Both the position numbers and the translations under genes were made by a program. This document shows, in pieces, positions 1 to 64,000 of a stretch of DNA of 64,000 nucleotides (positions are counted from its first letter, which is position 1; every line of letters begins with the position of its first letter). The stretch comes from Convolutriloba macropyga (Eukaryota), in the NCBI RefSeq assembly GCF_964194025.1, contig NC_134474.1:21576001-21640000 (forward strand), read 5' to 3'. Under the pieces are notes generated by a model. That model did no database searches, was not told the origin of the DNA, and saw only the letters and a program-made list of their open reading frames with translations.

Positions 1-3000
1 GTTCGGTTCCAACTTATGCAACAAATAGGGATTTAATTCCATCTTCAAGAACGTTGAACTCATCAAATGTGGCCAGTCTAATGTTACCACATATAGCGGG
101 GACATTGGTACACGTTAGAAAACATAGGGAAGGATAGAATAGTGAACATATAGCCATCTCTGAGGTCAGTTGTTTTTTTCTTTGTCTATAATTTAGTTTG
201 TTTTGACTTCCAAGAATGCGCTTGCGAGGAAGGCTAAGCAGCGAACAAGGGACTTAAGCAGTAGGAGTTTAGTGAAATATCAAATGAAAGTAATACGAAA
301 TTGACAAATATAAACATTGGTTATAATTTCAATTTTCAAAAACAACTTAAATGGTTAAAGCTGCAAGTAAATAAAGATGAGATGTGTGTATTTAAGTATT
401 TTACTCCACTTAGCTCTAACGGAGAAAGAGATCAATTAATGCGTTGTCTAAATTGTAGTTGATGGAGACTGAAAGGGGCGATTTGGGATTAAATAAGGAT
501 TTTATTGTTCAAATAGCGCCTCCATTTTATCTGACTGGGGGTTTGCGAGAAATTTCAGCACATAGTTGTACTTTGAGAAGGTGCTGTAAAACGTATAACT
601 TTTAGGACGGTGACGGGTTTCGGTTTCGACTTATTCAACAAATAGTCATATAATTCCATCTTCAAGAACGTTGAACTCATCAAATGTGGCCAGTTTAATG
701 TCACCACAGTAGGGGGGGCAATGGTACACGTCAGCAAACATAGGGAAGAGTAGACTAGTGAACATATAGTCATCGCTGAGGTCAGTTGTGTTTTTTTCTT
801 TGTCTATAATTTAGTTTGTTTTCCAAGAATGCGCTGTCGAGGGAGGCTAAGCAGCGAACAAGGGTTTTAAGCAGTAGGAGTTTATTGAAGCATGAAACTA
901 AATTAATACAAAATTGAGAAATGTAAAGATTGGTAATAACTCAATTTTCAAAAACAACTGAAATGGTTAAAGCTGCAAGTAAATAACGATGAGATTTGTG
1001 TATTTACGTATTTTACTGCACTTAGCTCTAATGGGGAAAGAAATCAATTAAATGCGTTGACTAAATTGTGGTTGATGGAGACTGAAAAGGGAGATTTGGG
1101 ATTAAATAAGGATTTTATTGTTCAAATAGTGCCTCCATTGTATCTGACGGGGGTTTGTCAGAAAATTGAGCACATAGTTGTACTATGAGAAGGTGCTATA
1201 ACACGTATCACTCTTGGGACGGTGACGGGGTTCGGTTCCAACTTATTCAACAAATAGGGATATAATTTCATCTTCAGGAACGTTGAACTCATCAAATGTG
1301 GCCAGCCTAATGTTACCACATATAGCGGGGACATTGGTACACGTTAGAAAACATAGAGAAGGATAGAATAGTGAACATATAGCCATCGCTGAGGTCAGTT
1401 GTTTTTTCTTTGTCTATAATTCAGTTGTTTTTGACTTCCAAGAATGCGCTTGCGAGGAAGGCTAAGCAGCGAACAAGGGATTTAAGCAGCAGGAGTTTAG
1501 TGAATTATGAAATGAAAGTAATACAAAATTGACAAATATAAACCTTGGTTAGAATTTCAATTTTCAAAAACAACTTAAATGGTTAAAGCTGCGAGTAAAT
1601 AAAGATGAGATGTGTGTATTTACGTATTTTACTCCACTTAGCTCTAACGGAGAAAGAGATCAATTAAAGCGTTGTCTAAATTGTAGTTGATGGAGACTGA
1701 AAGGGGAGATTTGGGATTAAGTAAGGATTTTGTTGTTCAAATAGTGCCTCGATTGTATCTGACTGGGGGTTTGTGAGAAATTTGAGCACATAGTTGTACT
1801 TTGAGCAGGTGCTGTAAAACGTATAACTTTTAGGACGGTGACGGGTTTCGGTTTCGACTTATTCAACAAATAGTGATATAATTCCGTCTTCAAGAACGTT
1901 GAAATCATCAAATGTGGCCAGTTTAATGTCACCGCAGTAGGGGGAGGGGGACAATGGTACACGTCAGCAAACATAGGGAAGAGTAGACTAGTGAATATAT
2001 AGTCATCGCTGAGGTCAGTTGTGTTTTTATCTTTGTCTATATTTTAGTTTATGTTTTCCAAGAATGCGCTGTCGAGGGAGGCTAAGCAGCGAACAAGGGT
2101 TTTAAGCAGTAGGAGTTTATTGAAGCATGAAACTAAATTAATACAGAATTGAGAAATATAAAGATTGGTATTAACTCAATTTTCAAAAACAACTGAAATG
2201 GTTAAAGCTGCAAGTAAATAAAGATGAGATGTGTGTATTTACGTATTTTACTGCACTTAGCTCTAACGGGGAAAGAAATCAATTAAATGCGTTGTCTAAA
2301 TTGTGGTTGATGGAGACTGAAAAGGGAGATTTGGGATTAAATAAGGATTTTATTGTTCAAATAGCGCCTCCATTGTATCTGACGGGGGTTTGTCAGAAAA
2401 TTGAGCACAGTTGTTTTATGAGAAGGTGCTATAACACGTATCACTCTTGGGACGGTGACGGGGTTCGTTTCCAACTTATTCAACAAATAGGGATATAATT
2501 CCATCTTCAGGAACGTTGAATTCATCAAATTTGGCCAGCCTAATGTTACCACATATAGCGGGGACATTGGTCTACGTTAGAAAACATAGGGAAGGATAGA
2601 ACAGTGAACATATAGCCATCGCTGAGGTCAGTTGTTTTTTCTTTGTCTATAATTCAGTTTGTTTTGACTTCCAAGAATGCGCTTGCGAGGAAGGCTAAGC
2701 AGCGAACAAGGGATTTAAGCAGCAGGAGTTTAGTGAATTATGAAATGAAAGTAATACAAAATTGACAAATATAAACCTTGGTTAGAATTTCAATTTTCAA
2801 AAACAACTTAAATGGTTAAAGCTGCGAGTAAATAAAGATGAGATGTGTGTATTTACTTATTTTACTCCACTTAGCTCTAACGGAGAAAGAGATCATTTAA
2901 AGCGTTGTCTAAATTGTAGTTGGAGACTGAAAGGGGAGATTTGGGATTAAATAAGGATTTTATTGTTCAAATAGCGCCTCCATTGTATCTGACTGGGGGT

Positions 3001-4670
3001 TTGTGAGAAATTTGAGCACATAGTTGTACTTTGAGAAGGTGCTGTAAAACGTATAACTTTTAGGACGGTGACGGGTTTCGGTTTTGACTTATTCAACAAA
3101 TAGTGATATAATTCCATCTTCAAGAACGTTGAACTCATCAAATGTGGCCAGTTTAATGTCACCACAGTAGGGGGGTGGGACAATGGTACACGTCAGCAAA
3201 CATTGGGAAGAGTAGACTAGTGAACATATAGTCATCGCTGAGGTCAGTTGTGTTTTTATCTTTGTCTATATTTTAGTTTATGTTTTCCAAGAATGCGCTG
3301 TCGAGGGAGGCTAAGCAGCGAACAAGGGTTTTAAGCAGTAGGAGTTTATTGAAGCATGAAACTAAATTAATACAGAATTGAGAAATATAAAGATTGGTAA
3401 TAACTCAATTTTCAAAAACAACTGAAATGGTTAAAGCTGCAAGTAAATAAAGATGAGATGTGTGTATTTACGTATTTTACCGCACTTAGCTCTAACGGGG
3501 AAAGAAATCAATTAAATGCGTTGCCTAAATTGTGGTTGATGGAGACTGAAAAGGGAGATTTGGGATTAAATAAAGATTTTTTTGTTCAAATTGTGCCTCC
3601 ATTTTATCTGACTGGGGGTTTGTGAGAAATTTGAGCTTATAGTTGTACTTTGAGAAGGTGCTGTAAAACGTTTAACTTTTGGGACGATGACGGGGTTCGG
3701 TTTCAACTTATTCAACAAATAAGGATATAATTCCATCTTCATGAACGTTGAACTCATCACATCTGTCCAGCTTTATGTCACCACAGGTAGGGGGGACAAT
3801 GGTACACGTTAGCAAACGTAGCTAAGGGGAGAATCGTGGACATATAACCGTCGTTGAGGTGGATGGTTTTTATCTTGGTCTATCTTAAACATTGTTGTGA
3901 CTTCACTAATGCGCTAGCGAGGAATGCTGGCGGTGAACAAGTTTTTAAAGCAGTTTAGTGAGAAATGATAATAAATTAATACCATTAATACCATAAAAGA
4001 TCGTTATTAAATTCAATGTTTAAAAAATTATGGTCAAGGCAGCAAGTAATTGAACGTGAGATCTTAGTATTTAAGTAATTTATTCCACTTAGCTCTAGCG
4101 CGGGTGTGAAGACATCAATAAATGCTCTGCTCAAATTGTGGTTAATAGTAACCAAAAAGTGATGTTTCGAGTTTATTAGAGGTTACTTTGTTCAATCAGC
4201 CCTTCCCTTGTGTCTGACTAAGGGTTTTTCCGGAGTTTGAGCATTTTTTTTGTATCGCGTTTGTGGCGGTAAGGGGTTTCTGTTTCCACATAATCATAAA
4301 TAGGGATACAGTTCCATCTTGCTGAATGATGAAATCATTAAATGTGGCCAGTTTAAAGTCACCCAAGGTATGGGGACATTGGTACACGTTAGCAAACATA
4401 GGGAACGGTAGAATAGTGAACATATAGCCATCGCTGAGGTCAGTTGTTATTATCTTTGTCTATAGTTTAGTTTGTTTTGACTTCAATAATGCGCTGGCGA
4501 GGAAGGCTAAGCAGCGAACAAGGGTATTAAGCAGTGGGAATTTAGTGAGGAATGAAAGTAAGTTAATACAAAATTGAGAAATATAAAGATTGGTATTAAT
4601 TCCAAAATACAGAAACTTTTTTAATGGGTAAGGCAGCGAGTAATATAAAATGAGATATAAGTATTAGACG
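1..4670. repeat. Tandem array of ~615-bp units with alternating A/B variants (~1230-bp higher-order dimer); truncated by window start
   Basis: The marker CTGAGGTCAGTTG recurs near 160, 776, 1388, 2008, 2621, 3237, 3852 (diverged) and 4433. Variant GCGCTTGCGAGGAAGG alternates with GCGCTGTCGAGGGAGG. The last two units are much more diverged. Confidence 0.95.
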
Positions 4671-6909
4671 TGCAGTGAATATATTTGAAAGAATTGAGTA
4701 GAAAGAATTGGTTTTAAAGTTCTTTTGAAGGAGATATCTTAATTGCTGCTGATCATCGAAAGAAAGGCGCAAATGATTGATATCGGGGAAATATTATTAT
4801 AATTTAAGAGTTGAAGTGAACCAGTTGTGGAATTAATTTTTAGGCAAATAAGTGCGGGTCTCTTATTGCCAATAAAGAAGGGTTAAAATCTAAACTGAAT
4901 TTATGAGAAAATGGAAGTAATACTAAGTGGGAAAGGCCGATTATGATGTTTTTAAAAGATATTAGTTTGCGTTCTCATTTTGTCAATTGTTTCTTTTTAA
5001 ATTACAAAATCACAAATATTTATCTTTTCCTTTATTTTGAATTTCTATTTCAATTGCTTTTTAAAATAACCAAAGTTCATCTTTTTTAATTTTTTTTGAC
5101 TGGCAATTGGGTTATTAGGCATATTATTCAACCTCTGGAGTCGAGGGAGGAAAGTTCTTCTCTGAGACGCTTGGGATATCATAAATTCTCTGAGAGACCC
5201 GTTTCATAAATGGGGCTGGGCGGTGGAAAGACTTCGATATCACGTTCAATTGGTGTTCTCACTATGAATTAGGATTCTATATGGGCTGAAAGAATCATAA
5301 TCGTGGAAGGTTTTCTTCTGCAGTAATAGTTTTGCAGATTCTGCCATGCAAATGAAAATTCAGTTTAAGTTATTGGGGATAATTGTGGTAGATGATTTTT
5401 CGCTGAAAAGTTGGGTGAAGAAGTTGCAGTTGTATAAATGCTTCTTGATCAATTAAATTGTTATATATAGGCAAAAATGATGCTTCTGATATAGACAAAA
5501 ATAAGTTTTTTTCAAAATCATTTATCAAAGTGAGTTTTTTTCGGTTCCAAATTAATGAAGTGAGAGCTGAAAAGATTCGTCTGTTTTATAAGGCGTTCGT
5601 AACTGAAGTAGTTGATATTAGAGTTGTAATTCGAAATTCAAGATTCCCTATAAAGCTTTGCGATTGTTTTTTTATTTGTTCTTATATCTTGTGTTCCATT
5701 GCTTGAAAAGGAACGATGACTTGGTTGGCTGACATAAAATTGTATGTAGTCTTTTTTTCTGGAGTCTGCAATTTTTCGAATTGTTTTTGTGTGTGTGACG
5801 TCATTTTTTCCTTTTGATGTGAGTCTTTATTTTTGCGCGTGATTTTTTGATTCACATGTGACTTACATCTTTCGAAGATAACCTTCCCTACCATCAAAAT
5901 GACCTTAATTTTCGACAAGTCAATGTCGAACGATTGATTGGATCTAATTGAAGGTCATTTGAGCTTCTAAAAGAAGACTTAAGTCTCAATGATCAAGTTG
6001 AGACATTGCAGTTTGTTGTATTTTCTTAGTTTTTATTGGTGTTTTTGAGCAATCGGTCTACGAAGCTAGGTCTTTTGTAAAAACATTTTTTATTTAATTT
6101 TGAGATCTCCGCTGCAAGTTTTTTTCTGATTAATCAATTAGATTCATGTTACCTCATTTTTGAACACCAAAATGTTAGGATCACAGTCTGTTGTTGAAAA
6201 CAATTAAACAGTCACAAGCTGTTGTACAAATATTTTAGGCTTTTTTCCATATAGCTAATTTCTGAAACACTATTTCTGCTAACATTTTAATTCCTTATTT
6301 CCCTTTTTTGTACCATACCGCGAAGTCAACATTTGTGATTTACAAGTTACTTCTTTGTTTCTGGCAATTAGTTCTAACGAAATAATATGCTGTACGAATC
6401 GTATCCTGCAGTTTTGTGCTCTTTTGCAGCCAATTGGTGTGAATAAAAATATTGTTAGTGACAATTGACCTGTGAAACGAGAGCTTTTCCCATCTAGTGC
6501 TTTATGATTCTCCCATGTGTCGTGATGTAATAAATCTAATGGTGCAGTCGTTGTATGATAATTTATGTTTATAGTTCCTCAATTTATCTCTATTTTCGTA
6601 ACATTGTACAAAGTGTTGATTCCCTCAAGTAGCTAGAGCTAACTGTGTGTGGTACTGGTTCCTTTGAATTTCAGTGTTCGTTTGGCTTAGAAAGATAAGT
6701 TTCTCTATCAGCTCGAATGAAGACCTATTCGGAGAACTATAAATATTGCTATCTCAGTAGAACGCAAAGAAAAAGCGCCGCGCAGAGTTTGCAAAACGTT
6801 CCGAGTTGGAAAAAGCAAACTGCCCAGTGTTACAAAAAGAACAACCAAACAGAAGATAACGAACCAAAGATTTTTTGAGATGCAATCTATCGGAATTATT
6901 AAACCTATT

Positions 6910-7129
6910 TGTTGCGGTGCAACATTAATTGAATCACTTGCTTAGAAATGCTTTATTATAACGCTTTATGCTTAAGAATCTCAAGCTCGAAAAGACCAAG
7001 TGATTGTGATAATATCGTTTGAAATTATGAATATTTGGTTTCAGCACGTGGTTAATTATCATTGTTTTCCTCATCTTGCTCGGATTGCATTGAAGGTCAT
7101 TGTATCAAAGGCTATTGTAAATCGTAACA
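6910..7129 (-). repeat. 3' LTR (220 bp)
   Basis: TGTTGCGGTG...TCGTAACA; identical by eye to 14167-14386. Confidence 0.97.
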
Positions 7130-7145
7130 TACCGGCCTCCTTGAA
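7130..7145 (-). other. Polypurine tract
   Basis: The minus strand reads TTCAAGGAGGCCGGTA directly before the TGT of the 3' LTR. Confidence 0.8.
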
Positions 7146-7340
7146 CTGGTTCAACTTTATTAATATATCATTGAACCTGGCTTTCTAGCTAAGTGGTCAA
7201 TTTCTGTAAATAGTTTTTCTCGGCAACCCATTACAAGTTTGTTGATACCTTCTTTAATTCAATCAGTTCTTGTTTGTCAGTTTTGTACAGTTGTAATTTA
7301 CATTTCCTTGATGTCATTCCTCGTCTGCATCCTCTGTTGT

Positions 7341-10300
7341 TCATTCTTCATCTGTGTCATTTTCTTTGTCAGATCTTAATGACGGCATGTCAATATCTTC
7401 TTTCATTAACAAGACAAGCTTGTTGACTGATCGTATAAATAGTCCAGATGATGTCTTCAGTTCAACAACTCGAACTATTTTATCATTTCCATCAAAGACC
7501 TTTGTTATTCGTCCCATTGGCCACAGAGTGGGTGGTGTGTTCTCTTCCTTGATTATTACTACATCATTGATGTCAATATTTGGTTGTCCCGTTTGCCATT
7601 TTTTCCGTTGTTGTAAATTTGACAAATATTCTGTTGACCACTTCTTCCAAAAGTCTCTGATAAGATTGTCCATCCTCTTCTTCTGTCGTGTCAATGAAAT
7701 TGTTTCTTTTCCTGTTGTTTTTGGTTCAGGCAATGCTGTGATTGGTCGTCCTATCAAAAAGTGTCCTGGTGTAAGTGCTAAGGCATCATTGGGATCATTT
7801 GAAACGGACGTAATAGGCCTTGAATTCAAGATTGCTTCAATTTGTGTCAACAGTGTTGTGAAGTCTTCTAAAAACAATTTTGTTCTTCCAATGCTGCGGT
7901 ACATGTGGCGTTTCAAAGATTTGACAGCGGCCTCCCATAGTCCTCCAAAATTTGGTGTTCTCGGCGGTATAGTAAGCCAAGTAATATTGTTCTCCTTGCC
8001 GAACGTTGATATCAAATCTTCAAAATCGTGCGTAGCTAAGGCTTGTCGAAACTCCAACTCTCCCTTGGTCCCAATGAAAGTTGTTGAGTTGTCGCTGTAT
8101 ATTTCATCAGGAATACCTCGACGAGACACAAATCTTTGAATGGCTGCAAGGCAGTCGTCCTTGGTCAGAGACATAACTGGCTCTATGTGAACTGCCTTCG
8201 TACTGAAGCAAATGAAAATTGCAACGTATGTTTTCAAAAGCGTTCGAGTTCCATTTTTCGTGTAGAACGGTCCACAATAGTCGAGTCCGCAGTGACTGAA
8301 CGCAAAGGACGGCACTACTCGCTCTCGAGGTAGATCTCCCATCTGAGGCTGTAACAATTTGGCATCAAAACGGATACATGGTTTGCATCTGTATAAGACA
8401 CCTTTCACTACAGAAAGCCCTCCAGGTATCCAAATATTTCGTCGAAGCGTGTATAACGTCAGTTGAGGTCCTCCGTGAAGATTTTTCTCGTGTGCTTCTC
8501 GAATAAGCATTTCAGTGATTGGCGATTTTCTTGGAATAAGAACTGGAAATTTTCGGTCTATTGTGTAGGGTGAATTAGGTAGGCGTCCTCCAACTCGAAT
8601 CACCTTGTTTTCTTCATCAAAAAATGGTAAAGGGCTGTTGAGACTGCTGCTTCTAGGAAATTTTCGTCTTCTGTGTCTCCCTTTAGTGGCTGCTGCATAG
8701 GCGTTAACGAAACATTTTATTTCTCTGGTGTCATCTTTGTTGAATTGATGTACTGTTTCGCTAGAATTGTCTGTATTCCCGGTAGACACGATGTACAGTT
8801 GATCCCCAGGGCCCCCGGCCCAACCTATACCATGTCTGACATCATCCCTTGAAGCCCCGACAGCATCTACGCTGTCAAGACATCCTGGGCCCCCGGCCCT
8901 CCCTATACCTAAGGAATTGGTAATAGAAACTGAGCTGGCATTTTCACCTGCGTCCCCGGCGCTGACAAGACTACCTGGGCCCCCGACCCTACCTATACCT
9001 AAGGAATTGGTAGTAGAAACATTATCATCTGCGCCCCCGGCGCTGAAAAGATTACCAGGGCCCCCGGCCCTACCTGTACCTAAGGAATTAGTAGAAACTG
9101 AGCTCGCATTTTCACCTGCGCCCCCGGCGCTGACAAGACTATCTGGGCCCCCGGCCCTACCTATACCTAGTGAACTAGTAGAAAAAGAGCTCGAACTTTC
9201 ATCTGCGCTCCCAGCGCTGACAAGACTAAGACTACCTGGGCCCCCGGCCCTACCTATAACCCCAGGAGTACCGGCTGAACTTGAGCTCCAATTTTCGTCC
9301 GCGCCCTTGGCGCTGACAAGACATCCCGGGCCTCCGGTCCCACCTAAGTGTTGAGGACCATTGGTAACTAAAGAGATCCCCGTGCCCTTGCCAATCCTGG
9401 TGTTGATGTAAGCACCTGGGCCCCCGGCCCTGCCTGTACCACCAACCCCCTCTGGTCCAGTGGATTTGATCCGTTGCTGAACGTATTGTTTTGTCGCATC
9501 TCTGCTGCTGTTGTTTGCATCTTCAGTGGGCTGATTCATGATGATCTTGTATTCATGAAGAAAGTTTCGCTGTATGAAGCTGTACAGTTGAAGTCGTCCT
9601 TCGTATAAATCTTTCCCTTGTAAAGAGACTGAATTATAAGTCCAGATCATTGGTTGAGACGTAGACTCATTACTATCAGTCCTTTCGTTTGGCGTTGAAG
9701 AGCATGCTTTTATGCTGTTCGACATTTTTGTTGTCCGTTGTTTTGCTTTTGAAGATTGAATTCTTCTCCTGATACTGCTGATGAACTTTTGGACATAGGT
9801 AAATATCCTTGTAACTTTATGTATTGACGAATGCCGATTTGTCATCAAAACAATTGCGTTATCTTCTTTTGATGAAATCATTGTCACGTTTTCAGATTGC
9901 ACCTTTACTTCTTTTTTGGTCTCTTCTCTTGTAGGTGACAAAATGTCAAGTGAAGGCCAGGCGTTTTCAGGTTGCCGCAACCACTCTGGTCCATCCCACC
10001 AAAGCTTATGGTTCATCAAATCAGCTGCTGCTAATCCTCTGGAAGCACAATCCGCTGGATTATCTTCTGTTGGAACATATTTCCAACTACTGGCTGGAAT
10101 AATTTCTTGTATTTTCGCTACTCGGTTGGCGAAAAATGTTTTCCATTTCCTCGGATAATCTTGTAGCCAGGCAATTGTAACTGTAGAATCTGACCAAGCA
10201 AAAACCTTCGGAGTTGGAAACCGTTCATCGCTAATAGCATTTGTCACTGCCTCAACAAGCTTAGCTCCTAGCAGAGCAGCACAAAGTTCCAACCTTGGCA

Positions 10301-13300
10301 CACAAACTGATTTGATTGGTGCAACTCTTGTCTTTGCTGTAAGCATTTTTGTTTCAATGAAATTGTCTGTCTCCTGTCTGATGAAAACGACAGCAGCATA
10401 AGCTGTAGTAGAAGCGTCGCAAAAGACGTGTAACTGCAAATCTGATTTCGTGGCTGGCTTGAGAACCTTCCGTTGAAGACTAATTTTTTCAAGATCCTTC
10501 AGTTGTGCTCGAAGTCGCAGGTACTGCTGTAGAATTGGGTCCGATAAAGGTTGATCCCAGCTAAGTTTGTCCATCCCCAACAGTTGAACAAAGGATTTAT
10601 GTTGAATAGTCGTTGGTGATAGCCATCCCAGTGGGTCAAATAAACGTGAAACTTCTGAGAGGATTTGCCGTTTTGTAAATGGAGTTCCCTTGTCAAGTTT
10701 TACTGTGAAACCAAAGTGATCAGGATTTGGATTCCACCTTATCCCAAGCGTCTTAATGGCATAGTCTTCGCTTTCAATTATCTTCTCGTCCTCCGTTTCT
10801 CTGAAAGTGGCAGCTAGTCTTGATACAAGTTTTGAGTCGCTAGATACCCATTTTCGTATATCAAAACCTGCTGAAGCAAGAAGCGTAATAATGGCGTCCT
10901 GAAGCTTCTCTGCGGCTTCTGAATCTTCGCATTCTGTAAGTAGGTCATCCACATACATATCAGTTGTTAGTGACAAACGAAGTTTAGTGTTTGTTGTTTC
11001 TTCGGCAAGAACTTGTAGTGGTCGAATTGAATGAAAAGACGAAGACGCAATGCCGTATGTTACCCGAGTCATACGATAAGTTTCAATCGCCTCTGAATTT
11101 GGATCTTTCCACAATAATCGGTGATAATCTTTGTCTTCCTTGTCCTATTCCACTTGCCTATACATTTTTGCAATATCAGCAGAAAGTGCTACTTGGTGTA
11201 GTCGAAATCGAACAAGAATGCTGAAAAGGTCTTTCTGAATTTTTGGTCCGACCATGAGTCTGTCGTTGAGAGATACTCCTGTTGTTGTCTTTGCGGATCC
11301 GTCAAAAACGACCCTCAGCTTGGTGGTAGTGCTTGACTCCTTGAACACACAATGATGACAAAGATAGTAGCAGTTTTCGACAGGCTTGACAAGTTCTGAT
11401 GTTGGAACTTTCTCCATGTGTCCGAGATGAAAAAACTCTCCAATGAATTCTGCGTATCTCTTATAAAGGTCGGGTTGTCTTTCCAATCTGAATAGAAGAC
11501 TGCGGAGTCGTTTTTTGGCTTGTTGAAGTGAATCTCCCAATGCTTTTGTCTCTTTCTTGAAGGGAAGTTTCACTATGAAGCGACCTTCAGGGCTTCTTCT
11601 AGTTGTTTCCTTGAAGTGATCATCGCAACGTTTTTCTTCGGCTGTCCAAAGCTGCGCTGCTGGAACTTCTTCTATTTCCCAAAAACGCTGCAAATTTTCT
11701 GGCTCTGAAGAAACAAAGAAAGTCTGCAGATCGTTTGTATAGGTTTTGTCTGTCTGTTCCCTTCCAATTACGACCCAACCGAACATTGATAGCCTATATG
11801 TTATTCCACAGTTAGGCTCCTTTAGTCGATTGTCACCAATCATTATATCTTCATAATGAGATGCTCCGATCAAGAGGTCAATTGATGACGGCTTGTTGAA
11901 GTCTGGGTCAGCAAGCTCCAACTCCTTTACTGTTTCCCATTGGCTGGTGTCAATGAACCGTGATGGCAGATTATCAGTCATTTTTGTCAAAACTGACGCA
12001 CTAATATTGACAGTGGACGATCTGTTCCTTGATGAGATAAGAAGGTCCACGCGACCTTTGTTGTCTTGAACCGTCCCACCTAGTCCAAAAACTTTTGTGT
12101 TGCTGCTTTTCTTCTTCAATTGTAACCTTTGTACTGCTGATTCAGTTATAAGGTTGTTTTGTGAAGCTGAGTCTAGAAGTGCCCTAAGTAGAATTGTCTC
12201 GCCGTGAATATTAACGGCAACAATTGCGGTTTGAAGAAAGACTTCTTCTGAAGTTCGTTGAGTCATAGCTCCTGTGAACTTGTTTTCATCCTTAGCTTTT
12301 GCGACTGCTGTTGTTGTTATAGCGTTGTTCTTCTGTTTGTCATTTGCTTGAGTGCTGGTTGTTCCGCTAGTTGTTTGCTGATTGGTGTTTTTGTTGTGAA
12401 TGTTTTCACGATGAAGAAGAGTATGATGCTTTCTACCACATTGCTTGCATTTCGATCCATCACAATCTTCTGATCTGTGTCCCGGTCGCAGACAATTGAA
12501 ACAGAGTCTTCTAACCTTTATCAGCTCTGCACGTTTATTTACTGAAAGTTTCTTGAACTTTCCGCATTTGAAAATTCTGTGCTTTTCTTCACAACATTCG
12601 CATTGTTGCTCGGAAGTCGCCAAATGTGTGTGTAAATGTCGTTGGTTCCCGTTCATTTGAGTTTTTGTCGCTCCTACTCCATTTGGCGCTGTTGCCTCGA
12701 GTGCTTGTGCGCGTTCTTCTAAGAAAAGTCTGAGCTCTGCATACCTTTGAGGTTCCTTGCCTTTTGAAGACAGCTCCCATTGTTTTCTTGTCTCTGTAGG
12801 CAGCTTCTCACTGATCAAGTAAACAAAAAAGATGTCTTGACTATTGACTGGTTCTCCCAAATTCTGCAAGGCAAGTCGATGTTCGTCCATTGCTTCAATT
12901 AAATTTCTTAAGTCTCTGGAATTATCGGTTGTCAGTGATCGATACGAAACAATTGAATGCAGGTGTGTGCGAATGATGATCCTCTTGTTCTCGTATCTGT
13001 TTATCAGAGTATTCATAGCAATGTCGAAATTGTGATCGGTAACTGGTATCGAGGCAAGCAGTTTGGCGGCATCACCTTTTACAGATGCTTTCAGATACTG
13101 CAACTTCTGACTTCCTTGAAGAGAACTGTTGTCGATGACTGCTCCTTTGAACAAATCAAAGAACGAAGTCCATTCCATATAATTACCCGAAAAAACTGGC
13201 AGATTGAGTTTTGGTAACTTGATATTGGCTGAGCTCCTCATAGCATCGGAGAGCGTTGAAGTAGATGGTGTTGAAGTATCTGCTGCTGTTGAGGGTCCCT

Positions 13301-13610
13301 CAAAACGTTTCGTGAAGCGTTTGATTGCATCAATGTTCTGTGTCAACTTGTCATCAACTTCCTCGGACTCCAGAATGTCATTGTCCAGTGCTTCCGCCTC
13401 CGTCAAGTTCTGTTGAAGTTCTTGGTTCAAAGTTACCAGAAAATTCTGCTTTCGGGTGAGAAGTGTCGCTACCTGATTTAGCCTGTTGATGTCTGCTTCT
13501 GAAATGGTGTCTACATCTTTTGACATGATTATTTCAGCCTCATTGTTAAACCTTGTAGCAACGCTGCGGTGTGATCCCCGCGACTGTTTCTGCATTTCAA
13601 GATTGGACAT
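7341..13610 (-). pseudogene. gag-pol: BEL/Pao gag-pol polyprotein, single frame of 2090 codons interrupted by one TAG (11145-11147)
   Basis: ORFs 11145-13610 and 7341-11114 are in the same frame, joined as MYRQVE*DKEDKDYHRLLW. Motifs seen: three Gag Cys/His knuckles (CECCEEKH..C, CFNCLRPGH..C, CKQCGRKHHTLLH), protease ALLDSAS, RT ADIAKMY and YVDD, RNase H FCDAS, integrase H-H-C-C plus DYCGP, SDNS and GGLWE. Confidence 0.95.
8790..9470 (-). repeat. In-frame GC-rich minisatellite inside pol (8 units, 78-93 bp) encoding GxGRAGGPG Gly/Ser-rich repeats
   Basis: A GCCCCCGGCC-type core appears near 8811, 8890, 8979, 9060, 9147, 9240, 9329 and 9420. The reading frame is preserved throughout. Confidence 0.92.
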
Positions 13611-14152
13611 TTTGACTTGCTGTTGCCTTTGAGGGCGTTTTTTTTGTGTCTTTGATGCTGGTCTTTATTCGTATTAGTTTCGTTTGACTTTTTCGTGGAC
13701 TTTGCTGTGCTGAAAGCTAAAAACACACTAAAAGAACGCAAAAGATGGGAAATCGGGTTTCACTTAATCCCCCCTTCAAAAGATGCGGCCAATTTTTGCG
13801 CGCGAACTTAGTGCTATTACTTCGGGGGAGCAAACCTAAACTAAAAATTTCGAGTTCGCCGCGAGAACTGAGAAAGAGATTGTTTTCCCCGAAGTTTCAC
13901 AAAAAAGTTTTTGTAACCCTTGAGATATAGTTCTCCCACTAGATAACTTTACCGGGTCTCAGAATTAGGTTAATCAACCTTGTTATACAAGTTAATCAAC
14001 TTGTATAACATGAGGGGGGATGTGTTATCTAGTGGGGGGTCCGCTTTTAACTTCCCCTTTAAGTTTCCCCTTTTAGATTTTTTGCTAAATTTTTTGAGAG
14101 AGTTAATGCTTTTGGTGCCTAATGCTTTGACTATTTTATCCTTAACCTATTT

Positions 14153-14164
14153 GTCGGCGGACCA
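14153..14164 (-). other. Primer-binding site, probably tRNA-Tyr
   Basis: The minus strand reads TGGTCCGCCGAC 2 nt inside the 5' LTR. It is complementary to a tRNA 3' end ...TCGGCGGA-CCA, i.e. the C1:G72/A73 pattern of eukaryotic tRNA-Tyr. Confidence 0.8.
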
Positions 14165-14166
14165 AA

Positions 14167-14386
14167 TGTTGCGGTGCAACATTAATTGAATCACTTGCTT
14201 AGAAATGCTTTATTATAACGCTTTATGCTTAAGAATCTCAAGCTCGAAAAGACCAAGTGATTGTGATAATATCGTTTGAAATTATGAATATTTGGTTTCA
14301 GCACGTGGTTAATTATCATTGTTTTCCTCATCTTGCTCGGATTGCATTGAAGGTCATTGTATCAAAGGCTATTGTAAATCGTAACA
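14167..14386 (-). repeat. 5' LTR (220 bp)
   Basis: Identical to 6910-7129 and followed by the TSD CTATT. Confidence 0.97.
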
Positions 14387-15253
14387 CTATTTATCATTGA
14401 AAAACATAGTTAGAAAGCTCATCATTAACTGTTGAGTAAGATTTTCCTTCCCAGGATGGATATAACTTGTTTCATTATGTCAAAATTGTAAAAAGCGTTT
14501 TCTCCCATTATGTACTTGACCTGAAAAGAATTCAATCAAAAGCAGCTGAGTTCAGGTTAAGTAAAACCTGTCATTTTTCGTTTGGGGCTGCTCTATGCAA
14601 TATAGATATAGCTTACGCAATAGTAAGTTCATGCATGCATGCAGTTAGCAAACATTTTATGACGCAGTCAACGAACCCAAAGAATTAGTGCCAAGTTCAG
14701 TGGCCTGTGAACAAATTTACAAAATATTTACTGTTCGTAATAATTTGAAGTTTTCAGGACTTCCAGAAAAATAGCATATATGGTTGCAACCAATATTGTA
14801 AGTGTGTTTCTATACTGATGTTCCTACCCTCCAAATTTATTTGTGTTTAGGCGTTTTATACCAGCTCGACTTTTTTATTGAGCCGATTGGTGTTTTACGG
14901 AGAGGTAACAAAAGCTGTGTCATTGAAAAGCTCTCGAAAAACTGTATCAATCGTCGAAGAGACAGTCTGATTTTTCGTCTCTTGCTGAAAAATTGGTTGC
15001 CTAAAAATTTCTCAGTTTCGGCTTTTTCAAACATCAAATACAAATTCTATCTCTCGAATGAAGCAATTATTGTAAACGTGTTGGTCTTTTTTTACGCAAA
15101 CTTTTTGCTCGACCGTTTTTGCGCTTTTGTTCTAGAACATTTTTTGACTTCTGAAGTTACTTTTTCACGCTTCACTTCATTTTTTGAGTGATCTCAATCG
15201 CTCTCATTGTTTGTTGCTAATATAAAAGCGATTGTGAGTGGTTGAAGATCAAA

Positions 15254-15325
15254 GCCTTTGTAGCTTAGTGGATAAAATATCAGACTGCTTTCACGTAGAT
15301 CGAGGGTTCGAAACCCTGTGGAGTC
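15254..15325 (+). pseudogene. tRNA-derived sequence (tRNA pseudogene or SINE head)
   Basis: A-box-like TAGCTTAGTGG at 15261 and B-box/T-arm AGGGTTCGAAACCCT at 15303 have tRNA spacing. The acceptor stem and anticodon arm are degenerate. Confidence 0.65.
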
Positions 15326-15693
15326 TTAGATTTTGCACCCATGAAAAATTTTTTGCACCCTAAATAAGTTGACCCCCGCCTGTCGTTCGAGAGCAATTCG
15401 TTTGACGTTTGCCGGTTTATGTTGCATATATAAATTTTGTCTCGTTATAATGATCATCAGATCTATATGAAATTGATACCATAGAAGTCTCAGATAAACA
15501 ATATCCTCGTCGTTTTTCGTTTCAAATTCATTTTCATCAATGGCGTCTAAATGTTTGTTCCATTACGCTGCTATTGGTTGCTCCGATTTTGAAACTGAGG
15601 ACAAGAAAAGAGTATCTTTTGAGACTTCTGCGATTACTTATTTTATTTAACAGAAGAACTCATCGCAAAATTTCATAAGCGTTCTATTTTTAA

Positions 15694-16265
15694 GCATAGT
15701 TTGCGAAGCCATAGCGGCTATTATTGGGGTCATCGTGGTTTTTTTTACAATTTAAAGAATTTGGTTTGTATTGGGGCGCTGTCTTTTTTTAAGAATTGTT
15801 CACACATTTTTTTGATTTTTGAAGTCAAATTGAGGTAGTGATTTTGGTCGCGCCGAAAGAGAAAATGGAGCGAAAAAGCGAGTGGTTTTGCGGCGTGAAA
15901 TTTTTTCGCTCTAATTTTAAAGTAGAGTGAGAAAACGGTGTTTGAACAAAAATTCGCTTTCTTGATATGCGGAAATTTTACTTCAATTGTTTTTCGATTT
16001 TTTGGATAGGATTTTTTCAAAATGGTTTTGCAATCCATTCATAGTTCATTCTAGGTCTAGTTTTTGTCTGAACCAAATTTCTTTTTCTTGCTAGTGGTTT
16101 TTGTTCACATGCGGCACTTTCACATTGATTTTCTTTTTTGTACTTTTTTGGGCTGATTTTTTTTAGAAATGGTTTTCCCAATTTAATCATAGTCCGTTCT
16201 AGGTCTAGTTTATTGTTTGGCCACTAATTTTTTTTGTTTGTACTTCAGGACTTGTCCTGCTATGT
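15694..16265 (+). mobile_element. Non-autonomous HINE/Helentron-like element
   Basis: 5' ATAG...GCGGCTATT end; 3' hairpin CAGGAC-TT-GTCCTG followed by CTATGTTTT. The body is similar to ~38240-38745 and ~17680-17980. Confidence 0.55.
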
Positions 16266-17225
16266 TTTTTAATTCGTCGCCTCCAAGATTTGTTATGGAA
16301 AGTTGGTCTAACTTGAACATAAGTTGGGTTTTGTTCTACGTTGTCACGAGTTGAACCGCCAGAAGCGGGGAAGGTGCTGCTGAGTTGAAGCTCAAGTAAT
16401 TAGCAGGAACAGGACACTGTCCCGAATAATTCACTGCTCAACAGTATTTTACAATTCAAGACACATGTACAATGTACTGCTCAAGATTTTTTATGTACAA
16501 GACACAGTAACACGTTATTTGCTGCTCAAGTCAGTTTTTCAGCAATAGTTTTACTGAGTTAGAAGGAAAGCCGTTTTCTGCAGAATTTGTCGTTAATGAG
16601 TGCCTAATGTGCTGCTGTTCAAGTCTCTTTTCATTTCACTTTTTGCCTGACTATAAATTTGACTGATGTAAATTTTTGCTTTAGCAACAGAAAGTGCATA
16701 AATATGAACAAATCTAATGAAAACGAGGTTTAGACCTCCTATGCAAGCTCAGCTTTAACACCCAATCCCCCCTCTTGAAAATTAACGGGTTATATTTCTG
16801 CATTTGTCTGCTTCCTGCAACCGTATTGTATTTTTTTTAGAAAGTGTATATCAGTGTATACACCCCTATACCAGTAAGCTCAAATGTTCGTTTCAAAAAT
16901 ATCAGTGTGTGGCATTTACAATTTTTATAGAGATGACGCACACTTTAATGAAGATTTTTGGACAGTTTTTTTCCCCTCAAAATCCATAATCTGTCTCGCT
17001 TATTTGTCTTATTTTATTTAAAAAATGGAAGGAAATAAACAGCTCTATTATGAAATCTTTACATGTAATCATATTTCTAATGTTTTTTTAAAACCAGAAT
17101 TGAGTTTTGTAACAAGTACGAAGCTTTTTTTCATTATTCATCGCCGCCCTCAACTCAGCCGGTTGTTGTAGTGGGCCCATTTTTATACATTTCAAGGTAT
17201 TAAAATGGTGCTGGGACACTGCTTC

Positions 17226-17665
17226 TAATAGCTGCGAAGCGATAGTGGCTATTGTTGGGGACATTGTGGTTTTTTTATAACTCGTCGTCTCCATCGATGA
17301 TTCTTAAGACCTGCGTTCCTGGAATTGATCTTTTCAATAACTTCAGTGACTTCTACTTCTTTCAGTTAAAGTTTGTGCGTGACGTCATTTCTGCATTTAC
17401 TAGTTAGAGATCAATAGTGTGCATCTAAGTAGTGCCAAACTTATATACCCTAATTCTTGAATATTAGTCTTTGCTCTTTTATGGCTTTTTCCTTATAGAG
17501 CATATGTGTCTCATAAAAATGACAGTCCGAATCTGACCCAAAAAGTCTAGTGGTCTTTTAGTGGACTGGTAGTCAATCTGTCTATCTTATTTCTTCAGTT
17601 GTTTCAATTGATGGAAGGCCACAAGCGTCTATCGCGGCTATTTTCTGGCAATCTGCCGGCTATGT
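17226..17665 (+). mobile_element. Non-autonomous HINE/Helentron-like element
   Basis: 5' inverted repeat TAATAGCTGC...GTGGCTATT; 3' GCGGCTATT subTIR, GGCA-ATC-TGCC hairpin and CTATGTTT. Homologous to ~40430-40875, 47471-48023 and 49141-49688. Confidence 0.65.
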
Positions 17666-19665
17666 TTTAATCTTTAAGACCTGTTAACACATTTTGAATT
17701 CGACGTGAAGTGGTGATTTTGTTGACGCCAAAACAGGAATTGGAGCTAAAATGCAAGCGGTTGTGTGGCGTAATTTTTTTCTCTAATTTTTAAGGGGGAG
17801 AAAACGTTTTTGATTCAAAATTTTGGTCTCTCGCTGGTGGTTTTTTGTGCACCTGCGGTACTTTGACTTGGATGTTTACTGTTGTTTTTGAATTTTGTGA
17901 TAGTTTTATATGGTTTTTCACAATCCTTTCATAGTCCATTCTATGTCTAGCTTTTTGTTTAGTCAATGAAAATCTTTTGAACAATATGTTTCAATAATGT
18001 TTTATTTGTTTGGCTTTATTTTTAGTTCATAGCTTTTTCACCATTTTGCGTCTCTTTTACATCTCTTGTACGTCTCTTTTACATCTCTTTTCGACTTCTC
18101 TACGCTAGTTTTACTCTTCTATCACTCTGCTCAAAATGTTTTTAAAAAGCTGATGCTCGGCAGAGCAATCTTAACTGCATAGAGTCAATACCTATAGCAA
18201 AATAGAGACTGGATAAAACCATAAAGCACAATTTTAAATGCCCGCTTCTTGAACAATGTTTTTTTAAGTCTTAGTTACCCTCTCTAATGCTTTTTAGGTT
18301 TTGATACTGCCCCTGTATCCCATCATTATGAAGCAGGAGTATGTCTAACTACAAAATGAAAAAAGTTCGCACTTAAAAAAAATTATTTTTTTTTGCACAA
18401 CAATCAATATTTCCATCTTCTCTTTTCTTTCAATCACAATCGGGGTTATGGGAATCATTGGTGGTGGTTTTCCGACTCTTTAGGTATGTTTAAATCTTTT
18501 CAAATCCACTGGTAAGATGTTGACAGTATCGTAAAATTGTTAGTAAACAATGGGTACGTTTTTCACAGTTCTTTTTTTAAGAACTGGACTGTACCAGCAG
18601 TTTTTCAAGACAGTTTGCTAGTCAAAACCAGCTGATGTCGCAGAGTCTTGAATATTTTCAATACTTAACTGAGTTAAATATGTCGAGGATAAATGTTTAA
18701 GCGTACTCATTCATTATTTCGTGAGGTGGAACATTGTGCGATATGTAATTGCCGATTATTCTTCCTAACTTTGAATCCTGCGTTCCGGGATGAAATAAGT
18801 TTGAGTAGTAGTTGGGTTTTACATAGAAAGCAAAAATTGAACTCCATCGAGGGTTTTTGTGCCGAGACTTCAGTTGTTTGAGTAAAAGTTGCTTGGAGCA
18901 AAAGCGTCTGGTTGTCCTGAGAGGGGTATTGACATTCATTACTAATCTTGACACTAATTTTTATTGGTTGAAGATAGTTGAAGCCTTGATCGTTGAACTT
19001 TATTCATGTTTTCTAGCGTGTCAAAAAGTACACTAACTTGCGCTAGTTCTTGACAGTCTATTTTAAGAAGCCCTAAAATGGGAAATTGTGTAAGTAGCAA
19101 AGCCGATGAGGCTGTTATCTTTGATGACAATATATGCCTGAATCATGATTCAAGGTGCGTTGAATTCATGCGTTGATAGTGATAAACCCTTGCGACAGTT
19201 GGAGCGCAAACTTTTCTAGCTATGCGATTTGGGGACCTGTAAGAGACCTAATATAGCCATCACGTACATATCCAGTTGATCAGACCTGAATTTAATGTTT
19301 GCTCATGGTACATAAGTGACATTTCACTGATAGGATTCTTAGCTTGGCAAACTGAGATTAAGTTATGCATTAAGTCAAAGTTCTCCGTCAGATTTGGACA
19401 TTTATAGTTGTGAAGTTGTGCCTCATTTTGAGAGTATTATAACTGGTGCATATTTGAATTTTATCATCTGAAGAAACTACTTTAATTTCTGAAATTAACT
19501 CATTTTTATTCCTCCTTTTATAACCCAATTTTTAAGCTTTACCAAATTAATTTGCAGCAATTTTGAGCGATTGGATATCATTGATTACTATTGTTGCGAT
19601 TGTTTATTTTGGTCAGTGCAGGTGTTCCAAACAATGTTCTTCTCACTTTCAGTTGTTTGTGAAAC

Positions 19666-21312
19666 ATGTTGAACTGGATGAAGCGCCAACCGACTCAAGA
19701 CGACTCTGTTTACAGTATCCCCCACAATTTGGCCCGTCTTTACAAGACTAAATTGTTCCCTCTTGAAGAGTACACAAGGTTCCAGGAATTCCACTCCCCG
19801 CTTCTTGACGATGCTCACTTCACTTCCAGACCTATGGTACTTCTTATTGGCCAGTACTCGACTGGTAAAACGACGTTCCTCCGGTACCTGGTAGAAAGAG
19901 ATTTCCCAGGAATGAGAATTGGACCGGAACCGACAACTGATGGCTTTATGGTTTTGGAACATAACGAAATTGATGCTCTTATACCAGGAAATGCCCTGGT
20001 TGTGGATCCTTCAAAACCTTACGGAGGCCTGTCCAAATTTGGAGTAAATTTCTTGAATAGATTCCAAGGAGCAAGTGTTAATTCCGAAGTGCTGAAGCAT
20101 GTGACATTGGTTGATACACCTGGAATTTTGTCCGGATCCAAGCAACTGACGAGAGGATATGACTTCATTGGGGTCTTGGAGTGGTTTGCCGAACGTGTTG
20201 ACAGAATCATAATCCTATTTGATGCTCACAAACTTGACATATCAGACGAACTAAGAATGTCGATTCAAGCGCTGCGGGGCAATCATGAAAAAATTAGAAT
20301 TGTGCTAAACAAAGCTGATCAAGTTAATACCCAGCAGTTGATGCGTGTATACGGTGCGTTGCTGTGGTCACTTGCAAAAGTATTTGATACTCCCGAGGTT
20401 GTCAGGGTCTACACTGGCTCGTTTTGGAGCAACAGTTTGAAAAATGAAGAAAACAGGAAACTTTTTGAGCTTGAAAAAGCTGATCTCTTTTCCGATTTGC
20501 AGACGCTGCCCAGATCTTATGCAGTGAGATTACTGAACGATTTGGTCAAACGAGCACGTTTGGCTCTCGTTCATGCGTATATTTTACAAGCAGTTCGTGG
20601 CGAAACAGGAATGTTTACTGGTTCGAGTACTAAAAAGAAAATTGTTGACAGGCTAGCAGAAATCTACAATCAAATCCATAAACAGCATAATATCTCTCTA
20701 GGAGACTTTCCAGATTTGGAACAAATGAAACACGCCTTGGCTACCCGTGACATTGGTAAGTTGCCAAAGTTCAAAAAAGACCTGGTTGAAACCGTAATGT
20801 ATTTGCTAACTAGAGATATTCCTCCGTTAATGGCAAGGATTAATCAAGAGGAACTCAAATCTGACGATAATGTGCTACGAGGAGGAGTGTTTGATGCTGG
20901 TGCGTCCCCATTCAATGAAGGTTTCGATGAAGGTGTCGACAAAGGTCAAGGTGAAGAAAAATGGATCGTTGACGAGGAACGAGAACGTTGGGAAAAGGAA
21001 TTCGAGGCTTTGATTCCAAATGAAAACGGGAAAATTGAGGGTCGAAAAGCAAAACCACACTTTGTACGCACAAAGTTACCGAACTCAACTTTGGGTAAAA
21101 TCTGGCAGCTTTCGGACATTGACAGAGACGGATGTCTGGATTACGAGGAATTTGCATTGATGATGCACCTAATATACAATGTAGCTCTGGAAGATTATCC
21201 GTTGCCTGATAAACTTCCAGATCACTTAATTCCGCCAACAAAAAGAAAGCCAGTCTTGTCTAAAGCATCCAGTGTTGATGAAGATGGAGAACTGTATCCT
21301 AAGCTAAATTAA
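19666..21312 (+). CDS. EHD1: EH domain-containing protein (EHD1/RME-1/Past1 family), 548 aa, intronless CDS
   Basis: P-loop GQYSTGKT, IGPEPTTD, DTPG, NKAD, LMRVYGALLWSL, and a C-terminal EH domain (IWQLSDIDRDGCLDYEEFAL...HLIPP). AATAAA occurs near 21470. The symbol denotes the family; the paralogue is not resolved. Confidence 0.97.
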   Translation: MLNWMKRQPTQDDSVYSIPHNLARLYKTKLFPLEEYTRFQEFHSPLLDDAHFTSRPMVLLIGQYSTGKTTFLRYLVERDFPGMRIGPEPTTDGFMVLEHNEIDALIPGNALVVDPSKPYGGLSKFGVNFLNRFQGASVNSEVLKHVTLVDTPGILSGSKQLTRGYDFIGVLEWFAERVDRIIILFDAHKLDISDELRMSIQALRGNHEKIRIVLNKADQVNTQQLMRVYGALLWSLAKVFDTPEVVRVYTGSFWSNSLKNEENRKLFELEKADLFSDLQTLPRSYAVRLLNDLVKRARLALVHAYILQAVRGETGMFTGSSTKKKIVDRLAEIYNQIHKQHNISLGDFPDLEQMKHALATRDIGKLPKFKKDLVETVMYLLTRDIPPLMARINQEELKSDDNVLRGGVFDAGASPFNEGFDEGVDKGQGEEKWIVDEERERWEKEFEALIPNENGKIEGRKAKPHFVRTKLPNSTLGKIWQLSDIDRDGCLDYEEFALMMHLIYNVALEDYPLPDKLPDHLIPPTKRKPVLSKASSVDEDGELYPKLN

Positions 21313-21999
21313 CTAATCAATTGCATACCCTGAAGCAAATATAATAAATTTTACTGTAAGAATCAACACAAAATTCGTGCTTTAAGTAGTTTTTAGTACT
21401 CTATGCCCGTAAGCAACGTTCAGATAAAATATGCATCCATTTTTCACTATGTGAAAACAGCTTTGATGAAATAAATTATTGGTAAGCAGTGCCTAATGCT
21501 TAAGAATATCTTAAAATAATTTCTTTTCACGTCATCAAAAGGTTGAATTCAGATTTTGTTCATCCTATTTATGTTGTTTTTGCGCCTAGATATCTGTAAG
21601 CTTTACTCCAAGACTAAATTAGCTTTACTCCAAGACTAACTGTCAACTTTTTTAGTAACCATGTAATCGATTACTCCCTTTTCATCAGTTGCTGATGACT
21701 AAAATAGTGCTCACACGTAACTCGGCGTTGAAAATCTCCCACATTATATGAAAATCCCTTTGCCGTTATGTTGATAGCAATTTTTTGAACTCTTTTTTTT
21801 ATAGTAAAGGGTTTATTAATTGCTCTGAAATCAAGTTTGAGGCAATTATTGCAATCGTCTGTTTTTTGTTAAAACTTTTTTTTTATTTGACCGTTTCTGT
21901 TCTGGGATGTTCTTTCGCTTTCTTGAGTGATTTAAGTTTTCGCTAAACGAAACGGGATAAACTCTTAAAGCCCGAGGCTGTTGAGCAGCTCTCTTGGAG

Positions 22000-22950
22000 T
22001 TTTACTAAGCTCTAATTTTACCCTTCAGCAAAGCTGCTGATTTAAGCTTGAGGATGCAGAAAAATGGGGGTGTAAAGGGTGATTTTGGAATGTTTGGATG
22101 AACCCCTTTGCCTCACCGCTTTTACCATTGCCCATTTCCGCTAGCCTCAAAAGTTTAAGCACACTAAAGCTAATGTCAACCCCTTGCTTGTCGCTCGAGA
22201 AAAAGTCGTCAGACGATAGTTTCTTAGTTAGTGCAGGCGAAATATCAAAAATTCTCACCAATGTTGGCTTCTTATAGGCTGGCTCATGCTTGCGCTAGTC
22301 TCGGAATCGGATCATTTGTTTCGTGCTTGCAGGAGATTTATTGTCAAATGGGTTTTCAGTTATTTTGTATTGTACTTCATTTTCCTGCGATGTTATGGAT
22401 TAGCTGCCGTACATAGCTGTGCATCATGAGTAAAGGCAGTGGGTCTTCGATTCTTCAAATACCATTTTCAGCTTAACCCTAATTGCAGTTTCAATATTAA
22501 TTAGGATAGGTTTAGTTAACGTGACTGCCTGTCCAGAAGCTGCATGTGCTGTAACGACCTTTCTGCGTCTAAGCTGGGGTAGGTTACAAACCGGCATGGG
22601 GATTTCTCAATAGTCTTTCTCAAAGTAGAGGTGGGCATTGGGGTGCTGGTTGACCGATGGAAAAAAGTTCTGTTTTCAAGCATAGCTCTGCTGGTCGCTC
22701 CGATTGGTCTTTCTTTTTAATGATTTGCCGAGGCCGTTTCATCAATTTTCCATACGATGAAAACGATTTTGGCGATTCTTCTGACACCAAACATTGTTTT
22801 AATTCGACATCATTACAGGGTCATTCTGATTGATCTACCCTGGCTTGTAGCCTCTCAACAAAATTGACTTTTTGTAGCTACATTTTATTACTTATAATAG
22901 ACGGAGTTTGAGGATTGACTAGTGTACACAGAGTGTTTTTAATAGGAAAG
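22000..22950 (-). pseudogene. Possible heavily decayed LTR-retroelement gag-protease relic
   Basis: Manual minus-strand translation gives a degenerate zinc knuckle (VWCQKNRQNRFHRMEN*) followed by a retropepsin-flap-like VVTAHAASGQAVTLTKPILINI, with many stops. Confidence 0.3.
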
Positions 22951-24098
22951 TCAAGTACTCAATTAGAAAAAGTTTGAATTTATACAGGAAATGGGAGCAC
23001 GAGAAAAATCCGAGCCAATTGTTTGGTTCAGTTTTATGGGAAAATATGACACTTGGCGACTACAGCAATAGCTCAGAATTGATGAGTCCCTAAAAATTTA
23101 TGCCTTTTTCAAAAATTATAAAGAATTTTAAAATTTTAGAGAAATGCCAGTTCCTTTTTCTCAGTCAGATCTTTTTAACCAAACTGCAGGGTTGCGGAAT
23201 TGTGACTGTAAACGTATACCTGAAGTGTGGCAATTTCTATCCAAATAGCTCACAGTCCATATTAGCTCAATTATCTGAAAGCGATAATTTTTTTGTTTCT
23301 AGAGGGAAATTTTGGTGTTTGTAGGGTAAAAGATAAAGGGATTCTGTGTCTCTAGGTTAAGAATACTCAAGCGAAAACTTGGGTTCATTGTATTGGTATG
23401 AGATAAACAGAAAATTGTTTTTTTTTAGTGTCGGCTGATACTTTCCTCAATTATTATACCAAATCGCTGCTCAATGCTATCACAGCGTGCCAGTGTAGTT
23501 CATTAGTAGTTCATTTTAAATTTTATTCAGTCTTTTAGAAACATAAATTTCTCAAAAGTAATTCTCTAAACAAGTAATTTTCTAAATAGAAAAAAGCATT
23601 GTTTTTAGTGTGGCTACGCATTAAGGCGCAAAGCGTACATTTTACTCGGCTAAATTTACCGGTGTTTTTTTTACTGTTTTGCTAGTTATGAAGAAATTAC
23701 TAAATAGATGGAGATGAAAGGAAGATTAGTTGATTAATAATTGTATAAAATACCTGTATTTCAAATTGCGGATTGGGAAAGAAGTTAAGCATTTCGGGAA
23801 ATCATTTTTTAGGCTAATTGAAGCAATTTCGTGGAGAAGGGTTGGTTCTATTAGTCGAAATTTGTACTATTTGCAGTGTAACCATAGAAACGGTTATGCC
23901 CGCAGTTGAAAAAGGTTTTATCATTTCCGAGGAAAATGCAAAATCTACTATTTGAAATTTAGCTAAAAAGATCTCATAAACGTCTCATTGTTTTTATACC
24001 AACACAATTTTAGTAGCTCGTGTCGGACTCCTTCAGTTATGTTAACAATGAATAGCAGGAGTGTTACTATTGAGTTGCTTCAGGTTTATGTTACCAAG

Positions 24099-26373
24099 AT
24101 GAGCCGCGTTCTAACTTTATCACCCACAAAGCGCAGTACAGTCAAATTGGAGTACCATTTTCCAGGCTATGCCGGAGCCAAGCTCGCCAGCGCACACTTA
24201 TCATTGCCCGCAAATTCTTCACTAGCATCATGTGCCCAAGTCGAATACGGGTTGTATTTTGTTCTGGACAACGGCGACCAGTGTTTACTGGGGAAGTTCT
24301 CTCAGAACAACTGTACGACTAAGTTAGAATTTTCAAGCTATAGTGATTTTTCGTTGAAGTTGCTTCCTATCGATACTTCTAATGGGAATGAAGTGGAGCA
24401 TGATAGCGAGTTGAGCAAAGATCTATCTGATCTAAATGCTAAAAGTGTCTCAATGACTATTTTGTGCCATCCTATTGAAAAATTGTCTCATAATGTCCAA
24501 ATGTTTACGTATATGGAAACGTACAAGCTGTCATCGCATGCAAATGCGGTAACAGTTGATTCGCAATTACAAAACTATGAAGTTTATCTTGAAAAAATTT
24601 TTCTATCTCAAATTGGAAATTATTCTCAAAATTTGAGCGCTTTTTTGTACGTGTTGCTACCCGATATGCAGGAAAAATTTTGTGTCGGAGAAATTAAGAG
24701 CGGACTTTTGAGCTCTAATATTGGAGTTTTGGTTCCGAAAGGAGCTACAATTGAAGTCAAGGTTCAAAACCCAGAAAATTTACGACAGGAAATATCCGGA
24801 AATCATTATGATTCGGAGTCAAATATTAGCTCGAGTGGAGCCCTGTCGGATTCTGAAACTTCTTTTGCCGAAACAGAAATCAAGCTTTTGTTTATTGTTT
24901 CAAACAACTCTGGAAATGTTTCCTCTAATCGTTATTTGATTTTGAAGAATTACCAATCAAATGCAATCGATTTCTGCCCAGAAACTGAAGAATCCTTTCG
25001 AGTCACAAAGTTGGCTTTAGCTTTTCAAGAAAACGAGAGCTTGAATGCCAAATGCTACCTTAAAGCTACTTTGAATGCTAAATTTGGAACAATTTTAACG
25101 GAAGTCAGGAAAGCCAAGCCATTTGCATTCATAGACGAAGAATTTTGTTCTTCTATATCGTTGGGCTTATGTTGTCCTGAAGATTTTGAACTTTCGGATA
25201 TGCGCGAACCAATAAATGGTATAGTGTTTTACGAAGTGAAGCCTACTAAAACGACAGAAACTTTTGAGTCTTGTTTGACTTGTAAAGACGTTGACAAGCT
25301 GTTTTCGACTTTCCTAAAGATAAGAGACAAATTTTCTGCAGATGTTGCTTACATGAGAGAAAATTGTCTGTTTGGCTGTGATACTTTAATTATCGGTGAT
25401 TCCATACTGCGATACGTCGACCCTTCACTTCTTAATGGAAATGTCTACGTCCAATCGTTAGGAGGCTGTACAATTGAACAACTCGATTACATAATCACAG
25501 TTTTGTCTCTTGAGAACCTGAAAAGGTTGATTGTTCATATCGGTGTTAATAACACACACGGGTTCAACAACATATGCAATGTTAGCGAACAGGCTGAGAA
25601 ATACAGAGCGTTAGTTAAAAAGTGCAAGCTCAGGGCGCCAAATGCTAAATTGTACCTATCAGGAATTGTCGCTAGATTTGATAAAACGTACTGCAATCAA
25701 TGGGTTTCGAACCTCAACAATGAAATTGTAAGGCTGTGTAACGAGGATCCTTCTTTAACCTTCATAAATAACAGATCGGTGGCCTACGATTTTCAGGGTC
25801 AGAAAATCGGCCCAAATTATACTCACGACAATCTTCATATTTCGGAGAAGGGAACCAGAGTGCTGTTGTGTAGCATAAATTCAGTGACAAAGATATCAGA
25901 TTTCTTGCCTGACTTAGTCGAAACTGCATCGTCAAATGACTCGTATGTTACAGCTATTGATGATTCAATTTCGTCCACTACGTCACGGAACAATTCCTCT
26001 GCTGTTTTCCAGCAAACTTATTTCTACCAAATGGGTGATAATAAAAACAAAAATGCGTCAGCCAAAACTTTTGAATCCGGAAACAAAACTACTTCAACTC
26101 CTGGCAATCATAACCAGATGTCGAAGAAAAATAGGAAGAAAAACAAGCAGAAGCAAAGGTTGGGGTGGGGTGAATTGGACGTTCTTGGATCAGGTTGGTC
26201 TAATTCGACTTCAGCGATATCAAGTGCTGCAGAGGATGAGCCAAAACTAAGTTGCGAAGGAGTTGCTGCAAGCACAGGTGTTGTACATTCTGCAGGTGAT
26301 AGCGTGGTTGTTTCAACTGTTGCAGAGCCAGTAGTTAATGATATTGAAGAGACTGAAACTAAAAATATTCAAG
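24099..26373 (+). CDS. Exon 1 of uncharacterised ~955-aa protein: 3 putative nucleoplasmin-like repeats + SGNH/GDSL hydrolase
   Basis: 808-aa open frame with SGNH blocks IIGDS (GDS at 25395), SLGG, HIGVNN and DNLH (~25827). It ends at donor CAAG|GTGAGT, phase 1. The start could instead be ATG 24039 or 24048. Confidence 0.88.
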
Positions 26374-27402
26374 GTGAGTTTCAATTCAATTTGATGACCA
26401 GCGTAGAAGCTTAAAGTTTCGTAATTCTCGTTTTCTTGGTCTTTACCACGAGGCCGCATCAACCATGATTAATCTCGGAGAAAACATGGAACGTAGTAGT
26501 AAATTCTTTTAAATAGACTTACCTCTTCATCCTTCTAGTTGTAATCGGGTCAAGATTGATCCAAATTAAGTGTTTCTATTGCATATGGTTCGAAATATGA
26601 CAGTGCGGTTCGGAAAACACGGATACATAAACCTATTTGAAGATCGTTTTTTTTCAACGTTGCATCATGAGGGTTGAAAACATTGTGCTACGCGTCCTGA
26701 ATTTTTTGGTTAAGTCAATTTTAGCCGAACGATATCTTCTGCGGAGCGACCCAACAGTGATATTATTGAGAAGCATACGCAACCAGCATGGGCAACCCCA
26801 TCGAGCCGACCCCCACATTCCGCGCCTCCCCCTCCAGTACACCCCATCCACCCACTGTTATAAGTTAAGTTGTAATTTGAAATTACAACAAATGGCAGCA
26901 AGTGCTTGCTAGAAGAAACTATCAGAACTAGGAACATCAAGGCTGTTTGGCTCCTTTTGGGGCCCCCGCTCATCTACATTTTTCACTTAATTGTCTACCA
27001 AATGAGGAAATGATAAAAAAAATTAACATATCAACATATCGTTCAACAAACTACTAAAAGAATAAAACAATCTACCCTAGAGGGCTCATGAGACCTGTGG
27101 CTACAATAATATGACTACCAGAAAAGACGGCAATAAAAATCAAATAGCTACAAATATTAATTACGACCAAAACTCCATGTCCATTTTTTGAAAACAACTA
27201 ATAACCAAATCAAAATGGCATCAGATAAAATTTATACTAAGAGGATTAACCGGTACTTTTTTGGAACAATATATGGGACTTTTCCTCAATGCGACTTGGC
27301 AACAAGTCGACTAGAACTGTGAAAAAGGGGCAAAGTTTATTAAAACATTGCTTTTTTTCTAAAAAAGAATTAAATTCGAACTGATCAGAAACATTACGCA
27401 TC

Positions 27403-30400
27403 AAATGAAATCATTGAGAGAGTCTTTTAAACCTCAATAGAGAGCGACTGAGGCCTTTCATCATCCAGGATATGTCATACGACTACAAAAAGAACGACAA
27501 ATACAGGCAAAAACGAAAAATTTGCACGAAAAATTATGCACGAAAACGATGTCCCCCCAATCAATTAAATATTAAGCTGATCACTGAAAACAATAAAAAT
27601 CTTCTTTTGCATTTTTTGCAGGTGACAACAATTGTAAATCAAATGACGCCCATTATTGTGATACTGTGAAAATAAAACAAAAACCTACAAAAATGGGGCA
27701 AATATACGCAAAAATCACGAAAATTGGTTTTATGAAAACTGGTTGTTCCAAGAAGAAAGATCTTTTGAGGAAAATAAAACCTTTTTGAAAAGCACACTGT
27801 ATTTCAATAGTTAAATGATGTGAATTGTATATAGAGATGCGTAGCTACTATTTAACAGAAATAAAATTGGCAGATCTCAAAAATCTATCACTTTTTAATT
27901 TCAAAACAAATATTTTCAAAATTCATAGCCAACAAAAGTTTTCAACTAAAAGAGTAGACAGTTTGTCTTGCAACTACTTGGAAAACTAACGCGACTGTTT
28001 TTAATGAGACTATATAATAAGACTATAAAATAACATTAAATACAAGCTCAACTGATAAGTTTCACAAACAACTTTATCAAACCACAGTTTTGAAGCCATT
28101 AAATTTATAAGATATTAACCGCGAGAATATAACATCTTCATTTGCGTCTTCTTTGATCATCATAACGTCTTTTTGTTAAACGACTATCACAAAATGACAA
28201 CAAAAAGAACCACAAAAACTGAAAAGTGACTAAACTTCACAATAGTCTGCTGAAACAAATTGTGTAAGCCCTGAAGACATCATTTAAACGTTTAAACAAC
28301 AGAAAATTTATTGTTTGATTCAACAAAACATTAAAAACTAAACAATGAGGCTAATTTACGAAAATGATACAGTATAGTAAAATACGAAGAAAAAAACGCA
28401 AACCAGAACAAAAAGTGATCTATTATTCTTTTTTTAGAAATTTTATTCGAAAGTCAAAATAATCATTAGCTATCTACCGATATCAAATATTAAGTTCATT
28501 TGTTTATCTTTAGTTGGCCACTGAGACCTTTAATTACACAATATTTGGCATATGACAACAAAAATTAACAAATAAAGGGCAAAAATAAAAATTTCTAACC
28601 AATTTCTGCAAGAGAACGGTGTCGCAGCCCTTTGAACCGTATGTTATGAAAACAAAAAATATGTTCAGTTTCAAATCATGTAAAGTTTTTTTCAGTTAGA
28701 TTGTTAAATAATGTGACAATTTACAAAAGAAACAAAAACAACAGCAAAAATGGGCAATTATGCACAAAAATCAGAAAATTTTGAATGAAAACTCGTAGTA
28801 CCAAAGGCAAGAAAATCTTCTGCTAAAACAATCGGCCACAAAATTAGTTTTTATTCAATAAGGAGGAAAGGGTGACCTTTACTTCCTGAAAATAAGCAAA
28901 ATCTTGACTAAAATAATACAAAAAATTGACAAGTTCAAAAAATCACAGAAATTTCCTTAAAACAAATACTTTCAATAACATAAGAGACATTAGGTAACAA
29001 CCGAATGAATAGAAATGGTTCACCTGCAAATGTTGAGGAAGAAATGTAGATCATTGAGTGGTTAAACTTAAAAATCACACTGCCAAAAAAATAACAATTG
29101 AAGGCAAATATAAGAATTCAGTTAAATTTTACTAAAACTCTTCCTCAAAGCCTTAAAAACCCTTTGGTTCTCTGAAAACAAACTGTATCTACATTTAGCC
29201 TCAAATTTACGTAAATTGTAGCTATCATTAACGGAGCCGTGAATAAAAAGTATTGTCGGTAATTAACATTAAAAAAACAAAAGCAAAATATTTTGAAAAA
29301 AGGCAGCATCAAAATAAAAACCAAAAAGTCTCTGATTCTAAGAATCCATGATATTATCGAACCTCTTCCTGGTTTTGTCGCGCGCCCAGAAAACCGACCA
29401 AGTTTTCCAAGTTTTTGCGAATTAGACCAATTGTTGAGTGGTGTTCTTCAAATATTAAAAAAAACAAATGAAATCATTGAGTCTTTTAAACCTCAATAGA
29501 GAGCGATTGAGGCCTTTCATCATCCAGGATATGTCATACGACTACAAAAAGAACGACAAATACAGGCAAAAACGAAAAATTTGCACGAAAAATTATGCAC
29601 GAAAACGATGTCCCCCCAATCAATTAAATATTAAGCTGATCACTGAAAACAATAAAAATCTTCTTTTGCATTTTTTGCAGGTGACAACAATTGTAAATCA
29701 AATGACGCCCATTATTGTGATACTGTGAAAATAAAACAAAAACCTACAAAAATGGGGCAAATATACGCAAAAATCACGAAAATTGGTTTGATGAAAACTG
29801 GTTGTTCCAAGAAGAAAGATCTTTTGAGGAAAATAAAACCTTTATCAAAAGCACACTGTATTTCACTAGTTAAATGATGTGAATTGTATATAGAGATGCG
29901 TAGCTACTATTTAACAGAAATAAAAATGGCAGATCTCAAAAATCTATCACTTTTTTTTCAAAACAAATATTTTCAAAATTCATAGCCAACAAAAGCTTTC
30001 AACTAAAAGAGTAGACAGTTTGTCTTGCAACTACTTGGAAAACTAACGCGACTGTTTTTAATGAGACTATATAATAAGACTATAAAATAACATTAAATAC
30101 AAGCTGAACTAATAAGTTTCACAAACAACTTTATCAAACCACAGTTTTGAAGCCATTAAATTTATAAGATATTAACCGCGAGAATATAACATCTTCATTT
30201 GCGTCTTCTTTGATCATCATAACGTCTTTTTGTTAAACGACTATCACAAAATGACAACAAAAAGAACCACAAAAACTGAAAAGTGACTAAACTTCACAAT
30301 AGTCTGCTGAAACAAATTGTCTAAGCCCTGAAGACATCATTTAAACGTTTAAACAACAGAAAATTTATTGTTTGATTCAACAAAACATTAAAAAGAGCTC

Positions 30401-33400
30401 TAAACAATGAGGCTAATTTACGAAAATGATACAGTATAGTAAAATACGAAGGAAAAAACGCAAACCAGAACTAAAAGTGATCGATTACTCTTTTTTAGAA
30501 ATTTTATTCGAAAGTCAAAATAACCATTAGCTATCTACCGATATCAGATATTAAGTTTATTTGTTTATCTTTAGTTGGCCACTGAGACCTTTAATTACAC
30601 AATATTTGGCATATGACAACAAAAATTAACAACAAATAAAGGGCAAAAATAAAAAACTCTAACCAATTTCTGCAAAAGAACGGTGTCGCAGCCCTTCGAA
30701 CCGTATGTTATGAAAACAAAAAATATGTTCAGTTTCAAATGATGTAAAGTTTTTTTCAGTTAGATTGTTAAATAATGTGACAATTTACAAAAGAAACAAA
30801 AACAACAGCAAAAATGGGCAATTATGCACAAAAATCAGAACTTTGAATGAAAACTCGTAGTACCAAAGGCAAGAAAATCTGCTAAGACAATCGGCCACAA
30901 AATTAGTTTTTTTTTCAATAAGGAGGAACGGGTGACCTTTACTTCCTGAAAATAAGCAAAATGTTGACTAAAATAATACAAAAAATTGACAATTTCAAAA
31001 AATCACAAGAAATTTCCTTAAAACAAATACTTTCAATAACATAGACATTAGGTTACAACCGAATGAATAGAAAAGGTTCACCTGCAACTGTTGAGGAAGA
31101 AATGTAGATCATTGAGTGGTTAAACTTAAAAATCACACTGCCAAAAAAATAACAATTGAAAGCAAAGATAAGAATTCAGTTAAATTTCACTAAAACTCTT
31201 CCTCAAAGCCATAAAAACCCTTTGGTTCTCTGAAAACAAACTGTATCTACATTCAGCCTCAAATTTACGTAAATTATAGCTGTCATTAACGGAGCCGTGA
31301 ATAAAAAGTATTGTCGGTAATTAACATTAAAAAAACAAAAGCAAAATATTTTGAAAAAAGGCAGCATCAAAATAAAAACCAAAAAATCTCTGATTCTAAG
31401 AATCCATGATATTATCGAACCTCTTCCTGGTTTTGTCGCGCGCCCAGCAAACCGACCAAGTGTTCCAAGTGTTTGCAAATTAGACCAATTGGTGAGTGGA
31501 GTTCTTCAAATAAAAAAAATGACATCATTGAGTCTTTTAAACCTCAATAGAGAGCGATTGAGGCCTTTCATCATCCAGGATATGTCATACGATTACAAAA
31601 AGAACGACAAATACAGGCAAAAACGAAAAATTTGCACGAAAAATTATGCACGAAAACGATGTCCCCCAATCAATTAAATATTAAGCTGATCACTGAAAAC
31701 AATAAAAATCTTCTTTTGCATTTTTTGCTGGTGACAACAATTGTAAATCAAATGACGCCCATTATTGTGATACTGTGAAAATAAAACAAAAACCTACAAA
31801 AATGGGGCAAATATACGCAAAAATCACGAAAATTGGTTTTATGAAAACTGGTTGTTCCAAGAAGAAAGATCTTTTGAGGAAAATAAAACCTTTTTGAAAA
31901 GCACACTGTATTTCAATAGTTAAATGATGTGAATTGTATATAGAGATGCGTAGCTACTATTTAACAGAAATAAAATTGGCAGATCTCAAAAATCTATCAC
32001 TTTTTTTTCAAAACAAATATTTTCAAAATTCATAGCCAACAAAAGCTTTCAACTAAAAGAGTAGACAGTTTGTCTTGCATTTACTTGGCAAACTAACGCG
32101 ACTATTTTTAATGAGACTATATAATAAGACTATAAAATAACATTAAATACAAGCTGAACTAATAAGTTTCACAAACAACTTTATCAAACCACAGTTTTGA
32201 AGCCATTAAATTTATAAGATTTTAACCGCAAGAATATAACGTCTTCATTTGCGTCTTCTTTGATCATCATAACGTCTTTTTGTTAAACGACTATCACAAA
32301 ATGACAACAAAAAGAACCACAAAAACTGAAAATTGACTAAACTTCACAATAGTCTGCTGAAACAAATTGTCTAAGCCCTGAAGACATCATTTAAGCGTTT
32401 AAACAACAGAAAATTTTTTGTTTGATTCAACAAAACATTAAAAACAGCTCTAAACAATGAGGCTAATTTACGAAAATGATACAATATAGTAAAATACGAA
32501 GAAAAAAACGCAAACCAGAACTAAAAGTGATCGATTACTCTTTTTTAGAAATTTTATTCGAAAGTCAAAATAACCATTAGCTATCTACCGATATCAGATA
32601 TTAAGTTTATTTGTTTATCTTTAGTTGGCCACTGAGACCTTTAATTACACAATATTTGGCATATGACAACAAAAATTAACAACAAATAAAGGGCAAAAAT
32701 AAAAATTTCTAACCAATTTCTGCAAGAGAACGGTGTCGCAGCCCTTCGAACCGTACGTTATGAAAACAAAAAATATGTTCAGTTTCAAATGATGTAAAGT
32801 TTTTTTCAGTTAGATTGTTAAATAATGTGACAATTTACAAAAGAAACAAAAACAACAGCAAAAAATTGGGCAATTATGCACAAAAATCAGAACTTTGAAT
32901 GAAAACTCGTAGTACCAAAGGCAAGAAAATCTTCTGCTAAAACAATCGGCCACAAAATTAGTTTTTATTCAATAAGGACGAAAGGGTGACCTTTACTTCC
33001 TGAAAATAAGCAAAATGTTGACTAAAATAATTCAAAAAATTGTTAAGTTCAAAAAATCAAAAGAAATTTCCTTAAAACAAATACTTCCAATAACATAAGA
33101 GACATTAGGTAACAACCGAATGAATAGAAAAGGTTCACCTGCAACTGTTGAGGAAGAAATGTAGATCATTGAGTGGTTAAACTTAAAAATCACACTGCCA
33201 AAAAAGTAACAATTGAAAGCAAAGATAAGAATTCAGTTAAATTTCACTAAAACTCTTCCTCAAAGCCATAAAAACCCTTTGGTTCTCTGAAAACAAACTG
33301 TATCTACATTCAGCCTCAAATTTACGTAAATTATAGCTGTCATTAACGGAGCCGTGAATAAAAAGTATTGTCGGTAATTAACATTAAAAGAACAAAAGCA

Positions 33401-33581
33401 AAATATTTTGAAAAAAGGCAGCATCAAAATAAAAACCAAAAAATCTCTGATTCTAAGAATCCATGATATTATCGAACCTCTTCCTGGTTTTGTCGCGCGC
33501 CCAGCAAACCGACCAAGTGTTCCAAGTGTTTGCGAATTAGACCAATTGTTGAGTGGAATTCTTCAAATATTAAAAAAAAAC
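27403..33581. repeat. Tandem array of three ~2.06-kb A-rich units within intron 1 of the SGNH gene
   Basis: ATGTCATACGA recurs at 27472, 29531 and 31582. The same short ORFs recur at 29293, 31351 and 33408. Confidence 0.96.
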
Positions 33582-34837
33582 AACGATGCATTTTGTATAA
33601 TTGTCAAGTTAAATCTGCAAAAAATGGCCATGTTTTAGTTCCAGAAGATTGTCATACGGCCCTAATTGCAACCAGCGCCGCTCTTTTGCAGAATAGGGGG
33701 TTTGTTTTGAATTTTCTAGGTCACTAAGTCTGGCAAACTTTAACAAAGTGGACCAAAAAAAGCAAATTTTGTTCCATTTTTGATGAAAAAAAGTTTGAAT
33801 TTTGAAAATTTATCAAAAATTTTAGCCAAAAAAATTCAATCAAACAATTCAGCAACGCTCTTCTATCTCTAACGGTAACAAAAACAATCGGTGTTAAAAA
33901 TTTTAACTTATTTTGAATTATATTAGCGAAATCGTGCCAAATTTTAGCAAAAATTACTGAAAATGTGAACAAAAACAGTCGAATGTTCACAAAACTTTAA
34001 ACCTCGATAACTCCCTGTTAAAAACGAAATCGAAAAAATCTTTTTAATTCCGTATTCTACGCTGGACGGGCTTTTTAATGATACCACTCACAATTCTCTA
34101 CGATGAATATATCGATCGGCCAAAATTGACTGAACAAAAAAAACCCAGTTGAGTATATAGTTCCTCCCTCCCCACTAAAGTGGGGGTCGGAACAATAAAA
34201 ATGGCGCTGGAAAATCGTTCAAATATCCGTGGTTTTTGGCAGAAAAGTTTGATGTAACTATCCGAACTTTAAAAGCCCATTTAACTTTCTACACAGTTTT
34301 GGATATTTCTTGGCTGTTAAATTTTAAAGAAGACGGCTCCAAACGTTGTGAATCAGGAAATACGCAAAATTTTTGTTCTTCCCTTCCTTAAAAATTCGCA
34401 GTCGAGATCTTACGTCTCTATATAGAGAATTGGAATTAAAAGTTATTGTTTTGAATACAAAATCATCTTGTGGTTGTAAAATGCTGACTGATTGCTTGAA
34501 TCATACTAGAGAAATTAAGTTTGAAAGAATGAAATTTTTGTAAAACAAAATCAAAAATGCAAAAGCTTTATTAGCTGGAATGTGATTTATCTAACAGTCC
34601 CGGTAGCTCGAGTATGGAGGCAATTATCTGTTTTTTAAAGAAAAGTTACAAGTAGAACAATTTTGTTTGATTGCACTGGACAGAAAATGCATTTCATAAA
34701 CTATAAGTTTGGAAACTTTAAGAGCTACAGAGTGTGTTTTTGAACTAGGAAGCCGCAAAACCATGAATTGAAGAAACAGTTGTAACAATTCTATTTTGTG
34801 GCTCGCCCACATTCCTGATTCTCCTTGTTATGCTTAG

Positions 34838-35092
34838 AACCCATAGCTGACTTGCTGAGCTTTGAAGAGGCCACTACACCCGTGCAACCTATGACGGAGT
34901 CAGTAGAAAATCTGAGTCTGTCTCAAGAAGATTTGTTGGACTCGGAGGACAAATCGGAAGTTTCCTCTGTGGCTAACGACACCGAGACTGGTAGTGAAAT
35001 CATGCCAACTGGTGGATCTGAGAAAGGTGCGAAAAAGAAAGGAGGCAAGAGAAGTGCTACTAAAAGGAGCAACAGTGATCTGGGGCAAAATG
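34838..35092 (+). CDS. Exon 2 of the SGNH gene (acidic then Lys-rich, disordered)
   Basis: Acceptor GCTTAG| (alternative in-frame CATAG| at 34846) and donor AATG|GTAAGT are both phase 1, matching the flanking exons. Confidence 0.82.
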
Positions 35093-35715
35093 GTAAGTGC
35101 TGCATTGATTCATTGTTCAGACGAAGGTAAGTTAGATAACCTCTTTAGAAAAGGGTAAAATTAAAAGGAAAGAAATTTGGCTAAAATGTGTTCCATAAAT
35201 CTGTTTCAAATCATCTTAAAATGACCACTGTTTAATGTCGAACAATATCATCTTAAGAACATCATTGAGCACTTAGCACCGAAAAATGATTATCGAAAAT
35301 TATAGCAAATAGTGAATTCAACATGTTTTTTTATGGAACATTTTAATGGACTTTTTAAAGTGAGTGCCTAGAAATGTACTCTTGACACTGTTACCACAGG
35401 AGTAGTTGTAATGATTTGTTTGATTATGGTGAGAGGTTGATGATTGCTTTTAGGCATGCGAATCGCGGGGACTTTTTTGGACTGGTATTGGTTGAATAAT
35501 TCGGGTGGCGCCTCCTCCAACACCACTATCTAAATTTACACTTAGGTAAGCATAAAAAGTATATCTTTAAAATGACTTGTCTCTTTAGAAGCTCTCAGGA
35601 TTCGTAGCTTTAATCTATTAAAAGAGATGCCTTTGAGCTAATTTTTTTATCAAGTGCAAACAACTGATTGAGTTGCGCAATTGGTATAAAAAAGAAAATG
35701 TATGGCTAATTTTCA

Positions 35716-38700
35716 TTAATAGCGGAACCATTTGTAGTTTGAACTCGATTATCAGTGACCATTTGTCGTTCTGACCAGAAACAACTTCAAAAAACAAATT
35801 ATAGGTTAATATTCTCGAGGTAGCCGTTTTTAGGTTAGAATGCTTCGGTTTTTAATAGCTGCGTTAGCAATTCAGGCGGCTATTATTGCGTTTTTTCATG
35901 TTTTTTTTTATAGCTGCGAAGCTGTAAGCTGAGCGAAGTTATATTGCGGTGCTCTTGGTTTTTTACAATTCAAAGAATTTGAATTGTATTGGGGCGCTGT
36001 CTTTTTACGACTCGAAGAGGAGTATTGGAGAAGTCCTTTTTCTATTTAATCAATTTTTGGAGTGAATTTTGAAGCGGGAAATGAAACGCCTGAAAAAATT
36101 TGGAGTGATTTTGTTGCTGACTAAAAGTGAAGAGCGGAGCGAAAAGAGAGCGGTTTTTGTTCATACCGCTGTTTTTGAGAGAGCGAGAAATTGATGTGTG
36201 AAAAAATTTTTTCTAAGCGAGTGAAATTTTTTGTTCACGTGCGGCTTTTAAACTCAGTTTTTTGCAACTTTTGATAGTTATGAGGTTTGATTATGATATT
36301 GTATTAGTTTTAGTTTGTTTTGATAGGAATTGAAGGTTTCAAGTAGTTAATTTGATTTTTAATGCTAATTTGGAGGTTTTTGATCAGTTTTGCTGATTTT
36401 TAGACGAAATTTAACGGTTTTTTACCTGTTTTTTGTTTTACTGCTTTAGGTGGGATTTGAATAGAAGCTTGTTACTCAAGGAATTGTCAGACACCAATTG
36501 ACTAAGGTTTTGTGTGTATAAATCATTTTTTTCTACGGAAAAATGACAAAAAAAATTGAGAAATTTTAAACCATTTTTCTCAATTTTAGCAGTTTTTCTT
36601 TTTTGTCTTACCCACCCTTTTATAACTTGCCCATTGTTTTGCGAGTTTTTCTTTGCTCTAATTGCAAAGGAACCTTATTCGGCTTTATGTTTCCTTGTGC
36701 TATTAAAAAACTCATTTAGTTTTTATAGTTTTTTTTTGTTGAATTTGTTTTTGAATGCCGTTTCTCTTCCTTAATTTTTTATGGCATTTGTGGAGGTTTA
36801 GGGTTCATAATAGTTGTTATAGTTATTTAGTAATAAGTATGGGCAATTTTAGATATAAATCATTTTTTGTTGAGAAATAGGACAAAAAATGGCGAAAATT
36901 GGAACTAGTTTTCTTAATTTTTTTTGCAGTTTTTCGGGTTTTTTGTTTTTTTAAACAATTATCTTCAACTATTATGACTTGTCTATTGTTTTTGCGAGCA
37001 TCTGGATGCCCTATTGTCTGAAAAGAATTTTCTTTGGATTTATATGCTTTTGTAATATTAAGAAATTTACTAACTTTTTCCAGTTTTTTAGTGCAAGTTG
37101 TTTTTAAGAGCTTTTTTCATAATTTGGCCTCAAGTATTTTAGAACATTCACTTGAGTGGTTTTAGTAAGTACTAGTAGTTTTGATGAAATAATTTTGGCA
37201 GAGATAGTTATTTCATGATCTCAAGTTATGACAAAATTTGATCAGATTTTTTATCATATTTTAACAGATTTGATTTTTTTGTTTTTAGTTTTTTGTTTCG
37301 TGGTTTGCTTTCGAGAAAATCATAAATTAGTGGAGGCAAGTTTTTTGCAATCTCATAAGTGGTTTTATTAGTTACTATTTGTATTGATGAAGTAATTGTG
37401 GCAGACATAATTTTTTGGGGTATCAATTTATGACAGAATTTGATCAGATTTTTAATCATATTTTAATAGATATGATTTTTTTTTACTTTTTCTTTTTTGT
37501 ATTTCAAGATAAGCGAAAATTAGTGGAGGCACGTTTTGTCTGATGAGTAGTTGGATGGCGGTTAAATAGATTTTCACTTTGAGTCGTTTCCAGAATTCTT
37601 CCGGCTATGTTTTTTTTAAGATCTGTTCACACATTTTCATGATTTTTGAAGTCAAATTGATTTATATGCTTTTGTAATATTAAGAAATTTACTAACTTTT
37701 TCCAGTTTTTTAGTGCAAGTTGTTTTTAAGAGCTTTTTTCATAATTTGGCCTCAAGTATTTTAGAACATTCACTTGAGTGGTTTTAGTAAGTACTAGTAG
37801 TTTTGATGAAATAATTTTGGCAGAGATAGTTATTTCATGATCTCAAGTTATGACAAAATTTGATCAGATTTTTTATCATATTTTAACAGATTTGATTTTT
37901 TTGTTTTTAGTTTTTTGTTTCGTGGTTTGCTTTCGAGAAAATCATAAATTAGTGGAGGCAAGTTTTTTGTAATCTCATAAGTGGTTTTATTAGTTACTAT
38001 TTGTATTGATGAATTAATTGTGGCAGACATAATTTTTTGGGGTATCAATTTATGACAGAATTTGATCAGATTTTTAATCATATTTTAATAGATATGATTT
38101 TTTTTACTTTTTCTTTTTTGTATTTCATGATAAGCGAAAATTAGTGGAGGCACGTTTTGTCTGATGAGTAGTTGGATGGCGGTTAAATAGATTTTCACTT
38201 TGAGTCGTTTCCAGAGTTCTTCCGGCTATGTTTTTTTTAAGATCTGTTCACACATTTTCATGATTTTTGAAGTCAGTAGTGATTTTGGTCACGCCAAAAC
38301 AGGAAATGGAGTGAAAAAGCGAGTGGTTTTGCGGCGTGAATTTTTTTCACTCTAATTTTAAAGTAGAGTGAGAAAACGGTGTTTGAACAAAAATTCGGTT
38401 TCTCGGTAGGGGTTTTTTGTTCACGTGCGGCAGTTTCACTTTGATTTTTACTGTTTTTTTTTTATTTTTTGGATCGGATTCTTTTTCTAAATGGTTTTCC
38501 CAATCCATTCACAGCTGATTCTGGGCCTAGTTTTTTGTTTGAATTAATTTTTCGTTTCGCGCTAGTGGTTTTTTTGTTCACATGCGGCATTTAGACATTG
38601 ATTGTCTGTTTTTTTATTTTTTCATCTGATTTATTTAAAAATAATTTTCTCAATTCACTCATAGTCCATTTTAGGTCTAGTTTTTCTGTTTAGTCAATGA

Positions 38701-40875
38701 AAATTCTTTGAATTGTACTTCAGGGCTTGTCCTGCTATGTTTTTTGTTTCGTCGTCTGACGCTCTTTTTTCGTTTTACATTTGTTCACACAGCAAAGCTA
38801 AAAAAGTCAAATTTTCTGAATGACTTCTTCCTCTCACTAACGGCATTTGCGCGCGTGACGTCATTTTTCACTCGCTTTAGCAAAAGTTTTTAGGTTATTT
38901 GCGTGATTAGATTTTGATCATACGTGACTTACCTCACTCAATAAAATGACTTTTGCACTTTAAAACTTAAGTTTAAATTGAATTTGTTTAAGGTCAAAGG
39001 AACTCATTTGTGCAGTAAAGGTCTCTAATAAGAGGCTTTTGCGGAATGAATTTTAACAAGCTTTATTAATTTATTGTTGATTGTTTTCCACCTAGTGTTT
39101 TGAGCGGCGTCATTTTTTTCAATTTAGATATTTATCTGTTTCTATCTCTATTATATGGCACGCAGGTCTATTCTTTCGCAGCTATTCCGGCAATCTGCTG
39201 GCTATGTTTGTGATTTTTTGAGTTTTTTGTTTGATCCATCTTAGGTTGAAGTTTTTAAAAATTGATGAAGGCCTTTTGCGAGACAAAATTACTTGTTATG
39301 ACCTTTTTATGGGCTATATGTTTTGGTTCTACAAACACAAACACGCAAAATGATAATAATTTTTGCAATTTTTTTCAGTTTTTTGAAAATTTTTGTTATT
39401 TTTGAATTTTTACAGCTTCAGGGGCCAGAATCTTCTTTAAGGTTTGATAATAGGGCAGTGCATAGTTTCGAGTAACAATGGATCGGTTTTCAACATTTTA
39501 ATGTCTCGAATTTTAGCATTTTTTTGAGAAAATCTGCCATTTAAGGTTTTCTAAGTTTTTGTCAATTTTTGATATTTGTCCAATCTCAAGTGCCGGAAAA
39601 TCTATTCCACGGCCTCATGAAAAGTAACTGCTTGGTTGTTACTTTCAATGGATTTAATTTCAACAATTGAACCTTTCGAATTTTATTAAAAAAATTTTGA
39701 TAAGTTTTGCAATTTTTTTCAAGTTTTTTCAAAACATTTGTCTTTTTCTTGGTTCCTCTTGACTCAGTAGCCAGGTAACCTCATCCAGGATTTGATAGTA
39801 TTTTATTAAATAGTTGCTAGAGGCAGTTGACTGGTCTTGAACTTTTTAATCGAACAAAATTTTAATTTTTTGAAATCTGAAATTTCTATCTGAAAATTAT
39901 TTCCTATCGACCTTTGAGCCAATGAATTTTTTAAGGCTTGGAATTGGGTTGCTGCTAGAGACACAGAAATGATTTTGAAGATATTTAAATTACGATTTTC
40001 AGGAACTTCTCATTAAAATTTACAATTGATTTCAAAAATTTTTTGGTCATTTTCGAGTTAGTCGATCTTCAAGGGCCAATGAATTATTTTCAGGTTTTGC
40101 AGAAATAATACTGGACCGATTTCAGAAAGAAAAATTGGTTATGAACATTTTTTTTGAAATAGGTTTATTTAAAGGGATCAAATTTTGCCTTCGGGTAAAA
40201 GTTTCAAGAGTTTTAGCAATGAGTGTTTTTGTTTATTTTGTTTGATTGTTTGTTTCTCAAATTTGAGAGGATTTTGTTTACGTTTTGGCTCGCATTGCTC
40301 AATTGATCTGCTGGTCAGGTAGATTACTTCCAAGTTTTTCATTCAATTCTTTCAATTGTATTTCAGGACTTGTCCTTCTATGTTTTTGTTTACTTCGTCT
40401 AACAGATTTTCGTTTCTTACCCTGACTTCTTGGAATTGACTTTTTCAATGACTTCAGTAACTTCTACTGCTTTGCAGTTAAGATTTGTGTTCGTGACGTC
40501 ATTTCTGGTTTTAGGTCAATTGCGTGACTTACCTCATTCAAAAAATGACTTCTGAACTTTAAATTTTATGAACATTTAGTAAATAAAGGTCAATAGTGTG
40601 CATCTAAGTAGTGCCAAACTTATATGCCCTAATTCCCGAGTATTAGTCTTGAGTTTTAATATCGAATATTAATTTTGAAAAAGCTCCATTAGAGCTTTCT
40701 CCTTGTAGAGCAAATGTGTCTCATAAAATGACAGTCTGAATCTAACCCAAAAAGTCTAGTGGTCTTTTAAAAAGCTGGTGGTCGATCTGTCAATCTTATT
40801 TCTTTAGTTGTTTCAATTCATGGTAGGCCACAAGCGTCTATCGCGGCTATTTTCCGGCAATCTGTCGGCTACGTT
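35716..40875 (+). mobile_element. Nested stack of HINE/Helentron-like non-autonomous elements filling intron 2
   Basis: Stacked 5'-type ATAGC..GCTAT ends near 35718, 35854 and 35909. Hairpin+CTATGTTT-type 3' ends near 37605, 38227, 38735, 39203, 40378 and 40870. Confidence 0.55.
37037..38275. repeat. Near-perfect tandem duplication, 622-bp unit x2
   Basis: GATTTATATGC occurs at 37037 and 37659. Twin ORFs at 37226 and 37848 are offset by 622. Confidence 0.95.
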
Positions 40876-40916
40876 GCACCATTTTTGATCTCCGAATTTG
40901 TCCTTTTCCTTTTAAG

Positions 40917-41254
40917 ACTGTGTTGAGAGTGCTGAAGAGAAGTTATCCTCCGAAGAGAGCGGAGAGCAAAGTTTGAAAAGCAAAACTAAAACTGACAAAA
41001 AGCGGCGACGAGTGTCCATGAACGACGAAGTCACTGTTTATCCTATCCCAATTATTCCCAAGAAGATTCCGAACCAGTTGCCTCCGAGAGTGAGTAACAG
41101 ATGGAGGAACTTGCAGCCACAATTGACAGCCACAATTGACAATATCGAAGAGTTTGTTGAACTTGTAAATGGTAGTGCTCCGGCTTCAAAGAAGAAAAGA
41201 GTTGCGGCGAAGGGAGTTAATAAGAAGAAAAACGGAGGAAAGAAGGGGCGATAG
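40917..41254 (+). CDS. Exon 3 (terminal) of the SGNH gene, basic NLS-like tail
   Basis: The polypyrimidine acceptor TCCTTTTCCTTTTAAG| in phase 1 gives DCVESAEEKLSSEESGEQSLKSKTK..., in frame with ORF 40973-41254. Confidence 0.82.
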
Positions 41255-41690
41255 ACAGTGAACTATGTGTCATTTGTTTCTATCAGACTTTCATGTTGAA
41301 AAAGATGATAATATATTTTGTGTCCTTGTCTTTTTTTTGCTAAAATGTAAGAAGGCCAGCTTAATATACATAGTAGAGCAAAGAAACGTAGCTTGATTGA
41401 AGACGAAAGATGTTCCGGGGGCAGAAAAAAATTTGATATGTTCCATGAGCTTGCGTGTTAAATATGGCGGAAAAGTTTGGAGGCATAATAGAGAAAACAA
41501 GGAATATACGATTTTAATCGCACTGTCTAAATACTGTAGTTCCGTAAGTTCTGAGCATCTTTTAGCCGTTTTTTGGTAAACTAATGATCTATTTTATTTT
41601 TGAAAATATTGCTCAGCTTAAACTAATCAGCAGTAATGTTGTAGGGTGCAATTTAACTCCCGCCAGTCGTCGCTTGACAGATACTCAATA

Positions 41691-44600
41691 CATAGTTACT
41701 CACTCAGTTTTAATGGAAAAACTTTCATAGGAAAGGAAGCAATTCTTATGGCAATAAAGTTTTGGGTTTTTTGGTGCTCGTTGCTTTTTACTGTTTTGAA
41801 ATTATTCTAGTTTTTCAGTTTACTGAGATATACTGTGTTTTTTACTGGTTTTTAATTTCAGTAAAACAACGTTTCTATTCTAGCAATTATTTGGTGCTGT
41901 TTTTCTTTTTTTTAGTCGATTTTTCGTTGTACCACATGACTTTCCATGAGATTCGGCTTTTTGTGTAATTGCAATTTCTTTCATTCAAATGTCAGGCCAC
42001 GGTTTATTTCTCGGCAATTAACTCTTCAAATAAAAAGTGTAACAAAATTTGTTCCTTCTGAACTTTATTAGTGTTCTATATTAAGCTCTAACCTTTTAAG
42101 CCCCTCAGTGACCTCATGGTGGTCCGCAGCTGGAATAGGGTAGTAGTTGAGCCTCCTTATTTTGCTCTGACCTGAAATAGGTTGTTTTTTATAGCCGCCG
42201 TCAGCCTCTCAAAGGCTATTACTTAGGCGGTCTCCCTTTTTAAAATTAGATTTACTTTTTGTTCACGTGTTTTGTTCAATTTAAGTCACGACCTTCACGT
42301 TTAACTCATGACTTTCGTCACTCAATAGCCGGCGTCAGCCTCTCCACGGCTATTACTTAGGCGCTCTCCCTTTTTAAAATTAAATTTACTCTTCGTTCAC
42401 GTGTTATGTTCAATTTTAGTCACGACCATAGTTACTCACTCAGTTTTAATGGAAGAACTTTCATAGGAAAGGAAGCAATTCTTATGGCAATGAAGTTTTG
42501 GGTTTTTTGGTGCTCGTTGCTTTTTACTGTTTTGAAATTATTCTAGTTTTTCAGTTTACTGAGATATACTGTGTTTTTTACTGGTTTTTAATTTCAGTAA
42601 AACAACGTTTCTAGCAATTATTTGGTGCTGTTTTTCTTTTTTTTAGTCGATTTTTCGTTGTACCACATGACTTTCCATGAGATTCGGCTTTTTGTGTAAT
42701 TGCAATATCTTTCATTCAAATGTCAGGCCACGGTTTATTTCTTGGCAATTAATTCTTCAAATAAAAAGTGTAACAAAATTTGTTCCTTCTGGACTTTATT
42801 AGTGTTCTATATTAAGCTCTAACCTTTTAAGCCCCTCAGTGACCTCATGGTGGTCCGCAGCTGGAATAGGGTAGTAGTTGAGCCTCCTTAATTTGCTCTG
42901 ACCTGAAATGAGTTGTTTTTTATAGCCGCCGTCAGCCTCTCAAAGGCTATTACTTAGGCGGTCTCCCTTTTTAAAATTAGATTTACTTTTTGTTCACGTG
43001 TTTTGTTCAATTTGAGTCACGACCTTCACGTTTGACTCATGACTTTCGTCACTCAATAGCCGGCGTCAGCCTCTCCTCCACAGCTATTACTTAGGCGCTC
43101 TCCCTTTTTAAAATTATAATTACTCTTCGTTCACATGTTATGTTCAATTTTAGTCACGACCATAGTTACTCACTCAGTTTTAATGGAAGAACTTTCATAG
43201 GAAAGGAAGCAATTCTTATGGCAATGAAGTTTTGGGTTTTTTGGTGCTCGTTGCTTTTTACTGTTTTGAAATTATTCTAGTTTTTCAGTTTACTGAGATA
43301 TACTGTGTTTTTTACTGGTTTTTAATTTCAGTAAAACAACGTCTCTAGCAATTATTTGGTGCTGTTTTTCTTTTTTATAGTCGATTTTTCGTTGTACCAC
43401 ATGACTTTCCATGAGATTCGGCATTTTGTGTAATTGCAATATCTTTCATTCAAATGTCAGGCCACGGTTTATTTCTCGGCAATTAACTCTTCAAATAAAA
43501 AGTGTAACAAAATTTGTTCCTTCTGAACTTTATTAGTGTTCTATATTAAGCTCTAACCTTTTAAGCCCCTCAGTGACCTCATGGTGGTCCGCAGCTGGAA
43601 TAGGGTAGTAGTTGAGCCTCCTTAAATTGCTCTGACCTGAAATAGGCTGTTTTTTATAGCCGCCGTCAGCCTCTCAAAAGCTATTACTTAGGCGGTCTCG
43701 CTTTTAAAATTAGATTTACTTTTTGTTCACGTGTTTTGTTCAATTTAAGTCACGACCTTCACGTTTGACTCATGACTTTCGTCACTCAATAGCCGGCGTC
43801 ATCCTCTCCACGGCTATTACTTAGGCGCTCCCCCTTTTTAAAAATAAATTTACTCTTCGTTCACGTGTTATGTTCAATTTTAGTCACGACCATAGTTACT
43901 CACTCAGTTTTAATGGAAAAACTTTCATAGGAAAGGAAGCAATTCTTATGGCAATGAAGTTTTGGGTTTTTGGTGCTCGTTGCTTTTTACTGTTTTAAAA
44001 TTATTCTAGTTTTTCAGTTTTCTGAGATATACTGTGTTTTTTACTGGTTTTAATTTCAGTAAAACAACGTTTCTAGCAATTATTTGGTGCTGTTTTTCTT
44101 TTTTTAGTCGATTTTTCGTTTTACCACATGACTTCCCATGAGACTCGGCTTTTTGTGTAATTGCAATTTCTTTCATTCAAATGTCAGGCCACGGTTTATT
44201 TCTCGGCAATTAACTCTTCAAATAAAAAGTGTAACAAAATTTGTTCCTTCTGGAGTTTATTAGTGTTCTATATTAAGCTCTAACCTTTTAAGCCCCTCAG
44301 TGACCTCATGGTGGTCCGCAGCTGGAATAGGGTAGTAGTTGAGCCTCCTTAATTTGCTCTGACCTGAAATGAGTTGTTTTTTATAGCCGCCGTCAGCCTC
44401 TCAAAGGCTATTACTTAGGCGGTCTCCCTTTTTAAAATTAGATTTACTTTTTGTTCACGTGTTTTGTTCAATTTAAGTCACGACCTTCACGTTTAACTCA
44501 TGACTTTCGTCACTCAATAGCCGGCGTCATCCTCTCCACGGCTATTACTTAGGCGCTCTCCCTTTTTAAAAATAAATTTACTCTTCGTTCACGTGTTATG

Positions 44601-47110
44601 TTCAATTTTAGTCACGACCACAGTTACTCACTCAGTTTTAATGGAAGAACTTTCATAGGAAAGGAAGCAATTCTTATGGCAATGAAGTTTTGGGTTTTTT
44701 GGTGCTCGTTGCTTTTTTACTGTTTTGAAATTATTCTAGTTTTTCAGTTTACTGAGATATACTGTGTTTTTTACTGGTTTTTAATTTCAGTAAAACAACG
44801 TTTCTAGCAATTATTTGGTGCTGTTTTTCTTTTTTATAGTCGATTTTTCGTTGTACCACATGACTTTCCATGAGATTCGGCTTTTTGTGTAATTGCAATT
44901 TCTTTCATTCAAATGTCAGGCCACGGTTTATTTCTCGGCAATTAACTCTTCAAATAAAAAGTGTAACAAAATTTGTTCCTTCTGAACTTTATTAGTGTTC
45001 TATATTAAGCTCTAACCTTTTAAGCCCCTCGGTGACCTCATGGTGTTCCGCAGCTGGAATAGGGTAGTAGTTGAGCCTCCTTAATTTGCTCTGACCTGAA
45101 ATAGGTTGTTTTTTATAGCCGCCGTCAGCCTCTCAAAAGCTATTACTTAGGCGGTCTCCCTTTTTAAAATTAGATTTACTTTTTGTTCACGTGTTTTGTC
45201 CAATTTAAGTCACGAACTTCACGTTTGATTCATGACTTTCGTCACTCAATAGCCGCCGTCAGCCTCTCAACAGCTATTACTTAGGCGCTCTCCCTTTTTA
45301 AAAATAAATTTACTCTTCGTTCACGTGTTATGTTCAATTTTAGTCACGACCACAGTTACTCACTCAGTTTTAATGGAAGAACTTTCATAGGAAAGGAAGC
45401 AATTCTTATGGCAATGAAGTTTTGGGTTTTTGGTGCTCGTTGCTTTTTACTGTTTTAAAATTATTCTAGTTTTTCAGTTTTCTGAGATATACTGTGTTTT
45501 TTACTGGTTTTTAATTTCAGTAGAACAACGTTTCTAGCAATTATTTGGTGCTGTTTTTCTTTTTTATAGTCGATTTTTCGTTGTACCACATGACTTTCCA
45601 TGAGATTCGGCTTTTTGTTTAATTGCAATTTCTTTCATTCAAATGTCAGGCCACGGTTTATTTCTCGGCAATTAGCTCTTCAAATAAAAAGTGTAACAAA
45701 ATTTGTTCCTTCTGAACTTTATTAGTGTTCTATATTAAGCTCTAACCTTTTAAGCCCCTCGGTGACCTCATGGTGTTCCGCAGCTGGAATAGGGTAGTAG
45801 TTGAGCCTCCTTAATTTGCTTTGACCTGAAATAGGTTGTTTTTTATAGCCGCCGTCAGCCTCTCAAAAGCTATTACTTAGGCGGTCTCCCTTTTTAAAAT
45901 TAGATTTACTTTTTGTTCACGTGTTTTGTTCAACTTAAGTCACGACCTTCACGTTTGATTCATGACTTTCGTCACTCAATAGCCGCCGTCAGCCTCTCAA
46001 CAGCTATTGCTTAGGCGCTCTCCATTTTAAAATTAGATTTACTTTTCGTTCACGTGTTTTGTTCAATTCAAGTCACAACCTTCATGTTTGTCTCCTGACC
46101 TGCGTCACTCAATAGCCAGTGTCAGCCTCTCCACGGCTATTACTTAGGCGCTCTCCCTTTTTAAAATTAAATTTACTCTTCGTTCACGTGTTATGTTCAA
46201 TTTTAGTCACGACCATAGTTACTCACTCAGTTTTAATGGAAAAACTTTCATAGGAAAGGAAGCAATTCTTATGGCAATGAAGTTTTGGGTTTTTGGTGCT
46301 CGTTGCTTTTTACTGTTTTAAAATTATTCTAGTTTTTCAGTTTTCTGAGATATACTGTGTTTTTTACTGGTTTTTAATTTCAGTAGAACAACGTTTCTAG
46401 CAATTATTTGGTGCTGTTTTTCTTTTTTATAGTCGATTTTTCGTTGTACCACATGACTTTCCATGAGATTCGGCTTTTTGTTTAATTGCAATTTCTTTCA
46501 TTCAAATGTCAGGCCACGGTTTATTTCTCGGCAATTAGCTCTTCAAATAAAAAGTGTAACAAAATTTGTTCCTTCTGAACTTTATTAGTGTTCTATATTA
46601 AGCTCTAACCTTTTAAGCCCCTCGGTGACCTCATGGTGTTCCGCAGCTGGAATAGGGTAGTAGTTGAGCCTCCTTAATTTGCTCTGACCTGAAATAGGTT
46701 GTTTTTTATAGCCGCCGTCAGCCTCTCAAAAGCTATTACTTAGGCGGTCTCCCTTTTTTAAATTAGATTTACTTTTTGTTCACGTGTTTTGTTCAATTTA
46801 AGTCACGACCTTCACGTTTGATTCATGACTTTCGTCACTCAATAGCCGCCGTCAGCCTCTCAACAGCTATTGCTTAGGCGCTCTCCATTTTAAAATTAGA
46901 TTTACTTTTCGTTCACGTGTTTTGTTCAATTCAAGTCACAACCTTCATGTTTGTCTCCTGACCTGCGTCACTCAATAGCCAGTGTCAGCCTCTCCACGGC
47001 TATTACTTAGGCGCTCTCCCTTTTTAAAATTAAATTAACTCTTCGGTCACGTGTTATGTTCAATTTTAGTCACGACCTTCATGTATGACTCCTGATACAA
47101 GTCACTCAAT
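41691..47110. repeat. Tandem array of seven ~730-bp units (last two ~860 bp) with internal ~134-bp sub-repeats
   Basis: The unit marker CA(T/C)AGTTACTCACTCAG appears near 41691, 42427, 43161, 43891, 44619, 45351 and 46213. The sub-repeat ATAGCCGCCGTCAGCCTCTC..GCTATTACTTAGGCG occurs 2-3 times per unit. Confidence 0.96.
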
Positions 47111-49845
47111 GGTTCAACTGAATTGATTCAAAATTCTTTCACGCAACGAATTAGGCAAGGCAGTGAATACGGTCAAAGAGAAAACTCAAAAGAAACAAAG
47201 AAACGGGATACACCGATAAAGCCCAGTCATTAGGTCATAGTGCATTAGGTTATCAACGTTCATAAGAGATTGCTAGCTGACCTTAGTATTAAGTTGAGTA
47301 GCTTTCCAATTATAAGCCGAATATAGTAAAGTTTTTGAAGCTCACTGAAACAGCACAGCAAATTAGAACACTTTTTGACACTTAAAAACACATTGTGTCA
47401 ATTTTTATTGCTTTATTTCTGTTTCATTCCCGATGATGCCCTTTTCTTAAAATTTGCCAGCCATGTTTGATTAATAGCGGACCAGCGGTAGCGGCTATTA
47501 ATGGGGTTATCGTGTTTTTTTTCGAATTCGTCTTCTGCATCGTTGATTCTTGAATTGTAATTTCTATTGTAATTGACTTTTTCAATGACTTCAGTGAGCT
47601 CTACTGCTTTGCGGTTAAAATGTGTGTAGGTGACGTCATTTCTGCTTTTAGGTCAATTGCTTGACTTACCTCATTCAAAAAAACTAATTTCCGATCTCAC
47701 TTACGGAACTTTAAATTTTTTTTCATGAAATTTTACTAGTGAAATATCAATGTTGTTCATCTAAGTAATGCCAAGCTTATATGCCCTAATTTTTGAGTAT
47801 TAGTCTAGTTTTGATTTCGAATATCGCTTCAAAAAAAATCTCGTTTAGGGCCTTTTCATTTTAGACTGTGTGTGTCATAAAATTGACAGTCCGAATCTAA
47901 CCCAAAAATTCCAGTGCTCGATTAAAGGAATGGCAGTGCTCTATCTTAATTCATTAGTTGTTTCAATTCATGGAATGCCACAAGGGTCTCTCGCAGCTAT
48001 TTTCTGGCAATCTGCCAGCTATGTTTTTCTTGCTGCTCTAAAGCATATTTAATGGCTCTGAAACCAGCGTAATGACCTTGAAACCAGAAAATAAAAACTG
48101 AATTAAAGCCTTCTTTAAAAAATTTAGTTTTTTGCCAATCCCAAAACATAATTACTCACTCAGTTTTAATGGACAAAGGTTTTGATGGGAAAGGAATTTA
48201 TTCTTATTGCAATGACGTTTTGGACTTTTTTGGTGCTCATTGCTTTTGACTTTTTTGAGATTATTTTACTTTTCAGTGTACTGAGATAAACCGCGTTTTT
48301 ACTTGTTTTTAATTTCACTAAAACAACGTGTCTAGCAATTATTTGGTGTTGTTTTTCTTTTTCAGGCAATTATTCGATTTTTCGTCCGACCATATGACTT
48401 TCCCAGTGACTCAGTTTTTTGAATAATTGCAATTTCTTTCATTCAAATCTCAGGCCACGGTTTGTTTCTTGGAATTTAACTCTTCAAATAAATAGTTTAA
48501 CAAAATTTGTATCTTCTGAATCTCATTAGTGTTCTATGTTAAGCTCTAACATTTTAACCCCCTCAGTGATCTCATAGCGGTTTACAGCTAGAATTGGGTA
48601 GTAGTTGAGCCCCCTTAATTTACTCTGACCTGATTGGGTTTTGTTTTTTATAGCCGCCGTCAGCCTCTCAAGGGCTATTACTATGGCGCTCTTTTTTAAA
48701 AAAAAATAGATTTACTTTTTGTTCACGTGTTTTGTTCAATTTTAATCACGACCTTCATGTTTGAATCCTGATATAAGTCACTCAATGGTTCAACTGAATT
48801 GATTTAAAATTCTTGCACGCAACGAATTAGGCAGGGTAGTGAATACGGTCAATGTCAAAAGAGAAAACTCAAAAGAAACTAAGAAACAAGATGAACAATA
48901 AAGCCCGGTCATTAAGTCATATTGCATTAGGTTATCAACGTTCATTAGATATTGCTCTATGACATTAGCATTCAGCTTTGTAGCTTTCCATTTGGAAGCT
49001 GAATCTAAGGTTTTAGAATCTTGCGTAAACAGCCTAGCAAATGAGAACACTCAGAAACAAATTTTGTCAATTTTTATCGTTTTGTTTTCTGTTTCAATCC
49101 CGATGAGGCTCTTTTCTGAAATTTTGCCTGCCCTGTTTGATTATTGGCCGCGACTCGATAGCGGCTGTTAATGGGGGCATTGTTGTTTTTTAATTCGCCG
49201 TCTGCATCGATGATTCTTACGACTTGACTTCTGGAATTGACTTTTTCAATGACTTCAGTGACCTCTACTGCTTTGCAGTTAAAATTTGTGTGCCTGACCT
49301 CATTTCTGATTTCAGGTCAATTGCGTGACTTAACTCACTCAAAAATAGTAATTTCTGAACTCACTTATGGAACTTTAAATTTTCTGAACCTTTACTATGT
49401 AAAGATCAATATTGTGCATCTAAGTAGTGCCAAATTTATATGCCCTAATTCTTGAGTATTAGTCTTGTTTTTGATTTCGAGTATCAATTTTGAAAGAGCT
49501 TTTTTAAGGGTTTTTCCCTCATAGACCGTATGTGTCATAAAATTGACAGTCCGAATTTAACCCAAAAAGTCCAGTGGTCTATTAAAGGACTGGTGGTCGA
49601 TATCTCTATCTTAATTCATTAGTTGTTCGAATTCATGGAAGGCCACAAGTGTCTATCGCGGCAATTTTCCGGCAATCTGCCGGCTATGTTTTTCTTGCTG
49701 CTCCAAAGAATACCTAGTGTTGGTATAATGACTTTAAAAGCAGAGATTAAAATCTGAACAAAAGTCTTAATAGAAGCCTTCTTCAAAAAATTTAATTTTT
49801 GAGCCAAACTCAATATATAATTACTCACTCAGTTTTAATGGAAAA
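47080..49845. repeat. Older diverged ~1.67-kb tandem duplication containing a diverged array monomer and two HINE-like copies (47471-48023, 49141-49688)
   Basis: TCAATGGTTCAACTGAATTGATT appears near 47107 and 48782. ATTACTCACTCAGTTTTAATGG appears near 48151 and 49820. Confidence 0.8.
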
Positions 49846-51236
49846 GGGTCACCAGTGTTTGATCTATTCTTTGAAAACAGTTTAACTGGGATTGATTTTT
49901 TATGTTACCGATTCGTTTGTTTGCAATAGAAATTATGAAAAGAATGATGTTTTGTCATACACATCTCACGGAACGGCAATTACTTGCGAAGCATTTGGTT
50001 TGGAATCGTTTTCGTTGTACTCGTTTTCATTTTTTGAATCGTTTTCTTTGTTATCGAATCGTTTTCGATTTGTTTTTGGTTGTTTTTGTCATGCTCGTCT
50101 CCAGGAATTGCAATTACTTGCCAAACATTTGTTTGGAATTGTTTTGTAATTTGAATGGAGTTTGTTTTGTTAAAGTTATTCTATTTTTAAGTGTTATGTT
50201 CTTGCTGTTTTGTCTCAAAAACTTTGAACGCTAATATTTCGATATACCCATACTGGTGTTAGATTAATTCTCAAAATGATCTATAAAAAGCATATGTAGT
50301 TAAAAAACAGGATCAAGTTTGGAGTTGAAAAATTTTGCTGGAGAGCGAAACTTTACGACTTGCACGGAGGATATAGGCAATCTGTATTTTGTCTACCAAG
50401 TACAAGAACAGTCGAGATCTAATTAAGCGTCATATAGTTAATGAAGTTTTTTGTACTCTCGAAATTTGTAGGAGTTTTGACGTTGCTTCGCAGCCTGTTT
50501 AAGAAACTTTTGGTTGCTCACTCTCAGCGTCTAATAAATTTGAGATACCGAAGTTGAGATACCAAAATAAATCAATTTGAGATACCAAATTTATTTGTTT
50601 TCATTGTACGAAAGCTCATTTATCTTTGACAATTTGTTGGAGCCTTGAGGTGCAAATGAATTTGATGTTTGCATCCATCTACATGTTTTGTGATGTGTAT
50701 AGGTAATTCGAGGGTCTTTATTCATGACCAACTATTTAAGGGGTTTTGTATGTTAAACTCCTTGAGAAAAAAATTCAAGCATACAAGTGCTGCTCCGTCA
50801 CAACTACTTTTTGAATAGTTTTCGCATTGAAACACCGTAAAATTTACCCTTTTTTGTGTAATCAGCTGGAATCACTCTTAGAACCAGGAGTCTGCAAGAT
50901 TTATCGAAAAATTTATATAAATCAGGTATCAAGTTTCAGAGGCCAATCATAAGAAAATCTTTCTTTTTTGTTTCGAAACTTCTGAAAAAACTCTTGCAAT
51001 TCACAGAGCTGTCGGGGTGAGTTACTAATGAACGCGACATTTTCATTTTAGGGAAAGCTCATTTATCTTTGACATTTTATTGGAGCAAATGTAATCGGAA
51101 ATGTAGATTGTGCCTCTCAAAGGTGGAGTCCGGACAAGAGGTTTGAAAGTTTAATCTTCAATTTTTGTACAGAAGTTAGCTGTGACAGCCAGAATTAGTT
51201 TTTGTTGTATCTATTCCCTCTTTATAGATAGTAAAA

Positions 51237-52536
51237 ATGGCCGATTCTGAGAGTTTGCCATATAAGGCGGACTACGCCAAAAGTGCTCGTGCCGCGTGTA
51301 AACAGTGTAACAATACTATTTCCAAAGAAGTGTTGCGGATTGCAGCTGTAACTCAAAGCACAACGTTTGATGGCAAAATGGTGCGATGGTTCCATTACAG
51401 CTGCTTTTTTGAACGGAATAGACCCAAAACCGTTCTTGACATCGAAGGGTTCAATGAACTACGCTGGGATGATCAGGAAAAAATCAAGAAAAAGCTGGGT
51501 GATAAAGGCGATGGTTCAACTGCTACGACGAAAATAAGTGATTTTCTGGTCGAGTATGCGGCCTCTGGACGTGCAAGCTGCAGAACTTGTGAGGAGAAAC
51601 TTCTAAGAGGCGAGATTCGGATTTCGGTTATGGGACACGACGAACGCTATGGAGCAGTGAAGCGATGGAGGCACCCGAATTGTTTCCAGGAAAGTATGGA
51701 AGAGGTTGGGTTTGCTCATGACGTAAAGAAAGTCCCAGGTTTCTCAAGTTTGAAAAGTGAAGATCAGAAAATGCTGGCTGAGTTATTGAAAATTGAGAAG
51801 TCAAGAAAAAAGCCGAGAGAGGAATCGACTGAAGATACAAAACAGGAAGCTAAGAAAGCAAAAGTGGAGAACGAAGAGCTTGCGAAGCAAAATAAAAAGA
51901 TTTGGAAACTTATTGACAAATTGAAATCTTTGGACAAGAAAGAAGTGAGGTCCTTTGTAGAAGAGAATGTATCGACAATGCCTAGAGGTGATTCTGATTT
52001 GTATCAATGCGCTGCAGATATTCTGCTTTTCGGCGCTTTACCCCCTTGTCCGGAATGTAAGGGTCAGATTTTTGCTAAATCGGATGCTTACCACTGCTCA
52101 GGCCAAGTGTCGGCTTATACTTCGTGTCTGTACACGACTAAAGAGTATAAAAGAAAAGCATTTAAAGTTCCCGGTGAACTTCTAAGTGACCCAGATTCTT
52201 TGTTTAAAGATGTAACCTACAAGCCTAGAACTCGCGTTTTCCCCGAAGTTGCAGCGGTTAAAGCACAAACTGTGTTCAATGCCGAGAGTTCAAAGTTGAG
52301 TGAGAAAGAGCAAAAGAAAAGAGATGATAAATGGAAGAGTGAATTGAAGTCTATGAAGGTGAAGGTCAAAGGAGGTGCGGCAGTTGACCCTCAATCGGGG
52401 TTGGATGATAACAACCATGTGCTCATGTGTACTGATTCGCAGCCGAGTCATCCTTATAGTTGTATTCTGAATTATGTGGATATTGCACGAGGATCGAATT
52501 CGTATTACAAGCTACAGGTCCTGGAGTCTGATGAGG
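51237..52536 (+). CDS. PARP1: Poly(ADP-ribose) polymerase 1, exon 1 (Zn1, Zn2, Zn3/PADR1, start of WGR)
   Basis: Motifs YAKSARAACKQC..WFHYSC, YAASGRASCRTC..WRHPNC, PCPECKG..YHCSG..TSC, KGGAAVDP and NSYYKLQVLE. Donor GAGG|GTAAAT, phase 1. Confidence 0.96.
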
Positions 52537-52721
52537 GTAAATAGCATTTTATAATAATTTGTTTACGGAACCGCTTAATCATTTTATTACACATAATCAT
52601 ATAAATTACTTAAATATTTAATGCAGTATACCAAATGCGCTCCGAAAGAACACCATTGACCCTTATAGATCGATCGTTGTCAGGTGCCTTTGCGGGGAAA
52701 ATAATTAACGTTAGAATTGTT

Positions 52722-55102
52722 TATAGCTGCGAAGCTGTAAGCTGAGCGTAGCTATATTGCGGTGCTCTTGGTTTTTTACGACTCGAAGAGGAGTATTGGT
52801 TTTCTTTAGGTTTTTTTTTTACCGGAAGTACTATTCGTTCAGACGCTGTTTTGACCTAAAAGCGAAAGTGAAAAAATTGCCATGTGAAGTAATTTTTCCT
52901 GAGCGAGAGAAGATTTTTGATCATGCGCTTCGATCGTTGAATGACTTTTTAACTTTGAAAAGTGGTTTTTGTCTGAATGGCACATATAGATAACCGTTTT
53001 CAGCCGTTTTTTCCTCCAAGTGGCCCAGTTTTTTTGCTTTTATTTTCGTTTTTTTTGTAGAATTGTTTTTTATTCTATGCTATGTTGAAATATTAACCTC
53101 GGAAATTGATACCAAAGTGTTTTGCAGAGCCCGAAAATGCGTTGCAAGTTCAAAACTGGCACATATTTTTTGATTTTTTTTTAGTATATTTTTGGCTTTT
53201 TTCTATTAATTTCTTCATTTTTTGGATCCTTCAGCCGTCTTTTTGTCAAAAATCAGTTAATATTGCAACTTCTTTTTGATAATAAATATAGTCAACGTCT
53301 CTCTACATCGATATGTTTTTTAAATAAAATTATACATATGCTAATCCAATTTTAGTATTTTTTTCAGTTTTTCTGTTTTTTGTCTGTAATTTGGTTTTAA
53401 TTCCTAGAAATAGTCTTTTTGTGCAACATGGGAGACCTTAATTTTGTTTCAATAGAAATTCAATCTTTTTTATCGTTAAGTTTTTGAAAAACATTTTTTA
53501 ATTTTTTTTATCATAAATGCAGTTCATTTTTCATAAAGTTTTTTAGCATTGTTTTGCAAATTGTTTCAATGTTTGTTTGAAATCTGATTTTTTTTGTTCT
53601 GTTCAGGAGGATGGATCTTTGTCTCATTTGAGTCCATGTATTTTCTATGTATCGAATGCTGAACAAGGAAATGTTTTCGTTTTTCTTGATTTTTTGAATT
53701 TGATTTTCAACTTTAAAAAATAAAAAATTAGCCTTTGTTACGGTGTTCATTACATTGTGTCCATATGCTTAACATTCTAATTTGTGTCGTTCAAGCATTG
53801 TCTTGGCACCTACGTTTATATTGGTTATGTTTTTATTTTTTCATTTTGAAATTTTAAATGATTTCAGCTTTTTCTTAGGTTTTAGTCATTTCTTTGGTTT
53901 GCAATTGGTTTCATTCTACATAAGGCAGTACTGAGAGTTTTCGATTAACGCTGTTCCACAATTTGCTCTTGTTGCTGTTTGTTCTAATTTTTTCCAGGCT
54001 TTGCTATTGTTTTTAAACAATTTTTTTGCCGTTGAATATTATTCTGTTGCTTATGTCTTTTCTATGATTATTTTATTTTTTAATTTAATATGGAATCATG
54101 TTGTCTAGCATATATACAACAAGGAAGAAGTATATGTTGTTTTAATTGCAGTGATTACAAACCTAATTGTAGTGGTTTTCTGTTTCTTAAATTTCTAAGT
54201 TATTATTATCTGCCGTTTGCTTTTGCTATCTTTTTGAGATAAGAATCATGAATTGTTTGAGGGCAGTTGATAACCTTGTCATCTTTCCAGCCTATCAGTA
54301 TTTTGACCCTCCTAATTACTCAAACTTTTTAACGTTACCGAACAATATCAATGACATGAATTGTTTGAGGGCGATTGATAACCTTGTCATTTTTTTCAGC
54401 CTATCAGTATTTTGATCCTCGTAATTACTCAAACTTTTTTAACATTACCGAACAATATCAATGATATAAAATTTTGCTGCGTTTTTTTTTCTCTTGGTGA
54501 CAGTCGTTTAAATTTCACCAATTTTTTTTTATCAGACCTGAGGAGTTAACGGTTTAATGCAAAAGTTATTGGCTTCAGCTTGAATTACGGTTTTTTCGTG
54601 AAGCTTTGACGCTGCGAGTCGCTTCCGGAGTCCTTCCGGCTATGTTTTTTGTTTCGTCGTCTGACGCTCTTTTTTCGTTTTACATTTGTTCTCACCTCAA
54701 AGCTGAAAAGTCAAATTTTCTGAATGAGTTCTTCCCCTCACTAACTGCTTTTGCGCCCGTGACGTCATTTCTTCTCTAGCAAAAGTTTTTTAGCGTGATT
54801 AGATTTTGATCCTAAGTGACTTACCTCATTCAATAAAAATGACTTTTGCACTTTAAAATTTAAGTTTGTTTTGAATTAGTTTAAGGTCAAAGGAACTTAT
54901 GTGTAATAAGGGTCCGAAATGAAAAGGCTTCTGCGCAATGAATTTTAACAAGCTTTACTAATTTATCGTTTAATTTTTTTACATAGCTTTTTGAGCGGCG
55001 TCGATAACTTTTTCAACTTATATCTGTATCTGTTTCTATCTCTATAACACGGCACGCAAGTCTATTCTTTCGCAGCTATTCCGGCAATCTGCCGGCTATG
55101 TT
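52722..55102 (+). mobile_element. Nested HINE/Helentron-like elements forming most of the PARP1 intron
   Basis: The 5' end TATAGCTGCG...CGTAGCTATA is shared with 35909. Hairpin+CTATGTTT 3' ends lie near 54640 and 55097. Segment 54650-55102 resembles 38745-39208. Confidence 0.6.
54247..54465. repeat. Tandem duplication of ~108 bp
   Basis: CATGAATTGTTTGAGGGC...GAACAATATCAATGA occurs twice. Confidence 0.9.
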
Positions 55103-55522
55103 TTTAAAATTTCAATGAGGGTGTTTAATATGGAAGAAATTGTTTAGAAAAAGAATTTTGGGGCCAAGTTTTTGTGAGCCGAAAAATGGACTTGAGTGGC
55201 TGATTCTGAGAGTCTTTATCGGTAACCACCAGACGGACCAATTTTGGTCAGCACTATTTTTTTAATTTTTTTGGAGCTAGAGCGAGCAATTTTGGCGGTA
55301 GCTACAGGAACTAAACATTTAATTTTGAAAGTCCCGAAATTTCTGTCGCCTTTTATAGAAAAATATCAAATTTTACGTCCTTATGATTTGCGAATAGTCG
55401 TCAATTCCCAATTATGTATATTTTTCTTACATTTGCCAAAATACTGTTCTGTGGTTAATTACATTTTTCGTTTTTCTTTTATTTGAGTTATATTAGTGCT
55501 TATTCATATTAAAGTTTTACAG

Positions 55523-56862
55523 GTTTGAAGAAAGTCTATCACCTCTTCAGAGCCTGGGGTCGACTTGGGACCACAATTGGCGACTACAAGGTCGAGAAAT
55601 TCATGTCAAAGTCATCAGCTGTCGGATTATTCGAGGAACTGTATCTAGATAAAACAGGAAACGATTGGAGTGAAAGACAGAGCTTTGAAAAGAAACCCGG
55701 GAAATTTGCACCTGTTGAGGTGAATTATGACGATAATTCGAGTGCTATTGAGAAACAAGATTTAGAGAAAGGGGAGTCGAAGTTACCACTGGCATTGCAG
55801 AAGCTGATCAAGTTAATTGCAAATTTTGAAAACCTGAAGCGCGACATGTTAGAATACGAAATAGACATGGAAAAAATGCCGCTGGGCCGATTGAGCAAAA
55901 ATCAAATTAACGAAGGCTATAAAGTTTTATCCGAGGCAGCACAATACGCAAATTCTGAAGATAAAGAAAATAACAAAATGAAAATTTTGGATGTTTCGAA
56001 TAGATTTTTCACGATCATACCACACGATTTTGGCATGAGACGTGCGCCTTTGCTGGACAATATTGACATCATTAATGAGAAATGTAAAATGTTGGATAAC
56101 TTGTCGGAGATTGAGAGTGCTTATAAGTTGCTATCAGCAGTTTCGGCTGATGCAGAAAGTGAATCGGAATCAATGTTGGATTCGTACTACGAGAAACTCA
56201 AGTGCAAAATTGAACCAGTCGATAAAGAAGAGGAAATTTTTGCAGACATTCAGCAATATGTCAAAAATACACATGCATCTACGCATAGCCATTACACCTT
56301 GGAAATTGTCGATTTGTTCAAACTGAAACGAAAAGAAGAAACAATTAAGTTCACGCCGTTCACGAACTGGCCTGAAAGAAAATTGCTATGGCACGGATCG
56401 AGGTTATCAAACTTTGCGAGTATTTTGAGCAAGGGTCTCAAAATTGCACCCCCGGAAGCCCCCGTGACTGGTTACATGTTCGGTAAAGGAGTATATTTTG
56501 CGGACATGGTTTCTAAATCGGCCAATTATTGCCATGCTTCACCTGATAAGAACGAAGGATTGCTTTTGCTGTGCGACGTTGCATTGGGAAAAAGTCACTG
56601 TTTGACTTCAGCCAACAGTAGCATTTCGAAGCCTCCAACTTCAACATACAGCGTTATGGGTATGGGTAAAACGTGTCCGGAGCCGACGGAGTTCAAGACT
56701 ACTGAAACGGGTTGTATTATTCCCTATGGAAAGCCGACAGAAAGCGACGTGAAGAGATCTGATTTGCTGTACAACGAGTTTATTGTTTATGATACCTCTC
56801 AGATCAAAATGCAGTACTTGGTGAAAGTGAAGTTCAATTTCTCATACAGTGATATGATTTGA
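55523..56862 (+). CDS. PARP1: PARP1 exon 2 (WGR, regulatory helical domain, catalytic ART domain); spliced product 879 aa
   Basis: Acceptor TTTTACAG| in phase 1 gives ESDEGLKKVYHLFRAWGR. Motifs MPLGRLSK, IPHDFG, LLWHGSR, APPEAPVTGYMFGKGVYFADMVSKSANY and LLYNEF show the H-Y-E triad is intact. Confidence 0.97.
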
Positions 56863-58182
56863 GCAAATCTCTGCAAAACGTTTCGATCTACGTTCAAACT
56901 TTTACAGAGCTTAAGATGTTTTGGAAATTGTTGTTCACTATTTGTGGCGGCTTTTGGAAAATGAACTCCGCATGAAATCACTAATTCCCAAACTTTTTCT
57001 GATGCTTTGTTGAGGGTCATTGTTACTCGGAGTGTATAAATTGAGCTTTTCATTTCAACTAACCTGCTTGAGAGTTTCATTATCTTCATTTCCTGCAATG
57101 ATATATTGTGATTTGTTTTTATCCTTGTGTAGAATCAAAATGTGTGAATTCAGTTTTTGGTTTTCGTTACTTTCGATTCAACGCAATTGATCGATAAGAG
57201 TGCAATGCAGTGTGCTAGCTAATATTTTTGACAGACAAGAGAAAATAGGAGGATCTTTTACCAAATAAATGCATCGGAACAAATTTTTGATGTTCACAGC
57301 TTACAAGAGCTATGTTGATTTCAACAAGTTTTTGATTGTTTTCGGTATCAGGCGTCAGTTTCACCGAAAAATTTTACTTACAATAAAATGTTTTTTAATA
57401 TTTTTAATTAATTGTATAACGAAGAAATTATTGAGTGTAACTTATAAAGCATCCTCTTCAGGAGAGCTCTCATCTCAGTCTCACCTCTAGGGACAGATTA
57501 AAAATCAGTTGGATCTTTTGTGACTGCTATGTTTCAAATTAAAAAAACTGAAATTACTAATAGCAGAGTCTCAAATAGTGCAGCTATCAAAATGCCTAAG
57601 TCCCCCTGGTTTATAGAAAAAGTCAAAAGTGTGAGTCGAGCATAATTTTTGGTCCTTTTAGTCAGGGATACGCCAAAATATTAATGCTATTCAGCTATTG
57701 GTCTTGCGTACCAAGACTAATTTTACGGAATATTTAAATTGGCCAAATCAGATTAGCAAATCAGTCATGTGATATTTGCGCCATTTTATGGAATATGGTG
57801 AAGAAAGATATAAATGGTGAAACATTCGCGCAGCTACGTGATAATTGGTGGTTAAAAATTTTGACCTCCGAAGCTTTTTTAATAGCACGAGTTGTAGAAC
57901 AGCTCATGTCCAATCATCATCCAATCAACAGTCCAATCATTATCATCGTCATTTGAAGCAATAGTGAGAACTAACGATTATGAAGAACGTGTTCTAATTG
58001 CAATTTATTGGACATGTTTTGAAGAAGTTTGCGATTTGCGCCTGCATGCTGACTTCATTCTGTCCAGCAACAAGCTTTCATATCATATGTTCATTATTCA
58101 ATACAGCTGAGTCCTCGTTAAATCTTTTCTGTTAGCGGAACATTAACATAACCTGCAGCTACCGAAAAATGCTACTCAATGC

Positions 58183-58284
58183 CCTGTCTGCATGCATAAT
58201 TTAATCCTCGGTGAGCCACATTTCCCTGGTTGACCTGTCTGCATGCATAATTTAATCCTCGGTTAGCCACATTTCCCTGGTTGA
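58183..58284. repeat. Tandem duplication of 51 bp
   Basis: CCTGTCTGCATGCATAATTTAATCCTCGGT(G/T)AGCCACATTTCCCTGGTTGA occurs twice. Confidence 0.92.
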
Positions 58285-59399
58285 GAGGTCGACTTATGAA
58301 AAGAGCGTGGTCGACCGATATTGGGTATGAAAAGAGTTTATCGACTTAAATGGTCGGGGTTGACCATGGGTTGACCGATACTTGTTATTGTCGATCATGC
58401 GTTCATCAACAAAGGAGCGGAGCCCAATTTGTCGACCAATAAAATTCGGAATCGACCATATGTTGGGCAAAATTTTTGCCATAGAAAAGACCCATGTGAA
58501 GATTTATGACTGGGCATACGGATGAACTATATATTTGAAGTGAACGGATTCACTATTGATGTTCAGCGGTCTGCTGGTTTGGTAATGACTCAGTCCTAAA
58601 ATAAGGTTGTGATGACTCCAGGTTGTTAATCAATTATAGTAATGATGATGCTTTGAAATTTGCGTATCGGAGTTAGCCTCATTGCAAGATAAACAGAACT
58701 CTTAATGCAAAACTACTTTTTACCTTATTTTCGGTTGATATGTAGACTGTGTACAGTATAAAAGGCAACTGACTGGCCCTCAACATCACATATCTCGACC
58801 GAATAGCTCCTATGACTATTTATAAAATAAGTTTTGGTCCCACGGTTTCCCACTAGCCCCACTACCAAGTAGCTCAAAATGCGCAAATCGGGGAAACCAT
58901 AATTGAGTAAAAACGCTCTGCTAATCCCTTCTAAACACGCTTTCCAACTACAAGATAGAATTTTTGGGAAACCATATGACAAAAATTGGCATTTTGAGGG
59001 GAATTCTTATTAAACATGGTATTTTGACCACAAGTTAAAAATAACACAAAATTTTGGGTTATAAATTGCTGGTTGTTTTCCTTGTTGAATTGTTGAAAAT
59101 GAAACCGCTTATTTTTTTAGCGTGTCTAATAGTTTTCAATTGATCCTTTCTTGACTTTTTTAATGACAGTTTCAGGTTTTGGAGCATAGAGTGATTATCG
59201 GAATGTCATAAAAGCAGTAATATTTAAAATAAGAAAAGTACCACTCCCAAGCTAAAACTATGGCACGGAAAAATGTGTTCAATAATCACCAAGGAAGGAT
59301 TAAGTGATAATTTGTTATTCAGAATCAGAAAAGTACCTTTCCCTACTAGTCCCTACCACCTAACCCTATTGGCAATGCATATTATATTGACAACTTCTG

Positions 59400-61100
59400 T
59401 CCCCGTACTTTTTTCGTGTTTGTTTGTAACTCCAACAGATTCGTCAGTTTAAGTAATGCCGCAGACTCATCAACTGCCTTGATACAACTGTCAACTCAGG
59501 CGGAGTTGCGCAGAACTAATGAATACAAAGGGGCAGTAGTATAATGACAGTACATTTTAATACTGTTATTATTGAAATTGCCAATTATCAACATGATCAG
59601 CCGTTGGAAAATAAGCGAGAAGTCCCGTGCTACTTAAACTTATTACCACCAGCTCTTCTATACATAATGAGGGAATTTGCGACTCGTTCAGGATAATAGT
59701 GAGGGGTTAATTGATTGAAATTATTTGGGGAACACATTACATTTCGGAAGAAGTAAGTTCAATGAGTTTTGCGCTGTTCGGATGAAATTTTGAATAGATT
59801 TGAAAGAAGATCAACTAAATTTCTTGAACAGGGACTTCCAAACTGCATCTACTAGATCGACGAAAACATTTGCAAAATTTATTTTGACAAATATATGTAT
59901 ATATGAATACAACAGGTTTTAAACGCATAGAAATCAAGTTTTAATTGATAGGTGAAATTCAAAATTTAACTCGACATGACAATATTAGTTAGCGATAGAA
60001 TGAACAAAGCTAGTCAAACCGGAAATCTAAAAATATTATTTGGGAACATAGTTGCAATAAAACTATGATTCTGCTCAAGATTCAGCTCAGAACAAAGACT
60101 AATTTTTGTATATTCTCCAAACCCGCAATTTTTTGACATGAATAAGCGGTCGATAAGCGTTTTCTCGAACTGTTTGCAAGTAGAGCTGCCAAGAAAATTC
60201 AATGTTTATGTAATCATCACCCGTGATAATTTCCGCAATAGAAGTAGGTGTATGTTCCATCCGACTTGTTGAGGTATCTTGAAATTCAAAAAGTACACAG
60301 CCATGAACAGCCTGTAGAGTCACTGATACAACCCTTGTTTTGACCATCTCAACCTTGAATACCTTTGTTGGAGAACAACTACTGCTCCAGGATATATCAG
60401 GCAACAAGTAAAAATCAACAGCGTTGTTGACATACAGCACTGGTGTAGTATTAAGATTTGTCATTCGACTTCCGCTTAAGTTATTTACCCTAAATTTCAT
60501 CACAACGGGGCCGGTTGTTATCGATTGAGAATATCCAGTCTACCTGAAAGGTTAGTTCGTCGAAGTGGCGAGCGTTTTCCGGTGAGTTGCCGCACCCATC
60601 GAAAAGCGACAGGGAAACAAACAGAAAATGATCAGCTTCAGCTGGTGCTAGAGAAATGAGCGGACCAATTCTCGTTTAGGAATTACTATGTCCTATGACT
60701 TGATCAGCTGATATTAAGTCAACGCTAGTTGTGAGACTTGATAACTAGGTGGAACAGTTTCCTGACAGAGGATCATCACGATCTGAGTTAAACAAAGTAG
60801 GGCTGCAAGACGTCTCATTTTCAGGCAACAATCCTAACATACAGGGAATAATTGCAAAGAACTTTTCATCCGCGCGCATGATCGAACATGTTTGGGTAAA
60901 ATGTGCTAAAAAGTGAGTTCAGGTGTACACATTTCTTACTACTTGCAGCAATGAATAGCAGTCCAATTGCGAAACATTAGGAAAACTGCCAAAAGGCTTA
61001 AGACTTTTTGCTATTATTAAGATAATGCAGTTATCGCAGCTGAACAATATTGTCACATTAGTTGATTGAATGAAACTGGGTAGTTGAATTGTAGTGGTCT
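59400..61100 (-). pseudogene. Possible decayed gene for a Cys-containing extracellular/membrane protein
   Basis: One frame runs ~61100-60490 with only three internal stops, then frame-shifts into ORF 60503-60099 and ORF 60202-60014, which is followed by hydrophobic LALFILSLTNIV. Confidence 0.35.
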
Positions 61101-61269
61101 TCTTTCCTATGTGGCTTTATTCACTTTTTTCCCTTCCAAATTTATAAATTATTATCTAAGAAAACGATGCAGATTTTTTATGGATTGTTAGTTCTTCTAA
61201 TTTGCAAAAAATGAAGGACTATATAAGCTACAATAGTTAGCAATTAAATTGCACGTAAAATATTTTTTG

Positions 61270-61450
61270 TTCCAGGACACGTTTCATTGTCCAGCCAAAT
61301 ACCAGGACACGTTTCATTGTCCAGCCAAATACCAGGACACGTTTTATTTTCGAGCCAAGTTCGCGGGCGGTTGTTTTAGTTCCAGCTAAATTCGAGGACA
61401 TCACTTAAAATCCAGACTAAATCTTTTCATACCAAAAACTATTCAGGACA
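61270..61450. repeat. 30-bp minisatellite (two related 15-bp halves) decaying rightwards
   Basis: CCAGGACACGTTTCATTGTCCAGCCAAATA occurs twice, followed by diverged units. Confidence 0.85.
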
Positions 61451-64000
61451 GTCTTTCATTCCTTATATCGGTCGAGGGCGTTCTTTTCATAATTCCATGT
61501 GTAGATTAGTTAGGGTAATCAGCATTTGGAGTCGTTTAACTAGCTTTAAGTCGTGCCTTGACCAATATCCCAGATCCGAAACAATTTATGAATTCACTCT
61601 TTTGGGATGCAAAACCATCTGTGTTGCTCAAACTTTATCATATGTTCCCACACATGCAAATTGTAGCACGACGCTATCAAATGCAGTGGCGATAATCAGC
61701 AGCATCCTAGTGGAATGAACCAGATCAGTGCGGCTTTTAGTCTTTGCTGATGAAAAAAAAGTTGCTTTAAAATAAAAGTATCGCTTGCCATTAACAAATA
61801 ATGAACCCCGAAGCTAACACTGAAAAACTATAATGAGAAAAATAAACTATACAGAGACGTCGAAACGACAAACAAAATGGGGAGATTTTTAGTAGAAGCA
61901 AAAACAAATAATGCTTGGAAGTATCCAGCAAAATTAAACTAAACTAACAAGTTCCAATGCACCTGTTACATCAATTTCAAATTTACCAGACTCTAACTGT
62001 TTTTAAAACTTAGTGGCAATTAGTGGGTAGTATATATGAAAGGATTCGATATAGTTCTTTGTGATTGATTGAATCTCTTAATTGGTAATTACTTTGTCTT
62101 TTCGTCTCATAGTTTTATAGTTGCCCAACGAACTTAGATTTCGATAGCGTTGTTGAGACAAATCCTTTTTAATGGCTGATAAAAAAACCTAAAAAGAGCT
62201 TTCAATATGGAAAGAAATAATTGTTGTCTCAAAACATCCAACAACATTAAAATAAACAAACATGGTACAATGCATCTTCAATATTGATTTTGATTTCATT
62301 AGACAAAACCCCTTTGGAAATAATGAAAAAAATACGTTTTTTTTTCTTTGCTGTGCAATCAGCTTAGTGGGTGCATGTCATTTGCACTATCTCAAGTGTC
62401 ATATCCGTACATAGTCATTTACTATGTAGTGACAGGTGCTCTGTAGCTCGTGGTGCATAACGTACTGAAAAAAGTTTCCACCAAAACAAAATCCTATTAA
62501 CATTTGATGAAAATTTTATGCATAGCGGATTGTTTATTTGCCAATTCCGTTTCAGGATGGCCAATTCTGTTGGTTTATTTTTTGTTTTCGCTTCCTCACT
62601 TTATCATTTTGTAATTGAAAAGATAAGTGGAGTAGTGGTAATGTTTTTGGTTGGGGGTTCTTTTTATATTTTGGAATAAACCCCTACTTTTCTCTAAAGC
62701 TTTGTCTAAAGTTTTAAATTTGTATAAAGAATGCAAGACATACTTTAATTTTTTTGAAAAGACTACAATAACCTGGTTTCGGAAGTGCAACAGATGGGTG
62801 CAGAGAACTGAATCAATTTCTATATAGTTTCAGGGACACATTTTGGTGGACAATATAGAAATTTTTGTTCTGTTTTTTTTTCACACATTAATTTAGCTTT
62901 CAAAAAACATATAAACTACGTTTTGACGTTTCCACTGTTATCCTGTGCTATGAGTCACTTATTTTACACCACGGCATTGTACTGATACTGGTCGTCACTT
63001 GACTAGGACCCCTGTGACATACTGATGACCTGTCGAGTGAATATCAAATTATGCTACAAGATTCATGCCATACGAGGTGCAAACAAACGTCTAGTCTACA
63101 TTTTTTTTATCTACAGCTTTTTTTAATCCACAATTATAATCTCGGCGATAGAATGCATCCAAATATCTTGATTATCTCGCCTTTACTTTCTCCTCGTTTT
63201 TAGAGGATCATGTTGAATTTGAAAATAATATTGAGGGCTATTGTGAAAACTGCTCTCGAAACATTTATTGAGGAGAAAAATCAATGTTACTTGTGGGAAA
63301 TGAGGAATATATTAAAAAGGTTATGAGCTTTGTGGAAGAAATTAACACTCTAGTAACGGGATAAGTTGAGTTCTAACGTGGACTTGACGGGTTCTGCAGA
63401 TGAGATTGGTGAATGCGTGGACACAAGTGCAAGCAAAGTTTATTGCAAAAACGCTAGAGGGTTTTAGTGCTGGAAACAGACGTTAGCCCTGCAAGATTTT
63501 TGTTAAACTTACAAAAAATTTTGCGAGCATCAACGATATTTTGATGCCTTACCGGATGAATTCCTTTATCTGTCTCCAAAACAGACATAAGACATGTTGC
63601 TGGCAATGTATGCGTCTCTTACTTTACTTCTCCGTCTGTTTTAAGAAGGGGCTCAAATTTGGACGCTATATATGCACAACGCTATCAAGACAGACACTAA
63701 TTTACTGCAGAAGCCAGATGAAAGAAGGTTAATTACGGGGGAAAATAAGTATTGATAATAGTATACTAAATAGTTAAAATAGTATGAATAGTTATGAATA
63801 GTTATAAGTAGTCTGAATAGTTATACAGTTAGAATAGTAGCAAAGTTAGAAAAAAATTTACAAAAGCTAAAACTCAGAAACGCAGCAGTGTCTCACCCAC
63901 TCTGGTCGTCGTTTTTTTTTTTAAATGTTTGGGGACAACACGATCAGCCGCCTTAAAGAAATACTTTCCAATAATGAATAAGTCAAACCAAGACTTTCAC

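Follow-up and report, generated by a model that had tools for sequence, protein, structure and literature searches.

A conserved acoel gene joins tandem nucleoplasmin-like domains to a retrotransposon-type SGNH esterase

In this work, we found a gene in the acoel Convolutriloba macropyga whose product has a conserved and so far undescribed domain architecture. From the N to the C terminus, the protein consists of three tandem domains predicted to have the nucleoplasmin-like (NPL) fold, a linker with a CxxC motif and a helix-like stretch, a catalytically intact SGNH esterase, and approximately 350 residues of charged disorder that end in one of two conserved alternative tails (Lys/Arg-rich or short aromatic). 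A survey of NPL proteins recognized only three architectures, all of them with one NPL domain at the N terminus: NPL-FKBP, HD-tuin, and plain nucleoplasmin (PMC4414354). A literature search for the combination of NPL and SGNH domains found nothing, which agrees with the first-pass annotation of this DNA, whose author knew of no described protein with tandem NPL and SGNH domains. The gene lies on the forward strand of a window of 64,000 nucleotides (contig NC_134474.1), and all coordinates below are positions in this window.

Gene structure, isoforms, and conservation

The coding sequence 24039..26373 + 34838..35092 + 40917..41254 translates exactly into XP_075250313.1 (isoform X1, 975 aa), which RefSeq lists as "uncharacterized LOC142342699"; residue numbers follow P0006, which has the identical sequence. 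All splice sites are canonical, with GTGAGT after 26373, AG before 34838, GTAAGT after 35092, and AG before 40917. The features are as follows.

24039..26373, + strand: exon 1 as in RefSeq, with the ATG shared by orthologues at 24099 (open reading frame, donor GTGAGT, identity to P0006)
24099..26373, + strand: exon 1 product, which runs from the three NPL-like repeats through the linker and SGNH domain into the first disordered stretch
24099..24494, + strand: NPL-like repeat 1 (R1), residues 21-152 (AlphaFold2 core pLDDT ~87-92)
24495..24914, + strand: NPL-like repeat 2 (R2), residues 153-292 (AlphaFold2 core pLDDT ~80-88)
24915..25271, + strand: NPL-like repeat 3 (R3), residues 293-411 (VIA-align; the single repeat of P0005 aligns here)
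25272..25373, + strand: conserved linker, residues 412-445, with CxxC and then a helix-like stretch (..VD....F.KIRDKF..)
25374..25898, + strand: SGNH esterase domain, residues 446-620 (Pfam PF13472, match to PDB 4c1b, invariant columns)
25401-25403 and 25836-25838, + strand: catalytic Ser455 and His600; also Gly476, Asn504, and Asp597
25536-25538 and 25659-25661, + strand: transposon-type residues His500 and Ser541
25899..26373, + strand: disordered Ser/Thr-rich region with motifs QQTYFYQ and RLGWGELD and Lys-rich cluster KKNRKKNKQKQR, kept in P0009
34838..35092, + strand: exon 2, acidic disorder (pI 4.4) with a basic cluster at its end (splice sites, P0006, P0001)
35454..35533, + strand: alternative terminal exon of isoform X2, encoding the short aromatic tail (G)MRIAGTFLDWYWL...
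40917..41254, + strand: terminal exon of isoform X1, encoding a Lys/Arg-rich basic tail (pI 10.0) with conserved motif KKRRRVSMNDEVTVYPIP

The three-exon model of the first-pass annotation, with junctions 26373^34838 and 35092^40917, is exact and equals RefSeq X1 once its start is moved 20 codons upstream; the ATG at 24099 that it chose is common to the orthologues, though RefSeq begins at 24039. Both junctions agree with X1. All exons of this isoform were thus right, but the alternative exon at 35454..35533, in which the 889-aa RefSeq isoform X2 ends, had been missed. The aromatic tail of X2 is conserved in three species (P0001, P0010, and P0004), and at locus L001 a homologue of the alternative exon lies ~300 nt past the main exon. 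The X1 tail motif is seen in P0006 and P0009. S. roscoffensis has two RefSeq isoforms that match X1 and X2 of C. macropyga, and in a related species both isoform types are present as contiguous transcript contigs (P0004/P0015).

An acidic loop is present in each of the three repeats, and the exon 3 tail carries Lys/Arg clusters. The isoelectric points (R1 5.9, R2 4.6, R3 4.8, exon 2 4.4, and exon 3 tail 10.0) bear out the acidic loops and Lys-rich tail described earlier. No signal-peptide-like hydrophobic stretch was seen at the N terminus on direct reading of the sequence. A repeat search found that intron 1 is 8.5 kb long and filled with repeats; Tandem Repeats Finder reported none in the introns because the repeat periods exceed 500 nt.

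The gene has two introns and is flanked by EHD and PARP1, and EHD likewise precedes the gene in another species and precedes a second gene copy. No reverse transcriptase (RT) or endonuclease open reading frame was found within or beside the gene. The orthologues are confined to acoel-like assemblies, and the C. macropyga and S. roscoffensis proteins share 54% identity. When C. macropyga was compared with the second copy, which is 95.5% identical, dN/dS was 0.20 overall, 0.02 in the linker plus SGNH domain, and 0.31 in the NPL region; S. roscoffensis was left out of this calculation because such a protein identity means saturated dS. One relative, P0005 (ENA ERZ26695794), has a single repeat, and the retained repeat is R3. 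Because of the introns, the EHD synteny, the restriction of orthologues to acoel-like assemblies, the two conserved C termini, and the low dN/dS, LOC142342699 is a bona fide host gene.

That the gene model is an annotation artefact, in which a decayed transposon open reading frame was joined to unrelated downstream frames, is barely credible. The long repeat-filled first intron is what such an artefact might look like, and the prokaryote-style gene calls in ENA assemblies end at the exon 1 read-through. Against it stand the two RefSeq isoforms and their two counterparts in S. roscoffensis, the exon 3 tail and alternative-exon motifs kept across species, the contiguous transcript contigs of the relative for both isoforms, and the purifying selection on a gene that has no RT or endonuclease frame nearby.

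Predicted fold of the N-terminal repeats

The first-pass annotation described the N-terminal region as three similar beta-rich blocks and assigned them to the NPL pattern by eye. In AlphaFold models, each of R1, R2, and R3 is predicted as an 8-stranded beta-sandwich; the AlphaFold2 inputs were five-sequence alignments, and the three-repeat model has a modest confidence (pLDDT 61.6). R1 has the conserved motif EVEHxxExxKD in its acidic beta7-beta8 loop, and R2 has an R1-like strand order plus a long Ser/acid-rich disordered loop. In the monomer prediction for R1 and R2 together (pTM 0.74), the model suggests that these two repeats are packed in a fixed side-by-side arrangement within the chain.

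Comparisons with the PDB by VIA-align place R1 and R3 among nucleoplasmins. The closest match of R1 is Arabidopsis thaliana HDT1 (Z 13.7, 92/94 residues, 1.7 Å), followed by PfNPM (Z 13.0) and Drosophila NLP (12.6), and then by NPM1, NPM2, FKBP39, and AtFKBP53. The best six matches of R1 are all nucleoplasmin/NPL cores, and all nine NPL entries rank among the first 14 (Z 13.7-9.7), where the only other entries are two-domain and R2-region matches; no unrelated single-domain fold appears among the best 50 matches listed. R3 also matches HDT1 best (Z 13.0, 93/94 residues, 2.0 Å), followed by PfNPM (12.1), dNLP (11.9), NPM1 (11.5), and FKBP39 (11.1). Its best nine matches are all nucleoplasmin/NPL cores with Z from 13.0 to 9.3, and no unrelated single-domain fold scores above 7.7. 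On the strength of these models, R1 and R3 carry the NPL fold. R2 resembles NPL models more weakly. Its model aligns with an NPL-family cluster model in the ESM Atlas over 110 residues (TM 0.59; rmsd 2.6 Å over 99), and the Atlas fold matches to NPL clusters span model residues 127/135-272, which correspond to R2. Language-model features of the Atlas gave PF17800 at 0.89 for R1 and 0.88 for R2, and those for R3 were uninformative. With one alignment per PDB entry, the top listed single-domain VIA-align matches of R2 are generic jelly rolls (Z ≤ 9.7). The NPL assignment thus holds for R1 and R3 and is weaker for R2.

The wide VIA-align search was needed because Foldseek searches with multi-domain models were swamped by double and triple jelly-roll proteins. 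Those searches listed low-TM matches to PNGase F, PHM, viral capsids, and single-chain TNF/C1q trimers and no NPL cores, and the AFDB clusters yielded only unnamed double jelly rolls. Nucleoplasmin-type jelly rolls were found by AlphaFold and VIA-align.

At the sequence level, the Pfam HMMs for NPL and nucleoplasmin (PF03066 and PF17800) matched 0 of 15 repeat sequences (hmmscan, E up to 10), and NPL was absent from the Pfam hmmscan of the whole protein. A combined profile of all repeats had Arabidopsis HDT4 as the first of its PDB sequence matches, in register, at E 0.063. An exhaustive search of 1.84 billion proteins with an N-terminal profile, in which P0005 was partly misaligned, recovered only the protein's own small family (four representatives). 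The hhalign score between R1 and R2 is 22.5, compared with 12.0 ± 2.4 for shuffled controls, and the scores for R1-R3 and R2-R3 are no better than those of the controls. Since only R1-R2 rises above the shuffles, the likeness of all three blocks is not arguable from sequence: three blocks exist, each predicted as an 8-stranded sandwich, but the sequence similarity claimed for them extends only to the first two. The pore residues of the FKBP39/HD2 subgroup are a His on beta3 and an Asp on beta6 (PMC4414354); in alignments read by eye, the orthologues share no invariant His on the strand that corresponds to beta3.

The generic jelly-roll matches bear on the possibility that the beta-sandwiches are substrate-binding modules, as in some carbohydrate esterases, and that the protein is an ordinary cytoplasmic or secreted esterase. 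The top solved matches of R2 (phage fibres, Ena pili, and CBM36; Z 8-9.7) and the fit of the R1-R2 pair to PNGase F and PHM, which are double jelly rolls (Z ~10-11), are consistent with such modules. However, R1 and R3 match NPL cores specifically, with 92 to 100 residues aligned, and the top margin of R3 over other single-domain folds is ~5 Z units. The N terminus has no signal-peptide-like stretch, and carbohydrate esterases do not typically have long charged tails containing Lys/Arg clusters. We regard this possibility as very improbable.

Compared with the nucleoplasmin/NPL family (Drosophila FKBP39, yeast Fpr4, and plant HD2/HDT), the acoel protein shares the 8-stranded core, which superposes at 1.7-2.5 Å on HDT1, PfNPM, dNLP, NPM1, and FKBP39. 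It also has acidic tracts in common with the family, and a long tail of charged disorder with terminal basic clusters. As in NPL-FKBPs, an enzyme domain lies C-terminal to the NPL core. Unlike members of the family, which have one NPL domain per chain, the acoel protein has three in tandem, its acidic tracts lie inside the beta7-beta8 loops, and its repeats are not matched by the Pfam HMMs. The partner domain is an SGNH esterase rather than a PPIase or zinc finger and sits between the NPL cores and the disordered tail.

A retrotransposon-type esterase in a host gene

The catalytic blocks of the SGNH domain are intact; the first-pass annotation had called the esterase active. The catalytic residues of blocks I (GDS), II (G), III (GxN), and V (DxxH) are all kept and are invariant in five family members. 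PF13472 scores 31.2 bits on the C. macropyga protein against a gathering cut-off of 32.9 (E 3.9e-7), and precomputed annotations place PF13472 in all homologues. Elsewhere in the window, an SGNH-block tblastn match at 21743-22036 is weak and without an open reading frame, and we attribute it to chance.

With the family profile, the best solved relative of the SGNH domain is the esterase of ZfL2-1 ORF1p (PDB 4c1b, E 1.6e-6). His191 and Ser228 in ZfL2-1 numbering are specific to transposon ORF1p esterases (Schneider et al., 2013). In the acoel protein, His500 aligns to H191 and Ser541 to S228; among 14 sequences, the Ser position does not vary and the His position hardly varies. The nearest relatives outside the family (E 1e-17) come from a crinoid and from amphioxus. 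The crinoid open reading frame combines a PHD finger, a coiled coil, and an esterase and has an RT fragment after it; the amphioxus protein is an esterase that carries a CCHC knuckle. Judged by sequence, the SGNH domain belongs to the clade carried by ORF1 proteins of LINEs (CR1/L2-type). The linker before it is 91% identical to that of the S. roscoffensis orthologue, and a MAFFT alignment puts its CxxC opposite the final Cys pair of the PHD finger in CR1-like ORF1p relatives, which is only a hint. The two introns, the lack of an RT or endonuclease frame, the EHD-PARP1 setting, and the EHD synteny therefore indicate a transposon-type domain in a host gene rather than a transposon.

An esterase of this type suggests an alternative, namely, that the NPL domains serve as a multimerization module. 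In that case, the protein would work as a domesticated ORF1p in which the NPL repeats stand in for the coiled coil as the multimerizer, the basic tail binds RNA, and the esterase targets membranes or lipids. It would help to assemble RNPs or to control the esterase-bearing LINEs of its own genome, and would not act on chromatin. In CR1-type ORF1ps, Arg-rich motifs bind RNA. The ORF1p type of the SGNH domain and the position of the linker CxxC in the MAFFT alignment, at the end of the PHD finger of ORF1ps, both fit this alternative. Esterase ORF1ps also share a layout of multimerizer, linker with a basic motif, and esterase, and they bind acidic phospholipids and showed no histone-deacetylase activity (PMC3905857). 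However, acidic loops and acidic disorder are hallmarks of chaperones for histones or other basic proteins, not of RNA binders. To our knowledge, no NPL domain has been reported in an ORF1p, which also counts against this reading. Moreover, the gene is syntenic and spliced in several species; therefore, any transposon function was lost long ago. Taken together, we consider domestication for an ORF1p-like role unlikely, if far from negligible.

The comparison with esterase ORF1ps (CR1/L2, RTE-X, and Penelope; ZfL2-1, 4c1b) extends to the SGNH subclade, the H191/S228 equivalents, the intact catalytic residues, and a succession of an N-terminal self-association module (predicted here), a linker, and an esterase, plus basic peptides. 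Unlike these, the acoel gene has introns, no ORF2, and syntenic host neighbours, and its product has NPL repeats in place of the coiled coil and PHD finger and adds a 350-residue disordered, alternatively spliced tail. Texim proteins of fish and other deuterostomes are SGNH hydrolases with a relationship to CR1 esterases, encoded by the host or captured by Helitrons (PMC4021074). Like the acoel gene, Texim is a host-encoded, intron-containing SGNH gene related to CR1 ORF1p esterases, with a patchy distribution; unlike it, Texim as described is esterase-only, with neither an N-terminal module nor a charged tail (PMC4021074). Oskar of insects (LOTUS + OSK) is likewise a lineage-restricted chimaera of an SGNH-fold domain and an unrelated N-terminal oligomerizing domain. 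Its OSK domain has lost hydrolytic activity (PMC3905857), unlike the acoel protein, whose catalytic residues are invariant and in which a Pfam scan found no LOTUS domain.

Possible function and biological meaning

We slightly favour the view that this host gene works as a chromatin-chaperone platform with a tethered esterase. By analogy with known nucleoplasmins, the NPL repeats, together with the acidic loops and acidic disorder, may form an oligomerizing platform for basic proteins such as histones, and the Lys/Arg clusters of isoform X1 may direct the protein to the nucleus. The tethered esterase would strip an acyl ester from a client or lipid held on this platform. The esterase domain most likely came from a retrotransposon ORF1. 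The single-NPL form (P0005) looks older, with the two N-terminal repeats apparently added later. On this view, the protein would have the nuclear or nucleolar chaperone function that the first-pass annotation had put forward. As counterpoints, the canonical homopentamer is not obviously compatible with three NPL domains per chain, and the ZfL2-1 esterase showed no histone-deacetylase activity, its authors favouring a lipid or membrane role (PMC3905857). A bolder proposal, which we consider distinctly doubtful, is that retrotransposon-type ORF1p esterases act on chromatin clients. In this scheme, the tandem NPL domains would form a pseudo-oligomer that holds histones or other basic proteins of the nucleus, and the tethered SGNH domain would deacylate these or an associated lipid. 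As for the architecture itself, the repeats are predicted to fold as jelly rolls, RefSeq models and transcript contigs of a relative support the junctions, and we found no characterized family that matches.

Since 2003, it has been an open question what role the esterase plays in LINE ORF1 proteins. The solved ZfL2-1 esterase domain provided only a hint of lipid binding (PMC3905857). A conserved host protein that links an ORF1p-type esterase to a histone-chaperone fold offers a concrete context for that role. With three NPL cores and a hydrolase in each chain, the assembly of NPL rings also becomes a question, as does the ability of an NPL scaffold to deliver an enzyme. Plant HD2 'deacetylases' are themselves without activity and have long been controversial as deacetylases. 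If esterases of this type do act on chromatin clients, the acoel protein would amount to an HD2 counterpart with a true hydrolase, as well as the first domesticated esterase-type ORF1p and the first multi-core single-chain NPL protein. For acoel biology, the finding adds a lineage-restricted gene that is under purifying selection and has two conserved isoforms.

Gene model, relatives, and selection

In this eukaryotic window (GC ~36%), the 808-codon ORF at 23988-26414 exactly matches exon 1 of C. macropyga LOC142342699, annotated only as an "uncharacterized protein". The gene and the other elements found in the window are as follows.

7341-13610 (-): Pao/BEL-type LTR retrotransposon that looks largely intact, with two long ORFs, one containing DUF1759 (gag-like) and an aspartyl protease and the other Peptidase_A17, integrase H2C2, and DUF5641
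19666-21312 (+): upstream neighbour, an intronless EHD gene (dynamin-like, EH-domain)
24039..26373, 34838..35092, and 40917..41254: exons of isoform X1 (P0006, 975 aa; used for residue numbering)
27554-33351: intron 1 tandem array (period ~2.06 kb, at least three copies, 87-99% identical), each copy with small ORFs starting MKKGSIKIKTKK; may be a satellite or non-autonomous element
35454..35533: small terminal exon of isoform X2 (P0001, 889 aa)
37037-37958: intron 2, 622-nt direct duplication (300 nt at 100% identity) in which a 77-aa minus-strand ORF recurs
51237-56862 (+): downstream neighbour, a PARP1-like gene with two or more long exons

The junctions 26373^34838 and 35092^40917 claimed in the first-pass annotation have canonical signals (GTGAGT after 26373, AG before 34838, GTAAGT after 35092, and AG before 40917), and the joined exons reproduce RefSeq X1 at every residue. 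The ATG at 24099 in that annotation, a start shared with the Symsagittifera roscoffensis orthologue, lies 20 codons inside the RefSeq X1 model, and the X2 exon had been missed.

Relatives were sought among 5.8 billion proteins by a word-indexed search and, with an N-terminal profile, among 1.84 billion representatives by an exhaustive HMM search; both returned only a tiny family from a few acoel-like assemblies. Its members are the S. roscoffensis orthologue (with both X1 and X2 isoforms), P0003, P0016, and P0004/P0015 from ENA and Logan assemblies, and P0005, a shorter protein with one N-terminal repeat. The contigs of P0004 (2.9 kb, X2-type end) and P0015 (3.4 kb, X1-type end, uninterrupted ORF) come from one sequencing run and are transcripts.

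In the P0003 locus, too, EHD is the immediate upstream neighbour, as it is in both copies of the locus in an ENA assembly of C. macropyga (ERZ25071359; separate contigs, compared with the window), and this synteny extends to at least two species. The P0003 locus has the alternative small exon as well, ~300 nt past the main exon. On its contig (ENA ERZ26859043, ctg76990, 69 kb), the P0003 gene and flanking ORFs occur twice in opposite orientation, reflecting either an inverted duplication or a palindrome introduced by the assembly. One ERZ25071359 copy has an exon 1 identical to the window, and the second (dS 0.065, protein identity 95.5%) may represent either a diverged haplotype or a segmental duplication. 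Computed against this second copy, dN/dS indicates purifying selection: 0.20 overall (23 non-synonymous and 31 synonymous changes; one-sided binomial P 1e-8), 0.02 in the linker and SGNH domain (1 and 12; P 9e-8), and 0.31 in the NPL region (15 and 13; P 0.003). LOC142342699 is a host gene that is spliced, syntenic, and selected, and it is not a copy of a transposon.

Fold of the N-terminal repeats

The N-terminal repeats (R1, R2, and R3) had been read by eye as three similar NPL blocks. The likeness holds for the predicted fold (for R2, very probably) but not for the sequence, where only R1-R2 exceeded column shuffles (hhalign score 22.5 vs. 12.0 ± 2.4). R1-R3 and R2-R3 scored at background level, the three repeats appear nearly unrelated by sequence, and a Pfam search with 15 repeat sequences gave no match in any.

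The three-repeat predicted model is modest (pLDDT 61.6), and R3 is well formed within it (~80). When R3 was compared with 48,161 chains (wide VIA-align), the best nine were nine nucleoplasmin/NPL cores, including HDT1 (Z 13.0; 93/94 residues, 2.0 Å), PfNPM (12.1), Drosophila NLP (11.9), NPM1 (11.5), FKBP39-NPL (11.1), and, lowest of the nine, AtFKBP53 (9.3); unrelated single-domain folds gave Z ≤ 7.7. A model of R1 and R2 was better (pLDDT 74, pTM 0.74, cores 80-92), and R1 matched the same set of cores as R3, headed by HDT1 (Z 13.7; 92/94, 1.7 Å), PfNPM (13.0), Drosophila NLP (12.6), and NPM1 (11.5). VIA-align gives one alignment per entry, and R2 against solved cores is thus not readable. 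When R2 was searched by fold in the ESM Atlas, model residues 127/135-272 aligned with NPL-family models, one HDT3-like (99 residues at 2.6 Å) and one from the "mitotic apparatus protein p62" family (TM 0.59 by target over 110 residues). Independently, PF17800/PF03066 were the only clusters to which language-model features pointed for R1 and R2 (0.88-0.89, with 188-192 features in common); those of R3 did not point to these clusters. A combined repeat profile placed Arabidopsis HDT4 first among PDB sequences, in register (E 0.063, alone not significant).

From the structure matches, Atlas alignments, language-model features, and HDT4 match, we assign the NPL fold to the predicted R1 and R3 structures and very probably to R2. 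Because these matches are so specific, it is unlikely that the repeats are CBM-like (carbohydrate-binding-type) modules. The predicted side-by-side packing of R1 and R2 resembles that in PNGase F and PHM, which are double jelly rolls (Z ~10-11, ~210 residues), and hints at a possible intrachain pseudo-oligomer. In the R1 beta7-beta8 loop, the motif EVEHxxExxKD (~24393-24425) is invariant in five orthologues and disordered in the AF2 model (pLDDT <50); its conservation suggests that it is not just an acidic spacer but a putative binding site or metal site.

The esterase, linker, and tail

The family shows no variation in SGNH blocks I, II, III, and V (Ser455, Gly476, Asn504, Asp597, and His600), and the esterase is predicted to be active, as the first-pass annotation had claimed. 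Identity between C. macropyga and S. roscoffensis is 84% in this domain and 37-46% in the repeats. The best solved relative is the zebrafish ZfL2-1 LINE ORF1p esterase (PDB 4c1b; E 8e-5 from a single-sequence query and 1.6e-6 from the family profile; runner-up E 6e-4). Two of its positions, H191 and S228, are reported to be conserved solely among transposon-encoded esterases (Schneider et al., PMC3905857). With numbering anchored on catalytic Ser143, their equivalents are His500 and Ser541, conserved across a 14-sequence alignment.

The closest non-family database relatives are short crinoid and amphioxus proteins (E 1e-17 to 1e-11). One, a crinoid protein with PHD, coiled coil, and esterase, has an RVT_1/zf-RVT ORF 2.5 kb downstream and is part of a CR1-like LINE; another has a C-terminal CCHC knuckle. 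In Anneissia japonica, a degraded CR1-like LINE (locus L003, 5992-11024) has an ORF1 with PHD finger, coiled coil, and SGNH esterase, annotated plainly as "uncharacterized protein" and followed by an RVT_1/zf-RVT fragment. In the acoel linker, the conserved CxxC lines up with the last Cys pair of the crinoid PHD finger, a weak sign that it may be a PHD-finger relic.

Past the esterase, ~350 low-complexity residues bear out the acidic/basic tail described earlier. A Ser/Thr-rich part with conserved motifs QQTYFYQ and RLGWGELD and a Lys cluster is followed by acidic exon 2 (pI 4.4). X1 ends in basic exon 3 (pI 10.0), with several KKKR/KKRRR clusters and the conserved motif KKRRRVSMNDEVTVYPIP, and X2 in the short aromatic MRIAGTFLDWYWL. 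The X2 tail (35454-35533; C-termini of P0010 and P0004) keeps (G)MRIAGTFLD followed by aromatic residues in three species amid poorly conserved sequence, and may serve as a short linear motif or bind membranes. No hydrophobic stretch resembling a signal peptide is present at the N-terminus.

Novelty and proposed function

The architecture is three NPL repeats, a linker, an ORF1p-type SGNH domain (predicted active), and charged disorder with two conserved ends, restricted to a few acoel-like assemblies and under purifying selection. The NPL-defining survey recognized three architectures (NPL-FKBP, HD-tuin, and plain nucleoplasmin), and in all of them the N-terminus has just one NPL (PMC4414354); full-text searches gave no hits for NPL with SGNH or nucleoplasmin with an ORF1 esterase. 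The earlier statement that no tandem NPL + SGNH protein has been described therefore stands: both domains are known, and their combination and tandem arrangement are undescribed. Texim comprises host SGNH genes akin to CR1 esterases, as is the acoel gene, but its description includes no such N-terminal module (PMC4021074).

The main rival explanation is that the NPL repeats merely take over multimerisation from the coiled coil of ORF1p, with an ORF1p-like RNA/lipid role kept; the ZfL2-1 esterase bound acidic phospholipids and showed no histone-deacetylase activity (PMC3905857). In the function that we propose instead, the NPL module and acidic loops would bind basic proteins as an oligomer, Lys/Arg clusters would direct nuclear import, and the esterase would work on something held at the NPL platform.
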